Shown: piece after piece, positions 1-64,000 of the stretch
Layout: each line of letters begins with the position of its first letter
Numbering within the stretch: the first letter of the stretch is position 1
From: Pyrinomonadales bacterium
GTDB taxonomy: Bacteria > Acidobacteriota > Blastocatellia > Pyrinomonadales > Pyrinomonadaceae
Direction: 5' to 3'
Assembly: GCA_038212935.1 (NCBI GenBank)
Contig: JBBQTV010000002.1
Location: 21,004-85,003 of the forward strand
DNA length: 64,000 bases
Notes under the pieces: model-generated
Databases searched by the model: none
What the model saw: the letters and a program-made list of their open reading frames with translations, nothing else
What the model was told of the DNA's origin: nothing
Made by a program: the position numbers and the translations under genes

Positions 1-9
1 GACGTTAGC

Positions 10-342
10 GTGATCTTTTTTCCCGACGATTACGATTTGGGATCTAACGCGGACGTGCTCGAGAACGCAATTCAGGGCGGCCTTGATTCGGTCAAAGAAT
101 TCGAGCCGAAGATCCTAGAGCAGGAGGACAGTGTGGTCGACGGTCATCCCAGTCGATTCGTATTGGTCGAATCGAACCATGGGCTGATCTTGCGGTTGAA
201 AACCTTCACAGTGAAAAATAGATTGTATACAGCTATGACGGTTACAGAAAAGGGAAAACCCCACGGCTTTAACTCAGAAAATGATTTCGAAGTTATTGCC
301 ATGGCATTTCTAGATTCCGTGCGTCCCATCGAAGCGAAATAG
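10..342 (+). CDS. hypothetical protein (N-terminus may lie outside the window)
   Basis: Frame open from position 10 to a stop at 342; no motif recognised. Confidence 0.25.
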   Translation: MIFFPDDYDLGSNADVLENAIQGGLDSVKEFEPKILEQEDSVVDGHPSRFVLVESNHGLILRLKTFTVKNRLYTAMTVTEKGKPHGFNSENDFEVIAMAFLDSVRPIEAK

Positions 343-887
343 CGGACGTATCAATTGAAGACTTCGGAAATAATGACCGCCTCGTCAGTCTAGCTATTCT
401 GTTTAGGTATTGTTGGGTGAATGTGGGGAAATCGCGGGCGGTAAAGAAAAATATTTTCCAAGTAGCGGTGCAGTTTGAAGAACATTTTTTTAGAAGCCGA
501 GCCCCGACATAAACCGACGCACCTAGAATCATCAAGAATAAAGCCGTAAAAAGTAGATCCTGTTTCCAAACGACTAGGGCGACCACGAGAATGCCTATGC
601 CGCCTATCGCAGTAATCCGCCCGCCTTCTTGCGCCATGTCGTACATTGATTTAGATTCGGGCATCGTTACCGCTCCTTTCTCGTTTTGTGACCCACTAAC
701 ATTTTCCACAACCGGAAACTTCATTTCCAGTAGCACAAAATCTGCCCCAACCATTGAAGAAAGCCCGCAAACAAAGGCGCCTGACTGATTTCGTGCCTTC
801 GCTTCTGCATATGATTCCAATCAGAGACCTTGCGGCCCGGAATCTACCTTTACTTAAACGTGAAATCGGTGTTATTTTTTCCGCCAT

Positions 888-1277
888 ATGGGAACATTCG
901 ATCTAGACGATGCGACGGTCGAGCCGAACGCCGACAAAACACATATCGTTATTTTCCGAACGGTGCTTTTCACCTTACTTGGACTCGTCGCCCTGTCAGC
1001 CGTTGCTGGAGGCGGCTACTACTACGGGAAGTACAGAGACTCGGAATCAAAGGTGGCCGCACTTTCGGAGCAAGTCGGAAATCTCGAAAAGGATATTAAA
1101 GCGATCAAGGCTGAAATCAATGGTCCAGTAGACAATAATCAGGAAGAGTTGAGCGGCCAAATTACAGAGATCGACGAAAAGCTTGATAAGCTTATTCGCG
1201 AGGTTGGAAATGTCGAGTCTTCCGTGTCTAGTATCGAGAGCGACGTAGGTTCTATTCAGTTGAGGATCGGGTACTGA
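888..1277 (+). CDS. membrane-anchored coiled-coil protein, function unknown
   Basis: One hydrophobic helix (IVIFRTVLFTLLGLVALSAVAGGGYYY) followed by a heptad-like E/K/L/I-rich tail; no family recognised. Confidence 0.5.
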   Translation: MGTFDLDDATVEPNADKTHIVIFRTVLFTLLGLVALSAVAGGGYYYGKYRDSESKVAALSEQVGNLEKDIKAIKAEINGPVDNNQEELSGQITEIDEKLDKLIREVGNVESSVSSIESDVGSIQLRIGY

Positions 1278-1331
1278 TTTAGGAGGTGGTTTCGCCGTCG
1301 AATATCCTAAGTTAAGTGCTTTCAATGAGTC

Positions 1332-1979
1332 TTGCAGAGTATGAATTTTACAGAAATTGAAATTCAGTACCTTACCCACGAGGCACAAAATAGCGGACGG
1401 ATAGTCCTAAATGAATTTTATAGTAACGTGCATATTAAAATAGCCGCATTTCGTGAGGAATATGGCGGCATTCCTGAGGCAAACCTGTATGCTACCCAGC
1501 TTCGGGAATGTGCCGCTGCAGTCGTAGACGTTCACGTTAAGCGTTATATTGAACTCGCTGAGGAACTCGAAAGGTATCCGGATGGGGAAGATCTGAGGAG
1601 ACTCTCCGACTTTACACGCCCATATATTACAAAACTCCTTCCGCGTTACCGGGAATTCGCTGAACGACCTTTCGGGGAGATTGTTGCAGGTGAGATCGTT
1701 GATGCTGCCGAACACGCTTTGGAGTTTGATTTAGACACGATATTTTCCGAACACTGGAAACCAATGCTGACGCTTCTTATGAAAGGAAGAGTCGCCGAAG
1801 AACGGTCAAAGTCGACATCGAGAAGTGATGCAAATTCCGCTTCTTCGGCTCCGATCCAACAAATATCAAATACCTTTAATGCCCCAGTGGGGGCGGTTCA
1901 GCAAGGAGACAATTCGTCGGCTTCGGTAGTGTGGTCGACGAGAGAAGATAAAGAACTTGATGCCAGCGGGGACATATAA
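1332..1979 (+). CDS. hypothetical protein with C-terminal NTFNAPVGAVQQGD motif
   Basis: Clean 215-aa ORF. The motif QQISNTFNAPVGAVQQGDNSSA is shared with the convergent neighbour. Confidence 0.5.
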   Translation: MQSMNFTEIEIQYLTHEAQNSGRIVLNEFYSNVHIKIAAFREEYGGIPEANLYATQLRECAAAVVDVHVKRYIELAEELERYPDGEDLRRLSDFTRPYITKLLPRYREFAERPFGEIVAGEIVDAAEHALEFDLDTIFSEHWKPMLTLLMKGRVAEERSKSTSRSDANSASSAPIQQISNTFNAPVGAVQQGDNSSASVVWSTREDKELDASGDI

Positions 1980-1997
1980 TCGATTCTCGGCGAATTA

Positions 1998-3050
1998 TTA
2001 GTCACCCGACAATAGCCGTTTCGTGAGTTCACCGACAACTGTCTTTCCCGCTTCAGTCGCTACACCACCCAGTCCATTAAGAAACAGTCGGATGCGCGAT
2101 TGTTTAGGTACGCCCTTTTCTAGCTCCTCTTCGAGAGCGTCGATATACTCCACGCCAGATTCCGCATTTTCCGACGTGATGTGGCCCCGAAGTTGGTCTA
2201 GCAGTTCGTAAATTTCCTGCATATTCGGTGTGGCTGTTTGGACTATGTTCGCAATATTGCGGTCACCCTGCTGAAAAGCGCCAACGGGAGCGTTAAATGT
2301 ATTATGAGTTTGCTGGAAAAAAGGTGGTGGTGGATCATTCGAATCAACGTCCCGCGAAGAATTACCTGCGTTCACGCCCTCGTGGGTAAGCCAGACTAGA
2401 AATCCACTATCGTCCTTTTGTTCGATTAGTCCCTCACCCTCAAAGTGATCGCTGGCTTTCTCGAGCTCGGTCTTATCCCAGTCGGGATTGGTATCCAGAA
2501 ACAATTGCAATTGCACAGGCGTATACCTTTTGCCGCTGCACTGGTCGAAGATCCATCGGAAAAGATCATTGCGTTTACTCATCTTTTTCTTCTTCGTTTT
2601 ATTGAGCCTTGTCTCCTTCGACTTCAATATTATCTCATTCATTTTAGGTTCTATCTTCAAGAAGGCTCTTTCTTCAAAGAGCGTTAGCATTTGTTCGCGG
2701 TATTCATCAGTCCACTGATTCCTTACCATAGTTATCGTTCCGCCACCAAAAGTGGGAATCATACGACTCTGTTGTTTGATGATATCCTTAGCCCTCTTGA
2801 TAAACTCTAGTACGTCATCGTGCTCAATCAGTTCGCCTTCCGCCTCATATGCGTCGACATATGATTGCATTCTTACCTCTGCCATTCTTGCCGCCGCCTC
2901 GATTTTTAGAGTGTAATCGGTTTGAGCTGTATTTTCATGGCTAACAAACTTGTCATTCTCCACTTTCTTTTTCGCCTCTTCAAAGATTATTCGCGATGCG
3001 TGAAAAAACTTTGCATCTGCATATTCTTCAGCTTCTTTGCTTATTTTCAT
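1998..3050 (-). CDS. hypothetical protein, winged-helix-like middle, NTFNAPVGAFQQGD motif
   Basis: 350-aa ORF. The central segment (RWIFDQCSGKRYTPVQLQLFL...GLIEQKDDSGFLVWLTHEG) looks wHTH-like. Carries the motif FQQTHNTFNAPVGAFQQGDRNIANIV. Confidence 0.55.
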   Translation of the reverse strand: MKISKEAEEYADAKFFHASRIIFEEAKKKVENDKFVSHENTAQTDYTLKIEAAARMAEVRMQSYVDAYEAEGELIEHDDVLEFIKRAKDIIKQQSRMIPTFGGGTITMVRNQWTDEYREQMLTLFEERAFLKIEPKMNEIILKSKETRLNKTKKKKMSKRNDLFRWIFDQCSGKRYTPVQLQLFLDTNPDWDKTELEKASDHFEGEGLIEQKDDSGFLVWLTHEGVNAGNSSRDVDSNDPPPPFFQQTHNTFNAPVGAFQQGDRNIANIVQTATPNMQEIYELLDQLRGHITSENAESGVEYIDALEEELEKGVPKQSRIRLFLNGLGGVATEAGKTVVGELTKRLLSGD

Positions 3051-3058
3051 AAATCGTA

Positions 3059-3098
3059 AAAAAGGCTTCGCCCGTTGATGGACGAAGCCTTTTGTTTA
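3059..3098. terminator. bidirectional-looking hairpin (A-run, 7-10 bp stem, T-run)
   Basis: aaaaaaGGCTTCGcccgttgatggaCGAAGCCttttgttt sits just upstream of the start of the minus-strand gene 1998..3050. It could insulate that gene from transcription arriving from either side. Confidence 0.45.
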
Positions 3099-3460
3099 CG
3101 GGCGAACTATAATGCAGTTCGAAGCAAGCTGTGGGGCACGCCCAGATAAATTTCTAGGCGTGAGGATACCATAGATAAAGCAAATTTCAACTGGAAAGCC
3201 GCGGCGGGTGCCGATGGTAAATATTGTGTAGCGGACTGGCCGCACGGTTACGCAGGCGGTTTTACACCCGCAGGAGTTGCGTGGCCGGTTTGATGAGAAT
3301 AGGGCTAGTCGAAGCCTTACTTTTTCGCGATATGTCTTTCCATTAATTTGGCGCCCGCCATGCATCCATTTTCGTAGTCGTGCATCTCACAAAAATAGAA
3401 ATACGGATTTTGAATAATCGTTAATTAAAAGTATCTAAAAATCGAAGCGAGGTAAATTTT

Positions 3461-4522
3461 ATGAAGGGCTTTGCAAGTATCAGCCTTACGGTTGTGGTGT
3501 GTCTTTGTATCGGAGTTGTGTCGGCATTCGGACAGACCGCATATCGGATATCGGCCCCGTACACGCACCAGAATTTGACGATCTTCCTTATCCACGGTGA
3601 AGTCACAAGCAGCACTAAAGATTTGATCCCGCTACAGGAGGCGATGGAGATGGGGATCTTCAAGGTTTATGAAACTGAGGATGTGGAAGAGCTAATCGTC
3701 GAAAACATCTCGCCGAAGTATGACGTTTTCATACAGTCCGGGGATATCGTTAAGGGCGGAAAGCAGGACCGCGTGCTTGCGATCAGCATCATCGTTCCGC
3801 GAAACTCCGGCAAGGTCTCGATTGAAGCTTTCTGCGTTGAATCAGACAGATGGGACGACCGCGGCGATGAAAGCAGTAAAGAATTTTCTTCATCGAAGGA
3901 AAGAATTGTTTCTAAGGAGTTGAAGATCGCGACCAATGGAACTGGATCAGGATCTGGAACGGGTTCGGGATCGGCATCGGGATCAGGAGGGGGTTCGGGA
4001 AGGGGTTCACAAACAGAAGTTTGGAATCAGGTGGCGAACGCACAGAGTAATATGTCTGCCAACGTGACGGTCGATGTAACGGCAAACAGTTCAGCCTCGA
4101 GCCTGCAGCTTTCGCTTGAGAATAAGAAACTTGTAAAGACCAGGGAAGAGTTCGCAAAGAAATTCTCTGATCTTACTAAAGGCAAGACTGACATCATCGG
4201 GTATGCCTTCGCCATCAACGGCCAGATAAACAGCGCCGATATCTACGTGTCCAATCACCTCTTCAACAAGGTCTGGCCGAAGATGCTAAACGCGGCCGTC
4301 ACCGAAGCGATCTCGCTGGCTGATCAAACAAAATTGGAGATGGTACCGACCGCCGGCGATATCAGCACCTTTCTCTCGGAGGCCGATAAAGGAACACCGA
4401 AAGAACGTCTAACCGTTGCCAAATCAAAAGTGATTACTCGAGCGACAAAAAACGAAGTAGTGTACGAGGCGAGAGATAAAGCGGACATCGTCATTCATCG
4501 TAGCTACGTGAAATTGAACTGA
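3461..4522 (+). CDS. secreted protein, N-terminal DUF6569/ARPP-1-like region plus Gly-Ser linker
   Basis: GAGG Shine-Dalgarno upstream. Signal peptide MKGFASISLTVVVCLCIGVVSAFG. The blocks GDIVKGGKQDRVL and AFCVESDRW resemble the DUF6569/ARPP-1-like family as I recall it. A GTGSGSGTGSGSASGSGGGSGRGS linker is present. Confidence 0.5.
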   Translation: MKGFASISLTVVVCLCIGVVSAFGQTAYRISAPYTHQNLTIFLIHGEVTSSTKDLIPLQEAMEMGIFKVYETEDVEELIVENISPKYDVFIQSGDIVKGGKQDRVLAISIIVPRNSGKVSIEAFCVESDRWDDRGDESSKEFSSSKERIVSKELKIATNGTGSGSGTGSGSASGSGGGSGRGSQTEVWNQVANAQSNMSANVTVDVTANSSASSLQLSLENKKLVKTREEFAKKFSDLTKGKTDIIGYAFAINGQINSADIYVSNHLFNKVWPKMLNAAVTEAISLADQTKLEMVPTAGDISTFLSEADKGTPKERLTVAKSKVITRATKNEVVYEARDKADIVIHRSYVKLN

Positions 4523-5103
4523 TCGAGCCGCACCACCGCGCAAAACCTAAATAAGGTCTCAGTTTTTGTCCGGCAACCGCAAGGTGGAATCTAGCGGGTC
4601 CGAGCTGCCAAATGTATTATCCTAGCCGTATGATTGATGATCGATCCATCCTATCGAACGCGGGGGTTGCCGCTTCGTCTGAGGAACGTGCCGAACAACT
4701 CCGCCAAATGAACGAACACCTTACGCTAGAATCGGCGAACCTTGAGGCCGAACGCGAGCGGTCCCGGCTTTCGGCTATTGAATATGATCGCCGTGAGCGT
4801 GTGAGATTCGAAGAGCTCAACCTAGATGATGTAATCGAAATTCCCGGCCGTGAGGGGGGCGAGACTACCATCATCAGATGCGTGATTAATAAAGGAGCGC
4901 GTCTGCGATACATGCCGCAGGAAAGTGGTTGAGTCAATTCAAGAGTGCAGATGGTATAAGAATGTACTTCGCACTATTAATTTGAAGTTGCAGACCGCTT
5001 GTGGACGAACTAGTTTCTTTCTCGCTTTCCGAGATTCTAACTAAATGACCAACGATCAAGATGTTCAGGTTCAACTCGACCAAGTAAAAGAGGCGATCTT
5101 AGA

Positions 5104-6510
5104 TTAAGATTTGAAATTCTTGAAATCGCCCCAAACGGCGACTGTTATTCCAGGGGTTTGGACATTGAAGAACAGGGTGGTCCCGTCGGGACTAAATGTT
5201 GCCCCGGCGACTTCTGACTCGTCATACCCAGCAAGGATATTGCGGGCAAAATCGGCGATCTTTCCGTTTGAGGAGAGGATCCGGACATAGTTGTCTTCCG
5301 TCCCACCCAAACCTTTGTAATCGCTATCTTCGCACATGTATAGATTGGCGGAATTTGGGTCGAGACAAATGTTGTCCGGCATGTCCAACAGCTCGCGATC
5401 CGGCGACTCAAAGAGAAGCGTCAAGCGTCCCTTGTCTTTGCCAGTCGGTTCGTACAGCCAGACCTGTCCGCCACCGGCGTCGCCGCCACTTGATGAAACA
5501 AAATAGATCTTTCCATCCGGCGATGACCAGCAACCCTCGAGTTTATTGAAATGGGCCGCGCCTTTTCGGGCACCCTGCTTAAAGACGGCCTGTTCGTCTG
5601 TATCCGATCTAGTTGTGTTCGGATCGTCGATCGTGACCCAGCGGGCATCGAAAGCCGTTCCCTGTGTCTGGCCAAACTGGGTGTTGTAGTTTGGCTTTTT
5701 GTGGATCGCCAGCATCTGGAGCACGCCGCCATCTGCCAAGCGGTTTCGCCTGCTTGGGATATAACGATAAAATCCGCAGAATGGCTTAGCGTCTTCGGTC
5801 AAGTAAACGATACCTGAATGTGGATCGACCGCGATCGCCTCATGCGAAAAGCGTCCCATCGCTGTCAAAGGCACGGGCGGAAGTGAGTTATTAGCTGATG
5901 CCTGAACCTCGAAGCAGTATCCATGCGGTTTTGGATAGCCGCCGACCGGCTCATCGTCGTCATCGGTATATTTTGTCGTACCGTGTGTCGTCTCTTCGCA
6001 GGATATCCATGATCCCCAGGGCGTCGGGCCTCCGGCACAATTGTTCAACGTTCCGCTGAGACTAACGAAATCGCGTTCGATCAGCCGCGTACGCGGATCG
6101 ATCACAAGCGTGGTCGTTCCGCCGCCTGCCATTTCGTCATAATGATTTGACGTGCCGATCGCAACTCCGGTTTTCGGCACATCGTCATTGATCTCGTGAT
6201 TGCGTACGAGCCGAAGCTCGTTGCCCACCTTGAACGCGGCCATGCCGTCGTGCTCGTTCGGTGTTAGCTGTCCATCGGACATCTTGTCGCCTGTTTTGCC
6301 AATAACGGTGTATTCAAATCCGCGCGGCAGAGCGAGGACCCTCTCTCCGGTGTTCTTGGCGGCGGTCGGTACCAGTTCGCCAAATCCCACGGCACGCATG
6401 GCCTCGACCGACCCGCGTCTCTCTGCACCTTCGGCAAGTTTTGAAAATCCGCCAAACGCGGTAAACAAACCCGCTGCCGAGGTTGAAGTGATAAAGCTTC
6501 TTCTGTCCAT
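5104..6510 (-). CDS. phoX: PhoX-like / DUF839 beta-propeller phosphatase, Tat-exported
   Basis: Twin-arginine signal MDRRSFITSTSAAGLF. The block LNNCAGGPTPWGSWISCEE is typical of DUF839/PhoX. Confidence 0.7.
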   Translation of the reverse strand: MDRRSFITSTSAAGLFTAFGGFSKLAEGAERRGSVEAMRAVGFGELVPTAAKNTGERVLALPRGFEYTVIGKTGDKMSDGQLTPNEHDGMAAFKVGNELRLVRNHEINDDVPKTGVAIGTSNHYDEMAGGGTTTLVIDPRTRLIERDFVSLSGTLNNCAGGPTPWGSWISCEETTHGTTKYTDDDDEPVGGYPKPHGYCFEVQASANNSLPPVPLTAMGRFSHEAIAVDPHSGIVYLTEDAKPFCGFYRYIPSRRNRLADGGVLQMLAIHKKPNYNTQFGQTQGTAFDARWVTIDDPNTTRSDTDEQAVFKQGARKGAAHFNKLEGCWSSPDGKIYFVSSSGGDAGGGQVWLYEPTGKDKGRLTLLFESPDRELLDMPDNICLDPNSANLYMCEDSDYKGLGGTEDNYVRILSSNGKIADFARNILAGYDESEVAGATFSPDGTTLFFNVQTPGITVAVWGDFKNFKS

Positions 6511-6578
6511 AAGCCAAGTTTAACAAAAGCGGAAACGGAAGATGTTACAGAACCCGTTATCGCTTAAATGTGGACGCG

Positions 6579-9308
6579 TTACCAGTCCAATTTTACGCCG
6601 AACATCGACCACCATTTGTATCGCTCGTCCTGGCGTATCCGGTTCGAGACGCCTTCGTAACTTACGAATGGTCGATCATTGATGTTGATGAACTCAGCGA
6701 AGATCCGAACGTTTTTTGTAAGACGCTGGCTCGCTGAGAAATCGAACTGCAGGTGGTTGTCAACAAAAAGGTCGAATGCGGGCGATCCTGCAACCTCGCT
6801 CAAATATCGGTCTCGATAATGGAGCGACCCGCGGCCAGAGAAGCCATACTTCTCATAGAATACCGAGAAATTCGCCACGTTCTTTGCCTGGCCGGGCAAA
6901 ATGGAATCGCGTCCAGGTTCGCCGATCTCCTCATTCGGCAGCACTGCGTCCGAATTTACATACGTATAATTAGCGTAAACTCCAAAGCCGTCCAGCGGTT
7001 TAGGAAGAAAGCTGAATCGTTGGTTATACGAGAGCTCGAGACCGTAAAGGCTTGCACTCTCTCCGTTCCTCGGCTCGAGCACTTCGAACGTCGTTGGTTC
7101 GCCGCCAAAGGCGAGATCTTCTTCGAACCTGAACGGGAAAATGTAATTCTTAAGCCGTTTGTAAAAAAATCCGCCTGAGATCACCCCGACGTTTTGGAAG
7201 TAGTGTTCAATGAGTACATCGAAGTTGTCAGAGGTCGTCGGAAGAAGGAACGGGTTTCCGCGTTCAACTTCGCTGTCTTCTCGCAAGATCAGTTGGAATG
7301 GAACCAGATCGACGTAGTTTGGCCGCGCGAGGGAACGGGTATAAGCAACTCGGAAGTTTGTGTTGTCGCCAAACCTATATTTTGCGTGGATGGATGGGAA
7401 CCAGTTTCGGAAAGAGTTGTCGCCGTCGAGCTGCTCGGTCAGGTCATAATCACCTTCGTCATCGAACAAAACCCTGAACCCGGTGTATTCAACGTCCGTT
7501 TGCTCATAACGAAGTCCGGGAACTAGGACGAACCTGTCACCAAAGCCGAGCTGGGCCATCGCGTAGAATGCAAAGATGTTCTCGCGGGCGTCATAATCTG
7601 CAGAATCTTCTTCGAAAAGCTTTTCGCTTTCGGCGGTCGGAGAATTGCGTATTGCCGCCACCCTTTGTGGATCTTGAAAAAAGGGCAGAAACTCGTAAAC
7701 TCCGCTGCGGTAGGATGTTTTGTTAAAATTCGGATCAAGAATATCGACCAAAAAAAGATCTTCGTCGAGACCAAACTCGAACTCCTCGTTGTCGCGTTCC
7801 TTGCGGTTGAAACGATTCTTGATTCCAAACTTCAACGTTCCGGCAAAATTGTTGCGGGTCGGCAGTGGAACGGCTACATTGAACTGAGCGGTAAAACTTC
7901 TTTCCGCCGTGAAGTTATCGCCGGATGTAAGCTCGTCGAAAACAAACTGGTTGATATCTTGATTAAGCGGATTTGCCTGAATATTTTCGGGATCTATCGA
8001 GTCAGGCGAAACGTTCGGAGCGAATTCAACATCTTCTTGAAGGAAAGCTGAGCTGATATTCTTGGGCTCGTCTTCCTCGGCGTAGCCGTAAGAAAGGCGA
8101 TAATCGATCATGATCGAGCGGCCAAGCAGGTGCCGTCCGCCACCGGCGAACTGATAGATCCGTTGTGTCTCCAAGCGATCCCGAAGCTCGCGGGCGATCT
8201 CGTTATCCGCAACCTTGTACCCCACAACCCGCCGAAATTCGTCGTCTTTGAAATCATTAAAGATGCCGCGAAAATAGATCTCCGAGGTATTGGAAAATCG
8301 GTAATCGACATAAGGATTGATTCCCCAGCGCCGTCGATTGACCTGATAGTCTCGAATCTCGATCTCCTCAAGGAAGCCTTCGTCGTAGGCTGGTTCGGTG
8401 CTTTCCGACCCGCGACGAGTATTCAAGTAGCTTCCTGAAAAAAGGAAACCTAATTTCTTATTCGCGAAGCGGCGGCCGAATGTACCGTTAAAGTTCTCGA
8501 TCCCATCATTCACCAATCGGTTATAGCCCAGTCCGAATGTTAGGGAAACGCGCGTCCGTTCGGGTGCTCCTTTGGTTATCAAATTAACGGCACCACCAAT
8601 TGAGTCTGCGTCCTGATCGGCCGTCAGAGCTTTTGTGACCTCGATCGAATCTAGTAAATCTGCCGGTATCACATCCAGAGCGACCTGCCGAACATCGCCT
8701 TCAGGTGAAGGAACTCGCTCGCCGTTTATCTGCGTTGAGTTGAGGCGAGCCTCGGTTCCGCGAACCTGAACGTATCGGCCTTCACCCTGATCGCGCTCGA
8801 TCGTAATACCGGGAATTCGCTGGGCAGCTTCCGCCGCATTCGGATCGGGAAAACGTCCGATCTGATCCGAGGAAACAATGCTCTGAATGTTCAAAGATTC
8901 TTTTTGCTGGTTAAGAGCTCTTGCCTGACCCTCAAGGATCGGCGATTCGACGGTGACCGTTTCACTGATACCGGCAGACAGTGAAACGTCGACGCTGGAT
9001 GGCTGCGAGCCGGCAACAACAGTTACATCGATTATCTGCGAATCAAACCCAAGATAGCTGACCTCTATTTTCTGTGGGCCTGCCGGTACTCGAAGCAGTG
9101 AAAATGCGCCGGTGCGATCGGTCTCTGCCGAAAGCGGCGTTCCGTCAACCCTGACGCTCGCTCCAGGCAAGGCATTTCCCGTAGTGCCGTCTAACACGCG
9201 TCCCGAAATACTCCCGGAACCTTGAGCCATCGCAGCCGTGGCCGAAAATGCGATAAGAAACAAAAAGGCAATAGGGCGAATAGCCCAAGATAGACGATTC
9301 ATAATCAA
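6579..9308 (-). CDS. TonB-dependent receptor with N-terminal carboxypeptidase-regulatory-like domain
   Basis: Signal peptide, CarboxypepD_reg-like ISGRVLDGTTGNALPGASVRVDG, plug-like region, about 900 aa, terminal aromatic residue (..FGVKLDW). Confidence 0.85.
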   Translation of the reverse strand: MIMNRLSWAIRPIAFLFLIAFSATAAMAQGSGSISGRVLDGTTGNALPGASVRVDGTPLSAETDRTGAFSLLRVPAGPQKIEVSYLGFDSQIIDVTVVAGSQPSSVDVSLSAGISETVTVESPILEGQARALNQQKESLNIQSIVSSDQIGRFPDPNAAEAAQRIPGITIERDQGEGRYVQVRGTEARLNSTQINGERVPSPEGDVRQVALDVIPADLLDSIEVTKALTADQDADSIGGAVNLITKGAPERTRVSLTFGLGYNRLVNDGIENFNGTFGRRFANKKLGFLFSGSYLNTRRGSESTEPAYDEGFLEEIEIRDYQVNRRRWGINPYVDYRFSNTSEIYFRGIFNDFKDDEFRRVVGYKVADNEIARELRDRLETQRIYQFAGGGRHLLGRSIMIDYRLSYGYAEEDEPKNISSAFLQEDVEFAPNVSPDSIDPENIQANPLNQDINQFVFDELTSGDNFTAERSFTAQFNVAVPLPTRNNFAGTLKFGIKNRFNRKERDNEEFEFGLDEDLFLVDILDPNFNKTSYRSGVYEFLPFFQDPQRVAAIRNSPTAESEKLFEEDSADYDARENIFAFYAMAQLGFGDRFVLVPGLRYEQTDVEYTGFRVLFDDEGDYDLTEQLDGDNSFRNWFPSIHAKYRFGDNTNFRVAYTRSLARPNYVDLVPFQLILREDSEVERGNPFLLPTTSDNFDVLIEHYFQNVGVISGGFFYKRLKNYIFPFRFEEDLAFGGEPTTFEVLEPRNGESASLYGLELSYNQRFSFLPKPLDGFGVYANYTYVNSDAVLPNEEIGEPGRDSILPGQAKNVANFSVFYEKYGFSGRGSLHYRDRYLSEVAGSPAFDLFVDNHLQFDFSASQRLTKNVRIFAEFININDRPFVSYEGVSNRIRQDERYKWWSMFGVKLDW

Positions 9309-9361
9309 GCTCCGTTTGGTTTGTCTTATGTAGGGAACAAACGAAACTATAATCTGAGCAT

Positions 9362-9400
9362 GTTATCGACTCGTTACATTTCCATTACTTTACAGTTACT
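9362..9400. promoter_or_regulatory. four direct hexamer repeats at exact 11-bp spacing (Pho-box-like)
   Basis: GTTATC (9362), GTTACA (9373), ATTACT (9384) and GTTACT (9395) lie in the divergent intergenic region between the TonB receptor/phoX-like operon and the btaA-like gene. Confidence 0.45.
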
Positions 9401-9500
9401 AAATCGCGCAGACCGCACAAACACAGAATCCGGCTAATTAATAGTCATTTAAGATAATTGTCACACAGGTGTTTGTCTCGAGTTCCAAGATTCTAATTAA

Positions 9501-10733
9501 ATGACGAACGAACAACATGTTCTTGGCGCGGTCTCGACGAATGAGATCACATCGTCGCAGGGCATTTTGCAAAGGCTCTTTGCTCTCTGGTTCGATGCGT
9601 TTGTTTACAACCAGATCTGGGAAGACCCGCGTGTGGATATCGAAGCCCTTGAGATCAATCGTGAATCACGCATCCTTACGATCTCGTCCGGCGGATGCAA
9701 TGCGTTGAATTATCTGGTTCAACAGCCGGCCAGCGTGATGGCGGTCGATCTTAATCGATATCACATCTACTTGCTTCGCCTGAAGATAGCCGCGGCCCGA
9801 TCGCTTCCGCACGAGGCGTTCTTCAATTTCTTTGCCCGCGGAAAGCATGATGCGAATCTGACGAATTACGATCGCCACATCGCCCCGAATCTGGACGGCG
9901 AATCTCGTGCATTTTGGGAGCAAACCGGCGTCGTTGGAATCCTTTCAGGCCGCCGCCGGATCGAGATCTTCAGCCGACGTGGGCTCTACGACAATGCCAG
10001 AAATGGCTATTTTCTGCGATTCTTTCATAAATTTGCCCACATTGTCGGTCTATATCCCGAAGAGTTGCTAACTGCAAACAGCCCCGAGGAACAGGCACGA
10101 CTATTTGACGAGAACATCGCTCCATTTTTTGATTCCAGGTTCATACGGCTCGTCGGTCGCATGCCGATTACGATGTTTGGGCTAGGAATACCGCCGCAGC
10201 AGTTTGACGAATTAAAGCAAGATCTAGCGGGCGGAACTGTGATCGATATTTACCGCTCACGAGCACGGCGCCTTGCCTGTGATTTTCCTATCGACGAGAA
10301 CTACTTCGCCTGGCAGGCTTTTGGACGAAAATACGACACCGAGAAGAACCTGGCGTTGCCGGATTACCTAAAACCCGAGAACTATGACGCCCTGAGAGAC
10401 AACATTCACCGCGTCAATGCCACCGTGGGGTCTGTCAGTTCCGAGATAATGGGCCGCCGGCAAGGCACTTACAACCGCTTCGTGTTTCTGGATGCACAAG
10501 ACTGGATGAATGCCGATCTGATGACCGAATTGTGGTCCGCGATCGCCGAGCGAGGCGAACCGGGATCGCGAATCATATTCCGCACCGCCGCCGCTGCCTC
10601 GCCTTTGCCTAAGAATCTGCCGGCGGATCTGCTGTCGCGGTTTGAATACGATGCGGAGTCGTCGGCCGATCTTTTCAGACGCGACCGTGCGTCGATCTAC
10701 GGCGGGTTTCATCTGTACGTTCTAAAAAAATGA
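9501..10733 (+). CDS. btaA: DUF3419 / BtaA-like S-adenosylmethionine:diacylglycerol 3-amino-3-carboxypropyl transferase
   Basis: Signature YNQIWEDPRVDIEALEI...RILTISSGGCNALNYL. About 410 aa. ATGA overlap with the downstream methyltransferase. Confidence 0.75.
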   Translation: MTNEQHVLGAVSTNEITSSQGILQRLFALWFDAFVYNQIWEDPRVDIEALEINRESRILTISSGGCNALNYLVQQPASVMAVDLNRYHIYLLRLKIAAARSLPHEAFFNFFARGKHDANLTNYDRHIAPNLDGESRAFWEQTGVVGILSGRRRIEIFSRRGLYDNARNGYFLRFFHKFAHIVGLYPEELLTANSPEEQARLFDENIAPFFDSRFIRLVGRMPITMFGLGIPPQQFDELKQDLAGGTVIDIYRSRARRLACDFPIDENYFAWQAFGRKYDTEKNLALPDYLKPENYDALRDNIHRVNATVGSVSSEIMGRRQGTYNRFVFLDAQDWMNADLMTELWSAIAERGEPGSRIIFRTAAAASPLPKNLPADLLSRFEYDAESSADLFRRDRASIYGGFHLYVLKK

Positions 10734-11398
10734 TCGACCAGACCGCATCCACAGCCTTTACGCGAATGGACGCGATGTATCGCTATCAGCGATATTTTTA
10801 CGATGCCTCGCGTAAATATTACCTTCTCGGCCGAGACCGCCTGATCGATGAAATGCCTGTCAAAAAGGGAGATACGATCGTCGAGATCGGTTGCGGGACC
10901 GGCCGCAATCTGAATATGCTCGCCGCTCGTCATTCGTCAGCTCGCTTTTTTGGTTTGGACGCATCGGCCGTGATGCTCGAAAATGCGAAGTTGAATGCAG
11001 GTCGTTTTGAGCTCGGCAATATCGAATACCAAAAGGGCCTCGCAGGCGATTTTGATTTTCAGACAACGTTTGGCCTCCACCAAAAATTTGACGCGGCCTT
11101 CTTTAGCTATTCGATATCTATGATCCCGGATTGGAAACAGGCGATCGAGAATGCCATATCAAACGTCAAGCCTGGCGGCACGGTCTATATCGTCGATTTT
11201 TACGATCAACGTGAACTGCCGGCGTGGTTTCGAGTATTGCTGAAGGCGTGGCTCAGAAGGTTTCATGTTCAGTTTTGGGAGCAGCTAATACCGCACCTCA
11301 ACTCTCTGAAATACTCGGGCCGCGGGAACGTGGATATCACGTCGGTCGCTCGGCGATATGCATTTATCGCAAAATTATCACTGGCCCACAATTCTTAA
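10730..11398 (+). CDS. btaB: class I SAM-dependent methyltransferase, BtaB-like
   Basis: Motif I VEIGCGTGRNL. 222 aa. Translationally coupled (ATGA) to the btaA-like gene, as in known btaAB operons. Confidence 0.65.
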   Translation: MIDQTASTAFTRMDAMYRYQRYFYDASRKYYLLGRDRLIDEMPVKKGDTIVEIGCGTGRNLNMLAARHSSARFFGLDASAVMLENAKLNAGRFELGNIEYQKGLAGDFDFQTTFGLHQKFDAAFFSYSISMIPDWKQAIENAISNVKPGGTVYIVDFYDQRELPAWFRVLLKAWLRRFHVQFWEQLIPHLNSLKYSGRGNVDITSVARRYAFIAKLSLAHNS

Positions 11399-11598
11399 CG
11401 CATTCTTAAACCTCGCGTAACTCCGGCTTCACAGTAGCAAGATAGCATCATCCTTACCGCTTAGATTTTTGTCCTGATCGATGCTCAAAAAAACGAAATC
11501 GTCAACGCTATACGAATGCCGATGCTTGGTATTCCAGGACAAGATGCTGACCATGTGTCGTGCAGATGTCGCGACAGCAAAATCCTCGACCTTCGACG

Positions 11599-11623
11599 CC
11601 CGGCTCTGCCGGGTTTTCTTTTT
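11599..11623 (+). terminator. intrinsic terminator downstream of btaB-like gene
   Basis: CCCGGC-tct-GCCGGG stem-loop followed by TTTTCTTTTT. Confidence 0.6.
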
Positions 11624-11643
11624 GTAACTCAAGGTTTGATCTT

Positions 11644-12873
11644 ATGACTGATCGTTCAAAAAACATTCGATTTCTAAATAGCGGCGAGGCGTTGGGAAGC
11701 GATGCCCGAAACGGCGTTTCATTGCATTGCCACACTCTTCATTCAAAAGAGATCCTTGATTTCGTGCCCTATTATGCTGAGCGCATACCCGTTGTTTCCA
11801 GTATTTGGCGGCGGGTAATGGCAAGGCACGAACGCCTCTATGGCCAGGTACCGGATTTCACAAAAGGATATTGGGAGCCGCCGCTGGAAAGCTCGGACGT
11901 GTTCGCCTCGGAAAGCGCTAGCCTGACGCGGTTGGGTCTAGGCTCGATGGTGTCGATCACTGATCACGACAGCGTCGCTGCGGGTGTCGAACTGGCATCG
12001 ACAGTTGGAAGCGCTGCGGCTCCAATCTCGATGGAATGGACCGTCCCCTTCCGCAACGCTTTCTTTCATATCGGCGTTCACAATTTACCAAGCGGGGACG
12101 CGGTCTGGCTCGCCAACGAGCTACTTGACTACACAAACTCACCAGACGTCCCCGACGACCGCTGGCTCGGCAGTCTGCTTGCGATGCTCAATGGAATCGA
12201 TGATGTCCTAATCGTATTCAACCATCCGCTATGGGATATCGAGATGATCGGCCAGGAAGCACACGAAGCCGCTCTGGGTGATTTTCTGCGTACGCACGGT
12301 CGCTGGATACACGCGATCGAGGTCAACGGGTTTCGCAGCTGGAGCGAGAATACGGAGGCGATCGACCTCGCAGAAACGCTCGGCCTGCCGATAGTCTCGG
12401 GCGGTGACCGCCATTGCTGCCAGCCAAATGCGATGATCAACCTCTCAGACGCCGCTTCGTTCTCCGAATTTGTCGATGAGATCCGCCGCGACAAGTATTC
12501 CCGGATCGCCGTTTTGCCTGAGTATTCCGCTCCGCTCCCGTCGCGTCAGCTTGCATCGATGGCACAGATACTGGGCGAATATCGTCACTTTGCTGCGGGG
12601 AGGCAGCAATGGACCGATCGCGTTTTTCTGGACACTCATGACGGCTCAGGTCTGACATCTCTAACTGAACTTTGGAAAGGCCGTCCGCCTCGATGGACCA
12701 ATGTCGCACTTTCGGTCCTAAAGGTTATGGGTCATCCTGCGATGCGGCCCATTATCGGAACTCTCGTCGGCGATACAGACATCGGTCGAAACCAAAAAGA
12801 GGCCACCCTCGGGCTCTCCATCCGCGACAATCTCATCTACCCAACGGAACGCTTGAAGCCAAAATCAATATGA
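11644..12873 (+). CDS. PHP-domain metal-dependent phosphoesterase
   Basis: PHP-type ligand blocks LHCHTLHS, ITDHDS, FHIGVHN, VFNHP, AIEVNG and GGDRH. The start is moved to ATG 11644 because the terminator at 11599..11623 lies inside the longer ORF-track model (11560). Confidence 0.6.
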   Translation: MTDRSKNIRFLNSGEALGSDARNGVSLHCHTLHSKEILDFVPYYAERIPVVSSIWRRVMARHERLYGQVPDFTKGYWEPPLESSDVFASESASLTRLGLGSMVSITDHDSVAAGVELASTVGSAAAPISMEWTVPFRNAFFHIGVHNLPSGDAVWLANELLDYTNSPDVPDDRWLGSLLAMLNGIDDVLIVFNHPLWDIEMIGQEAHEAALGDFLRTHGRWIHAIEVNGFRSWSENTEAIDLAETLGLPIVSGGDRHCCQPNAMINLSDAASFSEFVDEIRRDKYSRIAVLPEYSAPLPSRQLASMAQILGEYRHFAAGRQQWTDRVFLDTHDGSGLTSLTELWKGRPPRWTNVALSVLKVMGHPAMRPIIGTLVGDTDIGRNQKEATLGLSIRDNLIYPTERLKPKSI

Positions 12874-13115
12874 GACCATCTATTGCACGGAAAATTATCC
12901 GCCTTCGATCACGACAACGCCGACATGCCGGACGATGGAATTACGGCTAATTTGATTTCAACGTCGGCGGTCGTGATCGGACTTCTTAGATATACTCCGA
13001 AACGCGGAAAAGAGCACGAAACTTGTGGCAAAGGTATCGCTGATTCATGGCAATGAACGCAGTGTAGAAGTCAGAGGGTAAAGTGGCCTTCGCTGATCTA
13101 TGGAATCACGATCGA

Positions 13116-13370
13116 TTAGTCTAGTTTCGCTATCCGGTCCAAAGGTCTAAGCTTGTCACCGGGACCGTCCGGCGCATCTGAATCACATTCAATCGTGCGT
13201 TCTGGCACCGAGACCCAGGGATCGACGCATTCAATTTCCCCTTCTACAACGATCGCGTAATTCAGGGTTCCGCTTTCGCCGCTAAGCTTCGGTCCCTTCC
13301 TTTCAGCGGAAGTGATCAGGCCAGCCGAGAGTACTGATCCGAGAAACAACCCTGTTATAAAATTTCGCAT
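13116..13370 (-). CDS. small secreted protein, unknown function
   Basis: 84 aa with signal-peptide-like N-terminus MRNFITGLFLGSVLSAGLITSA; no family recognised. Confidence 0.35.
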   Translation of the reverse strand: MRNFITGLFLGSVLSAGLITSAERKGPKLSGESGTLNYAIVVEGEIECVDPWVSVPERTIECDSDAPDGPGDKLRPLDRIAKLD

Positions 13371-13595
13371 TGTGATAAGTGATCAGGCGATTTTGTGTCT
13401 TGGTCTGATGCAGCAGTGGTATGCCTAGTATCAGACGAGCCCTATGTTGTAACTTTGACTTTATATCTCCGCAAACATATCACGAGTCGGGTTTGTGCCG
13501 AAATTCACGTTAAACAATTGCACAACATCGCGGGATCATCAGAGTTTGGGCTTTGCGATCGATTTCCGGTCTGATAATTTATTTTTACTACTATC

Positions 13596-13830
13596 ATGTT
13601 CGATTCCCACGAAATCGATCGGCTCTACAGCGTCGAGAAATGGCGGGTTGTGAAGATAGCGGATGATCTCAGCGTGTCGAGAGTGACGATTATACACGGC
13701 CTAAGGATCTCGGTTATGAATTCACGCCTGGCAATAAAGTGCGTCATTCTTGAATACGAACTGACGAGGTTATCGAGATTTACATAGCCGATTGTTGGTT
13801 CCGTAAATCACTCGATTCCAGTTCTTCCAG
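13596..13830 (+). pseudogene. decayed copy of the multi-HTH regulator found at 18323..18934
   Basis: MFDSHEIDRLYSVEKWRVVKIADDLSVSRVTIIHGL aligns with MIDSKEIERLYFVGKWPATKIAKHFGVSKVTVYNRL. DNA similarity continues (ggttatgaattcacgcctggc vs ggatacaagttcacgcccggc) but out of frame, and the copy is then truncated. Confidence 0.5.
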
Positions 13831-14086
13831 ATAACCGCAAACAACCGCTTGGTATTAACCTGATCTCGAGCGTCTTTGCCTAGTAATCCAATCTGCATGG
13901 ACGACACGGACGACTCGCAAAGGGCGGTAAAAATTGTTTTGGAAGATCGCCTTTACTGCGGTACTATTAACCGTTCAACGCAAGTTCTTGCTTCTCCGAA
14001 CCCTGACGCCTCGCCCCAAATTCATTTCATCTGAAGAAATGACGTCTCCGGTTCCGAGCCATACAAGGTTAGTAAACGTTTACCCT

Positions 14087-17000
14087 ATGACTTCGACGAA
14101 ATACCATGCTAACGTCGCCGCGCCCAGGGCAGTACGCATTCTAGGACTTTTTTTTCTTCTCCTCGTCGTGAGTGAGGCGTATTCAAGCGCATCCACTCTC
14201 GAATTCCAGCGGATCGCTGCCCCTGCCGGCCAATTTCAGGGAGGTTTTGGAAGCGGCTTAGCGATCAGCGGAAACACAGCAGCTATCGGAAATCCCGGTG
14301 GCAGTTCGGGAGGCGGGTCGGATTTGGGCTCGGTGTTTGTCTATATAAAGTCGCCTGATGGATGGGTATTGCAGGATCGTGTGTTCGCGTCGGATGGTAT
14401 CGTAGGTGCGAACTTTGGGAGTTCAATAGCTCTAGAAGGCGATACTCTAGTCGTCGGGGCTGTTGGTATGCCCGGCCCCTTCCATCCGCGGCAGGGGGCT
14501 GCGTACGTTTTCACTCGAACGAACGGGGTCTGGACTCAACAAGCTAAGCTGTCGGCGGATTCTTGCGCTGGGTCATTCCTCGGATGCAATTATGGAGTAG
14601 CGGTGACTCTAAGGGACGGAGTTATTGCTGTTGGTGCTCCTAACCAGAGTGAGGGCTCAATGTGGAATCGTGGCGCAGTGTTCCTCTATACCCTAAATGA
14701 CGGGCAATGGAGTTTTGAACAACGGCTTGGAGCCTTCGATAGCGCCAGCAACAAAAACTTCGGATTTAGTGTGGCAATCAATCGGTCTGACGACACCTTG
14801 GTCGTGGGGGCTACTGGCGACGCCGTAAATGGAAATCATCAACAAGGTTCCGCCTACGTATATGTTCGGGAAAATGCGACCTGGAGTTTTTCTTCAAAGC
14901 TCGTTGCCCCGGACGGCAGCGCATCCGACCAGCTGGGCAACAGTGTAGCAATTTACGGTAACACGGTTGCGATCGGGGCTCGCTACGATGATGTAGGAAA
15001 CATTCTGAACCAGGGATCGGTTCATATTTTTGAAAGAGAAATTAATAAATGGGTTCACCAGACAATGTTGACCGACCCAGATAAAACCATAGGTGGACAG
15101 TTTGGTTTAAGTCTTGCGCTTGACGAAGATAAACTTGTTATAAGCCAGGTCGGGTTCAGTGTTGATAAGGGACGAGCATTTCTTTTTAAAAGGGCTGATT
15201 CGACTTGGACGATCCTCACTCAGCTTGGTGCGTCTGACGGTGCCTCGAACGATCAATTTGGAAGAAGTGTCGCGATCGAAGATAGAGTGGTGTTGGTGTC
15301 AGCACCTGAAAAGTTCGTTGGAAACAATGAGGCTCAAGGCGTGGCATATATATTTCACACTCAGATGACGCCGGTCGATCTTTGGAGTGAAGATGACACT
15401 GGCTTGAGTGATTCAGATGATATTACAAACAAGCGTACCCTCCGATTCACTATAAGAGACATTCTTCCTGGGGCGCAGGTCGAGGTCCGCCGCAATGGAA
15501 TTCAACTACTATCCGTTGTTGCAGACGATAGCGTACTAAATTTTACTGACCCCAGCGTGCCTGCGAACAAGACCACAACCTACTCTGCGTCTCACACTTA
15601 CCAAGGTCAAGCTTCTTCCCCGACCGAGACACTTGTTACGGTTGATACGATCGCTCCGGCTTCGTGGGTTTTTCAGGCTCCCGGACAGCCGGATCCAACA
15701 CGCCACCAACCTATCGCGTTTAGCTGTTCCTTTAATGAACCTGTATATGGTGAGTTGGCTCCAATTGACATTTCATTGGCCGGCTCAAGCGCTAATGTGT
15801 CGGCCGCCAACATCAAAATTGAAACAACGAATGGAATCTCCATCGCTACAGTTGACAACATTCTGTCAGATGGATTGGTAAGGCTGTCGGTTAAGCCAAA
15901 TGTGGTCCAAGATATTGCCGGTAACTTTAACTTGACCTCAATTCCAACAGACAACTCGGTCACGCTGGATACAATTGGCCCGAATGTGACCATTGATCGA
16001 GCCGCCAGCCAGTCTTCGCCTACGGGAACTTTCCCAGTACAATTCACTGCCGTTTTTAGTGAGCCGGTCTCACAGTTCAATTCCGTTTCATTCGTCGGAT
16101 CCACCGCTAATGTCTCTAGTGCGTCCGTTACTATCACGGGCAATTCGCCGACGGCAACGGTCTTCACGGTTAATGTGCGTAATGTAGCTTCCGACGGTGG
16201 GCAACTTGTTGTATCTATTCCTCCCGGATCGGCACTAGACCTAGCGGGTAATCCCAGCTTTGCATCTACGAGTACGGATAATTCGGTGACCATCGATACC
16301 GTGAGACCGACGGTCGTCATCAATCAAGCAGCGGGGCAGCCGGATCCAGCAACTTCTTTACCCATTAACTTTACCGTTCAGTTCAGTGAATTCGTAACGA
16401 ACTTTGATATGTCCGCTATTCGTTATGGAGGTTCATCAGTTGACACGTCTAACGCAACCGCCGTGATTACAGGTTCTGGTTCTACTTATAATCTTGCAAT
16501 TGGCAATATTGTTCCCAACGGTGGGATTCTGCGCGTTTCGCTTGGCGAGGGAGCAGCACGAGATGTTTCTGGCAATTTGAGCTCGAATTCAACTAGCACT
16601 GATAATACAGTTACAGTGTCAAATCGGATCCTTGACGGTGGATTCGAAGCTACGGATTCTACCGGTCAGAACGTTCACTGGACTTCGACATCGACTAGAT
16701 TCGGAACTTCTCTATGTAGATCCACGCTGTGTGGTACCGGCGGGGGTACTGCTGGTCCGCGAAATGGAAATGGTTGGGTGTGGTTCGATGGTTCGGACAA
16801 TACAAATGCCGAACTCGCAACGGTTTCCCAGCAAGTTCAGTTTCCGCCGAGTGGCTCGGCGATCCTAAGCTATCACCTGAGAATCGGATCAGTTAGGGCT
16901 CCGGTCTCGTCGGTATTTCGGGTCAAGATAAACGGCTCTACCGTACAAACGATTAATGAACCATCAGAATCGGAGCCAGCTTACACTGAACGCCTTGTCG

Positions 17001-17992
17001 ACCTAACGGCCTACGCAAACGGGCAACTTCATACTCTTACGTTTGAATACTTCCGTCCCGCAAGCGCACCAAGTGATAACTTTACGATCGACGATGTTTC
17101 ATTGATCGTAGAAAAAGTGGTCGTCCCGAAAACCGATGCGGCGTTTGATTTTGACGGCGACGGGAAGACGGATGTTTCTGTCTATCGGGCAAACGGTGGC
17201 TCCGGTGGTGCTGAATGGTGGTATCTGCGGTCGTCAGACGGTTCAAATGGGGCGTTTGCTTTTGGGGCGAACACGGATACTCCGGTTCCAGCGGATTTTA
17301 CGGGTGATGGGAAGACGGATGTGGCGTTTTGGCGGCCTTCGACGGGCGAGTGGTACGTGATCAGGAGTGAGGATTCGACCTTCTTTGCGTTTCCGTTCGG
17401 GTCGGCCGGCGACGTGCCGATGCCGGGCGATTTTGACGGCGATGGCGAAGCTGATGCGACGGTTTTCCGGCCTTCGGCAAACATCTGGTTCACGCGGCGT
17501 TCGTCTGATGGCCAAGTGACGACGACCCCGTTTGGTGCGGCGGGCGACAAGCCGGTCGCGGCGGATTTTGACGGCGACGGCAAAGCCGACATCGCGATCT
17601 ATCGTCCGAATGGCAGTTCGGGTAGCGGCGAGTGGTGGTATCAGCGAAGCTCAGACGGCGGCAATCGAGCGTTCGCGTTCGGTTCAGCTACGGATAAAGC
17701 TGTCCCGGCGGACTTCACCGGCGATGGCAAAGCTGACCTGGCATTCTGGCGGCCTTCGACGGGCGAATGGTACGTCGTCCGAAGCGAAGACGACACGTTC
17801 TTCGCATTCCCGTTCGGCGTCGCAACTGACATTCCTGTCCCCGGCGATTACGACGGCGACGGCAAAGCGGACGCCGCCATCTTCCGACCATCAGAGAACA
17901 TCTGGTACCTTCTCCGCTCAACCGCAGGCTTCCAAGCAGTAGCCTTCGGCGCAACTGGTGACAGACCGTTGCCGAACTCGTATGTGCGATAA
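14087..17992 (+). CDS. giant secreted FG-GAP/beta-propeller protein with three Ig-like domains and C-terminal FG-GAP/VCBS-type repeats
   Basis: ATG at 14087 precedes a signal-like segment (AVRILGLFFLLLVVSEAYS). Repeated FGxSxAxxGxTxVVGA units. Three DTI(A/G/R)P...F(S/T)xxFSEPV Ig-like modules. Eight DFDGDGK(T/A)D..(Y/W/F)R units. Confidence 0.8.
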   Translation: MTSTKYHANVAAPRAVRILGLFFLLLVVSEAYSSASTLEFQRIAAPAGQFQGGFGSGLAISGNTAAIGNPGGSSGGGSDLGSVFVYIKSPDGWVLQDRVFASDGIVGANFGSSIALEGDTLVVGAVGMPGPFHPRQGAAYVFTRTNGVWTQQAKLSADSCAGSFLGCNYGVAVTLRDGVIAVGAPNQSEGSMWNRGAVFLYTLNDGQWSFEQRLGAFDSASNKNFGFSVAINRSDDTLVVGATGDAVNGNHQQGSAYVYVRENATWSFSSKLVAPDGSASDQLGNSVAIYGNTVAIGARYDDVGNILNQGSVHIFEREINKWVHQTMLTDPDKTIGGQFGLSLALDEDKLVISQVGFSVDKGRAFLFKRADSTWTILTQLGASDGASNDQFGRSVAIEDRVVLVSAPEKFVGNNEAQGVAYIFHTQMTPVDLWSEDDTGLSDSDDITNKRTLRFTIRDILPGAQVEVRRNGIQLLSVVADDSVLNFTDPSVPANKTTTYSASHTYQGQASSPTETLVTVDTIAPASWVFQAPGQPDPTRHQPIAFSCSFNEPVYGELAPIDISLAGSSANVSAANIKIETTNGISIATVDNILSDGLVRLSVKPNVVQDIAGNFNLTSIPTDNSVTLDTIGPNVTIDRAASQSSPTGTFPVQFTAVFSEPVSQFNSVSFVGSTANVSSASVTITGNSPTATVFTVNVRNVASDGGQLVVSIPPGSALDLAGNPSFASTSTDNSVTIDTVRPTVVINQAAGQPDPATSLPINFTVQFSEFVTNFDMSAIRYGGSSVDTSNATAVITGSGSTYNLAIGNIVPNGGILRVSLGEGAARDVSGNLSSNSTSTDNTVTVSNRILDGGFEATDSTGQNVHWTSTSTRFGTSLCRSTLCGTGGGTAGPRNGNGWVWFDGSDNTNAELATVSQQVQFPPSGSAILSYHLRIGSVRAPVSSVFRVKINGSTVQTINEPSESEPAYTERLVDLTAYANGQLHTLTFEYFRPASAPSDNFTIDDVSLIVEKVVVPKTDAAFDFDGDGKTDVSVYRANGGSGGAEWWYLRSSDGSNGAFAFGANTDTPVPADFTGDGKTDVAFWRPSTGEWYVIRSEDSTFFAFPFGSAGDVPMPGDFDGDGEADATVFRPSANIWFTRRSSDGQVTTTPFGAAGDKPVAADFDGDGKADIAIYRPNGSSGSGEWWYQRSSDGGNRAFAFGSATDKAVPADFTGDGKADLAFWRPSTGEWYVVRSEDDTFFAFPFGVATDIPVPGDYDGDGKADAAIFRPSENIWYLLRSTAGFQAVAFGATGDRPLPNSYVR
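17147..17989 (+). repeat. in-gene tandem duplication (about 139 + 142 codons)
   Basis: 17147..17563 and 17564..17989 encode near-parallel peptides (DFDGDGKTDVSVYRANGGSGGAEWWYLRSSDG... vs DFDGDGKADIAIYRPNGSSGSGEWWYQRSSDG...). Confidence 0.8.
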
Positions 17993-18066
17993 ATCTTAGC
18001 CGAGCTACACGAAGGGGCTCAATTTCCTCCCCCAAACCTTCGCTAAAGGAAGCCCTCCTTAGCCTC

Positions 18067-18098
18067 GGAGCGTGCACGTCACGCTCCGTTTGTTTTTT
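18067..18098 (+). terminator. intrinsic terminator after FG-GAP gene
   Basis: GGAGCGTG-cacgt-CACGCTCC followed by gTTTGTTTTTT. Confidence 0.65.
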
Positions 18099-18322
18099 GC
18101 AAGGACGCTGAGAACGCGATCAACTCTCAGCAGTTTGCTCCCGAAGGTCAAAAAAAGATTGACCTCATTCCGAAATAAATCAACTGGCAAAAAGCGAAAA
18201 CCATCCTTCAGACGCGTTCATGAAGAACAGACGCTCACTGATGAGGAAAACGCTATGATTCTTATCAATCACATTTCATCTAGAAACTTGGTTTGATATT
18301 CTGTTGGCCAAAAATAAACTGA

Positions 18323-18934
18323 ATGATCGATTCAAAGGAAATTGAAAGGCTCTACTTCGTCGGGAAATGGCCGGCTACTAAGATCGCTAAGCATTTCGGC
18401 GTCTCGAAGGTGACGGTCTATAATCGGCTCAAGGAGCTAGGATACAAGTTCACGCCCGGCAGAAAACGGGAGTCGTATGAATCCGACTTTCCTAGAGAGA
18501 AAATAGTTGAGATCTTCACTTCCGAAAAAGGGTCGGTTGCTGGTGCAGCCAAAAGGTTGGGGATCTCGGATAAGAAACTACTTCGGGAAATGGAGTTTCA
18601 TCAGATTCCTAAAGCCGACATTCATCCTCGAACGATCAGAATCCCGCATTTAGAGAACCTCAAGATCGGGGAGTCGGTCGAGTTTAGCGACGACAGCCCG
18701 GAGTGGGTTTCGGACGATCGTATCTACAAGTATCAAAAAAGGGTCGGAGTACGCTTGGTCATCCGACACCACGGCAGCATGACCCGCGTCACGCGAACTC
18801 CGTTGTTTTCGAGTGACATAATCGTGAAAATGTATAAGTCAGGTGCAAGTATTGAAGAAATTGCCGGTACGTTTCTAGTTGATCGCAAGAGAGTCCGAAG
18901 AGTCCTCGAAAAAGCTGAAGTGACGAAAATGTAA
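18323..18934 (+). CDS. DNA-binding protein with three HTH-like units
   Basis: Three HTH-like segments: WPATKIAKHFGVSKVTVYNRLKELG, GSVAGAAKRLGISDKKLLREM and GASIEEIAGTFLVDRKRVRRVLEKA. Lies immediately upstream of the nuclease gene. Confidence 0.6.
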   Translation: MIDSKEIERLYFVGKWPATKIAKHFGVSKVTVYNRLKELGYKFTPGRKRESYESDFPREKIVEIFTSEKGSVAGAAKRLGISDKKLLREMEFHQIPKADIHPRTIRIPHLENLKIGESVEFSDDSPEWVSDDRIYKYQKRVGVRLVIRHHGSMTRVTRTPLFSSDIIVKMYKSGASIEEIAGTFLVDRKRVRRVLEKAEVTKM

Positions 18935-19106
18935 ACAGGCACTTTATAAAATTGCCGTCTCGGTTTCCTTCCTGTAAGATTCCTTCATATTTCAAACAAT
19001 TTTTCGACGTTCCAGTGCCCACCACCTGACGTCGAATAGAATTTCCACCCGATCGGTACTTCTAAGCAGTATCTCCGGGAATTACATATTAAGGAGTATC
19101 TAAACA

Positions 19107-22100
19107 ATGGCCTCACATAAGGCGAAGTCTAGCTTCGCTCGATCACATGTTCGCTTCTCAGCTCTCACAGGCAGACGCCGGGAAATCACAGCTTTCTTTG
19201 TTCTTTCATTTCTACTTTTACAATCTTTGGTCCTGGCCGTCCCGGCACAGAGGCTAGAACGTGAGACCACGAGAAACCTCGTATCCGAGGGCATCGTGAT
19301 CAGCCAGATCTATGGCGGCGGCGGCAATTCGAGTGCTCCTTTCACTAATGATTTCGTAGAACTATTTAACAGAGGCACTGTCCCAGTATCGATCAATGGT
19401 TGGTCAATACAATATGCAAGTGCGACAGGGACGGGAAACTTCGGTGCAAGTTCAACGATGCTCACCGAGCTGCCAAATGTAACGATCCAGCCGGGACAGT
19501 ACTACTTGGTACAGCAGGCCGGGGGTGCAACTGGTTCGCCATTGCCGACACCCGATCTGATCGATGCGACACCGATCGCGATGGCGGCGGCTTCCGGGAA
19601 GGTTGCTCTTGCCAATATCTCGACCACGCTCGGTTGCAACGGCGGCTCGACTACCTGCAACGCGACTCAGCTTGCCCAGATCGTCGATCTGGTCGGTTTT
19701 GGTGCCGCGAATTTCTTTGAGGGATCGGGAGCCGTGGCGGCGTTGTCGAATACGACGGCGGGCCTACGCAAAGGTGGCGGATGTACCGAAACTGACAATA
19801 ACAACACAGATTTTTCGACAGATGCCCCGGCTCCGCGGAACACCTCGACTCCGCAGTCTTCGTGTACTGTAACGTCAACGAACCCTAGCGGTGTTGGTGC
19901 GGCAAATCCCTCATCACTTCTGCCGGGTGAATCCTTGCTGCTTACGGTGACAGTCACGGCGGGAACGAATCCGGCGAGTACCGGGATCGCAGTTACGGGT
20001 GATCTGACGCAGATCGGCGGGTCGGCTACGCAAACGCTTTTTGACGACGGAACCAACGGCGATGTGACCGTGGGTGACAATGTATTCTCTTACCTCGCGA
20101 CGGTTGCTGAAAAGACGTCCGTCGGGGAAAAGACTCTTCCTGTCAGCATTACCGACTCTCAGGCCCGCTCGGGGTCTTCGAGCATATCGCTGACGGTGAC
20201 TTCGACCTCGACACCGCCGAGCGGAACCGGCAATGCAACCCCATCGACCGTAGCCGCGGGCGACGCCACGATACTTACTGTCGCAGTTCAGCCTGGCACG
20301 AACCCCACGAGTACAGGACTGACCGTGACCGGAAATCTTTCGTCGATCGGCGGATCGGCTACCCAGACGTTTTTCGATGATGGGACGAACGGTGACGTAA
20401 CACCGGGCGACAATACCTTCACATATTCGGCGATCGTCGATGCTTCGACGATCGGCGGCCTGAAATGGCTTCCGGTCTCGATCACAGACGCTCAGGCGAG
20501 AACTGGAAATACGAGTATCTCGTTGACGGTAACCGTACCGGAACAACCTGGCCAGTCACTTCCTTTCTCTCAAAACTGGTCAAATACCGGCTTGATCACG
20601 ACCGATAATAATTGGAGCGGAGTACCCGGAATCGTCGGGTATCGTGGCGATGGAATGTCCGGGGCAACGGGAGTTGATCCGCAAACGATCTTGCAAGATG
20701 GTTCGACCACTCCGGTTAGTGTCATAGCCAACCAAACGAATCCCAATATTTTAACGTCGGGCGGGATCGGTGAGTTCGAACTCACGAATCCGGTCGTAGG
20801 CTTCCAGGGCTCGGGAACTGCTCGTGCACCGCATCTTGTGATCAGCATCAATACTGTCGGTGCAACAAATATAGCTGTTAAATACAATCTGCGTGATGTA
20901 GATGGTTCGGGCGACAACTCAGCTCAGCCCGTGGCTCTGCATTACCGGGTTGGATCAGCGGGCAACTTTACTAATATTCCGGCCGCTTTCGTCGCCGATG
21001 CCTCATCAGGACCGAATCAAGCGGAACTGGTCACTCCGGTGGGTGTGTTGCTCCCGTCTGATGCCGAAGGGCATTCGCTTGTCCAGCTTCGGATAATGAC
21101 GGCGGATGCTGTCGGCTCGGACGAATGGATCGGAGTTGACGATATTCTGATCGAGAACAACGGCACTCTGCCGATGGCCGTAAGCGGTTCGGCATCGCCG
21201 ACACTGGTTGATGCAGGCAGCCAGACTCTATTGACTGCAACCGTGACTCCGGGAACGAATCCGAACAGCACTGGTATCACAGTCGAAGGAAACCTTTCCT
21301 CGATCGGCGGATTGGTAAACCAGCAGTTCTTCGACAACGGTACGAATGGCGATGTTACGCCAGGCGATAACGTCTTCTCGTATCTGGCGACCGTTCCTGT
21401 CGCTACCTCAAGCGGAAGTAAAACTCTTCCGATCTCGGTAGATGATGATCAATCGCGAACGGCGACGACATCCATTGGCATAACCGTCCGGGCCGCGGCT
21501 AATCCGCTTGTTCATATTACGATGGGCAACCCTTCGGGGGCAGTCACTGACGTAAACGTGCCAGACAACTATCTGATGCTGAAAGACCAGTACGCTCTTT
21601 CCTATCATCGCGATCGCGGGACTGCGAATTGGGTAGGTTGGCATCTTGATACATCGTGGATCGGATCCACGTCGAGACAAGATGACTTTCGTCCCGATTT
21701 GACGCTTCCCGCTGGCTGGTACCAAGTGACCGCGTTCGATTACTCGGGTTCGGGCTTTGACCGCGGCCATCATACGCCGTCTGGTGACCGGACATCCTCT
21801 ATTCCCGACAACTCTGCAACCTTCCTGATGACCAACATGATGCCCCAGGCCCCGGACAACAATCAGGGTCCGTGGGAGCAGCTCGAAAGTTTCAGCCGTT
21901 CTGTTGCGAATCAGGGCAACGAGCTTTATGTCTATATGGGCGGTGTCGGAACTGGCGGAACGGGTTCGAACGGCGGCATCACGGTGACCGTTGCGAACGG
22001 CAACGTTACGGTTCCGGCGTATACGTGGAAGGTAATAATGATCTTGCCAAGCGGCGATAGCGACGTTGCTCGGGTCGATCAGAACACCCGGACCATTGCG

Positions 22101-23120
22101 GTCATCATGCCGAACCGTCAGGGTATCCGTACAGATCAGTGGCAGAAGTACTTGGCTACCGTTGATCAGGTGGAAGCGATGACCGGCTATGACTTCTTCT
22201 CGAATGTGCCCGACGGCATTGAGGAGGTCATTGAAGCGAGACTCGACCCGGCAAGCAATACCGCTCCGCAAAACATCGGCGGCGGCACTTTCGCAAATCT
22301 TGCGATCGATGCTCCGAATACTACGCTCACGGGGGACGTGACCGTAACCGGAACACTGACCCTTGGCGGCAGCACCCTTCGCACGGGCACGAACAATAAG
22401 ATAACGCTTGGTCCGAACGCTAATGTAGTGCGGATCAGCGGTCTGGTAGACGGGAATTTCGAGAAGCTTTTCGAAACGCTTGATACGTTTGAATATCCGG
22501 TTGGAACGGTCCAGGGCTACACACCCGTAACGGTTCAACCGACCGAGCTTTCGATCTCGCCATCGAGCCTTACCATCGCATCGGTGGATGGAGAACATCC
22601 GAATGCGCCAGAGATCGAGTTAGCACTCGGGCGCTATTGGAGGATTACGGAAACCGGTGATCTGACGGTAAACATTGGTTTCCGTTATTTGGACAGAGAT
22701 ATTCCAGCGGATCTCTTTAGCGAATCGACGCTGACTTTGCAGAGATACGACGGCGTCTTTAATCCGGTTCCGACAAAGGTCAACACTGAGGCTAACACGC
22801 TCACGGCGAACGGCATTTCAATGTTCTCCGACTGGACGGCATTCGGAAGCATAGCTCCGACTCCCGCAAATGCGACGGTTGGGGGGCGAGTGGTCGATTC
22901 ATCGGGCCGAGCCGTGTATGGTGCGACTGTTTCGTTGATCGATTCTAAAGGCGTGGTTCGCAACGCTATATCGAGTTCGTTCGGGTATTTTGTGTTCGAG
23001 GGAGTGGCGACCGGTCAGTCTTACAATGCTGACGTTCGGCATCGACGACTCACATTCGAGTCACAGGTGATCAACGTAACTGAGGATGTTACTGGTTTGA
23101 TCTTTGCTGCAAATCCGTAA
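19107..23120 (+). CDS. extracellular DNA/RNA non-specific endonuclease with lamin-tail domain, three Ig-like repeat modules and C-terminal CarboxypepD_reg-like domain
   Basis: Signal/anchor segment ITAFFVLSFLLLQSLVLAVPA. LTD block IVISQIYGGGGNSSAPFTNDFVELFNRGTVPVSINGWSIQYASATG. NUC (Endonuclease_NS) block FDRGHHTPSGDR...FLMTNMMPQAPDNNQGPWEQLE. C-terminal GGRVVDSSGRAVYGATVSLIDSKG. Confidence 0.8.
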   Translation: MASHKAKSSFARSHVRFSALTGRRREITAFFVLSFLLLQSLVLAVPAQRLERETTRNLVSEGIVISQIYGGGGNSSAPFTNDFVELFNRGTVPVSINGWSIQYASATGTGNFGASSTMLTELPNVTIQPGQYYLVQQAGGATGSPLPTPDLIDATPIAMAAASGKVALANISTTLGCNGGSTTCNATQLAQIVDLVGFGAANFFEGSGAVAALSNTTAGLRKGGGCTETDNNNTDFSTDAPAPRNTSTPQSSCTVTSTNPSGVGAANPSSLLPGESLLLTVTVTAGTNPASTGIAVTGDLTQIGGSATQTLFDDGTNGDVTVGDNVFSYLATVAEKTSVGEKTLPVSITDSQARSGSSSISLTVTSTSTPPSGTGNATPSTVAAGDATILTVAVQPGTNPTSTGLTVTGNLSSIGGSATQTFFDDGTNGDVTPGDNTFTYSAIVDASTIGGLKWLPVSITDAQARTGNTSISLTVTVPEQPGQSLPFSQNWSNTGLITTDNNWSGVPGIVGYRGDGMSGATGVDPQTILQDGSTTPVSVIANQTNPNILTSGGIGEFELTNPVVGFQGSGTARAPHLVISINTVGATNIAVKYNLRDVDGSGDNSAQPVALHYRVGSAGNFTNIPAAFVADASSGPNQAELVTPVGVLLPSDAEGHSLVQLRIMTADAVGSDEWIGVDDILIENNGTLPMAVSGSASPTLVDAGSQTLLTATVTPGTNPNSTGITVEGNLSSIGGLVNQQFFDNGTNGDVTPGDNVFSYLATVPVATSSGSKTLPISVDDDQSRTATTSIGITVRAAANPLVHITMGNPSGAVTDVNVPDNYLMLKDQYALSYHRDRGTANWVGWHLDTSWIGSTSRQDDFRPDLTLPAGWYQVTAFDYSGSGFDRGHHTPSGDRTSSIPDNSATFLMTNMMPQAPDNNQGPWEQLESFSRSVANQGNELYVYMGGVGTGGTGSNGGITVTVANGNVTVPAYTWKVIMILPSGDSDVARVDQNTRTIAVIMPNRQGIRTDQWQKYLATVDQVEAMTGYDFFSNVPDGIEEVIEARLDPASNTAPQNIGGGTFANLAIDAPNTTLTGDVTVTGTLTLGGSTLRTGTNNKITLGPNANVVRISGLVDGNFEKLFETLDTFEYPVGTVQGYTPVTVQPTELSISPSSLTIASVDGEHPNAPEIELALGRYWRITETGDLTVNIGFRYLDRDIPADLFSESTLTLQRYDGVFNPVPTKVNTEANTLTANGISMFSDWTAFGSIAPTPANATVGGRVVDSSGRAVYGATVSLIDSKGVVRNAISSSFGYFVFEGVATGQSYNADVRHRRLTFESQVINVTEDVTGLIFAANP
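19881..20535 (+). repeat. two tandem ~108-codon modules inside the nuclease gene (third copy at 21178..21490)
   Basis: Shared ...LLTVTVTxGTNPxSTGIxVTGxLxxIGGSATQTxFDDGTNGDVTxGDNxF(S/T)Y...LPVSITDxQARxGxxSISLTV. Confidence 0.8.
21178..21490 (+). repeat. third copy of the FDNGTNGDVTPGDNVFSY module
   Basis: ASPTLVDAGSQTLLTATVTPGTNPNSTGITVEGNLSSIGGLVNQQFFDNGTNGDVTPGDNVFSYLATV... parallels the copies at 19881..20535. Confidence 0.75.
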
Positions 23121-23143
23121 TGGTGTTACATCTTTCGCAGCAA

Positions 23144-23175
23144 CCGGGGCTTGGTTCATCCAGCCCCGGTTTTTT
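23144..23175 (+). terminator. intrinsic terminator after nuclease gene
   Basis: CCGGGGCT-tggttcatcc-AGCCCCGG followed by TTTTTT. Confidence 0.75.
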
Positions 23176-23714
23176 AGATAAACTTCAAGCCTTTTGCGCA
23201 ATGTATAAGCTTGAGGAACAGGAGCTTACGAAATCGTTTGAATAATTAGAATTAAAGGAACGGTTTAGTAAGTTACGTGCTTTTCACGGTCCATCAGCTT
23301 TCCTAGCGATAGGAGATCGTTGTTCTGAAGTGAGTTTAGACGCGGGCCTTACGCCATTTAGTTCACCAAGCTGTCCGTCCAACCCTTTCGGAGTTAAAGT
23401 CAGCTCCGACATCGCCCGTACTCAGATCAACATGAACTCGGCTAATTAGTTGCGTCTGACGGTCGTTTAGAACGTCTTTGATATTCTTAATTTATTTGTG
23501 ATCGTTTGTTTTCAATCGCTCCACGGGTAAGCCCGAGATTATGCTTATGTTTGTGTTGGTGTTTTGTCGGAGAATGGAATAGGCGATAGATGTGTAAAAG
23601 GTCAAAGCAATTAAACATGCGTACAAGAGCCGGACTCGCACAGGTTCTTGCCACTCTGGGTTTTAGAAGTTGTTGCTAGTTCAATATAATTCAGAAATCA
23701 AGATAATGTGAGAA

Positions 23715-23730
23715 AGTCCTAATTAGGACT
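23715..23730. repeat. perfect 16-bp palindrome AGTCCTAATTAGGACT
   Basis: Read directly. The half-site AGTCCTAAT recurs twice in tandem at 57009..57032, at the other end of the island. Confidence 0.7.
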
Positions 23731-23807
23731 TCGTCGTTTGCTCGTAAAATTAGTTCGACAGTACAAATACATTACCACGATTTTTGCCCTTAATTTAATT
23801 TTTGTCT

Positions 23808-24119
23808 ACAACCCTTGCACGCAGCTCGGGAGATGTTGATGCAACTTACCGGACGATCTATATCTGGACCGTTCATTCTTCCATCTGTATCATTTATTGA
23901 CGTGCCGACGTCAAGTAATGAGGCTGAAGAAAAGTCCCCTAAATCAAGAAAGCCGATTGTAAAAAAGTCGCCAAAGAGAACGCCAACAAAACAGGGCAAA
24001 AGTAAACCGTGAAAAGCCAATGTGAACGGTATTAGTGGTTTGATCTTTGTTGAAAATCCGTGATGATTGTCCGTCTTTAGCGGTGACCGGGGCTTGGTTT
24101 GATCCGGCCCCGCCTTTTT
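23808..24119 (+). pseudogene. decayed 3-prime remnant of a paralogue of the nuclease gene (CarboxypepD_reg domain plus terminator)
   Basis: The last ~100 bp align at roughly 80 percent by eye with 23066..23176 (..ggtttgatctttgTtgAaaatccgtGatg..., hairpin ccggggcttggtt..). The peptide ..NVNGISGLIFVENP* compares with ..NVTEDVTGLIFAANP*. There is an in-frame stop at 24010. Upstream, TGRSISG..SVSFIDV compares with SGRAVYGATVSLIDS. Confidence 0.55.
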
Positions 24120-24269
24120 GTCTAGTATTTTTGTAGTCGTTTGATGTTTTCTTTCAAGAAGGCCCAATCCGGTTCGATCAGATCATCTTTCTTTTATTGA
24201 TTCGAATCGTTTAATCGCATCATTAGCCTCGACGCTTCGACCAGCTTTAGATGGGACTCATGAACTGAT

Positions 24270-24665
24270 TCAAATTCCTGCCTCCTCTCGAAAAATCAAG
24301 AACTTGACCGTATCGTTTTGGATGTATGCTTTTGCTCGGGAGCTGTTTGTATCCGGATTTCCGCCTGGCAATACTGGGGTACATCGAGCTTGCAAGAACT
24401 GGACTTTTAAGAGATTTTCTTCTGCGGTATTACTATAAGCTTTTAGGGAAAGATGCCCGAGATTGATCCCCGAATCAAACGGATCGACCGCTTCATAAGT
24501 GATTGCGACTGCTTTGGCCCCGCTTGAGCTCTCGATCGTTGCCAATTCGATATTGATAACCTTGCCCAGGTAAGACTCATCTCGATTACAGGAGGATTCC
24601 AGAACACCCAACGTTGTTAGACTGTTCGCGAGATAAGCGACGGTTTTTGTGATTCTTTCTGACAT
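24270..24665 (-). CDS. hypothetical protein (131 aa), co-operonic with upstream lipoprotein
   Basis: ORF starts 9 nt after the stop of 24674..25768; no motif recognised. Confidence 0.4.
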   Translation of the reverse strand: MSERITKTVAYLANSLTTLGVLESSCNRDESYLGKVINIELATIESSSGAKAVAITYEAVDPFDSGINLGHLSLKAYSNTAEENLLKVQFLQARCTPVLPGGNPDTNSSRAKAYIQNDTVKFLIFREEAGI

Positions 24666-24673
24666 TGTTTCTC

Positions 24674-25768
24674 CTATTGCTGTCCTGCGCTGATGATGAT
24701 CACATTGAGTTTCGAAATACTATCTGGTTTTAGGGTCTTCTCGTCGAAGGCAAGCCTTCGAAGATCAAAAACTCTCCTAGCATAATCGTCTCCGGTCGTT
24801 GTTTGCTTCTTATCATTTAAGGCCGCGAGAATAGCCTTTAGGTTAGGTGTCGCGTTGATCTCTGCGACGAGTCCGCTATCACCATTTATCCGTTCGACAA
24901 TATTCTGAAGTTGGGCGAGAGCCTTTGTTCTTATCGAGTCAGTTTCACCACTTTTTGAAGCCATTTGGAGTTGTCGCAACACATCGAGTGCATCGACTGC
25001 TGTTCTGGCTGCTTCTGTCGTGGCCGGAGTCGATGGAGCAAAGCCTTTCAAAACACGAACGGCTTCTTTTGACGCTGCTGCTGACTGGCTGGCATTCTGC
25101 TGTAGTTCCTGCAATGCGCGAGGTAAAGTTCCGGCATAAAAGTACTTGATCGTATCGCCTAACGCTTCGTCGAGTGAGTATACATCAACGTTTTCGTCTC
25201 GAAGTCGCGTGAGCATTTCCAAAAGGACTTTGTTCCGTGATGCCTGCATGCTACTAATCAGGGCTCCTGCTGTTTGTTCCTGGAAAAAATGTATGCTGCC
25301 AGATTGTCTACCACCACGAAAACCGATGATCGCGGCGTTGATTACTGTCTTAGCACGTTCGCCGTTTGTTATCGTGGCAGCAAAGTTGGCTCCGATTTCG
25401 GTTATGTCAGAAAGAAAACTGGCAGAAGATCGTTTGACGTAAAGATCGTTTTCGAATTGAAAATAGACGTAATCGATGGTTCGTATTAGGCGATGTACTG
25501 TGGCATCACGAATGCGCTTAGCTTTTTCGAGATCCGGTGTGGCATTCACGCAAGTCGTCTTCTCGTCGGAATTGTCACTTACAGATGACACAGTCTCAAT
25601 TGTCTCTCCAAAAATCGCACAATCGTATGCGGTTAGGTTGTCGTTAAGTTGATTCACTTCGTATTGGGCAACCCTCGCGACCACTGCAGGCTGAACCGGC
25701 CTTCCCTTTGGGCACCCGGTTGCCAGTACGACGATAAAAAGTGCTACTGCCAGAAATAATGTTCTCAT
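24674..25768 (-). CDS. lipoprotein, unknown function
   Basis: Internal ATG at 25768 is preceded by GGAGGA. Lipobox MRTLFLAVALFIVVLATGC. The rest is helical and Ala/Gln-rich; no family recognised. Confidence 0.5.
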   Translation of the reverse strand: MRTLFLAVALFIVVLATGCPKGRPVQPAVVARVAQYEVNQLNDNLTAYDCAIFGETIETVSSVSDNSDEKTTCVNATPDLEKAKRIRDATVHRLIRTIDYVYFQFENDLYVKRSSASFLSDITEIGANFAATITNGERAKTVINAAIIGFRGGRQSGSIHFFQEQTAGALISSMQASRNKVLLEMLTRLRDENVDVYSLDEALGDTIKYFYAGTLPRALQELQQNASQSAAASKEAVRVLKGFAPSTPATTEAARTAVDALDVLRQLQMASKSGETDSIRTKALAQLQNIVERINGDSGLVAEINATPNLKAILAALNDKKQTTTGDDYARRVFDLRRLAFDEKTLKPDSISKLNVIIISAGQQ

Positions 25769-27004
25769 TTTATCCTCCACAAACGTCAATCCGTAATCAT
25801 TTCCATGTAGAAGTAGTATTTGAATGAAATTGCATTCCGCCACGAGGAGTACAGTCGCTGGACTGAATTTTATGTCTGTTGGTGAAAACAAACCAGAAAG
25901 CCGTTACCACATTTCTTAGACGCAGTCCTGAGTCTCGGCGATTTAGCTCGTATCAAGATAAAGACACTACTCTGAGTCAGTAAACTAACGATAATCCCCA
26001 AAGCTCCGGCCGACGGCGGGGGCGAATGGATGAACCATGCGATATGACTCGAAATATTCTCCCTCGGTCGGGAATTCGCCTTGTTGGATGACAGCTAGAA
26101 CACGCACCAATACGCCCCTGAAGTCATTTTCCGATAACCGTCGATTTGTACGACGATGCTGAATTATCTAGTAATCCGATGAACACGTAAGATGGCCAGG
26201 AAGTGTGTTTCACTCAATTCTTTCGCAATCATTCGAGGTAAGAAATAGGCTTGCCTTTGTGTTAGGCGAGAAAAGACATTTACCTCGAATCTACACTTCT
26301 AACAAAAGATAGACGGAACAATTCTACGCTTTTGCGATTTTTTTTCGCCTTCTGATTTTTAGTTTGAATGGGTTGAAGGAAAAAAAAACTTTGCAAGGGA
26401 ATTCTCACCAGAACCGGCGAAACAATTGGGACGAGAATATTCCATATGTCTGGAAAACGGCGGGACCTCGATACTAGAACCTCCGAATCCGCGACATTCT
26501 TCAATTCATCAGTTATCTCTAACTGTTATTACTAAAGGCATGCTGGATTGAAGCAGGGCGGTCGAGATCCGTGCTATTCTCGCGAGACTGGTCACTTCAA
26601 AAGCTCCAAATCCATTTCAATGTCAGAATAAAATCCAGGGCGATTCAGAGTCCGCTGACTGAAAAACTTTATATAGACAACCGCAAAACTCCCGTAGAAG
26701 TTCGTCTAGCCAGATAGTTGCACCAAAGTTCACAAAATCAGATGCTTCTTTGGTAGCTACTCAGCGGTATATCACTGTCGAATTCAGTTGAGTTCGATGT
26801 TCCCGACTTTTTGTTAAACGGACTTGATCGTTATCACAACGATTAAGGTTAAGGAATTTAGGTATAAAACGCGGATTTAAGTGTGTCAGTGTCGCTACTT
26901 ACATATAGTCAAGATTGAGCCTACCTCTACCACGCGGTACCTATAGAGATGTTAACGGCGACTGATTTGAGACGCTAATCTTAAATAATCTGGAGGAAAA
27001 CCGT

Positions 27005-27928
27005 ATGGCAACTATTACAAAATACCGAGTAGGGGATAAAGCACCGCAGGGTTTACACATTCGTACTGAGCCGATTGTGAACAACGCGACGAAGATCGCT
27101 ATTCTTCCAATGGGACATCCGGTGACGAAGAAAGCCGAATCCAACGTTTCGCCATGGTGGGAAGTTTCAACAACACTAGATGGTGCTAATGTTGACGGAT
27201 TTGTAAGTAGCCAGTTTCTCGTTCGGGATTCTTTATTCTCCCCGCCGCAGCCGAAGAGTACGATCTCGGCAGTACATCTCATTTCGAGCCAGCCAGTTGC
27301 ACGAAGTAATAAGGCGCGTATGGCATACGCGCTTAACGAAGAAGGCCAACCGAAACGAAAAAGATCAGAATCAAAAAGTGAACGAGCAAATTCTTTAACG
27401 GCGATCATCCGGTGGCTTGACGTTGAGAAGAAGGCTAGGTACCTGTCAACTGCCCAATTTACTTACTGTAATATTTACGCCTACGACTATTGCTATCTCG
27501 CGGGGGTCTTTCTACCGCGCGTTTGGTGGTCAGTTGCAGCTTTGACCAAGCTCAAGAAGGGCACTGCTGTTTCTCCGATCTACGGATCGACTGTCGGCGA
27601 ACTGAATGCGAACAGCTTGTTCAACTGGCTCAAGGACTTTGGACCTAAGTTTGGATGGCGACGCACGCTCGACCTGACCGAAGCACAGAATGCCGCGAAC
27701 GGTGGAAAAGTGGTCATAATCTGCGCCAAGAACAAAAACCCTAATCGCTCGGGTCACATCTGCCCAATCGTCCCCGAGACACCATCAGCGAAAGCCATTC
27801 GCACGGGGTCGAAGGTGGCTCGACCGTTACAAAGTCAGGCGGGACGGCATAATCGAAAATACCAGACGATGCAGTGGTGGACGAATGGCACCTTTCAGGA
27901 TTGGGGCTGGTGGATTAACGAAGATTGA
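27005..27928 (+). CDS. SH3b-like domain protein with C-terminal papain-like (NlpC/P60- or CHAP-like) Cys-His domain; no signal peptide
   Basis: GGAGGA RBS. N-terminal SH3b-like YRVGDKAPQGLHIRTEPIVNNATKIAILPMGHPV...WWEVS..DGFVSSQFL. Candidate catalytic Cys in FTYCNIYAYDYCYLAG and His in RSGHICPIV. Tentative. Confidence 0.5.
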   Translation: MATITKYRVGDKAPQGLHIRTEPIVNNATKIAILPMGHPVTKKAESNVSPWWEVSTTLDGANVDGFVSSQFLVRDSLFSPPQPKSTISAVHLISSQPVARSNKARMAYALNEEGQPKRKRSESKSERANSLTAIIRWLDVEKKARYLSTAQFTYCNIYAYDYCYLAGVFLPRVWWSVAALTKLKKGTAVSPIYGSTVGELNANSLFNWLKDFGPKFGWRRTLDLTEAQNAANGGKVVIICAKNKNPNRSGHICPIVPETPSAKAIRTGSKVARPLQSQAGRHNRKYQTMQWWTNGTFQDWGWWINED

Positions 27929-28093
27929 CGGTTTTCGAATGTCGCAATATTGGCACATTCGGATTAGAAGATTTGAGGCAGAAGGCTCGGACAAAATTTG
28001 CAGAGTGAGTCAGAAATTGGACGAGTTGTTTGCGATGTTGTCGAGAGGTGCTGGAGCCCACCGATTTAGGTCACAGTAAACGAGAGGCCGATC

Positions 28094-30631
28094 ATGAACT
28101 TCTTTTCAAAACTATACATCACCCGATACCCGCTTATTCTGGGTGCTATCTTCTTGGTAGGTCTTCCGCTTGGTGCCTACTACAATGGAGCTCCGTCTAG
28201 GCTCCTTCGGGGCCTTTTCGATCTAGACCACGGCGTTTCATTCTTTTGGATGACACTCGCCGTCAACCTCTTTTCCTGGTCAATTCTCATACTGCTTCGC
28301 ATCATATTGATTTATGGCCCCGAGCGGATGGGCTATGAAAAATCGGAGGATGAGATCCGAACGATTCAAAAGGATTCCACGGGAAAGGTATTCTTCTTTA
28401 TTGGGTTTCTACTGCCCATCCCCTTGATTGTTTTGTCAGTGCATTATTCGGAACTCGTGTCTGCACTTCATAAACTATTGGGGATCGCCGGCGGGACAGT
28501 TGTGTCGGTTATAGTTGTTTATGCTGCTGACCTGCTTCAACGACTTTTTAACGCCTTTCACAACGGTGAAACGGATGAATTCGGTCAGAAAGACGAACAT
28601 TCGGGGAAAAGGCTGTTATTTCCATTTGATACAAAGCTGGCGAGGAGTGCAGAAGAGTCTCCGTGGGCTAAGAAGATGTTCGAACTTCGTGCGGTTTCAA
28701 TGATGGAATCCGCACTCGGAAGAATACCCTCAACAATTGGAAAAGGATTCCTGCGACGTCGGAAAGGTAAAGATAAAGTAGAAGAAGTTGTATCAATATT
28801 CCCTGGTCACATATTAGCGCTTATTGTGTTCCTTCTTTATTTCACCTTATTTTCTACCGGTGTTATCTTATGGAATCTAGATCTCACGTCAGATGACGGA
28901 CTACGTCCCGACTATCACTTTTCTACCATTACTTACCTTCTTTTGCTCGTTACCGCAATTCTCTGGGCTATATCGCCCCTCGCGTTCATCCTGGACAGGT
29001 ATCGGTTGCCTGTCCTTCTCATTTTGCTCCCGGTCTTCTTGTTCGTCTTAAAGTCAGACCATTATTACGACGCGCCGCCTAATGAGGCTAGTGTGGATGC
29101 AAACTCGAAGAATATTCAAAGAGTGAGCCCTGAGGAATTGTTTAGGCAACGGAGTGGTGATGAAAATGTAATCTTTGTATCGGCAATCGGAGGCGGTATT
29201 CAAACTTCCTCTTGGGCGACCGAGGTCCTGACTCGACTTGACGAAAAGTGTACAACGTCAACAGGCTTCAAGGAGGACTGTCGAGATGCGATCGCCCTTG
29301 TCAGTGGCGTCTCGGGGGGCAGCGTCGGTGCAATGTATTATATGGAAACCTACGAGAATGACCATCGCGAAAACAAGGAAATACCTAAAGAGACTGATGC
29401 AGATCAGCGTAGTCGAATCAAGCAATATTCCCGCTCCTCTAGCCTTGACTATGTTGGAGCCTCAATGATATTCGACGATTTTCCAAGTCTGATTCCATTT
29501 TTTCGAACATCGATTGAAAATGATCGAGGCATACATCTCGCCAGAGGATGGGTTGACAATATGAAAAGGGTTGACAAGCTTGCTCTCACGCCTTCAAACC
29601 GAAGGAGGATACCGGAAACCCCGTTGCGCGAGTGGCACCATTCGGGTGCGAAACGACCAGCATTTGTATTCAGTTCGACCGTGGCGGAGACCGGAGAAAG
29701 AATCCTAATCTCAAGTGCATCATTCCCAAAACGCTCATTTGATTCCTATGCCGCCGCGCGATCATTCGAAGAGTATGTCGGTTACGAATCCGGTGACACC
29801 AATATACTTATAAAAGATGCTGTCCGACTTTCCGCGGCATTTCCATTAGTATCGCCCGCGTCAAAACTCAGATATGACTCTAAGGCAAAGTACGTGATAG
29901 ACAGTAAAGAATTGCGACCGAGTGCCTTAAATTCCCATTTGGTAGATGGTGGCTATCACGATAATTTCGGAGTGCTCGCTATTAGAGATTTCATTCGGAT
30001 GGGAATTGCCGGCTGGTCAAAGCCAGATCCGGGTGCCCCGAAACGCGTATCTCCCAGGATCGCAATAATTCAGATAAAAGGGGAAGAATCAATTCAGCCT
30101 CCCAGGGACTGTTCAGATCTAAACTACGAGACGCGGAACGAGCAAGACGAAGAGGAAAAGCAAAGTAAACGAGACTATTGGCAAAGAATTAGGGACAAAT
30201 GGGAGAATGAAATGAAACTGACGTACAACGTTCAACTCATGGCCCCTCTTAATGCATTTTGGAGGGTGGTTTGGACAGTTCAGGATACACGCACTGAAGA
30301 TGCGATCAGAGAAATCCAGGCTGGTTATCTGAAAGAACGACGTTATGTATTCGGCGTTGATTTTGACGTTTTTACCTTTCCTTACCGCACTGATTCCAAG
30401 GACGGCACCAAAAAAAGCCCGGGAGCTCCTCTTTCATGGCATCTCACAGCCTCCGATATCAAGGCAATCGAAGATGCTGGAGACGTAAACTTCGCCGATG
30501 CGCCGAGTTCGGAATGGACGCGACTCAAAGAGTTTCTGCGGGGGAATGGTAAAGAGCGGCAAGTTTGCATCCCAGGAGTCGGGGCAACTAGTCCAGACCA
30601 TACTGACAACACTAAAGTGGCAAGTAAATGA
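28094..30631 (+). CDS. polytopic membrane protein fused to a patatin-like phospholipase domain
   Basis: About seven hydrophobic helices in the first ~330 aa. Patatin motifs: oxyanion VSAIGGGIQTS, nucleophile GVSGGS (GxSxG, about aa 405), and catalytic Asp in LVDGGYHDNFG (about aa 618). A ~165-aa C-terminal extension is unassigned. Confidence 0.8.
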   Translation: MNFFSKLYITRYPLILGAIFLVGLPLGAYYNGAPSRLLRGLFDLDHGVSFFWMTLAVNLFSWSILILLRIILIYGPERMGYEKSEDEIRTIQKDSTGKVFFFIGFLLPIPLIVLSVHYSELVSALHKLLGIAGGTVVSVIVVYAADLLQRLFNAFHNGETDEFGQKDEHSGKRLLFPFDTKLARSAEESPWAKKMFELRAVSMMESALGRIPSTIGKGFLRRRKGKDKVEEVVSIFPGHILALIVFLLYFTLFSTGVILWNLDLTSDDGLRPDYHFSTITYLLLLVTAILWAISPLAFILDRYRLPVLLILLPVFLFVLKSDHYYDAPPNEASVDANSKNIQRVSPEELFRQRSGDENVIFVSAIGGGIQTSSWATEVLTRLDEKCTTSTGFKEDCRDAIALVSGVSGGSVGAMYYMETYENDHRENKEIPKETDADQRSRIKQYSRSSSLDYVGASMIFDDFPSLIPFFRTSIENDRGIHLARGWVDNMKRVDKLALTPSNRRRIPETPLREWHHSGAKRPAFVFSSTVAETGERILISSASFPKRSFDSYAAARSFEEYVGYESGDTNILIKDAVRLSAAFPLVSPASKLRYDSKAKYVIDSKELRPSALNSHLVDGGYHDNFGVLAIRDFIRMGIAGWSKPDPGAPKRVSPRIAIIQIKGEESIQPPRDCSDLNYETRNEQDEEEKQSKRDYWQRIRDKWENEMKLTYNVQLMAPLNAFWRVVWTVQDTRTEDAIREIQAGYLKERRYVFGVDFDVFTFPYRTDSKDGTKKSPGAPLSWHLTASDIKAIEDAGDVNFADAPSSEWTRLKEFLRGNGKERQVCIPGVGATSPDHTDNTKVASK

Positions 30632-30878
30632 GTAGAAAAGAGGGTTGGTTCTTGAACGTATCCACGGGCCTCAGTGTCGTCGCAATTGTGAATATTTTCG
30701 ATCGTCACGAACTGACCTAATTTTTCGTTAGTAAGTTGGCCCCAAACGACTATCGGCAGGGCTTAGAAATGACCGCCCTATCCACGGCATTTTGCTCATT
30801 TGTCGTAACGTCGCTCCCAACTTTTGGGGATTGCCAATTCCACCCGAAAAGAAGTTTTGACAAAGATGTGGAGAAAAT

Positions 30879-32477
30879 ATGGGTTACAGATTTTCACTCG
30901 ACGACATCAACATCGTTGCCTATTTAACCGCCGAGAAGCTCAGCAAGAAATCGACTCCACGCATCACATACGAACAACTTGCGAGTTTTGTCTATTCACT
31001 GTATTACGGTCTGGAAGATCCCTATCAAGATATATTCATTTCGCCAAAGGATGACTGGACTCCAAAGATGACGAAGATTGTAAATGAGGCAAAAGAACGA
31101 TTCGAAGCCTTGAAATCGCCTCCTTGGAACCCACGAGGTATTGAAAACTTCCGCGACGCTTTCACATTTCAACAGAATCAATTTGTGAGTCAGGACACAA
31201 TTACCCGTGTTTTAGGCGGGCTTCGCAAGGAACTTAGCCGGTTTGACCTCTATGGTCTACCCGTTGACCAGACAGGCGGTAGGATCTTCAAACTCGCAGA
31301 GAGATTCGCAAAGGCGTTACGTGGACGCGGCTTGTTCCTACTTCCCATCGAGGGGTATAAGAATCATCCCGAGAAAATTCAAAGCCTTCAATTCCTCGAT
31401 CCATTTCCTGCAGTTCAGGCACTGGCAAATGCGGATCTCCAGCGGCCGGGGATGCTGCTTTGGACGCAAACGGGCGAAGCCACCTATGAAACGAATGAAG
31501 ACACTTTAAATTTGCACTTAACTAGGTTGCCGGACTTACTCAAAAGCGAGTTTATGGATACTTTCCGGCGGCTCGTCTCGGGAGATGGTACGTTTCGACG
31601 ACACATTCTTCATTTAAGCGATCTTCACTTTGGCACACCGACAGCTTACGAGAATCGGACAAGGCTAAAGAATGAACTTCGTAGCTCTAAGCATGCTTGG
31701 GATCAGGTTGTCATCACGGGTGATCTCTTCGAGGTGATCAATGACCGCGATGCAATCGACTTTGACGATTTTCGAAATGACCTTCGGAGTATAACAGGAC
31801 GCGACATTCTGGTTGTCCCCGGAAATCACGACCAAAACTATCTCGGAAATCGGTTTGGTTTCGTCGGAAAGAGCTTGAACGGTATTGCAAAGCTCGAATG
31901 GACGCGGCTTAAGGTAGACGACAGGGCGCGATGCGTCCATCTGTGTTTCGACTCTTCTCTCGATTCGAAATTTGCCGCCACAGGGGTTTTCTCCGAATCG
32001 GAACGGAACGCGGTTGAAGATGCTTTTAACACCTGCGTATTGGAAAACCCTAAAATCGACGAGTACTTTCGCGTCGTGCTCATTCACCATCACCCATTTT
32101 CGTTTGAAACCGACCAAGAATCGATCATTCAACGAGCATTAAAAGTGTTTGGACATAGTGACGAGCGTTTTCTGGCGATGACTAACAGCGAGTTGCTGAT
32201 CAAATGGTGCGCAAACATGCGGGTATCCCTAATCCTTCACGGACACAAGCACGTACAGAGGCACTTCGTCAGTGAGGTGGTCAACAAATTCGGAGATACC
32301 ATTCCCTTACACGCCGTTGGGTGCGGGACGTCACTGGGTGCCGAGAATTACCCGTTAACATACAATACTGTCGCCTACAATGACGAAACAAAGAACTTTA
32401 GTGTCACGTTTTATGAGGATGACAGAACGGGTGGCGGCTTTGTTCCTGTTAAGATTGCTCTTCAAATAGTTAAATAA
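30879..32477 (+). CDS. calcineurin-like metallophosphoesterase with ~240-aa unknown N-terminal domain
   Basis: Full MPE ligand set in order: LSDLHFG, VITGDLFE, VVPGNHDQ, VLIHHHP, LHGHKHV. This is the class III phosphodiesterase / CpdA-type pattern. Confidence 0.8.
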   Translation: MGYRFSLDDINIVAYLTAEKLSKKSTPRITYEQLASFVYSLYYGLEDPYQDIFISPKDDWTPKMTKIVNEAKERFEALKSPPWNPRGIENFRDAFTFQQNQFVSQDTITRVLGGLRKELSRFDLYGLPVDQTGGRIFKLAERFAKALRGRGLFLLPIEGYKNHPEKIQSLQFLDPFPAVQALANADLQRPGMLLWTQTGEATYETNEDTLNLHLTRLPDLLKSEFMDTFRRLVSGDGTFRRHILHLSDLHFGTPTAYENRTRLKNELRSSKHAWDQVVITGDLFEVINDRDAIDFDDFRNDLRSITGRDILVVPGNHDQNYLGNRFGFVGKSLNGIAKLEWTRLKVDDRARCVHLCFDSSLDSKFAATGVFSESERNAVEDAFNTCVLENPKIDEYFRVVLIHHHPFSFETDQESIIQRALKVFGHSDERFLAMTNSELLIKWCANMRVSLILHGHKHVQRHFVSEVVNKFGDTIPLHAVGCGTSLGAENYPLTYNTVAYNDETKNFSVTFYEDDRTGGGFVPVKIALQIVK

Positions 32478-32706
32478 ATAAGTGGCTTTTTGTCGAAATT
32501 CTTACTCAACGCCCGGACAGTCCTTGACACCAGATTGGCGACATCCGCCGCTGAATTATCGGGTAAATAAGCGTGAATCTGTAAATGACGGGGTTGGCAT
32601 TTGTCTAGATCCGCAATGAACGTTGATTTTCGTGGCTTCCGGGTCCTGGTTGATCAAGCCCACGCTCTTTTCTATCGCCGAAATCTGGGCAAATCGATTA
32701 AGTTTC

Positions 32707-33069
32707 TCATGGATGCATGATTCTGTCTGCTCGAATGTCTTCGCGACCTTTGCGACCCATCCGAGATCGTTGCTCCGTTGTCTCGAGATGCGGCCGAATG
32801 TGATCCTTTAACGAGAACAGAATCCGGCTACCGACACGATAAAAGCCAAGTTCGTTTTCCTTTCGAAGGCGGTAAACGGTTAGGGGAGAAACCCCAAGAT
32901 AAGCCGCAGTCTCCTTCGTGTTCATGAGGTCTTTTGCGATTTCAGCATTTGAACTCGATTCCATGGTTTCATAATTCGCAAGGAGTGCGGATTCGATCTC
33001 TTCGCGAACGATTTGTCTCACTAGTGGTTCGATTTGTTTGAATGCGTCTAGAATGGACATATAAGTCAA
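32707..33069 (-). CDS. excisionase-family / MerR-type HTH_17 DNA-binding protein
   Basis: TKETAAYLGVSPLTVYRLRKENELGFYRVGSRILF is a typical excisionase/AlpA-type helix-turn-helix. Confidence 0.6.
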   Translation of the reverse strand: MTYMSILDAFKQIEPLVRQIVREEIESALLANYETMESSSNAEIAKDLMNTKETAAYLGVSPLTVYRLRKENELGFYRVGSRILFSLKDHIRPHLETTEQRSRMGRKGREDIRADRIMHP

Positions 33070-33186
33070 TAGGCTCCGAAACCATTCCTTTGTCTCGTTT
33101 AACGAAATTTATTTTTCGCGCGGGGAGCCAAACTTCCTTTCAACATTTCTTGGCCCATTCCTCCATAGTCACGTCTTTGTCAAGCA

Positions 33187-33570
33187 CTATCGGTTGCGAG
33201 ACCGACGAGGAGTTGCACGAGGCGGTGCTGGGGTCGCTTTCAATACGGCCTCGGGATCCAACATTCCCCAACCCCAGACCGGATTAGGAACGGCGCCGAC
33301 CTTGCCACCCGTTCTTGCCGTCTTCTTAAGTATTGAGCGCACTTGCTCCGAGTCAAGGTTCGGATTCTTTTGTAACATCAGTGCGATCACACCAGTGACG
33401 AACGGGGTCGATGCACTTGTTCCTTGCCATGCAATATGAAATCCGTCCCTGGTTATTGACGTTGCGTTTCCAGCGGCCATCGAGTCCTTACAGCCGCCTG
33501 AATCAGGTAAAGCGAACTGGGACAAGGACGAGATCGTATATCGCAAATATTCGTGTGGTCTATACTTCAA
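33187..33570 (-). pseudogene. C-terminal fragment of an S8 (subtilisin-family) peptidase
   Basis: Contains only the Ser-motif region (WQGTSASTPFVTGVIALMLQKNP). There is no room for the Asp/His motifs because the DUF262 gene ends at 33725, and the upstream in-frame sequence is not S8-like. Confidence 0.55.
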
Positions 33571-33724
33571 AGACCCGCCGAAAATGTTGCGAAGAACGCT
33601 GTGACCGTATTCGTTATACTTCGTTATCTGCTCAATTAATTGAGCGGGTGTTCGTTACTATGCAACTCGACCGCAATGAAATACACCAACACCGTTTCTT
33701 AAGACCCGGACATTCAAATGCAAA

Positions 33725-35803
33725 TTATGGGTTGCCCACTTGCACGTCGAACGCCTGCTGAATCAGGTCGATCGCGTCGTCGATCTCGTCAACCGAGCTT
33801 ATCTTGGCTTCAACGTCTCCATTACCCCAACGACCAACACCCGTTAAGTCGCGGCACATACCCTTTGGATCATGGACCTCGTCAAAGCTCATATTCAGCG
33901 ACAGTCGAAGAGCCGACGCGAGCGGAACTATGTCAACAAAATTGGTAGCGGATTTATATGCAATATATAGCTTTTTGAACTCCTCTCTAACAGAAGGGTC
34001 GATGTTGAGTATTCGCAATCGCAACTGATTGAACAGATCTAACATTTCATCTTTTAGATATGGAAAGTTCTCAAGGGCATAGCCGGTGTCAGCTTGGAGT
34101 TCTTGGGGGCGATACGTACCTAGAACTTCGTCAGGAAGGTTTGGGGCTGCCCAAATTGTCTTCGCCTTTTTCGCTAGATGTCGTGCCCTTGTTTCGATCT
34201 CTTGCTCCGTCCAGCGATCAGCCTGACGAACATACTCGTTTAACCTAAGAGGCGAATCGTTAAAGCCGCCCGTCATTGCCTTCTTATAGCTAAACGGCCG
34301 GTCACTCAGCTCAGGGTTGTAGCCAGTGAGCGTGAGGTTTCCTAGCTTATGCAGGTTCCGTTGGTGGACTGCTGCCCAATCCGGTCCTAGCATCTCCTTC
34401 CATTCTGCCGATAACCGCGTGTTCTGCGGCATGATGTGCTCGATCGAGAGTGCTTCGGTATTCACGACTTCTTTTCGGCCGTCGTTTTCAAGCTTATTTA
34501 GGAAGTAATTACGCGGACGAAAGCTGTATAGATCTTTCGCAAGCAGTTCCGTTTCAAACTCGGCGTCGTTGGGGAACCGCTGATAACTTCTCATCAACTG
34601 GAACGCGGCCTCAACGCTCTCGACGTAGTTCTCTTTGTTTACAGACTTGTGCAGATTACCGAACGTCTTGTTCATGCTATTCGTAGGGATTCCGCAAACC
34701 GCCCGCCTTAGCACGTAACTCTCTATCAGATGAATAATCGTTAACAGGTCACTGCGCGAAAGAACACCTGCCTGAAAGTCCGCATAAAGGAAAAGCAGAA
34801 ACGGGTAACTTACGTCAACCTTCAGCTTAGAGATATTCTTGAAGGCTGCGCGCAGTTCATCGTCCGGCGTCTTATGTAAAACGATGTCGACATAGTAAGC
34901 GGAAAACTTGAAGATGTCGGCAACCAACTCCTCGATTTCCGGCTCGGTTACCCGATCCTTCGCAAATTCCTTGAAGTCATCGTACACCCTGCCGATTACG
35001 GGTATACGGCCCGTATTTACCGTGAGATAATCCCGAATAAACCAGTTGAACCGACCGGCGTAATCATTGCCATAGCTTTGTTCCATCGGAAACCAGTAGC
35101 GTTCGTACAGCTCGGTCTGGCGATCCGGTGGCTGACCCATAAGCATGAAGTTTCGGATCAGGTCCGCTTGAGAAAGGTCAAGGCCCGTTGAGTTTAGGCT
35201 CTCGAAAATTAACTGCGGATTGTCTTTATCTTTTTCCAAGGCCACGTCAACGACGAAAAGTTGTTGAATGCCGTTGTAGACGCGATGGACATTTTCTTCC
35301 GTGATCGACTTTTTAAAGAATTCGTAGTTTTCAACAACTCTGACCGATTCGTTCTCGCCGAACGGGGCCCGGCTCAAGACCTTGCGGAGCGTATCTTTGT
35401 CATGCCGAGTAAGGTGGAGTTTGAAATGCAGATCGCCTTCTTCCTCATCATTGACAAGGTAGTAATTCCTTAGCTTCTTCGCCGTCGTATCGAAGGCAAC
35501 GTCGTTGGCCTCGACAAACTCGGCAAGCGCGGCGATCAGAAGCGATATCGTAGTGAGGCGTTGTTGGCCGTCGATCACCAAGAGCCTGGGAACATCGCCC
35601 TGAGTGTGTATGCCGGGCTGGAAGTAAACTACTGAACCAACGAAATGACCGTGACGCGATTCGTCATGATTAACATCCAGAATGTCCTGAAACAACTTTC
35701 GGCAATGAGCAATCTGCCAACTATAAGTTCGTTGATAGATCGGAATCACAAATTGCTTAGGACCACGGATTAGCGAAAGAAAATTTAATGCAGAAGCTTT
35801 CAT
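33725..35803 (-). CDS. DUF262/DUF1524 (GmrSD-like) putative type IV restriction enzyme with extra C-terminal domain
   Basis: DUF262 blocks FVIPIYQRTYSW and VIDGQQRLTT. DUF1524 His-Me block LSIEHIMPQN...HKLGNLTLTGYNPELSDRPF. Start taken at internal ATG (MKASALNF..) rather than 35926. Confidence 0.8.
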   Translation of the reverse strand: MKASALNFLSLIRGPKQFVIPIYQRTYSWQIAHCRKLFQDILDVNHDESRHGHFVGSVVYFQPGIHTQGDVPRLLVIDGQQRLTTISLLIAALAEFVEANDVAFDTTAKKLRNYYLVNDEEEGDLHFKLHLTRHDKDTLRKVLSRAPFGENESVRVVENYEFFKKSITEENVHRVYNGIQQLFVVDVALEKDKDNPQLIFESLNSTGLDLSQADLIRNFMLMGQPPDRQTELYERYWFPMEQSYGNDYAGRFNWFIRDYLTVNTGRIPVIGRVYDDFKEFAKDRVTEPEIEELVADIFKFSAYYVDIVLHKTPDDELRAAFKNISKLKVDVSYPFLLFLYADFQAGVLSRSDLLTIIHLIESYVLRRAVCGIPTNSMNKTFGNLHKSVNKENYVESVEAAFQLMRSYQRFPNDAEFETELLAKDLYSFRPRNYFLNKLENDGRKEVVNTEALSIEHIMPQNTRLSAEWKEMLGPDWAAVHQRNLHKLGNLTLTGYNPELSDRPFSYKKAMTGGFNDSPLRLNEYVRQADRWTEQEIETRARHLAKKAKTIWAAPNLPDEVLGTYRPQELQADTGYALENFPYLKDEMLDLFNQLRLRILNIDPSVREEFKKLYIAYKSATNFVDIVPLASALRLSLNMSFDEVHDPKGMCRDLTGVGRWGNGDVEAKISSVDEIDDAIDLIQQAFDVQVGNP

Positions 35804-36019
35804 AATGTAAGTTGCGAAATTGTGTATCGCCACGAACCTTCGAAAATTAGGAAGGTAGGGGCTGTGGCGGCTCATTACCCTAGTAACCTGTACCAAAAGT
35901 TGGCCCCATTTGGAACCCGCTGCCATAACGGCGAGTTAACGACCAATGAAGGATTCGGTTCGTGATAAGCAGGATAAGGATCCTTGTAGTCCCGCAAATC
36001 CACGGACTAATTCCATATT

Positions 36020-37288
36020 TCAAAAATATGTAGCAATACGGTCTTGAAACTCACTCCTTGCAATAAGGCCAAGTTGCTCACGTTTCCACATCGGTTTTTT
36101 ATATTCGCAATCGATAAAAACTCCCTTTGTCGAGATTACGTATAAGCCCGCTTGATCCACGACTAAACAACAATTCGTCCGCGACGACGTGAATCTTTCG
36201 GCGCGGCGAGCACCCTTTGTCGGTACAAAGCTGTCGATATTCATATACTTTGCGACCTGACCAAAGATATCCTTTTCCGACAAAATGCTGAGTTTTGCTT
36301 CGCACGGAACCCACAGCCCACTGATTTTTACAAAGTTATCTACAATGCCCGTACTTTCGCCATTACGATAGCATTGACACTCTTCAAGAACCGTTGATCC
36401 CTTGTCTTTTATCGCGCCAAGAAAATGATCAAGCAAGTACGACCGAAGTTGGGCCTCATGGATGAATCGCGTTGCCGATAAGCATGAGATCTCCGCCCAA
36501 TTATCTTTGTCAACGTTGCGAAAGGTACCGTCCCCAAACGCTGCGGTCGAAAGGAACGGAGTGAGTAAATTGTCTTCTGCAAGAAGCGTTCTGATACCTT
36601 TCGCTTCGCGAGTGTAAACCGGCGTGATCGTGTTCTGGCCGATTTTCACATAATCCGCAAACCGTTCCGACGAAAGTGGTGTCTCAAATATCTGGACTTC
36701 GCCTAACGGAGCAAACAGCCTTCCATCAAAATGCTTTTCCGGCGGACCGAAATATTCGGTCGAGCCGGAGACAGACGCACAGCCGAATATTGTGCCCGAG
36801 TACATTTCAGCCTGGCCGGCCGCATGTTCTAAGATCGCGGTCAGTCCACGTTCTTCTGGATAAAGTCTTTTGGCCAATTTCCGCAATTTTTGCGCGTTAA
36901 GGCCACCCCTTTTTGTATGGTAAAAGAATAGAATGTCACCCTCGGTTAGCCATTTGGGGGCAGTCCACGATGTATCGTCGTCCGGAGTGAACCGAAGCAA
37001 GTAATCGAGATCCAGAAAGTTCTCGCCCCGGTCGCTGTTACTATTTAGCATCTCGAAAACGCCGTCAATTGAATTCGGAAATCCAATGCTTGTTATGCAC
37101 GATTGTGCCCATCGCGTTTCAACGCAGCTCTTGGTGCCCATGATTACTTTTCCCTCATCCAACTCGACGGTATGACGCAATGGCGAGCCCGAGTAAGACG
37201 AAGCCTGATCGTCAGCGAAATAGAGTCGCTTGATTAACTGTAGTTGTGCCCGTAGACTTCTCCGATACGAAGTTGGGTTCCTTATCAT
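36020..37288 (-). CDS. uncharacterised protein, possible PUA/EVE-like N-region plus PD-(D/E)xK nuclease-like C-domain; coupled to hsdR
   Basis: ATG lies 3 nt after the hsdR stop. The GDILFFYHTKRG / GTIFGCASVSG blocks are reminiscent of EVE/PUA-like folds. C-terminal FIHEAQLRSYLL...IVDNFV(D317)...VPCEAKL(E330,K332) fits the E..D..ExK nuclease pattern. All tentative. Confidence 0.5.
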   Translation of the reverse strand: MIRNPTSYRRSLRAQLQLIKRLYFADDQASSYSGSPLRHTVELDEGKVIMGTKSCVETRWAQSCITSIGFPNSIDGVFEMLNSNSDRGENFLDLDYLLRFTPDDDTSWTAPKWLTEGDILFFYHTKRGGLNAQKLRKLAKRLYPEERGLTAILEHAAGQAEMYSGTIFGCASVSGSTEYFGPPEKHFDGRLFAPLGEVQIFETPLSSERFADYVKIGQNTITPVYTREAKGIRTLLAEDNLLTPFLSTAAFGDGTFRNVDKDNWAEISCLSATRFIHEAQLRSYLLDHFLGAIKDKGSTVLEECQCYRNGESTGIVDNFVKISGLWVPCEAKLSILSEKDIFGQVAKYMNIDSFVPTKGARRAERFTSSRTNCCLVVDQAGLYVISTKGVFIDCEYKKPMWKREQLGLIARSEFQDRIATYF

Positions 37289-37291
37289 CTT

Positions 37292-40200
37292 CTACACCCA
37301 TGATTCCGACAGCGTCTCGGCTTGCTGAAGGACTAGGTCGATCGCGGCTTCTTGTTTGTCGGGCGGATATTTGTATTTGCGAAGTATATTCTTAACCATA
37401 ATTCGGAGACGGGCACGCACGGTTTCGCGGACGGACCAGTCGACCGTCGTACTACGCCGGAGTTTTTCGGTGAGTTCGATTGCGATCTTTTTCAGGATCT
37501 CATCGCCCAGCTCGCGGACCGATGCCTCGTTATCAGCAAGCGCGTCATAAAAAGCGACCTCATCCGTATTCAGTCCAAGCTTCTCGCCTTCGCTCGCGGC
37601 AGCTTGAAACTCTTTCGCCATCGCCACGAGTTCTTCGATAACCTGCATCGTCTCGATGGCTCGGTTGTGGTACTTATTCAGTGTCGAACTGAGCATCTCG
37701 GAAAACTTCTTGCTCTGGACAATGTTAGTTTTCATTCTGGCTTTGATCTCGTCCTTAAGAAGTCTTTTCAGAAGTTCTACGGCCAGATTTCGTTGAGGCA
37801 TCAGCTTCACCTCTTCGAGAAACTCGTCTGAAAGAATACCGATGTTGGGGCGATCAAGTCCGGCATACGAAAATATATCCAGAACTTCGTCTGATGCTAC
37901 TGCTCGGCTGAGTATCTGTTGGATTAGCAACTCACGCTGCTCATTCTTGTATTGCTTGTTTGATTCTTCGGGTTTACCGATAAACGCTTTCACAGCCTGA
38001 AAGAATGCAATTTCCTCGCGATAGCCGATCGCCTCGTCGAGCGTGCTGCACAAGGCAAAGGACTTCGTAAGAACCGTGACGCTGTCGAAGTACCTCTTCT
38101 TCCGATCGGGCCCTAGACCAAGAATATGGTCGGCGGCCTCTGGCAGTAATGTTATCGCCTCAGTTTCGAAGTCCTGATAATCAAATCCGTGGAACATACC
38201 GCGGATGATCATCATCTGTTCTTCTACTAGAGGAAGAGCTTTCTCGGCTGCGTCATTGTAGAGGTCGCCTTCACCGTCGGCTTCGGTATATTGTTTTAGT
38301 GCCGCTTGCAGCTCGTGGCCGATCCCGATGTAATCAACAACCAGACCGCCATCCTTTTCTTTGAACACACGGTTAACACGCGCTATCGCCTGCATAAGCG
38401 AATGTCCACGCATCGGTTTGTCGATATAGATGGTATGCAGGCTCGGCGCGTCAAAACCAGTGAGCCACATATCGCGAACTATGGCGACTTGGAAATCATT
38501 CTCCGGGTCCTTAAATCTTTTTTCCAGATCTTTCTTAACTAGCTTTGGATAGATGTGAGGCTGCAAACTGGGTTTATCGCTTGATGAGCCCGTCATGATT
38601 ACCTTCAAAACACCCTTAGCCGGATCGGGGTCATGCCAGTCGGGACGGAGAGCAACTATCTCGTCATAAATCCTTACGCAGATGTCGCGGCCCATTGCGA
38701 CAAACATGGCCTTGCCCGGACCGGCTGTTGTCTTCGACATCTCGGTTTGCCGAGCCTCAAAGTGCTTTACAAAATCCGCGGCGATCTTCTTTAGCCTTTG
38801 TTCCGCACCCACGACCTTTTCCAGAGCTGCCCAGCGGCTGTGCGACCGCGCCCGTTCTGTCTCTTCGTCGTCCTCAGTTAGTTCTTCAACCTGTTCGTCA
38901 AGTGTTGGGGCTTCCTCGTCGTTTAATTCGAGCTTCGCAAGCCTATTTTCGTACAGGATCGGCACCGTTGCACCATCTTCCTGAGCCTGCTTCATGTCGT
39001 AGATGTCGATGTAGGTGCCGAAGACGGCCTGCGTGTCCCTTTCGAGCATCGAGATCGGTGTGCCGGTAAACGCGATGAAGGAAGCTTTAGGAAATGCTTC
39101 GTGCAGGTAATGAGCGAAGCCGTATTTTATCTTTCCGGACTTTTGGTCAACCGTCGCGTTCAGGCCATACTGGGTTCTGTGTGCTTCATCCGCGATCACG
39201 ACGATGTTCGAACGGTCAGACAATAGCGGGAACGTTGCTTCATCTTCCAAAAGGCTGAATTTCTGAATTGTCGTAAAGATGATTCCGCCCGAAGGACGCC
39301 CCGCCAGCAGGTCGCGAAGCTCCTGACGCGTTTCCGCTTGCTTCGGAGTCTCCCGCATCAACTCCTTCGCATTCGAAAATGTCGCAAATAGCTGGCCGTC
39401 TAGGTCGTTGCGGTCCGTGACGACAATAATCGTCGGGTTCTTCATTTCCGGGGACGTAATTACCTTTCCGGCATAGAACGCCATCGAAATACTCTTGCCT
39501 GAACCTTGGGTATGCCACGCGACGCCTATCTTTCCTGTCTCGTCCGGCTTTGTAGCCTCAAGCGTTTTTGCAAACGCCTTCTTCACCAGATGAAATTGAT
39601 GATAGGCAGCAATCTTCTTTATCGTTTCTTTCTCTTCTTCAAACAAGACAAAATCGCGGATATACTCGAGCAGAAAACCGCGGCCGAATAGTCCCCGGAT
39701 GAGCGTTTCCGTCTCCTTGCTTTCGCCGAGAGGATCAAGCTGTATTCCGTCGATCGTTCGCCATCGTCCAAAGCGTTCGTAGTCCGCTGTCAGGCTCCCT
39801 ACTCTCGCTTCACGGAGGTCGGCTATCACAAGCAGCTCGTTAAAGGTAAACAGCTCGGGAATCTCAGCCTTATATGTCTGAAGCTGTTTGAAAGAATCGT
39901 AAATCGTCGTATTGATATCCGCCGGGTTTTTCAGCTCGAGAACTGCTATCGGCAAGCCGTTGATAAAGATGATGACATCCGGCCGCTTCGTGCCTTTTGG
40001 ACCCTTTATAGAAAACTGATTGACCGCGAGGAACTCATTGCTTTCGATATTCTCGAAATCGATAATCCGAACGAAGTCCGCTTTCGTTTCATTGTCTTCT
40101 TGGAACGTAACCTTAACGCCATCCCGAAGCTGCCGGTGAAACTCGCGGTTGTTCTGAATAAGCGAAGGAAAGTTCGGACGGGTTATCTGAACAATTGCAT

Positions 40201-40402
40201 CCTCTATCGCAGCCGCCGGAATGTCTAAATTGAACGCCGTCAGCCTTTCGCGCAACCGCCCGAAAAGAACAACCTCCCGATAATCCTTCCGCTCGGCCCT
40301 GTCCGTGTCAGGCGCGATCTCGTAGCCGTTTTCATAAACGTATCCGAGATCGGCCAGAATGCCGAGGAGGTGATTTTCGAACTGTTCTTCGGTTATTTTC
40401 AC
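37292..40402 (-). CDS. hsdR: type I restriction endonuclease subunit R
   Basis: N-terminal nuclease block PDVIIFINGLPIAVLELK. Helicase motifs HTQGSGKS and VVIADEAHRTQ. 1036 aa. GTG start. Confidence 0.9.
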   Translation of the reverse strand: MKITEEQFENHLLGILADLGYVYENGYEIAPDTDRAERKDYREVVLFGRLRERLTAFNLDIPAAAIEDAIVQITRPNFPSLIQNNREFHRQLRDGVKVTFQEDNETKADFVRIIDFENIESNEFLAVNQFSIKGPKGTKRPDVIIFINGLPIAVLELKNPADINTTIYDSFKQLQTYKAEIPELFTFNELLVIADLREARVGSLTADYERFGRWRTIDGIQLDPLGESKETETLIRGLFGRGFLLEYIRDFVLFEEEKETIKKIAAYHQFHLVKKAFAKTLEATKPDETGKIGVAWHTQGSGKSISMAFYAGKVITSPEMKNPTIIVVTDRNDLDGQLFATFSNAKELMRETPKQAETRQELRDLLAGRPSGGIIFTTIQKFSLLEDEATFPLLSDRSNIVVIADEAHRTQYGLNATVDQKSGKIKYGFAHYLHEAFPKASFIAFTGTPISMLERDTQAVFGTYIDIYDMKQAQEDGATVPILYENRLAKLELNDEEAPTLDEQVEELTEDDEETERARSHSRWAALEKVVGAEQRLKKIAADFVKHFEARQTEMSKTTAGPGKAMFVAMGRDICVRIYDEIVALRPDWHDPDPAKGVLKVIMTGSSSDKPSLQPHIYPKLVKKDLEKRFKDPENDFQVAIVRDMWLTGFDAPSLHTIYIDKPMRGHSLMQAIARVNRVFKEKDGGLVVDYIGIGHELQAALKQYTEADGEGDLYNDAAEKALPLVEEQMMIIRGMFHGFDYQDFETEAITLLPEAADHILGLGPDRKKRYFDSVTVLTKSFALCSTLDEAIGYREEIAFFQAVKAFIGKPEESNKQYKNEQRELLIQQILSRAVASDEVLDIFSYAGLDRPNIGILSDEFLEEVKLMPQRNLAVELLKRLLKDEIKARMKTNIVQSKKFSEMLSSTLNKYHNRAIETMQVIEELVAMAKEFQAAASEGEKLGLNTDEVAFYDALADNEASVRELGDEILKKIAIELTEKLRRSTTVDWSVRETVRARLRIMVKNILRKYKYPPDKQEAAIDLVLQQAETLSESWV

Positions 40403-40456
40403 TGATTCTTCCTCTCGCCCTGATTTCTCACTTTGTAATTTACTAATTGCTTACAG

Positions 40457-40620
40457 ATTGGAAGTTACTGATTCTGGGCCACTTAGACGGCGGGTCGGTT
40501 TTGCTATCAAATAAGCTCTTGGGTGTACAAATCCACTTTTGCTATAAAATTGGAAGTTGTTGAGTCTGAACGACTTAACCAAATGTCCCCCCTTAAATCG
40601 CATTTGCAATCAAATAAGAA
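40457..40620. repeat. imperfect ~92-bp tandem duplication in the hsdR upstream region
   Basis: ATTGGAAGTTacTGAtTCTG (40457) vs ATTGGAAGTTgtTGAgTCTG (40549). TTGCtATCAAATAAG (40501) vs TTGCaATCAAATAAG (40604). Confidence 0.6.
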
Positions 40621-42033
40621 TTAGGCCCAATAAGGAACGTAACGGGCATATCGTCTCGAAGCACTTTCAGGATCCTCTAATTTAATTAGGTCCTCGTCAA
40701 CAGCGTTTTTAATAATGCCTGACACGACATCCGCCCTAGATTCAGGCAGATCAAATCGTTCCCTAAGGGTCTGGTTTGTCATGCGTTCATTCATAAGAAA
40801 CTTCAAGCTACAGTGCTGGTAACAGGCTCGAACCTTATCCTTCTTGCTCATATCGCCAAATGGGATATGACCATAAAGAATTGCCGTGAAATGTTTCTCA
40901 CCGTTCCGAAAATCCGGAGCTGGTAGTTGCCACGTCTCCACATAAAGAACGACCTTGTCAATTCCGCTGCCTTGACGTTCACAGACCTTGAGTCTGCGCA
41001 TGATGTCCGCTAAAGTCTCGTTCCGCGATTGATAGCTATCCAGGAGTCGGTTCGGATCAATGGATGAGGGTCCGGGGTTCCCGATTTCCATTCGATCCGA
41101 ATAGATGTCGATTGTTACAAACATCCCCCTCTCATTCAGGTCCTGATGAACGAGAGCGTTAGCGACCAGCTCACGAATAGCTATGTCGGGGTACATCTTC
41201 ACATCTTCTCTGAACGCTTTCCCGATGACTTCGTTGGAGGGAAGACGCGAGTCGATATAGTCGATCAACCCTTCAAAACCGGCAATGTAACCTTTACGTC
41301 CGAAAATATCTGACTTCGTTTTGAGCTTGTTCTTTCCGTCATAAACCGTAACTCGCGCCGCCTTATCCTTAACTGCTTCGAAGCTCTGCAACTCTTTGGC
41401 GAATAACACGGCTCCCAAATTGGTAATGCTATATCCGGAGTCTGAGGACACGATCAGCTTCTCTTCAACAAACCGGTCCATGACCGTCAATCGTGTCGCC
41501 GGATAAGGGAGCTTGAGAAGGTCGAAGTATACCTGGGTATCGAGTAACCTGACGACATCCTCCGCTGATTGGTCCGCGAGAGCGATCTGCGATAGAAAAT
41601 CCGGTTTGCCCTCATCGAAGATCTTACGAAGCTGGTCAGCAGACATCGGCACTAAATCTTCGCCGACCCGCATCAAATAGGCTCCGTCGAGGTTCATAGC
41701 GGTGCCGGGTGGTCGAGGCGGAATATGAAAAATGACGACGCGACCATTTGGATGGGCCACCTCTTCGGCATCAACTCGAATACGAAGCTTATCGAAGATC
41801 TTCGATTTAATATCGTTAATATCGAGGAACGCTCGACTCCCGACAACCCGTCGTGGGTTAGCATCGTTAATCCCGAGAATTAACTTTCCGCCACCTTCGT
41901 TCGAAAGTGCAACACAGTATCGATGAAGTTTGGTTATGTCGTAGTGGTTTTTGGCTTCCTTGAATTCAAGCCTCTCGCCTTCCTCGGACTCCATCCACCT
42001 CCCAAGTTGTTCTATTGTAACCGCCAAATTCAC
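40621..42033 (-). CDS. AlbA_2 (Schlafen-like) DNA-binding domain protein with HATPase_c_4-type C-region
   Basis: ESEEGERLEFKEAKN...ALSNEGGGKLILGI (AlbA_2-type) and IRELVANALVHQD (HATPase_c_4 type). This family is commonly annotated as a putative transcriptional regulator or ATP-binding protein in R-M loci. Confidence 0.7.
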   Translation of the reverse strand: MNLAVTIEQLGRWMESEEGERLEFKEAKNHYDITKLHRYCVALSNEGGGKLILGINDANPRRVVGSRAFLDINDIKSKIFDKLRIRVDAEEVAHPNGRVVIFHIPPRPPGTAMNLDGAYLMRVGEDLVPMSADQLRKIFDEGKPDFLSQIALADQSAEDVVRLLDTQVYFDLLKLPYPATRLTVMDRFVEEKLIVSSDSGYSITNLGAVLFAKELQSFEAVKDKAARVTVYDGKNKLKTKSDIFGRKGYIAGFEGLIDYIDSRLPSNEVIGKAFREDVKMYPDIAIRELVANALVHQDLNERGMFVTIDIYSDRMEIGNPGPSSIDPNRLLDSYQSRNETLADIMRRLKVCERQGSGIDKVVLYVETWQLPAPDFRNGEKHFTAILYGHIPFGDMSKKDKVRACYQHCSLKFLMNERMTNQTLRERFDLPESRADVVSGIIKNAVDEDLIKLEDPESASRRYARYVPYWA

Positions 42034-42079
42034 CGCCTCTGTTTAAAGGATATTTGCCCTAATTATTTATCCAAGTCAT

Positions 42080-42202
42080 CCCGATTCCTTACGCTTAGCT
42101 CGTTCGCAACGCACTTCGATGTCGCAGCCATTTCGAAAATGTATCCGAGATCGGCCAGAATGCGGGAAGATGATTTTCGAATTGTTCTTCGTTCTTTCGC
42201 AT
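42080..42202 (-). pseudogene. frameshifted remnant of an hsdR 5-prime end (first ~40 codons)
   Basis: 42121..42202 aligns with 40321..40402 (...gtatccgagatcggccagaatgc.g..ga.gatgattttcgaa.tgttcttcg.t..tt..ca.). MRKNEEQFENHL.. compares with MKITEEQFENHL.. . A 1-nt deletion is present. Its ATG lies 19 nt after the HEPN gene stop. Confidence 0.7.
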
Positions 42203-42221
42203 TCTCACTTAGCACCACTCT

Positions 42222-43070
42222 TTATTTAACATTCTGGTGAATGTCGTTAAGAGCAGCTTTTAAAACTTGCCAACAAATCTTCGCTGTGTGTTCATCTGGG
42301 CAAAATCCAGACGACAACTGCTGATACGGATGAATATAATTCCTAAAATCTCGGAGCGTGTGGCTGAACTTTTTTACGTCAAGTCCCAGAATACCGAGAT
42401 TATGAGAGACGTCTATGAAATCATTCAGTGTCCATTCATGAAACTGTTTCGTCTTTCCGGAAGTTGCGTCTCTTGGACTAACCGCTGATTGATTGAACTT
42501 CTTTGGATCAGAAGACGCGAGGCCAAGTAGCAAGCCTTCTAAAACACTTCCGCAAAGAAAGATAACTGCGAACGGAGCTTCAGCTTTCAGACATTTCTTT
42601 AATTCCCTTATTCGCCCGTCTAAAATAGTGGAGACTTGCCCGTCAAGTTTCAGCTTTGACAACGGAACTTCGTCAACATCCCCATTTAGGAACTCGTCAA
42701 TCGTTTTCGGTTCCTCCCTTTTCGGCGCGGTCCTTCCTTGCAATCGGCGTGCGGTTCCTAAGCAGCTTTCCAGTAGTGGGGCTGGCGGTATTGAAGAACC
42801 ATTAACGTTCATGTCCGGATCCACAAGAACGGCGATTATGTCTTTTATTAATTTTCCGACACGAGCGTCGCTCTCGGTGTCCCAAAGCAACCGTAACCTT
42901 TTCGCCTTAGATATGCTTGGGCCTCCAAACCTTGCAGATTGAATATCCAGGCCAGTTGAATCGCGAACGAACTGTCGGAATGAGGCATTAGTGAAGTCGA
43001 GGACATAACCTGACTCCATCTCAAAGAGTTTTTCTAATTTAGATTTCTCGACGTTGGTCAAATTGGCCAT
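42222..43070 (-). CDS. AbiJ-like protein: N-terminal AbiJ-NTD-type region plus C-terminal HEPN domain
   Basis: N-terminus LEKLFEMESGYVLDFTNASFRQFV...SISKAKRLRLLW resembles AbiJ N-terminal domains as I recall them. The C-terminus has LRDFRNYIHP (Rx6H / RNxxxH HEPN motif, about aa 240-247). Confidence 0.5.
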   Translation of the reverse strand: MANLTNVEKSKLEKLFEMESGYVLDFTNASFRQFVRDSTGLDIQSARFGGPSISKAKRLRLLWDTESDARVGKLIKDIIAVLVDPDMNVNGSSIPPAPLLESCLGTARRLQGRTAPKREEPKTIDEFLNGDVDEVPLSKLKLDGQVSTILDGRIRELKKCLKAEAPFAVIFLCGSVLEGLLLGLASSDPKKFNQSAVSPRDATSGKTKQFHEWTLNDFIDVSHNLGILGLDVKKFSHTLRDFRNYIHPYQQLSSGFCPDEHTAKICWQVLKAALNDIHQNVK

Positions 43071-43124
43071 TACTGGGTTAAATCTGTTGCGATTATTTCT
43101 TCATGCGCGCTCGCACCGAGTAAA

Positions 43125-44177
43125 CTAGCCATAGAGCTTTTTTAGTGCATTTTCCGTGAATTGCATTGGATCTCCGGCGACTTTATCAATTACTTTGAGG
43201 TTAATTGTTCCAGCGTTTCGGCGGTCCCGAAGAAGCTCGGCGAATGGCACATCTAATGTTTCAAACGTAGGATTAACGACTCGAAGTTCGTTTCCGCCCC
43301 CGGCTTTTAGGAACTTCCTGATGAAATGATTGATGTGGGGGTCACGGAACGAATAACCAATGACCGTAAGGATGTTGGTATTTGCTAGCTGCTCATCCCA
43401 GACGCGAAGTAAATCGAGAAATGGCCCTTCAGTCGTTAGCTTATTCCGTTGACCGAAGATAACCATATTTGTATCGTCGAGAACCATGAATCTCTTCGCC
43501 TCATTGAGGCTCGACTTACTATAAATAATCGGCGACGGCATCGCGTCGCCAGCTAGAGAAGTGCCGGGATCTGTCCAGTACCAATAGCACGAACCGTGAA
43601 GCTTTATTAATTTTATTGTGTGATTGTTATACTGAATCGCCCCATTCTTTTCCCATGCTTTGATGCCTGTATCCCAAGAAATATTCCGATTCTCGCATAA
43701 CAATTCAACTGCGTTGTCGTAGTTAAGCGTCGCGACAAAAAGATTATTCTGCCTTTGAGCGAGATTAAGAATTGGGGCTAAGTATTCGACCCGGTTTGCA
43801 TCTTTTATAGTGGTCAACTCTTCAAGCATCCCTGTCATTCGATAGCGTATCTCTTTGAAATGGGCTGGAGCTTCAGGAATTGCGGCAAGACCAGGCTTCC
43901 ATTCTTCGACAAATCGTGCGATCTCGAGACTGTCCCGTTCCTCCAGAAGCAATAGCGCATTGTAGAGCGATTCTACATCGACACAATCTTCTTTGGGATT
44001 GAGCTTCTGCTCGTGTTCGATTAGTGTGTCATTGACGAAATTCAGTGCATCTCGAAATCTCGCGTTCCGATCGTCGGAATTGAACTTCTCGACAATGTGT
44101 TTCGACATCTTCCAAGCGCTCGGAACGCCGGCTTCAACGGATGCACCGGCGGCGAACAACAACATTTCATTTCCCAT
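43125..44177 (-). CDS. SIR2-like (SIR2_2 family) protein
   Basis: LLFAAGASVEAGVPSAW Rossmann start and IKLIKLHGS block. 350 aa. Starts 9 nt after the hsdS stop. Confidence 0.7.
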   Translation of the reverse strand: MGNEMLLFAAGASVEAGVPSAWKMSKHIVEKFNSDDRNARFRDALNFVNDTLIEHEQKLNPKEDCVDVESLYNALLLLEERDSLEIARFVEEWKPGLAAIPEAPAHFKEIRYRMTGMLEELTTIKDANRVEYLAPILNLAQRQNNLFVATLNYDNAVELLCENRNISWDTGIKAWEKNGAIQYNNHTIKLIKLHGSCYWYWTDPGTSLAGDAMPSPIIYSKSSLNEAKRFMVLDDTNMVIFGQRNKLTTEGPFLDLLRVWDEQLANTNILTVIGYSFRDPHINHFIRKFLKAGGGNELRVVNPTFETLDVPFAELLRDRRNAGTINLKVIDKVAGDPMQFTENALKKLYG

Positions 44178-44186
44178 AATGTTCCA

Positions 44187-45476
44187 TTAAACGACGTGTT
44201 CCCTTTCCTCGGCCTTATCTACTCTTAGTTTGCCCGAAATTAGGCGGGGCAATAACGATTCGCGAGTCTGACATAGCGATTGAATTTGATCGATATTCAT
44301 TTGCGCTAGTGAATAGATCGGACCAACTATCTCGTTGAAAGTCTCAAGGAGGCAATCCGATGGGATTACAATCGGAATATTGAGAGTGCTTTCAGGTTTG
44401 ACTCTTTGATGACTACCAGACGTTCCGGTTACGTGCTGCTGAAAACTGGAAATAATTTCATCGCTTCTCAATAGGCTATTCAAAAACGACCAATTCACGG
44501 CTTGACGAGTTTCGTACAAAATAAACTCCGTTGAAGCAATACACCGGCTATCCGCAACCGGGAATACGGTCCAAGCTCGAAATATGCGAGGGTTAAGCTT
44601 TGAAACCAAAACCGAATTTCCTTGTATAAGGAACTTGTTGCTTAGAATTGTCGACCCGAGCTCCCTCCTCGGATGCTTACCATCATCAAACGCGGGAATG
44701 CTGAAATGGTGAAACTCTTCATCAGGAAATTTGCCGGGTGAAACGGAATCCTTGGAAATCCTGGCAATATCCGCAACCGTTCCTCCGACCCACCCTTTCG
44801 GAAAGCCGTTTTCGAAGTCGGAGGGGAAGAGTTTGGCTATATCGGGGGAGGCGGAGGTTGAGGGGCGGTTTTCTTTGATGGCGTGGACGGGTTCAAAGTC
44901 TACAAACCAAGCCTTAAACAAAGCCCGGGCCATCGCCTCCAAAGTCGCATTCATCCGCCGGTTAAGCTCGATCTTGTCCTCAATTGCATTTGCAAAATCC
45001 GCAAGCCTCTTCTGTTCCTCAAGAGGTGGGATCGAAACGGGTAAGTTCGTAAGTGTTTCGGTGTTCAGGCGTCCCGTGCCATGACCGGCCGAATCCACCG
45101 AATTAAGTAATGAAGTTTTATTCGCTACAAGTAGGTAAGGAAGAAATTCCGGATGAAGACCTTCCTGTGGGATTACAGCCTTTACATCTTGGTTGAAGGC
45201 CGAGGGTCGTCGCAATCTGCAAATCGGAAGGTCGTTATGTAGAGTCATTCCTCGAACAAGTATGAGGGTCGATCTTGCGGGGACAATTTTTGCTTTTGCA
45301 GCACCAGCTTCAGTAAGGTGATCCTCGGAATCCTCAACCCAAAAGGTCTTCATATCCTTGGCCGATACCCATGGAATATTGCCGTTCCAAAAGTCGGTTC
45401 GAGATTTGGACGGTGTACCGCCGGATTGCAGCTTTACGTAATCGCCGAGTTTCCCCGGTGGCCATTCAGATGCCAT
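44187..45476 (-). CDS. hsdS: type I restriction-modification specificity subunit S
   Basis: KLGDYVKLQSGGTPSKSRTDFWNGNIPWVSAKDM, plus a second TRD and conserved helical spacers. Overlaps hsdM by 11 nt. Confidence 0.85.
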   Translation of the reverse strand: MASEWPPGKLGDYVKLQSGGTPSKSRTDFWNGNIPWVSAKDMKTFWVEDSEDHLTEAGAAKAKIVPARSTLILVRGMTLHNDLPICRLRRPSAFNQDVKAVIPQEGLHPEFLPYLLVANKTSLLNSVDSAGHGTGRLNTETLTNLPVSIPPLEEQKRLADFANAIEDKIELNRRMNATLEAMARALFKAWFVDFEPVHAIKENRPSTSASPDIAKLFPSDFENGFPKGWVGGTVADIARISKDSVSPGKFPDEEFHHFSIPAFDDGKHPRRELGSTILSNKFLIQGNSVLVSKLNPRIFRAWTVFPVADSRCIASTEFILYETRQAVNWSFLNSLLRSDEIISSFQQHVTGTSGSHQRVKPESTLNIPIVIPSDCLLETFNEIVGPIYSLAQMNIDQIQSLCQTRESLLPRLISGKLRVDKAEEREHVV

Positions 45477-47043
45477 ATCCTATCGTCCCTAGGTGTGACC
45501 TAATCTTTTCCTCTAAATGCCGATTTTCCACAAATTGGGCGCTTAGATCACTAGTTAGTCGGGCCATCTTCTCTTCAAACCCCTCATCGTCGTCTTCTAT
45601 TTCTGCGGCTCCGACATACCGTCCCGGAGTAAGAACGTAATCGTGCGAACGCACCTCATCAAGTCCAACAGATTTGCAGAAACCTGGAACATCTTCGTAG
45701 GCAAGCCTGTCACTTTCGCTTGCAGTACTGACAGAAGCGTCTTCGTCCTGTTTCCAGGAATGATAGGTTGTGGCGATTTTTTGAATATCTTCATCATCGA
45801 AAACGCGGTTGACGCGGTTTTCGAGGCGGCCTAGTTTACGGGCGTCGATGAAGAGGATCTCGCCTTTTCGGCGTCCTTTGTTCTTATCGAGAAACCATAG
45901 GCACGCCGGGATTTGGGTGTTGAAGAAAAGCTGTGCGGGAAGGGCCACCATGCATTCCACGGCGTCCTGTTCGATCATTTCCTTGCGGATCGTTCCTTCG
46001 CTGTTCTGCGAGGACGACATCGAACCGTTGGAAAGGACCACGCCGGCACGTCCGTTCGCGGCGAGGTGGTAGTAAATGTGCTGAAGCCAAGCGTAGTTTG
46101 CATTTCCCGCCGGGGGCGTTCCGAATTGCCATCGCGGATCGCCTTCGAGCTGTGCGTTCCACCAATCGGAAACGTTGAACGGCGGATTCGCCATTATGTA
46201 ATTGGCGCGTAGGTCGGGGTGCTGGTTGCGAAGAAATGTATCTGCCGGTTCCTTGCCCAAATTAAAGTCCATCCCGCGGATCGCAAGGTTCATAGCCACC
46301 AGCCGCCACGTCGTCGGGTTTGATTCCTGTCCGTAAATGGAAATATCGCCAAACCGCCCGCCGTGCGATTCCATGAACTTTTCCGACTGAACAAACATTC
46401 CGCCTGATCCGCAGCAGGGATCGTAAACCTTGCCGGAATGCGGTGCGAGAACTTCGACTAGTACTTTTACAACGGATGCAGGAGTGTAGAACTGCCCACC
46501 CTTTTTACCTTCTGCATTGGCGAACTGGCCGAGGAAGTATTCGTAAACCTCACCCAGAATATCTTTCGCATTATGCCCGTTGCCGTTGAAGCCGATCTTC
46601 GAGATAAGATCGACGAGTTCGCCGAGTTTGCCCGGCTCAAGCTCGGTTCGCGCAAAGCGTTTGTCCAGCAAACCTTTCAGTCGCGGATTCTCTTTCTCGA
46701 TCTCAACAAGTGCATCGTCGATGTATTTGCCGAGGATGGGCTGCTTTGCCCGTTCACGAATCCATTCCCAACGCGATAACTCCGGCACCCAAAAGACATT
46801 TGCTGCCGTATAGTAATCGCGCTCTTCGAAATCTTTGACTCGGTCAGTCTCGTCTTCAATGAAGTATTCATCGCCAGGATCAGAAAAACGTCGTTCAAGC
46901 TCCGTTCGATGTTCACCAAACGAGTCTGAAATATATTTCAGGAAGATCAACCCGAGGACGATGTGCTTGTACTCGGCGGCATCCATATTGGAGCGGAGCT
47001 TATCGGCCGCGGCCCAGAGTGTCTTCTTTATTTCGTTATCCAT
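45466..47043 (-). CDS. hsdM: type I restriction-modification methyltransferase subunit M
   Basis: HsdM N-domain (LWAAADKLRSNMDAAEYKHIVLGLIFLKYISD), SAM motif VYDPCCGSGGM, catalytic IMANPPFN. ATG at 47043 (alternative GTG at 47073). Confidence 0.9.
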   Translation of the reverse strand: MDNEIKKTLWAAADKLRSNMDAAEYKHIVLGLIFLKYISDSFGEHRTELERRFSDPGDEYFIEDETDRVKDFEERDYYTAANVFWVPELSRWEWIRERAKQPILGKYIDDALVEIEKENPRLKGLLDKRFARTELEPGKLGELVDLISKIGFNGNGHNAKDILGEVYEYFLGQFANAEGKKGGQFYTPASVVKVLVEVLAPHSGKVYDPCCGSGGMFVQSEKFMESHGGRFGDISIYGQESNPTTWRLVAMNLAIRGMDFNLGKEPADTFLRNQHPDLRANYIMANPPFNVSDWWNAQLEGDPRWQFGTPPAGNANYAWLQHIYYHLAANGRAGVVLSNGSMSSSQNSEGTIRKEMIEQDAVECMVALPAQLFFNTQIPACLWFLDKNKGRRKGEILFIDARKLGRLENRVNRVFDDEDIQKIATTYHSWKQDEDASVSTASESDRLAYEDVPGFCKSVGLDEVRSHDYVLTPGRYVGAAEIEDDDEGFEEKMARLTSDLSAQFVENRHLEEKIRSHLGTIGYGI

Positions 47044-47145
47044 AGGGAAATGAAAGCTCTGCGATTCTAGCACGGCTTCCAGATTTGAGTGAATCTAATG
47101 ATAAGGGCATCCCAAACCCGGTCCGCTGCAAAACCCTTTTCGCTT

Positions 47146-50070
47146 CTAGCTGGCAAATAGTTCCGTAATGAACTCTTTCGACATTTCGTCTTCCGCAGGA
47201 AGCGGGGTGAGGAAATCTTTTGCGAGAGCCATCCTTCGACGAAGCAATTTGTCGAGCTTTTGGTCAAACGTTGCGAAAGTCTTGTCCGTGGGATCTTTTG
47301 CTATTAAATGGTAGACGTGCACGTCCTTTTCTTGACCGATCCGAAATACACGGTCGGTTGCCTGAGCTTCTTTTGCCGGATTCCACCATCTTCCATAATG
47401 AAAAACATGGTTCGCCTCGGTTAAAGTAAGTCCCATGCCAGCAACGTCAGGAGAAAGAATAAGGACATCAAACCCTTGTGACTCGCGGAAACGGGCAAGT
47501 ATAGCCTTTCTCGTTTTCGGCTGCTCTTCCGATGAAGCCCCCCTTTTTGTGGAGCCATTGACGATATTCACCGATAGTCCAAACCTATGTTTCAATACGT
47601 CCGCGAGTATCTGCTGCATGTCGAGCGTTCTAACAAAGATCAGGGCTTTTTCACGCAGCCGTTTTATTTCCACGAGTTTCATGATGAGGACACTTAGTTT
47701 GTGACAATCGGCGATCGCATTTTCCGGATCTGGCAGTTGAAAAGTTGGAACCAATGCGGGGTGTTGATACACACGCAAAAACTCATTGATTAGTTTAAAC
47801 GGATGATTGCCTTCGCCGCCTACCGCTGCTCGAGTCAGCAATGACATGTGGTAGTCCCGTTGCGATGTCATCAATTCGCAGTCGAGCTGATGTTCATATT
47901 TTCGTGGAAGGTCGCTAAGCTCCTCTTTGTCACGTCTTAAAAGGTATGAACTCGGAGTATAAAAGAGCAACCTTTCTTTGAGAGCTTGAAGAGCAACACT
48001 GATCTCAGTCTCCGCCTCCAGGGGCTTTTCATATTTGGCTCGAAAGTCCTGTGCGCTACCAAGCTTTCCTGGTTCTACAAAATCGAAGATGTTCCACACA
48101 TCAGAAATCTTGGTCTCGACGGGTGTTCCCGTACATGCAACGCGAAATGTTGCTGAGAGACTCTTGAGGGCATGTGAGACCTTTGTACTCGGCGTTTTAT
48201 ATTCTTGAGCTTCGTCGGTAACGATCACTGACCAGTCAGTCTTTGCAAATGAGTGTTGGTAATTTACTACCGTCTCGTAATTAGTAATGACGACGCGATG
48301 TTTGTGCAATTCTTTGATGTCGAGTGTCGCCTCCCCGATCTTTGTCTCGCGCCCAGCAGCCCTTTTCAAACGGTTTAAGTTATTCCCTCGCAGCGTCAAA
48401 CACGGCCAGAATATTGAGCCTTTTTCAGCAAAGAAAAGCTTCATGTCGTTGATCCAGGTTTCACTCTCAACGAGGATTACCGGTGCCACGATCAAAATGG
48501 GTTTCCATGGTGGCACTTCAGAATTATTTGTGTCTGAAAGTACTCCTCCGCGTTCTATTAACGAAGCGAGAAAAGCAAGTAACTGAAGCGTCTTCCCTAA
48601 TCCCATATCATCTGCAAGAAGGCAGCCAGAGCGGCCGAGTTCAAAATTTCGCTGGAGCCACGCAATGCCGCGCTTTTGATGGTCTTTCAGAACAGTGGTT
48701 GGAAGTAACGATTGGGGTAGTTCGGGATCGGTTAATGGTTCTTCGGAATATCCTTCTTCCTGAGGGCTTTCAAACTCGACCTCGCCTTCATTCGTAAGGA
48801 TTAGGAGATACTTTCCACCGGTTTTTTCGTTCTTTTCGGATCGTTTACCCTCCGTCGGCAGAAACTTGTCCGTCAGTTCTTGGAACGCCCTCACAAACGT
48901 CTGATTAAGCGGGATAGTCTTACCATCGAATTCAACAAATCCAGTCCCTTCGTGTCTTGCGGTTTCGACTCGGGACGAAAGTTCCTTTATCTCCTCAATC
49001 GACCCAAAGCTTACTTCGGTTTCGGCGCCATCAGGATATGTAAATCTGATACCTGCGGTGAATCTGTCGCTTAGATTTGAAGCGCCGAGATCGTCGAATA
49101 TCCCAGTGACGCTTTTCTGCATGAACGGTTTCGAGACGAATGGAAAATCGCCTATCCCCTGGATGCGTTCACTAAACCCTTTCAGAGAAACGGCACCATT
49201 GACTCCGTCGAAAAGTGCTTCCGGATCGCTAAGGATCTTTGCTTTCTCCGCACCGCCGAGATGTTGTGCTGTAGAGATCCTGCCAAAGACCTCCTTAACT
49301 TCCGGGGTCAACAAAACACTGGCGTTCCTGCCGTCTTTCGTTTTTACATCGTATTGAGGCAGGTCCGGATTGCGTTTGAATTTTTGAGCAAAGTCTTCTT
49401 CGTCGAGCGTTTCACTAGTAGGAGCTAGGCTTATACGGTTTCCCTCTTCCTCGAGAACCTGTATGCCGATCTCTAAGGGTTCAATGATCTCTCGTCCCGT
49501 TGTAAAACCATCGGTCTCGGCTCCCGCAGCTTCCGCCAATGTTTTAATTTCACCGAAAAATCGAAACGCATCTGGGCTTTGCTTGTGGGCCGGTGAAAGA
49601 TTGTTGAATCTATTGACTTCGGAGAGGAGTTTGAAGGTCTGTAAATCGAACAAATATACTTGTTCGCCGTACCTACAGAAACACCCCTTTATTTCAGGTT
49701 CGACCTCTTCACCGTTCCGAAAGAAGCCCAGGGAGAATGCGCTGTTTGGGGCACCCAAGAAGCTTCTCATTCTTATTTTTATGGAGAACGGGGATCGTTC
49801 TAAAAGATCAGCGAAGGCAGTTATTTCATGTCCGGGAAGATCTGCAAAGTCCTGGAAACTAATTCGCAGATCTTCCCCTTGGACAACTGCGAGATCAAGC
49901 TCAAGAATTTGAGTTATGAGTATCGGAAGCACCCGCCCGAGCATCGACTCGCTCGAACTTTCCCACTCAGAGTCAAACGCAATACGACCCGCCCCGCCGA
50001 TCCAAACATACTCATCAGACGCTAAGATTTCTATTTCCGATACAGGTTGTGGAATTATCCATTCATCCAT
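47146..50070 (-). CDS. zorD: ZorD-like SNF2-family helicase (type I Zorya)
   Basis: SNF2 motifs LLADDMGLGKTLQ, VIVTDEAQEYK and RWWNPAKEAQATDRVFRIGQ. Last gene of a MotA/MotB-like four-gene operon. Start taken at MDEWIIP, 5 nt after the zorC stop. Confidence 0.75.
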   Translation of the reverse strand: MDEWIIPQPVSEIEILASDEYVWIGGAGRIAFDSEWESSSESMLGRVLPILITQILELDLAVVQGEDLRISFQDFADLPGHEITAFADLLERSPFSIKIRMRSFLGAPNSAFSLGFFRNGEEVEPEIKGCFCRYGEQVYLFDLQTFKLLSEVNRFNNLSPAHKQSPDAFRFFGEIKTLAEAAGAETDGFTTGREIIEPLEIGIQVLEEEGNRISLAPTSETLDEEDFAQKFKRNPDLPQYDVKTKDGRNASVLLTPEVKEVFGRISTAQHLGGAEKAKILSDPEALFDGVNGAVSLKGFSERIQGIGDFPFVSKPFMQKSVTGIFDDLGASNLSDRFTAGIRFTYPDGAETEVSFGSIEEIKELSSRVETARHEGTGFVEFDGKTIPLNQTFVRAFQELTDKFLPTEGKRSEKNEKTGGKYLLILTNEGEVEFESPQEEGYSEEPLTDPELPQSLLPTTVLKDHQKRGIAWLQRNFELGRSGCLLADDMGLGKTLQLLAFLASLIERGGVLSDTNNSEVPPWKPILIVAPVILVESETWINDMKLFFAEKGSIFWPCLTLRGNNLNRLKRAAGRETKIGEATLDIKELHKHRVVITNYETVVNYQHSFAKTDWSVIVTDEAQEYKTPSTKVSHALKSLSATFRVACTGTPVETKISDVWNIFDFVEPGKLGSAQDFRAKYEKPLEAETEISVALQALKERLLFYTPSSYLLRRDKEELSDLPRKYEHQLDCELMTSQRDYHMSLLTRAAVGGEGNHPFKLINEFLRVYQHPALVPTFQLPDPENAIADCHKLSVLIMKLVEIKRLREKALIFVRTLDMQQILADVLKHRFGLSVNIVNGSTKRGASSEEQPKTRKAILARFRESQGFDVLILSPDVAGMGLTLTEANHVFHYGRWWNPAKEAQATDRVFRIGQEKDVHVYHLIAKDPTDKTFATFDQKLDKLLRRRMALAKDFLTPLPAEDEMSKEFITELFAS

Positions 50071-50075
50071 AGTCG

Positions 50076-51365
50076 CTAGGGCCGGATTCCATTTTGGGCA
50101 AGCGCCTGTTCTACAACTGGTTGCCAATTCCCTTGATGCGCTTTGCTATAAACTTCAAATCTCTTCAGTTCGCCATCCGTGAATCGCTTGGTACGAAAGA
50201 TATCAGGTAGGAAGCGTCTTTTTTCGCTACTGTTAAAAATATATACCTTTCCCACTTCGTTGAATTCAACGACCAGAGCTCTCCCGAAATCCAATATGAA
50301 AGCACTTTGTGACCCATCTTTCTTTCCAAAATGCTTACTCCCGTCACGCAACTCAGAGTTAAGTCGATAGCGATCCGTATCAGTAAGCAGCGGGCGAGAC
50401 ACTGGCGTGTTTGAGCGAACGTAACGTAGCCAAAAATCCGCTCTTTTATGACGATCATTTGTCATTACCTTCTTAAAGAAGAAAACAATGTCCTCCCTAG
50501 TCAATTGCTGAAGGACCTTCTTTTTGGAATCCTCCATCCCAATCCAACTGGCGGGGCGAAGTCTTGGATCTCCAAGACGGTTTACATCGCTTACGACGTA
50601 ATCAACGAGTCGAGCTTTAACATCGCTTGAATCATCGAAAGCCTTAGACATTACCGCGCCATTCACATGCTTTTTGAACGCCCCGATCTCATGCTTGTCC
50701 CAGCCAAGAATCTGATACACAAAGTAGTCGAGTGTCGCGGGGTTATCGAGTTTATTGGCGCATGATTGAGCACATTCAGAAACTACCTCTCGAAAGAACT
50801 GGGTATCTTCGAACAACCGGAAGTCCGCAATGGAATGTTCCAACGGCATTTTCTTCTTGAGGAATTCTTCAGCCAATCTCGTGACCGAGTCAGCGAACAG
50901 CAGAAGCGGAAGATTTTCCTGCCATTTTTTGAGAACTCCGTTCGGCCCGCTATAGGTCATGATGGCTTCTCTAAGTCCCAAGAACTGAGGTAGGTGCTGC
51001 ACGTCCGCCCATCTTGAGTGAAAGCTGTAAACTAAACCTTGTATTGATTTAGCCGAGTTCCTGGTGCGCTCGGAATTTACCATCAGATTCCAAAACCGGT
51101 TCTCTACAGCAATCTTCGGATACCACGATAAGTTTCGCATTACCCTTGATGAAACCTGCTCAGTTCGTCCAGCTATATATGCTTCCCAATCCCGAATATG
51201 AGAATCCGACGGCTTCTGCGGTTTAGCTATGGCATCAATAGTATCTATTGCCTTCGCTAATGCAGGCAGGTTGAAATTAGAGAAATTTCGATTGTGACGC
51301 GCGGCGGTATCGTTGAACCCGCGATTCGCAAACGTCAAGTTTTGAAGCCCTTCTCTTAAACTCAT
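50076..51365 (-). CDS. zorC: ZorC-like protein (assigned by position)
   Basis: About 430 aa between zorB- and zorD-like genes with 4-5 nt gaps. I did not recognise a diagnostic motif, so the call rests on synteny. Confidence 0.55.
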   Translation of the reverse strand: MSLREGLQNLTFANRGFNDTAARHNRNFSNFNLPALAKAIDTIDAIAKPQKPSDSHIRDWEAYIAGRTEQVSSRVMRNLSWYPKIAVENRFWNLMVNSERTRNSAKSIQGLVYSFHSRWADVQHLPQFLGLREAIMTYSGPNGVLKKWQENLPLLLFADSVTRLAEEFLKKKMPLEHSIADFRLFEDTQFFREVVSECAQSCANKLDNPATLDYFVYQILGWDKHEIGAFKKHVNGAVMSKAFDDSSDVKARLVDYVVSDVNRLGDPRLRPASWIGMEDSKKKVLQQLTREDIVFFFKKVMTNDRHKRADFWLRYVRSNTPVSRPLLTDTDRYRLNSELRDGSKHFGKKDGSQSAFILDFGRALVVEFNEVGKVYIFNSSEKRRFLPDIFRTKRFTDGELKRFEVYSKAHQGNWQPVVEQALAQNGIRP

Positions 51366-51369
51366 GAAT

Positions 51370-52065
51370 TCATTTTTCTTCCACGGCAGACACGGCTTTG
51401 TTAACGACCTTTTCTTCATGTGAGCGAACACGTATCTTGAAGACTACGCGTCGGCTCTTTGCCGAATCCTCAGTCCCATTGTCATCTCGATATGGATCAA
51501 CGCTTCCCCTTCCCGTCGCAGAAACAAGGTCGAGAAAACAAGGCCGTGTAATTTGCTCGTTATCAGTTTTCTGAGCGTCTGCCTTACCCAATATACCTAG
51601 AGTCTCCCTAACGACCGACATTGAACGCTGTTGACTGAGCGGCAGATTTATTTCATCCCCACCTGATTTGTCTGCATGCCCTTCAACGACGATAGAACTG
51701 ACCTCCTGCCTAAACTCGCCGGAACACAAAGTCTCCGCCAACTTGGGAGTGATTCGTTGCAAAAAAACAAGACCCTGATCCGGAATGTCCGCCTTGTTAA
51801 CTGGGAAATTAAGCAGGCCCTCGGGCACCACGACTATTAGACTCAGCGGGTCGTCCTTGTCGTCCTTGAGTTCAAGCCCTTTGTACTCCACAAGCTCTTG
51901 ATTCAATGTTTCTCTGAGTTTAGCGAGAATGTTTTCTCGAGATTGTCGGACCTCTTGTTGTTTGTTGTTCATAGTGGCAACAAGCAGCAATATAAAAATG
52001 ACCGCCAAGGAGGTCATCAAGTCTGTCATCGAGCTTGAGAGGCCCGAGTTATTGTCTGTTGCCAT
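51370..52065 (-). CDS. zorB: ZorB-like MotB/OmpA-family stator subunit
   Basis: MotB-type N-terminus SSMTDLMTSLAVIFILLLV (Asp before TM) and OmpA-like block VVEGHADKSGGDEINLPLSQQRSMSV. Overlaps zorA by 17 nt. Confidence 0.8.
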   Translation of the reverse strand: MATDNNSGLSSSMTDLMTSLAVIFILLLVATMNNKQQEVRQSRENILAKLRETLNQELVEYKGLELKDDKDDPLSLIVVVPEGLLNFPVNKADIPDQGLVFLQRITPKLAETLCSGEFRQEVSSIVVEGHADKSGGDEINLPLSQQRSMSVVRETLGILGKADAQKTDNEQITRPCFLDLVSATGRGSVDPYRDDNGTEDSAKSRRVVFKIRVRSHEEKVVNKAVSAVEEK

Positions 52066-53941
52066 TGCTCTTTATATTCTCCAACTGTTCAGTAAGGTCT
52101 TCTAAAACATCGCTTAGATCATTCACCGATCCACCGAGTTTTTGAACCGCATTCTTAAAATGCTCATCGGCCGTCTGGACGAGCCCATTAAACCCATTCT
52201 GGGTAACTTCTTGATAGTTAGTCAGGTTTGTACCTATCTGACCCAGCAAATTTGTTGCTGACCCCTCGGTCTGCTTAAAGAGATTTTGGTAATTTCCAAG
52301 ATTGTCGGAAATTCCTTGCCAAACGTTCTCTTGTCGTTCTTGCGATTCTCTGACCCGTTCGGAGATCAGTTGTAATTGCTGATGAACACCGGAGGCTTTA
52401 TTAGCTGCCTCACCGATCAACGCGGCCGCCGTTGTGATTCCTGCAACGGAGGCAGCGGACGATTCTGAAGTCTGTCTTAGTCCAGCTACCAACCTGTTGA
52501 ACTCGCCTATAACCGCTTCTAATGAGGCACTCGTTTCTTCAACTCTTGTAAGTTGTGTGTCATGGGTCGTAAGAAGTTGTGCTAATCGTTGTTCATTAGC
52601 CGCGGACAATTCATTGACTTGAGTTACAACACCTTGGGCAGCACTGACAGCATTCTGTGAATTCTCCTTTACCGTATCACTCATCTGCTGCCCAAGCTGT
52701 CCAACTTGAGCGCTCAGGCCCGTCATCAGTTGCTGCATCGTAGTCGCCACTTCACTCATTACGTTTTGGAGACCACTTTGAGAAGACTCGAACTGCGAGT
52801 TCATCGAGCCGAGCAAGCTAGCTGTCTCTCCTAGAGTTTGAGTTACGTTTTCAAATTGTCCTTGGGTTGAACCGGTGAGTGACTCACGGAAACTGCCGCT
52901 CATTTCTCCAAATACTTTGGACAAATCTTCCTTCAACTGCGATAGAAGGCCGGTAACAGTTTCGTTGAGTTGGTTGTTGCGCGTCTCCTCAGCCAGGCGG
53001 AGGAACTTGTTTAGTTCCTCAATAGTTTCAACCATTCTATTGATCATTGGATTGACGCTTTCGCCGACGCCTTGGATCAGAACCGGCACCAAGCTTGTGC
53101 CCAAGTCCTGGACAGAGGTGTTCAAGTTCCCAACATCCTTGCCCATCTCTCCCAACTCGGCTTTTAAAGCGACAAAACCGGCTGCGGTATCCGAATTTAG
53201 TTGAGATATGGATCCGGAAATATCAACTAGAACCTGAGTTGCGGAAAGCTGCGGGATAATTCTATCTAGTGTTGACGATAATTTAATATGAGAAACTTGA
53301 AGCCTATGAAACTGCCATTTTTCAATCATCACGAATGTTGTTGCGCAGAAAAGGGCAACGATGGACGAAAGAAATTTGCCGGAAAGGCCACTGATTAGCA
53401 GGTCAACCCCAGAGACTTGGCCATCCGCGACCTTCACCTCTGACAGTGCGACAAGAATAGCTATAAATGTAAACAATAGTCCCAAGCCCGTCAGTATCCC
53501 GGGAAAAGCCTTGAATTTTTCATGGTTGAACTGGCCGGAAAGAAGTGTGCTTTCAGAAAATGATTTTTCAGCTCCATCGGCGGACCAAAATTCGGTTCCC
53601 GAACCCTTTGTTGTTCTTTCTATTAATTGGGGCTTATAGTCTATCCAAGCGTCGCGAAGAGATCTTGGTTGAGATGGCTCCTCAAAAAAAGAGCCCAGAC
53701 TCTTTATTTCGTTGGCTGAGATTCCGGAAGGTGTGGATTGCGAGCCATCAAGTTTTGCACTAAAGAGTTCGTGCAATCTATTTGAAGCGGCATCGAAGGC
53801 CCTAGTCAACCTGCTAACGTTTTTGTAGAGTCGCCATATACCCACCAAAGTTCCAATTATCAATAACGCCGCAACAATCCATATGAATTTCGGCGCTTGC
53901 ACGCCCAAAGATCTCTCAATTGTCTCAAAAAAATATTCCAT
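52049..53941 (-). CDS. zorA: ZorA-like MotA/ExbB-family channel subunit with long coiled-coil tail
   Basis: TM1 FIWIVAALLIIGTLVGIW. MotA/ExbB-like AFPGILTGLGLLFTFIAILVAL and FLSSIVALFCATTFVMIEKW. A ~400-aa Q/L/S/T-rich helical tail follows. ATG at 53941 (ORF track uses TTG at 53953). Confidence 0.8.
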   Translation of the reverse strand: MEYFFETIERSLGVQAPKFIWIVAALLIIGTLVGIWRLYKNVSRLTRAFDAASNRLHELFSAKLDGSQSTPSGISANEIKSLGSFFEEPSQPRSLRDAWIDYKPQLIERTTKGSGTEFWSADGAEKSFSESTLLSGQFNHEKFKAFPGILTGLGLLFTFIAILVALSEVKVADGQVSGVDLLISGLSGKFLSSIVALFCATTFVMIEKWQFHRLQVSHIKLSSTLDRIIPQLSATQVLVDISGSISQLNSDTAAGFVALKAELGEMGKDVGNLNTSVQDLGTSLVPVLIQGVGESVNPMINRMVETIEELNKFLRLAEETRNNQLNETVTGLLSQLKEDLSKVFGEMSGSFRESLTGSTQGQFENVTQTLGETASLLGSMNSQFESSQSGLQNVMSEVATTMQQLMTGLSAQVGQLGQQMSDTVKENSQNAVSAAQGVVTQVNELSAANEQRLAQLLTTHDTQLTRVEETSASLEAVIGEFNRLVAGLRQTSESSAASVAGITTAAALIGEAANKASGVHQQLQLISERVRESQERQENVWQGISDNLGNYQNLFKQTEGSATNLLGQIGTNLTNYQEVTQNGFNGLVQTADEHFKNAVQKLGGSVNDLSDVLEDLTEQLENIKSNGNRQ

Positions 53942-53970
53942 TATATTGTGCAATTAACATTTCGAATAGA

Positions 53971-53985
53971 TCGAAAGTCTTTCGA
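53971..53985. promoter_or_regulatory. operator-like inverted repeat TCGAAAG-T-CTTTCGA upstream of zorA
   Basis: 7-bp perfect arms, 30-45 nt upstream of the zorA ATG, in the 109-bp rmuC-zorA spacer. Confidence 0.3.
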
Positions 53986-54062
53986 GCGGCCCTCAGGCTT
54001 TGTGAAAGAGGAATCCTCGTTCAACCGAAATTGTTTCAAGGCTCTACAGCGTTAGGAGACGA

Positions 54063-55562
54063 TCATTCATCCCGATCCGCGCCAAGGGTGATAACTTCGG
54101 TCTCTTCTGTTTGGTCGATCTCATCTCGATCATTGATAGCCATCTCGCCCGTTCGAAACGAACGAGTGACAGTTTCGACAGACTCTAGCAACGGCAAATC
54201 ATTATTCGCACCGATAGCCGGAAGGTCTTTGAATTTTCTTGCACTAACAAGTACGCGACTTTCCATTGAACCAACCATCTTGTTATATGCCTTAGCACTC
54301 CTGTCTATCGACTGGCCGAGCTTTGCAACATCAGTTGCCATTTTGCCAATCCGATCGTAGAGCCTGCGCCCCAAGACCGCGACTTGCCGAACATCCTCGG
54401 CGATTGCCTCCTGCCTCCATCCGTAGGCAGCGGATTTCAGAAGAACTATCAGAGTCAGAGGTGTGGCGATGATGACGTTATTCGAAACACCGAAATCGAG
54501 AAGTTCCGGATCATGTTCAAGTGCGGCGCTAAACACGGCTTCGTTTGGCAAGAACATCAAGACGAACTCCGGAGATGGATCGAAGTTTTCATGATATGCC
54601 TTCTTACTTAGCTGCCCGACGTGCATGCGCAAACTCCTTGCATGCTTGCGAAAATGATGGTTCCGGGAGTCGTCATCAGTTGCATCGAACGCCTCAAGAA
54701 ATGCTGTCATGGGAGCCTTAGCATCAATTATGATTGTCCTCTGAGCGGGCAAGTTAATAATCATGTCGGGCCTTTGCGCACCGTCTTCGCCGGCAACGTG
54801 GAACTGCTCCCGAAAATCACAATGCTGGCTCATTCCAGCCAGCTCTACGATTCTCCGAAGTTGAATCTCACCCCACTGGCCTCTTGTCCGTGTGTTCCGA
54901 AGAATGCCGACTAAGCTTAATGTTGTTTCGCTTAGTTTCTGCTGAGAGTTCGTCATCTGGTGAATCTGTTCACCGATGGTTGCGAATGTATAGAGTCGCT
55001 CCTTTTCGAGCTGTGCGATATGGTTATCAACCGCTTCAAGGGATTTCTGCACCGGAGCTACGATTTCGGAGATTTTCTCTTGTCTTAAGTTAAGATCGGA
55101 AACTGCAGATGATTGAAATCGTTTGAAGACCTCGGTCGCCTGACTTACAAATGATTGATTATTCTGATCCAGTGCCTGGCGGGATAGGGTAGCAAACGCG
55201 TCCAGCATATTCTTCCTCGCGTCATTTAGTAGAACGAGCTTTTCCACAGAATTAGCCTTTTCATTTTCTAAATTTTCTTCTAGGGCCGTTTTCTCGTTAC
55301 TTACAGTGAATAACCTTTCATTCAAGTCTTCAGTCTTCTTATCGAGATCTTGGATTGTCTTTGATAGAGAACCTTGTGAGTTCTGCAACGAACGATTTTC
55401 GGCCTGCAAATGACTCAATTCCGTGTTGAACTCAATCTGGCGGGCAGCTTCGGATTTTGCGATTCGAACTCTCATCAACAAGAAAGTAGCAAGAGCGCCG
55501 AGAGCAAGACCGATAAGACTCGGTAAGATATACTGCATCAATGTGGATGGGGGAATTTCCAT
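54063..55562 (-). CDS. rmuC: DNA recombination protein RmuC
   Basis: N-terminal TM plus coiled coil. Conserved RmuC block GQWGEIQLRRIVELAGMSQHCDFREQ...RPDMIINLPAQRTIIIDAKAP. Confidence 0.85.
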   Translation of the reverse strand: MEIPPSTLMQYILPSLIGLALGALATFLLMRVRIAKSEAARQIEFNTELSHLQAENRSLQNSQGSLSKTIQDLDKKTEDLNERLFTVSNEKTALEENLENEKANSVEKLVLLNDARKNMLDAFATLSRQALDQNNQSFVSQATEVFKRFQSSAVSDLNLRQEKISEIVAPVQKSLEAVDNHIAQLEKERLYTFATIGEQIHQMTNSQQKLSETTLSLVGILRNTRTRGQWGEIQLRRIVELAGMSQHCDFREQFHVAGEDGAQRPDMIINLPAQRTIIIDAKAPMTAFLEAFDATDDDSRNHHFRKHARSLRMHVGQLSKKAYHENFDPSPEFVLMFLPNEAVFSAALEHDPELLDFGVSNNVIIATPLTLIVLLKSAAYGWRQEAIAEDVRQVAVLGRRLYDRIGKMATDVAKLGQSIDRSAKAYNKMVGSMESRVLVSARKFKDLPAIGANNDLPLLESVETVTRSFRTGEMAINDRDEIDQTEETEVITLGADRDE

Positions 55563-56190
55563 ACCGGGTTCAGATCATTGAGCGGCAGTGTACCATAATC
55601 ATCAGATACGTCTCCACGTAACATGCATTTTCAGGAAACAGTCTTCCGGGTTTGGAGGGAGCAACTTCGTCATCGGCACAACGAAATCTTTACGCATGGT
55701 CGGCTTGTCATCCGACGTAGATATAATAACCTCTTTATGGGCACCTAGAGCAAGGCGTTTTCCGACGGATACTCATTATTTTGCGACGTAGAGCTGAACT
55801 TTGATTGTGTTCCGAAGTGAAGAATAGTTCGACACTTCGACACTAATAACAGAACGTTGAGAATCGATAAGTGCACGACGTAAAGGGCTGTTTAAATTCA
55901 TCAAGAGTCCTGATCTGACTCTAATCGGGTTATTAGAAGATTTGATAAAGCGTTCCTAGGGTCTGGAAGAAGTGCGTTAGAACGTGACAGGCACCACCTT
56001 TAGATACCCGTAACCTTTTACGGAGAACAGCCGAACGCTGAAGTTCGACCAGCATGGTTTTGAGTCGGAGTAGGTTACGCCGGATAGCCATAGAAACCAT
56101 CTGGGCTAGAGAATGGGCGTAACCGGCGAAAAGTCTGGACGGATGATCGTAAGATGATTGGACGGAGTGAACTGCACCCATCATGGTTTG

Positions 56191-56297
56191 GTCGTATAAC
56201 CCGGTTCCGACACAAGGTCAACGCTGAGACCAATAATGCTCACGGCGAACGGCATTTCAATGTTCTCCGACTGAACAGCATTCGGGAGTAAGCATCT
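56191..56297 (+). pseudogene. isolated ~105-bp fragment of a paralogue of the nuclease gene
   Basis: Aligns at roughly 85 percent by eye with 22756..22857 (..ccggttccgaca.aaggtcaac.ctgag...ctcacggcgaacggcatttcaatgttctccgactg.ac.gcattcgg.ag..). Confidence 0.65.
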
Positions 56298-57008
56298 AAT
56301 AGCGAGTAGCCAAGGATTTGACGGAACTTATGAGCCGGTTTGCTGGCGGCGTTGCCTCTTCGACACGAGTATTGGGACTATAAATGCTGACCAAGCACAC
56401 TCCGGATCGATGAGCGACTCTCTCCCAAAAAACCTTTTGGCATAAAATACCAAAAAAAATCCCCGATTTTTTTTTCAGCCGCCTTGCCGGTGGATTCCCA
56501 TCAGAGGGTTTTTAAAAAGGTCGATAGGAGTTCTTAAGAGAAATTCTCTCCATCTGCGGACCGGGGGCTAAAGGGCCGACAGTGTCTTGGGACTCTTTTA
56601 TGGCATACCCCCCAAGCTGGAACTCTCTTAATCGTGGGTGCTTTATCGAACGGTAGAGAATCGATTAGCCGTTTGAACGAGATCAAAGGCTTCCCTCATC
56701 AAACAACTCTTTGAGGGTGACTTTATTAGCTGCGGGGGTAACTCAAAGTGAATCGATGCGAACTTGCAGATTTTTCAATTGGTCGTCATTGTCGGATTTT
56801 TGTAACTCATCGGAGTTCTCAATTCCAGATCTCGAATATTCGCGATTTACATTGGTTGATCAAATTAATAATTTCCAGGTCCCCACCATGGCCGCATAAA
56901 AGCTTGTTGACGGGACACGGACAGACCTCAGATCTCAGTGGAGAATGACTCTTACTGAATTGCCGATCGGCTCGCACGCCGAAGAAAACCATCTGAATGG
57001 GGCAGGCC

Positions 57009-57032
57009 GAGTCCTAATATGAGTCCTAATTG
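57009..57032. repeat. tandem GAGTCCTAAT(at)GAGTCCTAAT(tg) next to the tRNA
   Basis: Read directly; shares AGTCCTAAT with the palindrome at 23715..23730. Confidence 0.7.
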
Positions 57033-57097
57033 TAAAAACGAACGAATCCGACCTCCGATTCATTATCGGTAAGTGACTGAAATGATTAGGGTTAGAA

Positions 57098-57173
57098 TGG
57101 AGCCGCCCATCGGAGTCGAACCGACGACCTTTCGATTACGAATCGAATGCTCTACCAACTGAGCTAGGGCGGC
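57098..57173 (-). tRNA. tRNA-Thr (anticodon CGU)
   Basis: The reverse complement folds as a cloverleaf: GCCGCCC-TA-GCTC-AGTTGGTA-GAGC-A-TTCGA-TTCGTAA-TCGAA-AGGTC-GTCGG-TTCGACT-CCGAT-GGGCGGC-T-CCA. 76 nt, with encoded CCA. Confidence 0.9.
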
Positions 57174-57385
57174 ACTTGGTGTGGATAGTCGCCGAGATCC
57201 AGTGGGCGACTTTGCGGCGGCCGGACGGCGTCTGAAATTGCCGGATAAGCCGAACTTCAAAATATACTTCTGGCGGACGGCAGGTGTCAAGGGAACGTGG
57301 GGCCGCACGGCCTGGGCGGTTTGCAACGGCGGGGTTTGAGTGTAACATTGGACGGAATAAAGAAAACACACGTTTGATATAGCCA

Positions 57386-57928
57386 ATGGGAAACGACTTT
57401 ACGAAACGACTTAAGCAAGTTTTCGCCGGGGCCTCAATGGCCGACATTGCTCGCCGGATAGAGGTGCCGCATGCGACGATCCGCAACTATTTTCAGGGCA
57501 GGCTTCCGGCACCGGACGTTCTGATAAAGCTCGCTGATGAAACGAACGTATCTCTAAACTGGTTGTTGACCGGCAAAGGCGAGATGTATGTTCCCGGCGG
57601 GCGGCCGATCGACCTCGGCGAGATCCTGGAAGAAAGGATAGCTGCGATCGTCGACCGCAAGCTAGCCGAGCGGGCAACGGGGACGGTTCAGGACCTAGGA
57701 AGGATCGACGCTGCACCGGTTTTCGATGTCGAAGAAGCGATTCAGCGGCTCGGTGATCCGCACCTTGTCATGGGCGAGTGGTTCGCGTTTGAAGACCGCG
57801 AGTATCCGCAGGATTTTGGCCTGGTATTTTTTCAGGGTTGGGAAAGCTACAGTCCCGACGAAAAGGCGGATGCCGTGCGTGACGCGAAGAAAGTTCTCGA
57901 CCGGACCCTCCGAAATAAAAAGCCATAA
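57386..57928 (+). CDS. XRE/CI-type HTH transcriptional regulator
   Basis: ASMADIARRIEVPHATIRNYFQGRLPAPDVLIKLADETNVSLNWLLTGKG is a phage-repressor-type HTH. Confidence 0.7.
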   Translation: MGNDFTKRLKQVFAGASMADIARRIEVPHATIRNYFQGRLPAPDVLIKLADETNVSLNWLLTGKGEMYVPGGRPIDLGEILEERIAAIVDRKLAERATGTVQDLGRIDAAPVFDVEEAIQRLGDPHLVMGEWFAFEDREYPQDFGLVFFQGWESYSPDEKADAVRDAKKVLDRTLRNKKP

Positions 57929-58464
57929 TGCTTTTGGCCGTGCCGCCGTTGCCATATGTTCTATCTGTGATACCATATTGCATATACGCAACACTGAGCA
58001 CCGGAGCGTCTCTCACGATGAAATTCCTGCTAGACAAAATAGCGAAACTTAATATCGGTTGGAACGAGCGGCCGCTGACCGAAGCGGACGTGCACTTGCT
58101 TTGTCGGCGGTATAAGGTCACGGTCGAAGAACTTCCGCTGCGCGTCAGCGGGTTCTATTATTCGGTCATGGGGCGTCACTTTATTGCGGTGAACAGCAAC
58201 CTGAGACCGGACCGAAAGCTATTCGTCCTTTTTCACGAATTCGCCCACTTCCTACTGCATGCACCGGACAGCGGTGCGACCGCGAACTTTCACGGCATCG
58301 GCAAAAAGACGCGAAAGGAGATCGAGGCCGACCTTTTCGCTCTTGTTGCCTTGATCCCACAGCGGTTGCTCCTGCAGCGGTCGAGTGCGGAACTCGTTGA
58401 CGAAGGATTTGAACCGGACGATGTGCACGAGCGAACCGCGATCTTTGACCGATACGGCATTTGA
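57928..58464 (+). CDS. ImmA/IrrE-family metallopeptidase
   Basis: HEFAHFLLH (HExxH) with surrounding ImmA/IrrE-like context. TAATG overlap with the upstream XRE gene. Confidence 0.7.
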   Translation: MLLAVPPLPYVLSVIPYCIYATLSTGASLTMKFLLDKIAKLNIGWNERPLTEADVHLLCRRYKVTVEELPLRVSGFYYSVMGRHFIAVNSNLRPDRKLFVLFHEFAHFLLHAPDSGATANFHGIGKKTRKEIEADLFALVALIPQRLLLQRSSAELVDEGFEPDDVHERTAIFDRYGI

Positions 58465-58557
58465 TATATGACCGCCTTGCGCTAGATTTACTTTCGCTTA
58501 AAAGTGGCGTATAAAGTTCGTGTTCACTCACTTAGCGCAGATCTAGAGAAACACGGT

Positions 58558-59286
58558 ATGGCGGTCAACGAAGTTCTTCAGCGGCGCGTCTTTGAACGGC
58601 GATTCTTTTTCTTCGCCGCCGTTGCCTTTGCGGCTCTAATATTTCTCGGGTTCGCCCGAACATATTATCTGATGCCGGTCATGGGTGCGGCTCCGCTTCG
58701 GTGGATGGCCCATGCTCATGGCGTATTGATGACGCTGTGGGTGTTGCTTTTTGGTGCACAGGTTTTTCTGATCCGGACAAAGAATGTTCAGATGCATATG
58801 CGGACGGGCTGGGCGGCGGTCGCTCTTGCTGTGCTTATCGTACCGGTCGGCTTTTTGACCTCTGTATATGCCGCAAAATATGGTACGCCCTCCGCCCCGC
58901 CGGATATACAGCCTCTCTCGTTCATGATGATTCCGGTGACGGACCTGCTGATGTTCGTCATCTTATTTTCGGCAGCGATCTACTACCGCAAGAGCCCCGC
59001 CGAGCATAAACGGCTAATGCTTCTAACGGCTTTCAACTTCTTGCCGCCCGCCGTTGCCCGTATACCGGTCCCGGAACTGCAGGCATTTGGCCCGCTGTGG
59101 TTTCTCGGCTTTCCGGCCTTGCTCTATATCATTTCGATCATCATTGATACCGTTAAGACAGGACGGCTAAATCGTGTATTCCTCGTCGCTGGGGTGCTCT
59201 GGATCGTGGCGATGTTCGCGCGGCTTGCTGTAATGGAGAGCCGAGTCTGGCTCGGCTTTGCGGAATGGGCCGTAAACACTTTCTGA
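58558..59286 (+). CDS. integral membrane protein, unknown function
   Basis: Six or so hydrophobic helices. Start taken at ATG 58558 (MAVNEVLQ..). Confidence 0.5.
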   Translation: MAVNEVLQRRVFERRFFFFAAVAFAALIFLGFARTYYLMPVMGAAPLRWMAHAHGVLMTLWVLLFGAQVFLIRTKNVQMHMRTGWAAVALAVLIVPVGFLTSVYAAKYGTPSAPPDIQPLSFMMIPVTDLLMFVILFSAAIYYRKSPAEHKRLMLLTAFNFLPPAVARIPVPELQAFGPLWFLGFPALLYIISIIIDTVKTGRLNRVFLVAGVLWIVAMFARLAVMESRVWLGFAEWAVNTF

Positions 59287-59294
59287 CGCGTGGG

Positions 59295-60209
59295 CTAAGC
59301 TTTCGGGTGGGCTTTGTCGTAAACCTCTATCATTTTCTCCATCGAAACTTGGGTGTAGATCTGAGTCGTTGAGAGGCGTGCGTGGCCGAGCAGTTCCTGG
59401 ATGTCGCGAAGGTCCGCTCCTTGATCTAACAGGTGCGTGGCGAATGAATGCCGAAGGCTATGCGGCGAGATGTCGTGGATGTCGGCGCAATGTTTGATGT
59501 ATTTGTCGATCATGCGGCCGACGGAGCGGGTCGTAAGACGGCCACCGCGGCGGTGAAGAAAAACCGCGTTATCGTCGCGTTCTGCGGGAGAGCATTCCAT
59601 CAAGAACATCGGCCGCGTTTCCTCGAGATAAAGCATCAAGGCTTGGAGCGCGTGTTCGTGAAAGGGAACAATGCGTTCCTTTTTGCGTTTGCCGGTTACG
59701 CGGACGAGACGTTCGCGAAAGTCGATGTCGGAGAGGTTAATACCGACTAGTTCGCTGACCCTGATGCCGGTCGCATAGAGGAATTCGATGATCGCGCGGT
59801 CGCGTCGGCCGAGGTCGGTATTTATGTTCGGCGTTTCGATAAACCGGACGGCGTCTTCCATAGACAAATGATTGGGCAGCTTGCGTTCGATCCGCGGCGT
59901 GGCGACTAGCTTGGCGGGATTTGTTTCGAGCTTGCCTTCGCGGATCAGGAATTGAAAGAACGTTCGCAAGCTGGCGAGCTTGCGCGCACGTGTTGCTTTT
60001 TTTGAGCCCGATGCGTCGAGCACCGCCATCCATTCGCGAATGGTCAGGCGGTCGATCTGAGCTAGCGGTATGTCGTCACGCTTTTCGATACCGCAAACAA
60101 AGTCACGAAATTGCTCCAGGTCCGAGGCGTAGTTCCGCATCGTATGCGGGCTCATGTTCCGCTCATATGTCAGATGCTGCAGAAATTGGTCGAGAGATTC
60201 GTTGAACAT
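59295..60209 (-). CDS. xerC: tyrosine recombinase, XerC/XerD-like
   Basis: N-terminal SAM-like [23 protein letters not shown]. Catalytic blocks [24 protein letters not shown] and [15 protein letters not shown]. 304 aa. Confidence 0.85.
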
Positions 60210-60225
60210 TGCGGGCTGGAGGCAT

Positions 60226-61275
60226 TTATCGTCGCGGTACGTAGTAGCCGCGGCGAGTTCTAACGCTTAGGTCGGGACGGCCGGGAACGGTGAGTTCGAT
60301 GATGCGTTGCTCGCCGCGCTTTTCAGCATCGGCCTCCGGATAATAGCTGAGAATGTATTGCTGCGAAAGCTCGGCAGAGATCTGGCGAAATGCTTCATCG
60401 AGTTCGCGTTCGTCGATCGGCGAATAGACGGCTCCACCGGTCTGACGGGCGAATTCTTGCATGCGTCGTTCGGCTGCGAGCTGGCGAATGTTCGCGTTCG
60501 CGGTCCGCGAACGGGTGCGGACGAAGTTCTCAAAATCGGTCGTTTTTACGATATAGATCTGGCAGTTCCAAAGCTGCGCGGCCTGCATCGCTTTCTCAAA
60601 TGTAGTGTCGGAGACGGTGTCGTCGCCGTCCGATACAATGACGATCACGCGCCGCCCTTCGACCTCGCCGAGGTATTCGGCCGCTAGGACGATGCCGTCA
60701 AGCAACGCGGTCGCGCCGGTCGGCTGGGCGAACATCTCGATCGACCGGACCAGCGCCGAAACGTCGCGGGTGAAAGACTGTTCGAGCCGCGTTGCGGTCG
60801 CCACGCTGAAGAGTGCCGCGAGATCTTTCTCGGGCCGGATCACGCGGCGAAAGAACCGGACTGCGGCCTTCTTTTCGAATTCGCGGGCCGCCAGAACGCT
60901 AGACGAATTGTCGAAGAGCATCGCCAACCGGATCGGGGTCTCTGAGCTCGATATCTCGCCGATCTCAACCCGTTTGCCGTCTATTTTTAGTTCGAAATCG
61001 GAAAGCCTTAGGTTTGTGACCGGACGGCCGCTGGCGTCAAGAACCGCAGCCGGTATCGGTACGAGTGCTGATTCGACTCGGATGATGTCGTCGTCTTCGC
61101 TGTCTGTCGGCGTTGGTGTCGGGGTCGGCGCGGTGACAGGCGGCCGCACTTGGGTCGGAATGTAAACACCCTTGGTCCTCGGCTCAGGCGTTGGCGTTTC
61201 GGTCGGCTTCTGGCGGCCAGATTGAGCGGCGGTCGAAACCGTCAAAAATAGCAATGTGACAAGGGCGAACTTCAT
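60226..61275 (-). CDS. secreted VWA-domain protein (acidobacterial VWFA-related type)
   Basis: Signal peptide [18 protein letters not shown], then [41 protein letters not shown]...[11 protein letters not shown], which matches my recollection of TIGR03436-type proteins. Confidence 0.7.
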
Positions 61276-61314
61276 GGGACAAACGTTTGATTACGAAACG
61301 GCGGATTTATATGC

Positions 61315-62073
61315 CTAGGCCAAGATCAATTTTCCTCCGGCTACGACCAATACTAACGCGAGCATACGGCGAAGCGTAAGCGAATCAAAGCGTTTTGCTC
61401 CGAGGGATGACCCGATGAGGCCGCCGATGATAGCTGCACCGACCCAAAACCAGACCGCGGCGGGCAGTTCCGGTGTGCTTCTCCAGACGCCCGCGAGGCC
61501 GGCGGCTGAATTAACTAAAATAAAGAGAGCCGAAACTCCGGCCGCAGTTTTGGCCTTTGCCCAATGAAGCAGAAGCAGAACCGGCGTGAGAAAGATACCG
61601 CCGCCAACGCCCACCAGGCCGGAAACCAAGCCGAGTGAAGCACCGATAATTACCGCCATCCAGATCGGCGGATCTTTCGTCTGGTCTTCAGATTTTAGTT
61701 CGATCGCCAGCCTCGCGGCAGCCAGCACAAGAACGACGCCGAGGACGATCCCATACGCGGGAAGCGGAAGCTGCAGCGTGCCGCCGAGATATGCCATCGG
61801 GACCGACGCGGCCGCAAATGGTAAAAAGAGACGCCATGAAAAATGCCCCGCCCGGTAATATTGCACCGTTGCGATCCCGGCTACGAAAAGGTTCAGCATC
61901 AGCGCCGTCGGCCGCGTCACCTCCGGAGCCACCGCCATCAATGCCATCACCGCCAGATAACCTGACGCCCCGCCATGTCCGACCGATGAATAGAGGGTCG
62001 CGACAAGGAAGATCGCTAAGATAATAAATACCGTCGTTTCCAATGCTGAGATCCCGCCCTTTGTCGCTCTCAT
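61315..62073 (-). CDS. TauE/SafE (DUF81) family anion exporter
   Basis: Seven to eight TM helices with duplicated G-rich motifs (VGHGGASGYL.. and LVGVGGGIFLTPVLL). Confidence 0.75.
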   Translation of the reverse strand: MRATKGGISALETTVFIILAIFLVATLYSSVGHGGASGYLAVMALMAVAPEVTRPTALMLNLFVAGIATVQYYRAGHFSWRLFLPFAAASVPMAYLGGTLQLPLPAYGIVLGVVLVLAAARLAIELKSEDQTKDPPIWMAVIIGASLGLVSGLVGVGGGIFLTPVLLLLHWAKAKTAAGVSALFILVNSAAGLAGVWRSTPELPAAVWFWVGAAIIGGLIGSSLGAKRFDSLTLRRMLALVLVVAGGKLILA

Positions 62074-62102
62074 TCAGGGAGCCATTCACTTCTCGTCGCC
62101 CC

Positions 62103-63473
62103 CTAGGCGTTAATATTTATCGCCTTTGCCGACAAGTTCGCTTGCCATTCATCCCAATCTTTTAGCGCACGCTCGACCTGGACCATGTGGCGTTCGCGTT
62201 TGCGGCGATATTTTTTGCGGAGCTCCGGCGGGAGCGGTTCGAGCAAGCCGAAGGTGATGTTTACGGGCTGGAAATTCTTTGTTTCCACGTTCGAGACATA
62301 TCGGCACAAAGCTCCGATGGCGGAGGTCTGCGGGGCGGTGATCATCTCTTGGCCGCGGAGAGCGTGGACGGCGTTGATGCCGGCAAGCCAGCCGGTTGCG
62401 ACGGATTCGACGTAACCTTCGACGCCGGTTATCTGCCCGGCGAAGAATAGATGCGGGTCTTTTTTGGTCGCAAGCGATTCGTTCAGTATCTCGGGCGAAT
62501 TGATGAATGTGTTTCGGTGGATCTGGCCGAACTGCAGGAACTCGGCATTCTCCAGGCTGGGGATCAAACGAAGAATCCGTTCCTGCTCGCCGTAACGAAG
62601 GTGGTTCTGAAAGCCGACCATCCCAAAGGCGTCGGCCATCATATTCTCTTGCCGCAGTTGGACGCAGGCGTACGGCTCTTCGCCGGTCTTCGGGTAACGC
62701 AGGCCTTTCGGCTTCATCGGGCCGAAGCGAAGCGTCTCGGGTCCGCGGCGTGCGATCTCCTCGATCGGAAGACAGCTTTCGAACCAGTGAGTTTCTTCAA
62801 ATCGCTTGAGCGGAACGGACTTTGCGGCGAGCAGTTCGCTGATAAAATGCTCGTATTGCTCGCGTTCCATCGGACAATTGATGTAATCATCGCCGCCTTT
62901 GTCATACCGTGCGGCCTTAAATGCGATCGACATATCAATCGAATCCGCCGCGATAATGGGTGCGATCGCGTCGTAAAAATAAAGCTGATCGTCGCCAGTG
63001 AAACGCATGATGTCAGCGGTAAGTGCGTCGGAGGTCAGCGGCCCGGTGGCAATGATAGTTATCGGCGTGTCTCCGTTGTTCGAAGTTAGAATGTCCGAGA
63101 TCGAAGTCACTTCTTCGCGGATTACGTCGATGTTCGGGTGAGCTTCGATGCGTTGGGTGATCTTTTCGGCGAACTTAATGCGATCGACGGAGAGAGCCGC
63201 TCCGGCGGGAACTCGGGTCGCGGCCGCGACTTCCATAACCATCGACCCGCCGCGTCGCAGTTCTTCTTTCAACAGATATGGCGCTGAGCCGGGTTCGTCC
63301 GTCTTTAGCGAATTTGAGCAGACGATCTCAGCGAGTTTGTCGGTCCGATGCGCGGGCGTTTGTTGCACGGGCCGCATCTCAAACAGACGCACCTTCGCCC
63401 CACGCTCCGCCGCCTGCCACGCTGCCTCGACCCCGGCCAACCCACCGCCGATGATGTTTATTTTGTCGGTCAC
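62103..63473 (-). CDS. trmFO: methylenetetrahydrofolate--tRNA-(uracil-5-)-methyltransferase TrmFO
   Basis: INIIGGGLAGVEAAWQAAERGAKVRLFEMRP FAD motif, with length and downstream blocks (FFAGQITGVEGYVES) typical of TrmFO/Gid. Confidence 0.9.
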   Translation of the reverse strand: MTDKINIIGGGLAGVEAAWQAAERGAKVRLFEMRPVQQTPAHRTDKLAEIVCSNSLKTDEPGSAPYLLKEELRRGGSMVMEVAAATRVPAGAALSVDRIKFAEKITQRIEAHPNIDVIREEVTSISDILTSNNGDTPITIIATGPLTSDALTADIMRFTGDDQLYFYDAIAPIIAADSIDMSIAFKAARYDKGGDDYINCPMEREQYEHFISELLAAKSVPLKRFEETHWFESCLPIEEIARRGPETLRFGPMKPKGLRYPKTGEEPYACVQLRQENMMADAFGMVGFQNHLRYGEQERILRLIPSLENAEFLQFGQIHRNTFINSPEILNESLATKKDPHLFFAGQITGVEGYVESVATGWLAGINAVHALRGQEMITAPQTSAIGALCRYVSNVETKNFQPVNITFGLLEPLPPELRKKYRRKRERHMVQVERALKDWDEWQANLSAKAININA

Positions 63474-63588
63474 AATTGCATTATAGAGGAATGCAAGGGT
63501 TATTTCAGGGATGTTGATAGATTCAGAAGCGAAACTTCAGGGGAGATGGAAAAAGCGGGTGTGGGCCCGCTTCATCTGGGAGAGCTTG

Positions 63589-64000
63589 TTAGCGATTCGA
63601 CTGGCTGCGTGCCTGGTCATGGCGTTCATCCACTTTGACCTCGGTCTTGCGAGCCTTGTCGCGTACAGTTTCTTCTCGGGCTTTGACGTCCTTACTGACC
63701 TTGACCTCTTCGACGACCCGAGCTTGTTTGCCGACGACAGGAACCTCGGCATGTTCGGTGATCTCCATTTCACCGGGCCGGAAATTCTTCATGTCTTCTT
63801 TCGTCACCTTTCGGTCGACCGGACGTCGGTCAACGGTAACGTGCTCCTCGCGAAGCCTGATGCTTTCTTCGACCGGCTTTTCTACGATGCGGCTGCGTAC
63901 TTTAACGCCGCCGGTCTCGACTGTTCGTTTCCCGACATCGAGACGTTCTTCAACAATGGGGATCGTCTTGCCGCTGTTGTCACGTTCGTGTCCTTTTGCC
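63589..64000 (-). CDS. DUF2382 (YsnF/AvaK-like) domain protein, N-terminus outside the window
   Basis: The reverse frame stays open to the window edge. Repeats of the IPIVEERLDVGKRTVETGGVKVR / EMEITEHAEVPVVGKQARVVEEVKV type are present. Confidence 0.6.
   Translation of the reverse strand, partial: AKGHERDNSGKTIPIVEERLDVGKRTVETGGVKVRSRIVEKPVEESIRLREEHVTVDRRPVDRKVTKEDMKNFRPGEMEITEHAEVPVVGKQARVVEEVKVSKDVKAREETVRDKARKTEVKVDERHDQARSQSNR

Follow-up and report, generated by a model that had tools for sequence, protein, structure and literature searches.

SIR2, HEPN and Schlafen-type genes between hsdS and hsdR in a type I restriction–modification operon of a Pyrinomonadales bacterium

In a 64,000-nucleotide stretch of DNA from a Pyrinomonadales bacterium (assembly GCA_038212935.1, contig JBBQTV010000002.1; hereafter, the window), a gene for a 350-aa SIR2 protein and a gene for a 282-aa protein with a C-terminal HEPN motif lie side by side behind hsdS of a type I restriction–modification (R-M) operon. 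A first-pass annotation took the two genes to form a system and considered the arrangement undescribed. Do the two genes belong together, or does each stand on its own? The reading that we favor, with a probability of about 75%, is that the operon is a complete type I operon in which three independent single-gene defence modules, and not a two-gene system, have built up in the gap between hsdS and hsdR. Nor is the arrangement without precedent: HEPN genes in R-M operons, including those of the DUF4145 type, were proposed in 2013 to act as a PrrC-like second line, involving at least 16 HEPN clades (Anantharaman et al., PMC3710099), and genes embedded in type I R-M operons were surveyed under the term “guilt by embedding” in 2024 (Payne et al., preprint, bioRxiv 10.1101/2024.01.29.577857).

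Layout of the operon

On the minus strand, the gene order is hsdM, hsdS, the SIR2_2 gene, the 282-aa gene, a frameshifted 5′ stub of hsdR, a gene encoding SLFN_AlbA_2 and HATPase_c_4 domains, and an intact hsdR (Table 1). HsdM, HsdS and HsdR are all full length, with complete Pfam domain sets and PADLOC matches, and none of the five HsdR Pfam domains is missing from the resident HsdR. With an intact hsdR and a third embedded gene downstream of the stub, the operon is not truncated. Both were absent from the first-pass annotation. The hsdM and hsdS genes overlap by 11 nt; hsdS ends in a TAA stop at 44189-44187, the ATG of the SIR2 gene lies 9 nt past that stop, and the ATG of the 282-aa gene lies 54 nt past the SIR2 gene. 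The embedding of both genes between hsdS and hsdR had been recognized in the first-pass annotation, and its coordinates and spacings, including the 9 nt between hsdS and the SIR2_2-type gene, were reproduced here.

Table 1. Features of the type I operon and its embedded genes (window positions; all on the minus strand).
Feature	Position	Strand	Evidence
hsdM, type I methyltransferase subunit, 535 aa	45466..47073	(-)	Pfam HsdM_N + N6_Mtase E=7.5e-114; PADLOC MTase_I 4.6e-187
hsdS, specificity subunit, 429 aa	44187..45476	(-)	Pfam Methylase_S; PADLOC Specificity_I 8e-73
SIR2-domain-only protein, 350 aa, predicted NAD+ hydrolase	43125..44177	(-)	Pfam SIR2_2; PADLOC Aga_SIR2
282-aa protein, ORF	42222..43070	(-)	
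N-terminal modular domain, residues 1-112	42735..43070	(-)	AF2 model; domain profile search
C-terminal HEPN domain, DUF4145-like, residues 135-282	42225..42668	(-)	Pfam family matches, domain model, Foldseek
Predicted HEPN catalytic motif R240-D-F-R-N-Y-I-H247 (Rx6H)	42330..42353	(-)	40-sequence alignment
Frameshifted hsdR 5′ stub	42141..42202	(-)	ATG at 42202; homology to 42141
SLFN_AlbA_2 + HATPase_c_4 protein, 470 aa, third embedded gene	40621..42033	(-)	Pfam 5.5e-14 and 2.3e-20
Intact hsdR, 1036 aa	37292..40402	(-)	Pfam HSDR_N, SWI2_SNF2, T1R_D3-like, T1RH-like_C; PADLOC REase_I 1155 bits

The G+C content of the cargo (0.42-0.48) is below that of most hsdM and hsdR windows (0.48-0.56), and the operon sits in a defence-island setting, with ZorABCD, a GmrSD-like gene and an RmuC-like gene nearby. 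Consensus scans of the operon for promoters and terminators gave nothing above shuffled sequences. A single transcription unit is plausible, and co-expression of the SIR2 and 282-aa genes is compatible with their shared strand and tight spacing; internal promoters could fit in two gaps of 188 and 218 nt. Genes similar to that for the 470-aa protein lie between a 282-aa homologue and hsdR in two other loci (L059 and L064); in a third, L083, hsdS and SIR2 are separated by a SLFN_AlbA_2 gene. An NCBIfam search returned no model for the 282-aa, 470-aa or 422-aa proteins.

Domain structure of the embedded proteins

The 350-aa protein matched Pfam SIR2_2, as the first-pass annotation had it, with E=3.4e-11 and 43.9 bits against a cutoff of 24.5, and its best PADLOC match was Aga_SIR2, the pAgo-associated SIR2 (1.5e-34). 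The motifs GAGAS, TLNYD (N152) and KLHGS (H194) are invariant in 27 relatives, and presumably are the counterparts of the catalytic residues of ThsA or DSR2. In a PDB profile search, there were weak matches to three SIR2 family or SIR2-like chains (8yhx, 8w9l and 8j4u), and NCBIfam SIR2_antiphage was matched at 43 bits, far under its cutoff of 500. The protein shares the SIR2_2 fold and the conserved N and H with the defence SIR2 NADases (ThsA, DSR1/DSR2, SIR2-HerA and SIR2-APAZ/pAgo), but is only 350 aa long and carries a SIR2 domain only; SLOG, APAZ and a large C-terminal sensor domain are all missing. Lacking a sensor, it must depend on some other factor for its regulation, for which a neighbour is a natural candidate, and this weighs against fully independent modules. 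None of the HerA, pAgo or ThsB models was matched in a PADLOC scan of 17 flanking proteins; Thoeris, SIR2-HerA, SPARSA and DSR were ruled out as identities for the SIR2 protein, since it has the SIR2 domain only and their defining partners were not matched among the neighbours scanned. Some of its homologues are labelled Acidobacteriota (Pyrinomonadaceae), and a Chloracidobacterium label is attached to one 282-aa homologue; all of these are only 39-55% identical.

The 282-aa protein is the product of a conserved, real gene, with 4566 homologues at E<=1e-3. Its C-terminal RDFRNYIH sequence had been picked out as a HEPN motif in the first-pass annotation, and an alignment of 40 family members from many phyla and from archaea bears this out: R240, F242, R243, N244, I246, H247 and P248 are invariant, and position 241 is D or E. 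Pfam DUF4145 was matched at E<=1 by 34 of these 40 sequences, with a best value of 2.2e-5, and one homologue carries a precomputed PF13643 match; the window protein itself scored E=0.13 and 12.8 bits, below the cutoff of 23.1. The domain model (pLDDT 91.8, pTM 0.87) is a four-helix up-and-down bundle: the first two helices span 10-28 and 32-53, residues 54-95 form the insert between helices 2 and 3, short helices continue as far as 120, and the final helix occupies 126-147. The Rx6H motif, which fits the HEPN pattern Rx4-6H and has a polar residue behind its R, precedes this last long helix; HEPN domains are expected to carry it there, near the end of helix 3 (PMC3710099). When the domain model was compared with the PDB in Foldseek, the top 11 matches were all HEPN proteins, including HepT, ST0689, TT1696, AF0298 and a cyanobacterial HEPN toxin, with target-normalised TM scores of 0.41-0.62, probabilities up to 0.97 and individual E values of 0.3-1.6. 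Structure prediction supports the HEPN fold that the motif had suggested; the individual E values above 0.1 and the sub-threshold DUF4145 score of the window protein count on the other side. The domain-only model was needed: with the full-length one, HEPN matches were weak and diluted. Searches of the PDB by sequence and by family profile found nothing relevant for the 282-aa protein, only chance coiled-coil matches to vimentin.

The N-terminal domain is mostly helical in the AF2 model, with a pLDDT of about 90. Its profile matched 2525 representative proteins, ranging from 87 to 666 aa among the 150 listed, and a TIR-family domain directly follows it in 14 of 20 sampled proteins. A Pfam scan of the domain matched no model, and AbiJ-related Pfam models were matched neither by the window protein (E<=10) nor by 40 relatives (E<=1); to our knowledge, Pfam contains none for AbiJ-NTD1 or NTD2. 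The N-terminus had been called AbiJ-like. A modular domain of the AbiJ-type kind is indeed present, but membership in AbiJ found no backing among the AbiJ-related Pfam models. We infer that the 282-aa protein consists of a modular N-terminal domain and a DUF4145-type HEPN domain with a predicted RNase role.

This architecture resembles the DUF4145 family in which AbiJ-NTD1 or DpnII/MboI-NTD is the fused domain (PMC3710099), in its DUF4145-type HEPN domain with an R...H motif, its mostly helical N-terminal domain of about 100-140 aa and its location in R-M operons. The TIR fusion of the N-terminal domain sets it apart from the AbiJ-NTD1 pattern, since fusions to TIR are listed for AbiJ-NTD2, 3 and 5, and not for NTD1 (PMC3710099). 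RAZR (PD-T7-4) is a zinc finger joined to a DUF4145 HEPN RNase, in which the catalytic R and H are required for defence and RNA cleavage leads to abortive infection (Nature 2026, PMC13017515). The 282-aa protein is likewise a single protein with a non-catalytic N-terminal domain and a DUF4145-type HEPN domain, but has no zinc finger, and the spacing of its motif, R240...H247, differs from R146...H154 in RAZR. RAZR was absent among the Foldseek matches listed for the HEPN domain and, unlike the 282-aa gene, is not described as R-M embedded. With PrrC in EcoprrI and with the RloC family, the 282-aa gene has in common that a latent RNase gene, here a predicted one, with a HEPN catalytic domain lies among type I hsd genes. 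The ABC-ATPase N-terminal domain and the distinct HEPN clade are PrrC's own, and for PrrC physical control by the R-M complex is established; ABC-ATPase and PrrC models gave no match to the 282-aa protein in profile scans and, unlike PrrC, more than half of the 282-aa family (best 80 of 582 loci) lies outside type I operons.

Distribution of the two families and hsdR stubs

The survey comprised the best 80 of 582 genome loci for the 282-aa family and 84 SIR2 loci, mostly only 28-40% identical, and a rare conserved pairing may exist outside this sample. An HMM built from 120 SIR2 relatives matched none of 81 loci carrying a 282-aa homologue (80 of these are genome loci, and 68 of the 80 extend at least 1.1 kb upstream), and the HMM of the 282-aa family matched none of the 84 SIR2 loci (62 with at least 0.9 kb downstream). 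The proposed two-gene system therefore fails the co-occurrence test that the first-pass annotation had set for it. The nearest relatives of each gene also have other partners: the closest 282-aa homologue (81% identical) lies downstream of a DUF3644 gene on a 3.2-kb contig that carries no SIR2 gene, and the SIR2 homologues with 76% (L082) and 64% identity (L083) lie in the orders hsdM-hsdS-SIR2-GmrSD-hsdR and hsdM-hsdS-SLFN_AlbA_2-SIR2-Mrr-hsdR, respectively, in operons whose HsdM and HsdR are 82-84% and 80-86% identical to those in the window. Each gene also occurs as the sole insert between hsdS and hsdR, SIR2 in L098 and the 282-aa gene in L005, L008, L010, L032, L067 and L069. The 282-aa gene lies between hsdS and hsdR in 28 of the 80 genome loci (best 80 of 582), with partial arrangements in five more; in other places it is found on its own, surrounded by housekeeping or mobile genes. 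A 260-aa gene found 3′ of SIR2 in relatives of about 50% identity was ruled out as a distant 282-aa homologue (hhalign probability 0.04).

The hsdR 5′ stubs mark the boundaries of the cargo. In the window, the stub begins with an ATG 19 nt past the stop of the 282-aa gene, and positions 42141-42191 match the resident hsdR (its nt 12-63) at 47 of 52 nt (90%), with a 1-nt deletion (E=9e-13); the remnant noted in the first-pass annotation thus derives from hsdR. In L054 and L075 a comparable stub lies 3′ of the 282-aa homologue; in L082 and L083 one lies 3′ of SIR2. Since the latter two stubs lie directly 3′ of SIR2, they suggest that SIR2 once abutted hsdR without a partner. The 54-nt spacer between the SIR2 and 282-aa genes weakly resembles the L082 stub (shuffle p = 0.02), with p = 0.22-0.32 for the other two references; this is too weak to show an hsdR stub within the spacer.

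Under the reading of three independent modules, cargo would be gained and lost through recombination between type I operons near the start of hsdR, and the adjacency of SIR2 and HEPN genes would then have arisen because modules were stacked by such recombination. Unrelated defence genes inserted among type I R-M genes are likewise found in the cases of Payne et al. and in TgvAB, an obligate two-gene system demonstrated in a Vibrio cholerae type I operon (PMC11411939); unlike the TgvAB genes, the SIR2 and 282-aa genes are separable. When triggered, the SIR2-domain-only protein is predicted to hydrolyse NAD+. The 282-aa protein is predicted to be a latent RNase in which a dimer forms the Rx6H active site; by cutting RNA it would abort the infection. 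The Schlafen/AlbA_2-HATPase_c_4 protein would be the third module. The trigger may be a phage factor that the N-terminal domain senses, as in the DUF4145 RNase RAZR, or a failure of restriction, as with PrrC.

Possible coupling to the type I enzyme and alternative readings

It is possible, if somewhat doubtful, that each embedded gene is functionally coupled to the type I enzyme in the manner of PrrC instead of being autonomous, so that the Hsd complex restrains SIR2 and/or HEPN and an anti-restriction factor frees them. Such coupling is consistent with the short distance from hsdS to the start of SIR2, 9-27 nt in the window, L082, L098, L108 and L123, with the start of the 282-aa gene at most 45 nt from the hsdS match in 20 of the 28 embedded loci, and with the position of the 282-aa gene in L051 and L073, where an MmeI-like methyltransferase and a helicase flank it, or directly downstream of an MmeI-like methyltransferase in L006, L079 and L080. 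The PrrC precedent, extended to at least 16 HEPN clades (PMC3710099), points the same way. However, 47 of the 80 282-aa loci (best 80 of 582) are without type I genes of this family, several of them among housekeeping genes; SIR2 relatives of about 50% identity belong to another three-gene context, one that lacks hsd genes, and there is no homology to PrrC. The 9-nt gap between hsdS and SIR2 recurs at the orthologous junction in L082, which would fit a resident guard.

A combined version, in which the SIR2-only protein would be the resident guard of one type I clade and the 282-aa protein a second guard, while the slot grows by recombination near the hsdR start codon and leaves the stubs as scars, appears unlikely. 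More improbable is a two-gene architecture in which SIR2 is followed by a variable nuclease (HEPN in the window, GmrSD in L082, Mrr in L083 and the 260-aa protein in L088-L092). Directly 3′ of SIR2, every well-resolved close relative does have a gene whose product is a known or suspected nuclease, but the partners differ in fold and are unrelated, members of the GmrSD family are known to suffice as single-gene systems (BrxU, HEC-05/06; PMC11411939), an hsdR stub lies between SIR2 and GmrSD or Mrr, SIR2 is alone in L098, and nucleases are the commonest cargo of the hsdS–hsdR slot.

The weakest reading, a true two-gene abortive infection system in which SIR2 and HEPN act as sensor and executor or both fire when restriction fails, draws on the 54-nt spacing of the two genes on one strand of one operon, the lack of a sensor domain in SIR2 and the candidate sensor domain of the 282-aa protein, but is very unlikely in view of the absence of co-occurrence (0/81 and 0/84), the other partners of the closest relatives, the solo inserts, and the stubs right behind SIR2 in L082 and L083. 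The locus should not be catalogued as a new two-gene system, because the proposed pair is not there.

What the locus offers instead is two families that remain uncharacterised, SIR2-only and 282-aa, in an arrangement with precedents from 2013 and 2024; neither was matched by a PDC or HEC model in PADLOC-DB 2.0.0, generic SIR2 models excepted. The hsdR 5′ stubs are a sequence footprint of cargo acquisition by type I operons, and if the slot does grow as outlined above, recombination in the region of the hsdR start codon would be a mechanism of cargo exchange for these operons. The small SIR2-only protein recurs directly after hsdS in one type I operon clade, and what triggers this predicted NADase is a testable question. 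If it is a guard of the operon, Hsd would keep SIR2 off and NAD+ would be depleted once restriction has been knocked out, much as in PrrC but with an NADase replacing the RNase. The N-terminal domain of the 282-aa protein is common to many TIR proteins, which suggests that different suicide effectors share a module for sensing or assembly. No Pfam or PADLOC model covers the 282-aa family, and its members, where named, are named only “hypothetical protein”. About 40% of the sampled genomes (best 80 of 582 loci) have it within a type I operon. The family is very widespread, with thousands of bacterial and archaeal members, and its proteins can now be interpreted as a modular N-terminal domain joined to a predicted DUF4145-type HEPN RNase.

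Layout of the type I operon

The type I operon is set in a wider defence island (see table). The first-pass annotation had described its gene order as far as an hsdR remnant, and the spacings it gave were reproduced exactly: 9 nt from the hsdS stop to the SIR2 ATG, 54 nt from the SIR2 stop to the ATG of the 282-aa ORF, and 19 nt from the stop of that ORF to the ATG of the stub. The remnant was likewise borne out, matching nt 12–63 of the resident hsdR at 47 of 52 nt, with the frame broken by a 1-nt deletion. However, this description was incomplete. Because a third embedded gene and an intact hsdR come after the stub, the operon is not truncated there. The cargo genes have a G+C content of 0.42–0.48, compared to 0.48–0.56 for most hsdM and hsdR windows. 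The 422-aa ORF past hsdR, which had no match in Pfam, NCBIfam or PADLOC, could be another defence gene linked to the operon. A C-E-A-K segment is present in this ORF.

Features of the defence island and hsdR stubs in the window and in compared loci (L-numbers)
Feature	Position	Strand	Remarks
RmuC-like gene	54063-55562		beyond Zorya set
ZorA, ZorB, ZorC, ZorD	53953..47146	minus	whole Zorya type I set on the hsdM strand, with 72 nt between its end and hsdM
hsdM	47073..45466	minus	type I methyltransferase gene
hsdS	45476..44187	minus	specificity gene, after hsdM
SIR2 gene	44177..43125	minus	350-aa ORF after hsdS
282-aa ORF	43070..42222	minus	after SIR2 gene
hsdR stub, window	42141-42202 (ATG 42202, homology 42141-42191)	minus	short, hsdR-like; after 282-aa gene
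Third embedded gene	42033..40621	minus	470-aa ORF, Pfam SLFN_AlbA_2 + HATPase_c_4; between hsdS and hsdR
hsdR, intact	40402..37292	minus	1036 aa, all five HsdR Pfam domains
422-aa ORF	37288..36020	minus	ATG 3 nt past hsdR stop
GmrSD-like gene	35926..33725	minus	733 aa; downstream of type I operon; PADLOC Orf5 2e-180, HEC-06; PDC-S18 match in C-terminal region
hsdR stub, L054	10849-10997		after 282-aa gene; 149 nt, 88%
hsdR stub, L075	3823-3871		after 282-aa gene
hsdR stub, L082	11072-11102		after SIR2; 31 nt, 97%
hsdR stub, L083	11040-11069		after SIR2

The SIR2 and 282-aa proteins

The SIR2_2 identity of the first embedded product was confirmed by Pfam profile search (43.9 bits, cutoff 24.5). 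The top PADLOC model was pAgo-associated SIR2 (1.5e-34); the HerA, pAgo and ThsB models had no match among the flanking proteins scanned with PADLOC. The nearest solved sequences match weakly and carry the deposited names SIR2 family or SIR2-like protein. In an alignment with 27 relatives, the glycine-rich GAGAS, N152-Y-D and H194-G-S were invariant; GAGAS, N152 and H194 are presumably the positions that, in ThsA, DSR2 and SIR2-HerA, bind NAD or supply the catalytic asparagine and histidine. The protein consists of a SIR2 domain alone, with no sensor domain, and differs from known systems in lacking SLOG, APAZ or a large C-terminal region.

The 282-aa protein had no match at normal thresholds in Pfam, NCBIfam or PADLOC, and its homologues, where the source gives a name, are called “hypothetical protein”. 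There are 4566 of them at E ≤ 1e-3, mostly 264–290 aa apart from fragments, with ≈50% identity across Bacteroidota, Acidobacteriota, Patescibacteria, Proteobacteria and archaea. The motif R240-D-F-R-N-Y-I-H247-P was invariant in 40 sequences, except for D/E at 241. Pfam DUF4145, which belongs to the HEPN clan (PMC3710099), matched 34 of 40 family members at E ≤ 1 (best 2.2e-5), the window's own protein giving E = 0.13. The predicted model of residues 135–282 (pLDDT 91.8, pTM 0.87) has two long helices and then an insert, after which come short helices bearing the motif and, at the end, another long helix. When it was compared to the PDB with Foldseek, the top 11 matches were all HEPN proteins, including HepT toxins, ST0689, TT1696, AF0298 and a cyanobacterial HEPN toxin, with target-normalised TM-scores of 0.41–0.62 and individually weak E-values of 0.3–1.6. 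Since the search recovered exclusively one small fold family, in addition to the motif and profile matches, we consider the assignment of this predicted domain to HEPN sound, as first proposed. One DUF4145-clade member, RAZR, has been studied experimentally; this RNase acts by abortive infection, and defence depends on its conserved R and H (PMC13017515).

Residues 1–112, used as a profile, matched 2525 representative proteins; 150 of these were listed (P0249–P0397; 87–666 aa), and the matching region is N-terminal in almost every one. It is immediately followed by a TIR-family domain in 14 of 20 sampled proteins, and some of these have extra SLOG, FGE-sulfatase or EAD7 domains; by these architectures, residues 1–112 are thus a swappable module ahead of different suicide effectors. 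Two proteins seemingly have two copies each. Such architectural logic was reported for AbiJ N-terminal domains (PMC3710099), and the earlier description “AbiJ-like” therefore holds for the kind of module. Membership of the AbiJ family is not supported, since AbiJ-related Pfam models matched neither the window's protein (E ≤ 10) nor 40 relatives (E ≤ 1).

Genomic association of the two genes

The two genes had been proposed to act as a pair. We compared the best 80 of 582 genome loci with a 282-aa homologue, plus that of the closest homologue (L081), as well as 84 loci that contain a SIR2 homologue. An HMM of 120 SIR2 relatives gave no match in the 282-aa set (81 loci), and an HMM of the 282-aa family matched none of the 84 SIR2 loci; in most, the flanks were long enough to be informative. 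The nearest relatives also have other neighbours, and on this comparative evidence the genes are not a two-gene system. At L081:196-1161, the closest 282-aa homologue (81%) has a DUF3644 gene upstream, and SIR2 is absent from its 3.2-kb contig. DUF3644 is another HEPN-related Pfam family, which wrongly takes in AbiJ-NTD2 sequences according to the 2013 HEPN paper (PMC3710099). The nearest SIR2 homologues belong to type I operons whose HsdM and HsdR, 82–84% and 80–86% identical to the window's, clearly place them in the same lineage; there, SIR2 is followed by GmrSD (L082) or a Mrr-type nuclease (L083) and not by the HEPN gene. SIR2 is the sole insert between hsdS and hsdR in L098, as is the 282-aa gene in L005, L008, L010, L032, L067 and L069.

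Among the best 80 of 582 loci, the 282-aa gene lies between hsdS and hsdR in 28, with five more cut by contig ends, and between hsdM and hsdS in L027 and L033. It is directly 3′ of an MmeI-like methyltransferase gene in five loci, with a helicase gene next in L051 and L073. Other copies stand by themselves, with integrase, reverse transcriptase or housekeeping genes around them. SIR2 relatives of ≈50% identity share a conserved three-gene block (L088:3568-6743, L089:6662-9829, L092:6667-9839) with no hsd genes nearby. The block could represent a distinct system that includes SIR2. Pfam matched neither flanking protein (≈436 aa and ≈260 aa), and a D...E-L-K segment occurs in the smaller one.

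Most probably, the embedded genes are independent back-up modules behind type I restriction as the first line. By analogy to RAZR and the model of Anantharaman et al., the 282-aa protein would be a HEPN RNase kept latent until its N-terminal module, by sensing a phage factor or controlling assembly, releases RNA cleavage and so aborts infection; the SIR2 protein is predicted to deplete NAD+. We infer these enzymatic activities; the observations on either protein concern its domain identity, conservation and genomic behaviour. A PrrC-like coupling of either one to the Hsd complex is possible, but is not required and seems rather unlikely, since over half of the 282-aa family (best 80 of 582 loci) and the ≈50%-identical SIR2 relatives lie outside type I operons.

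Proposed cargo exchange between hsdS and hsdR

The hsdS–hsdR gap holds varied cargo across the compared loci: putative RhuM-like, Fic, ImmA-like protease, reverse transcriptase, Schlafen/AlbA_2 and four-helix-bundle genes, named from sequence reading. L059 and L064 have genes resembling that for the 470-aa protein in this slot, which in L083 holds a SLFN_AlbA_2 gene. Short copies of the 5′ end of hsdR (30–149 nt, 88–97% identical to the resident hsdR) recur exactly at the boundaries of stacked cargo in several type I operons. All three stubs of the window, L082 and L083 contain CATCT, where the resident hsdR has CACCT in two and CGTGT in the third, hinting at a common origin. In L082 and L083 the stub comes after SIR2, which implies that SIR2 once directly abutted hsdR there. 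A stub in the window's 54-nt spacer was not demonstrable. The pattern fits a stepwise gain of cargo, with type I operons recombining with one another close to where hsdR begins.

This kind of arrangement has precedents in the literature. HEPN genes, including DUF4145, inside R-M operons were described in 2013 as a PrrC-like second line (PMC3710099), a systematic “guilt by embedding” survey covering BREX, DISARM and type I R-M systems was reported in 2024 (bioRxiv 10.1101/2024.01.29.577857), and TgvAB is an embedded system proven by experiment (PMC11411939). The locus is an uncharacterised example of this known kind of embedding rather than a new system. The leads it provides are the large family of proteins joining the N-terminal module to HEPN or TIR domains, the SIR2-only resident in one clade of type I operons, and the hsdR stubs as likely traces left by cargo exchange.
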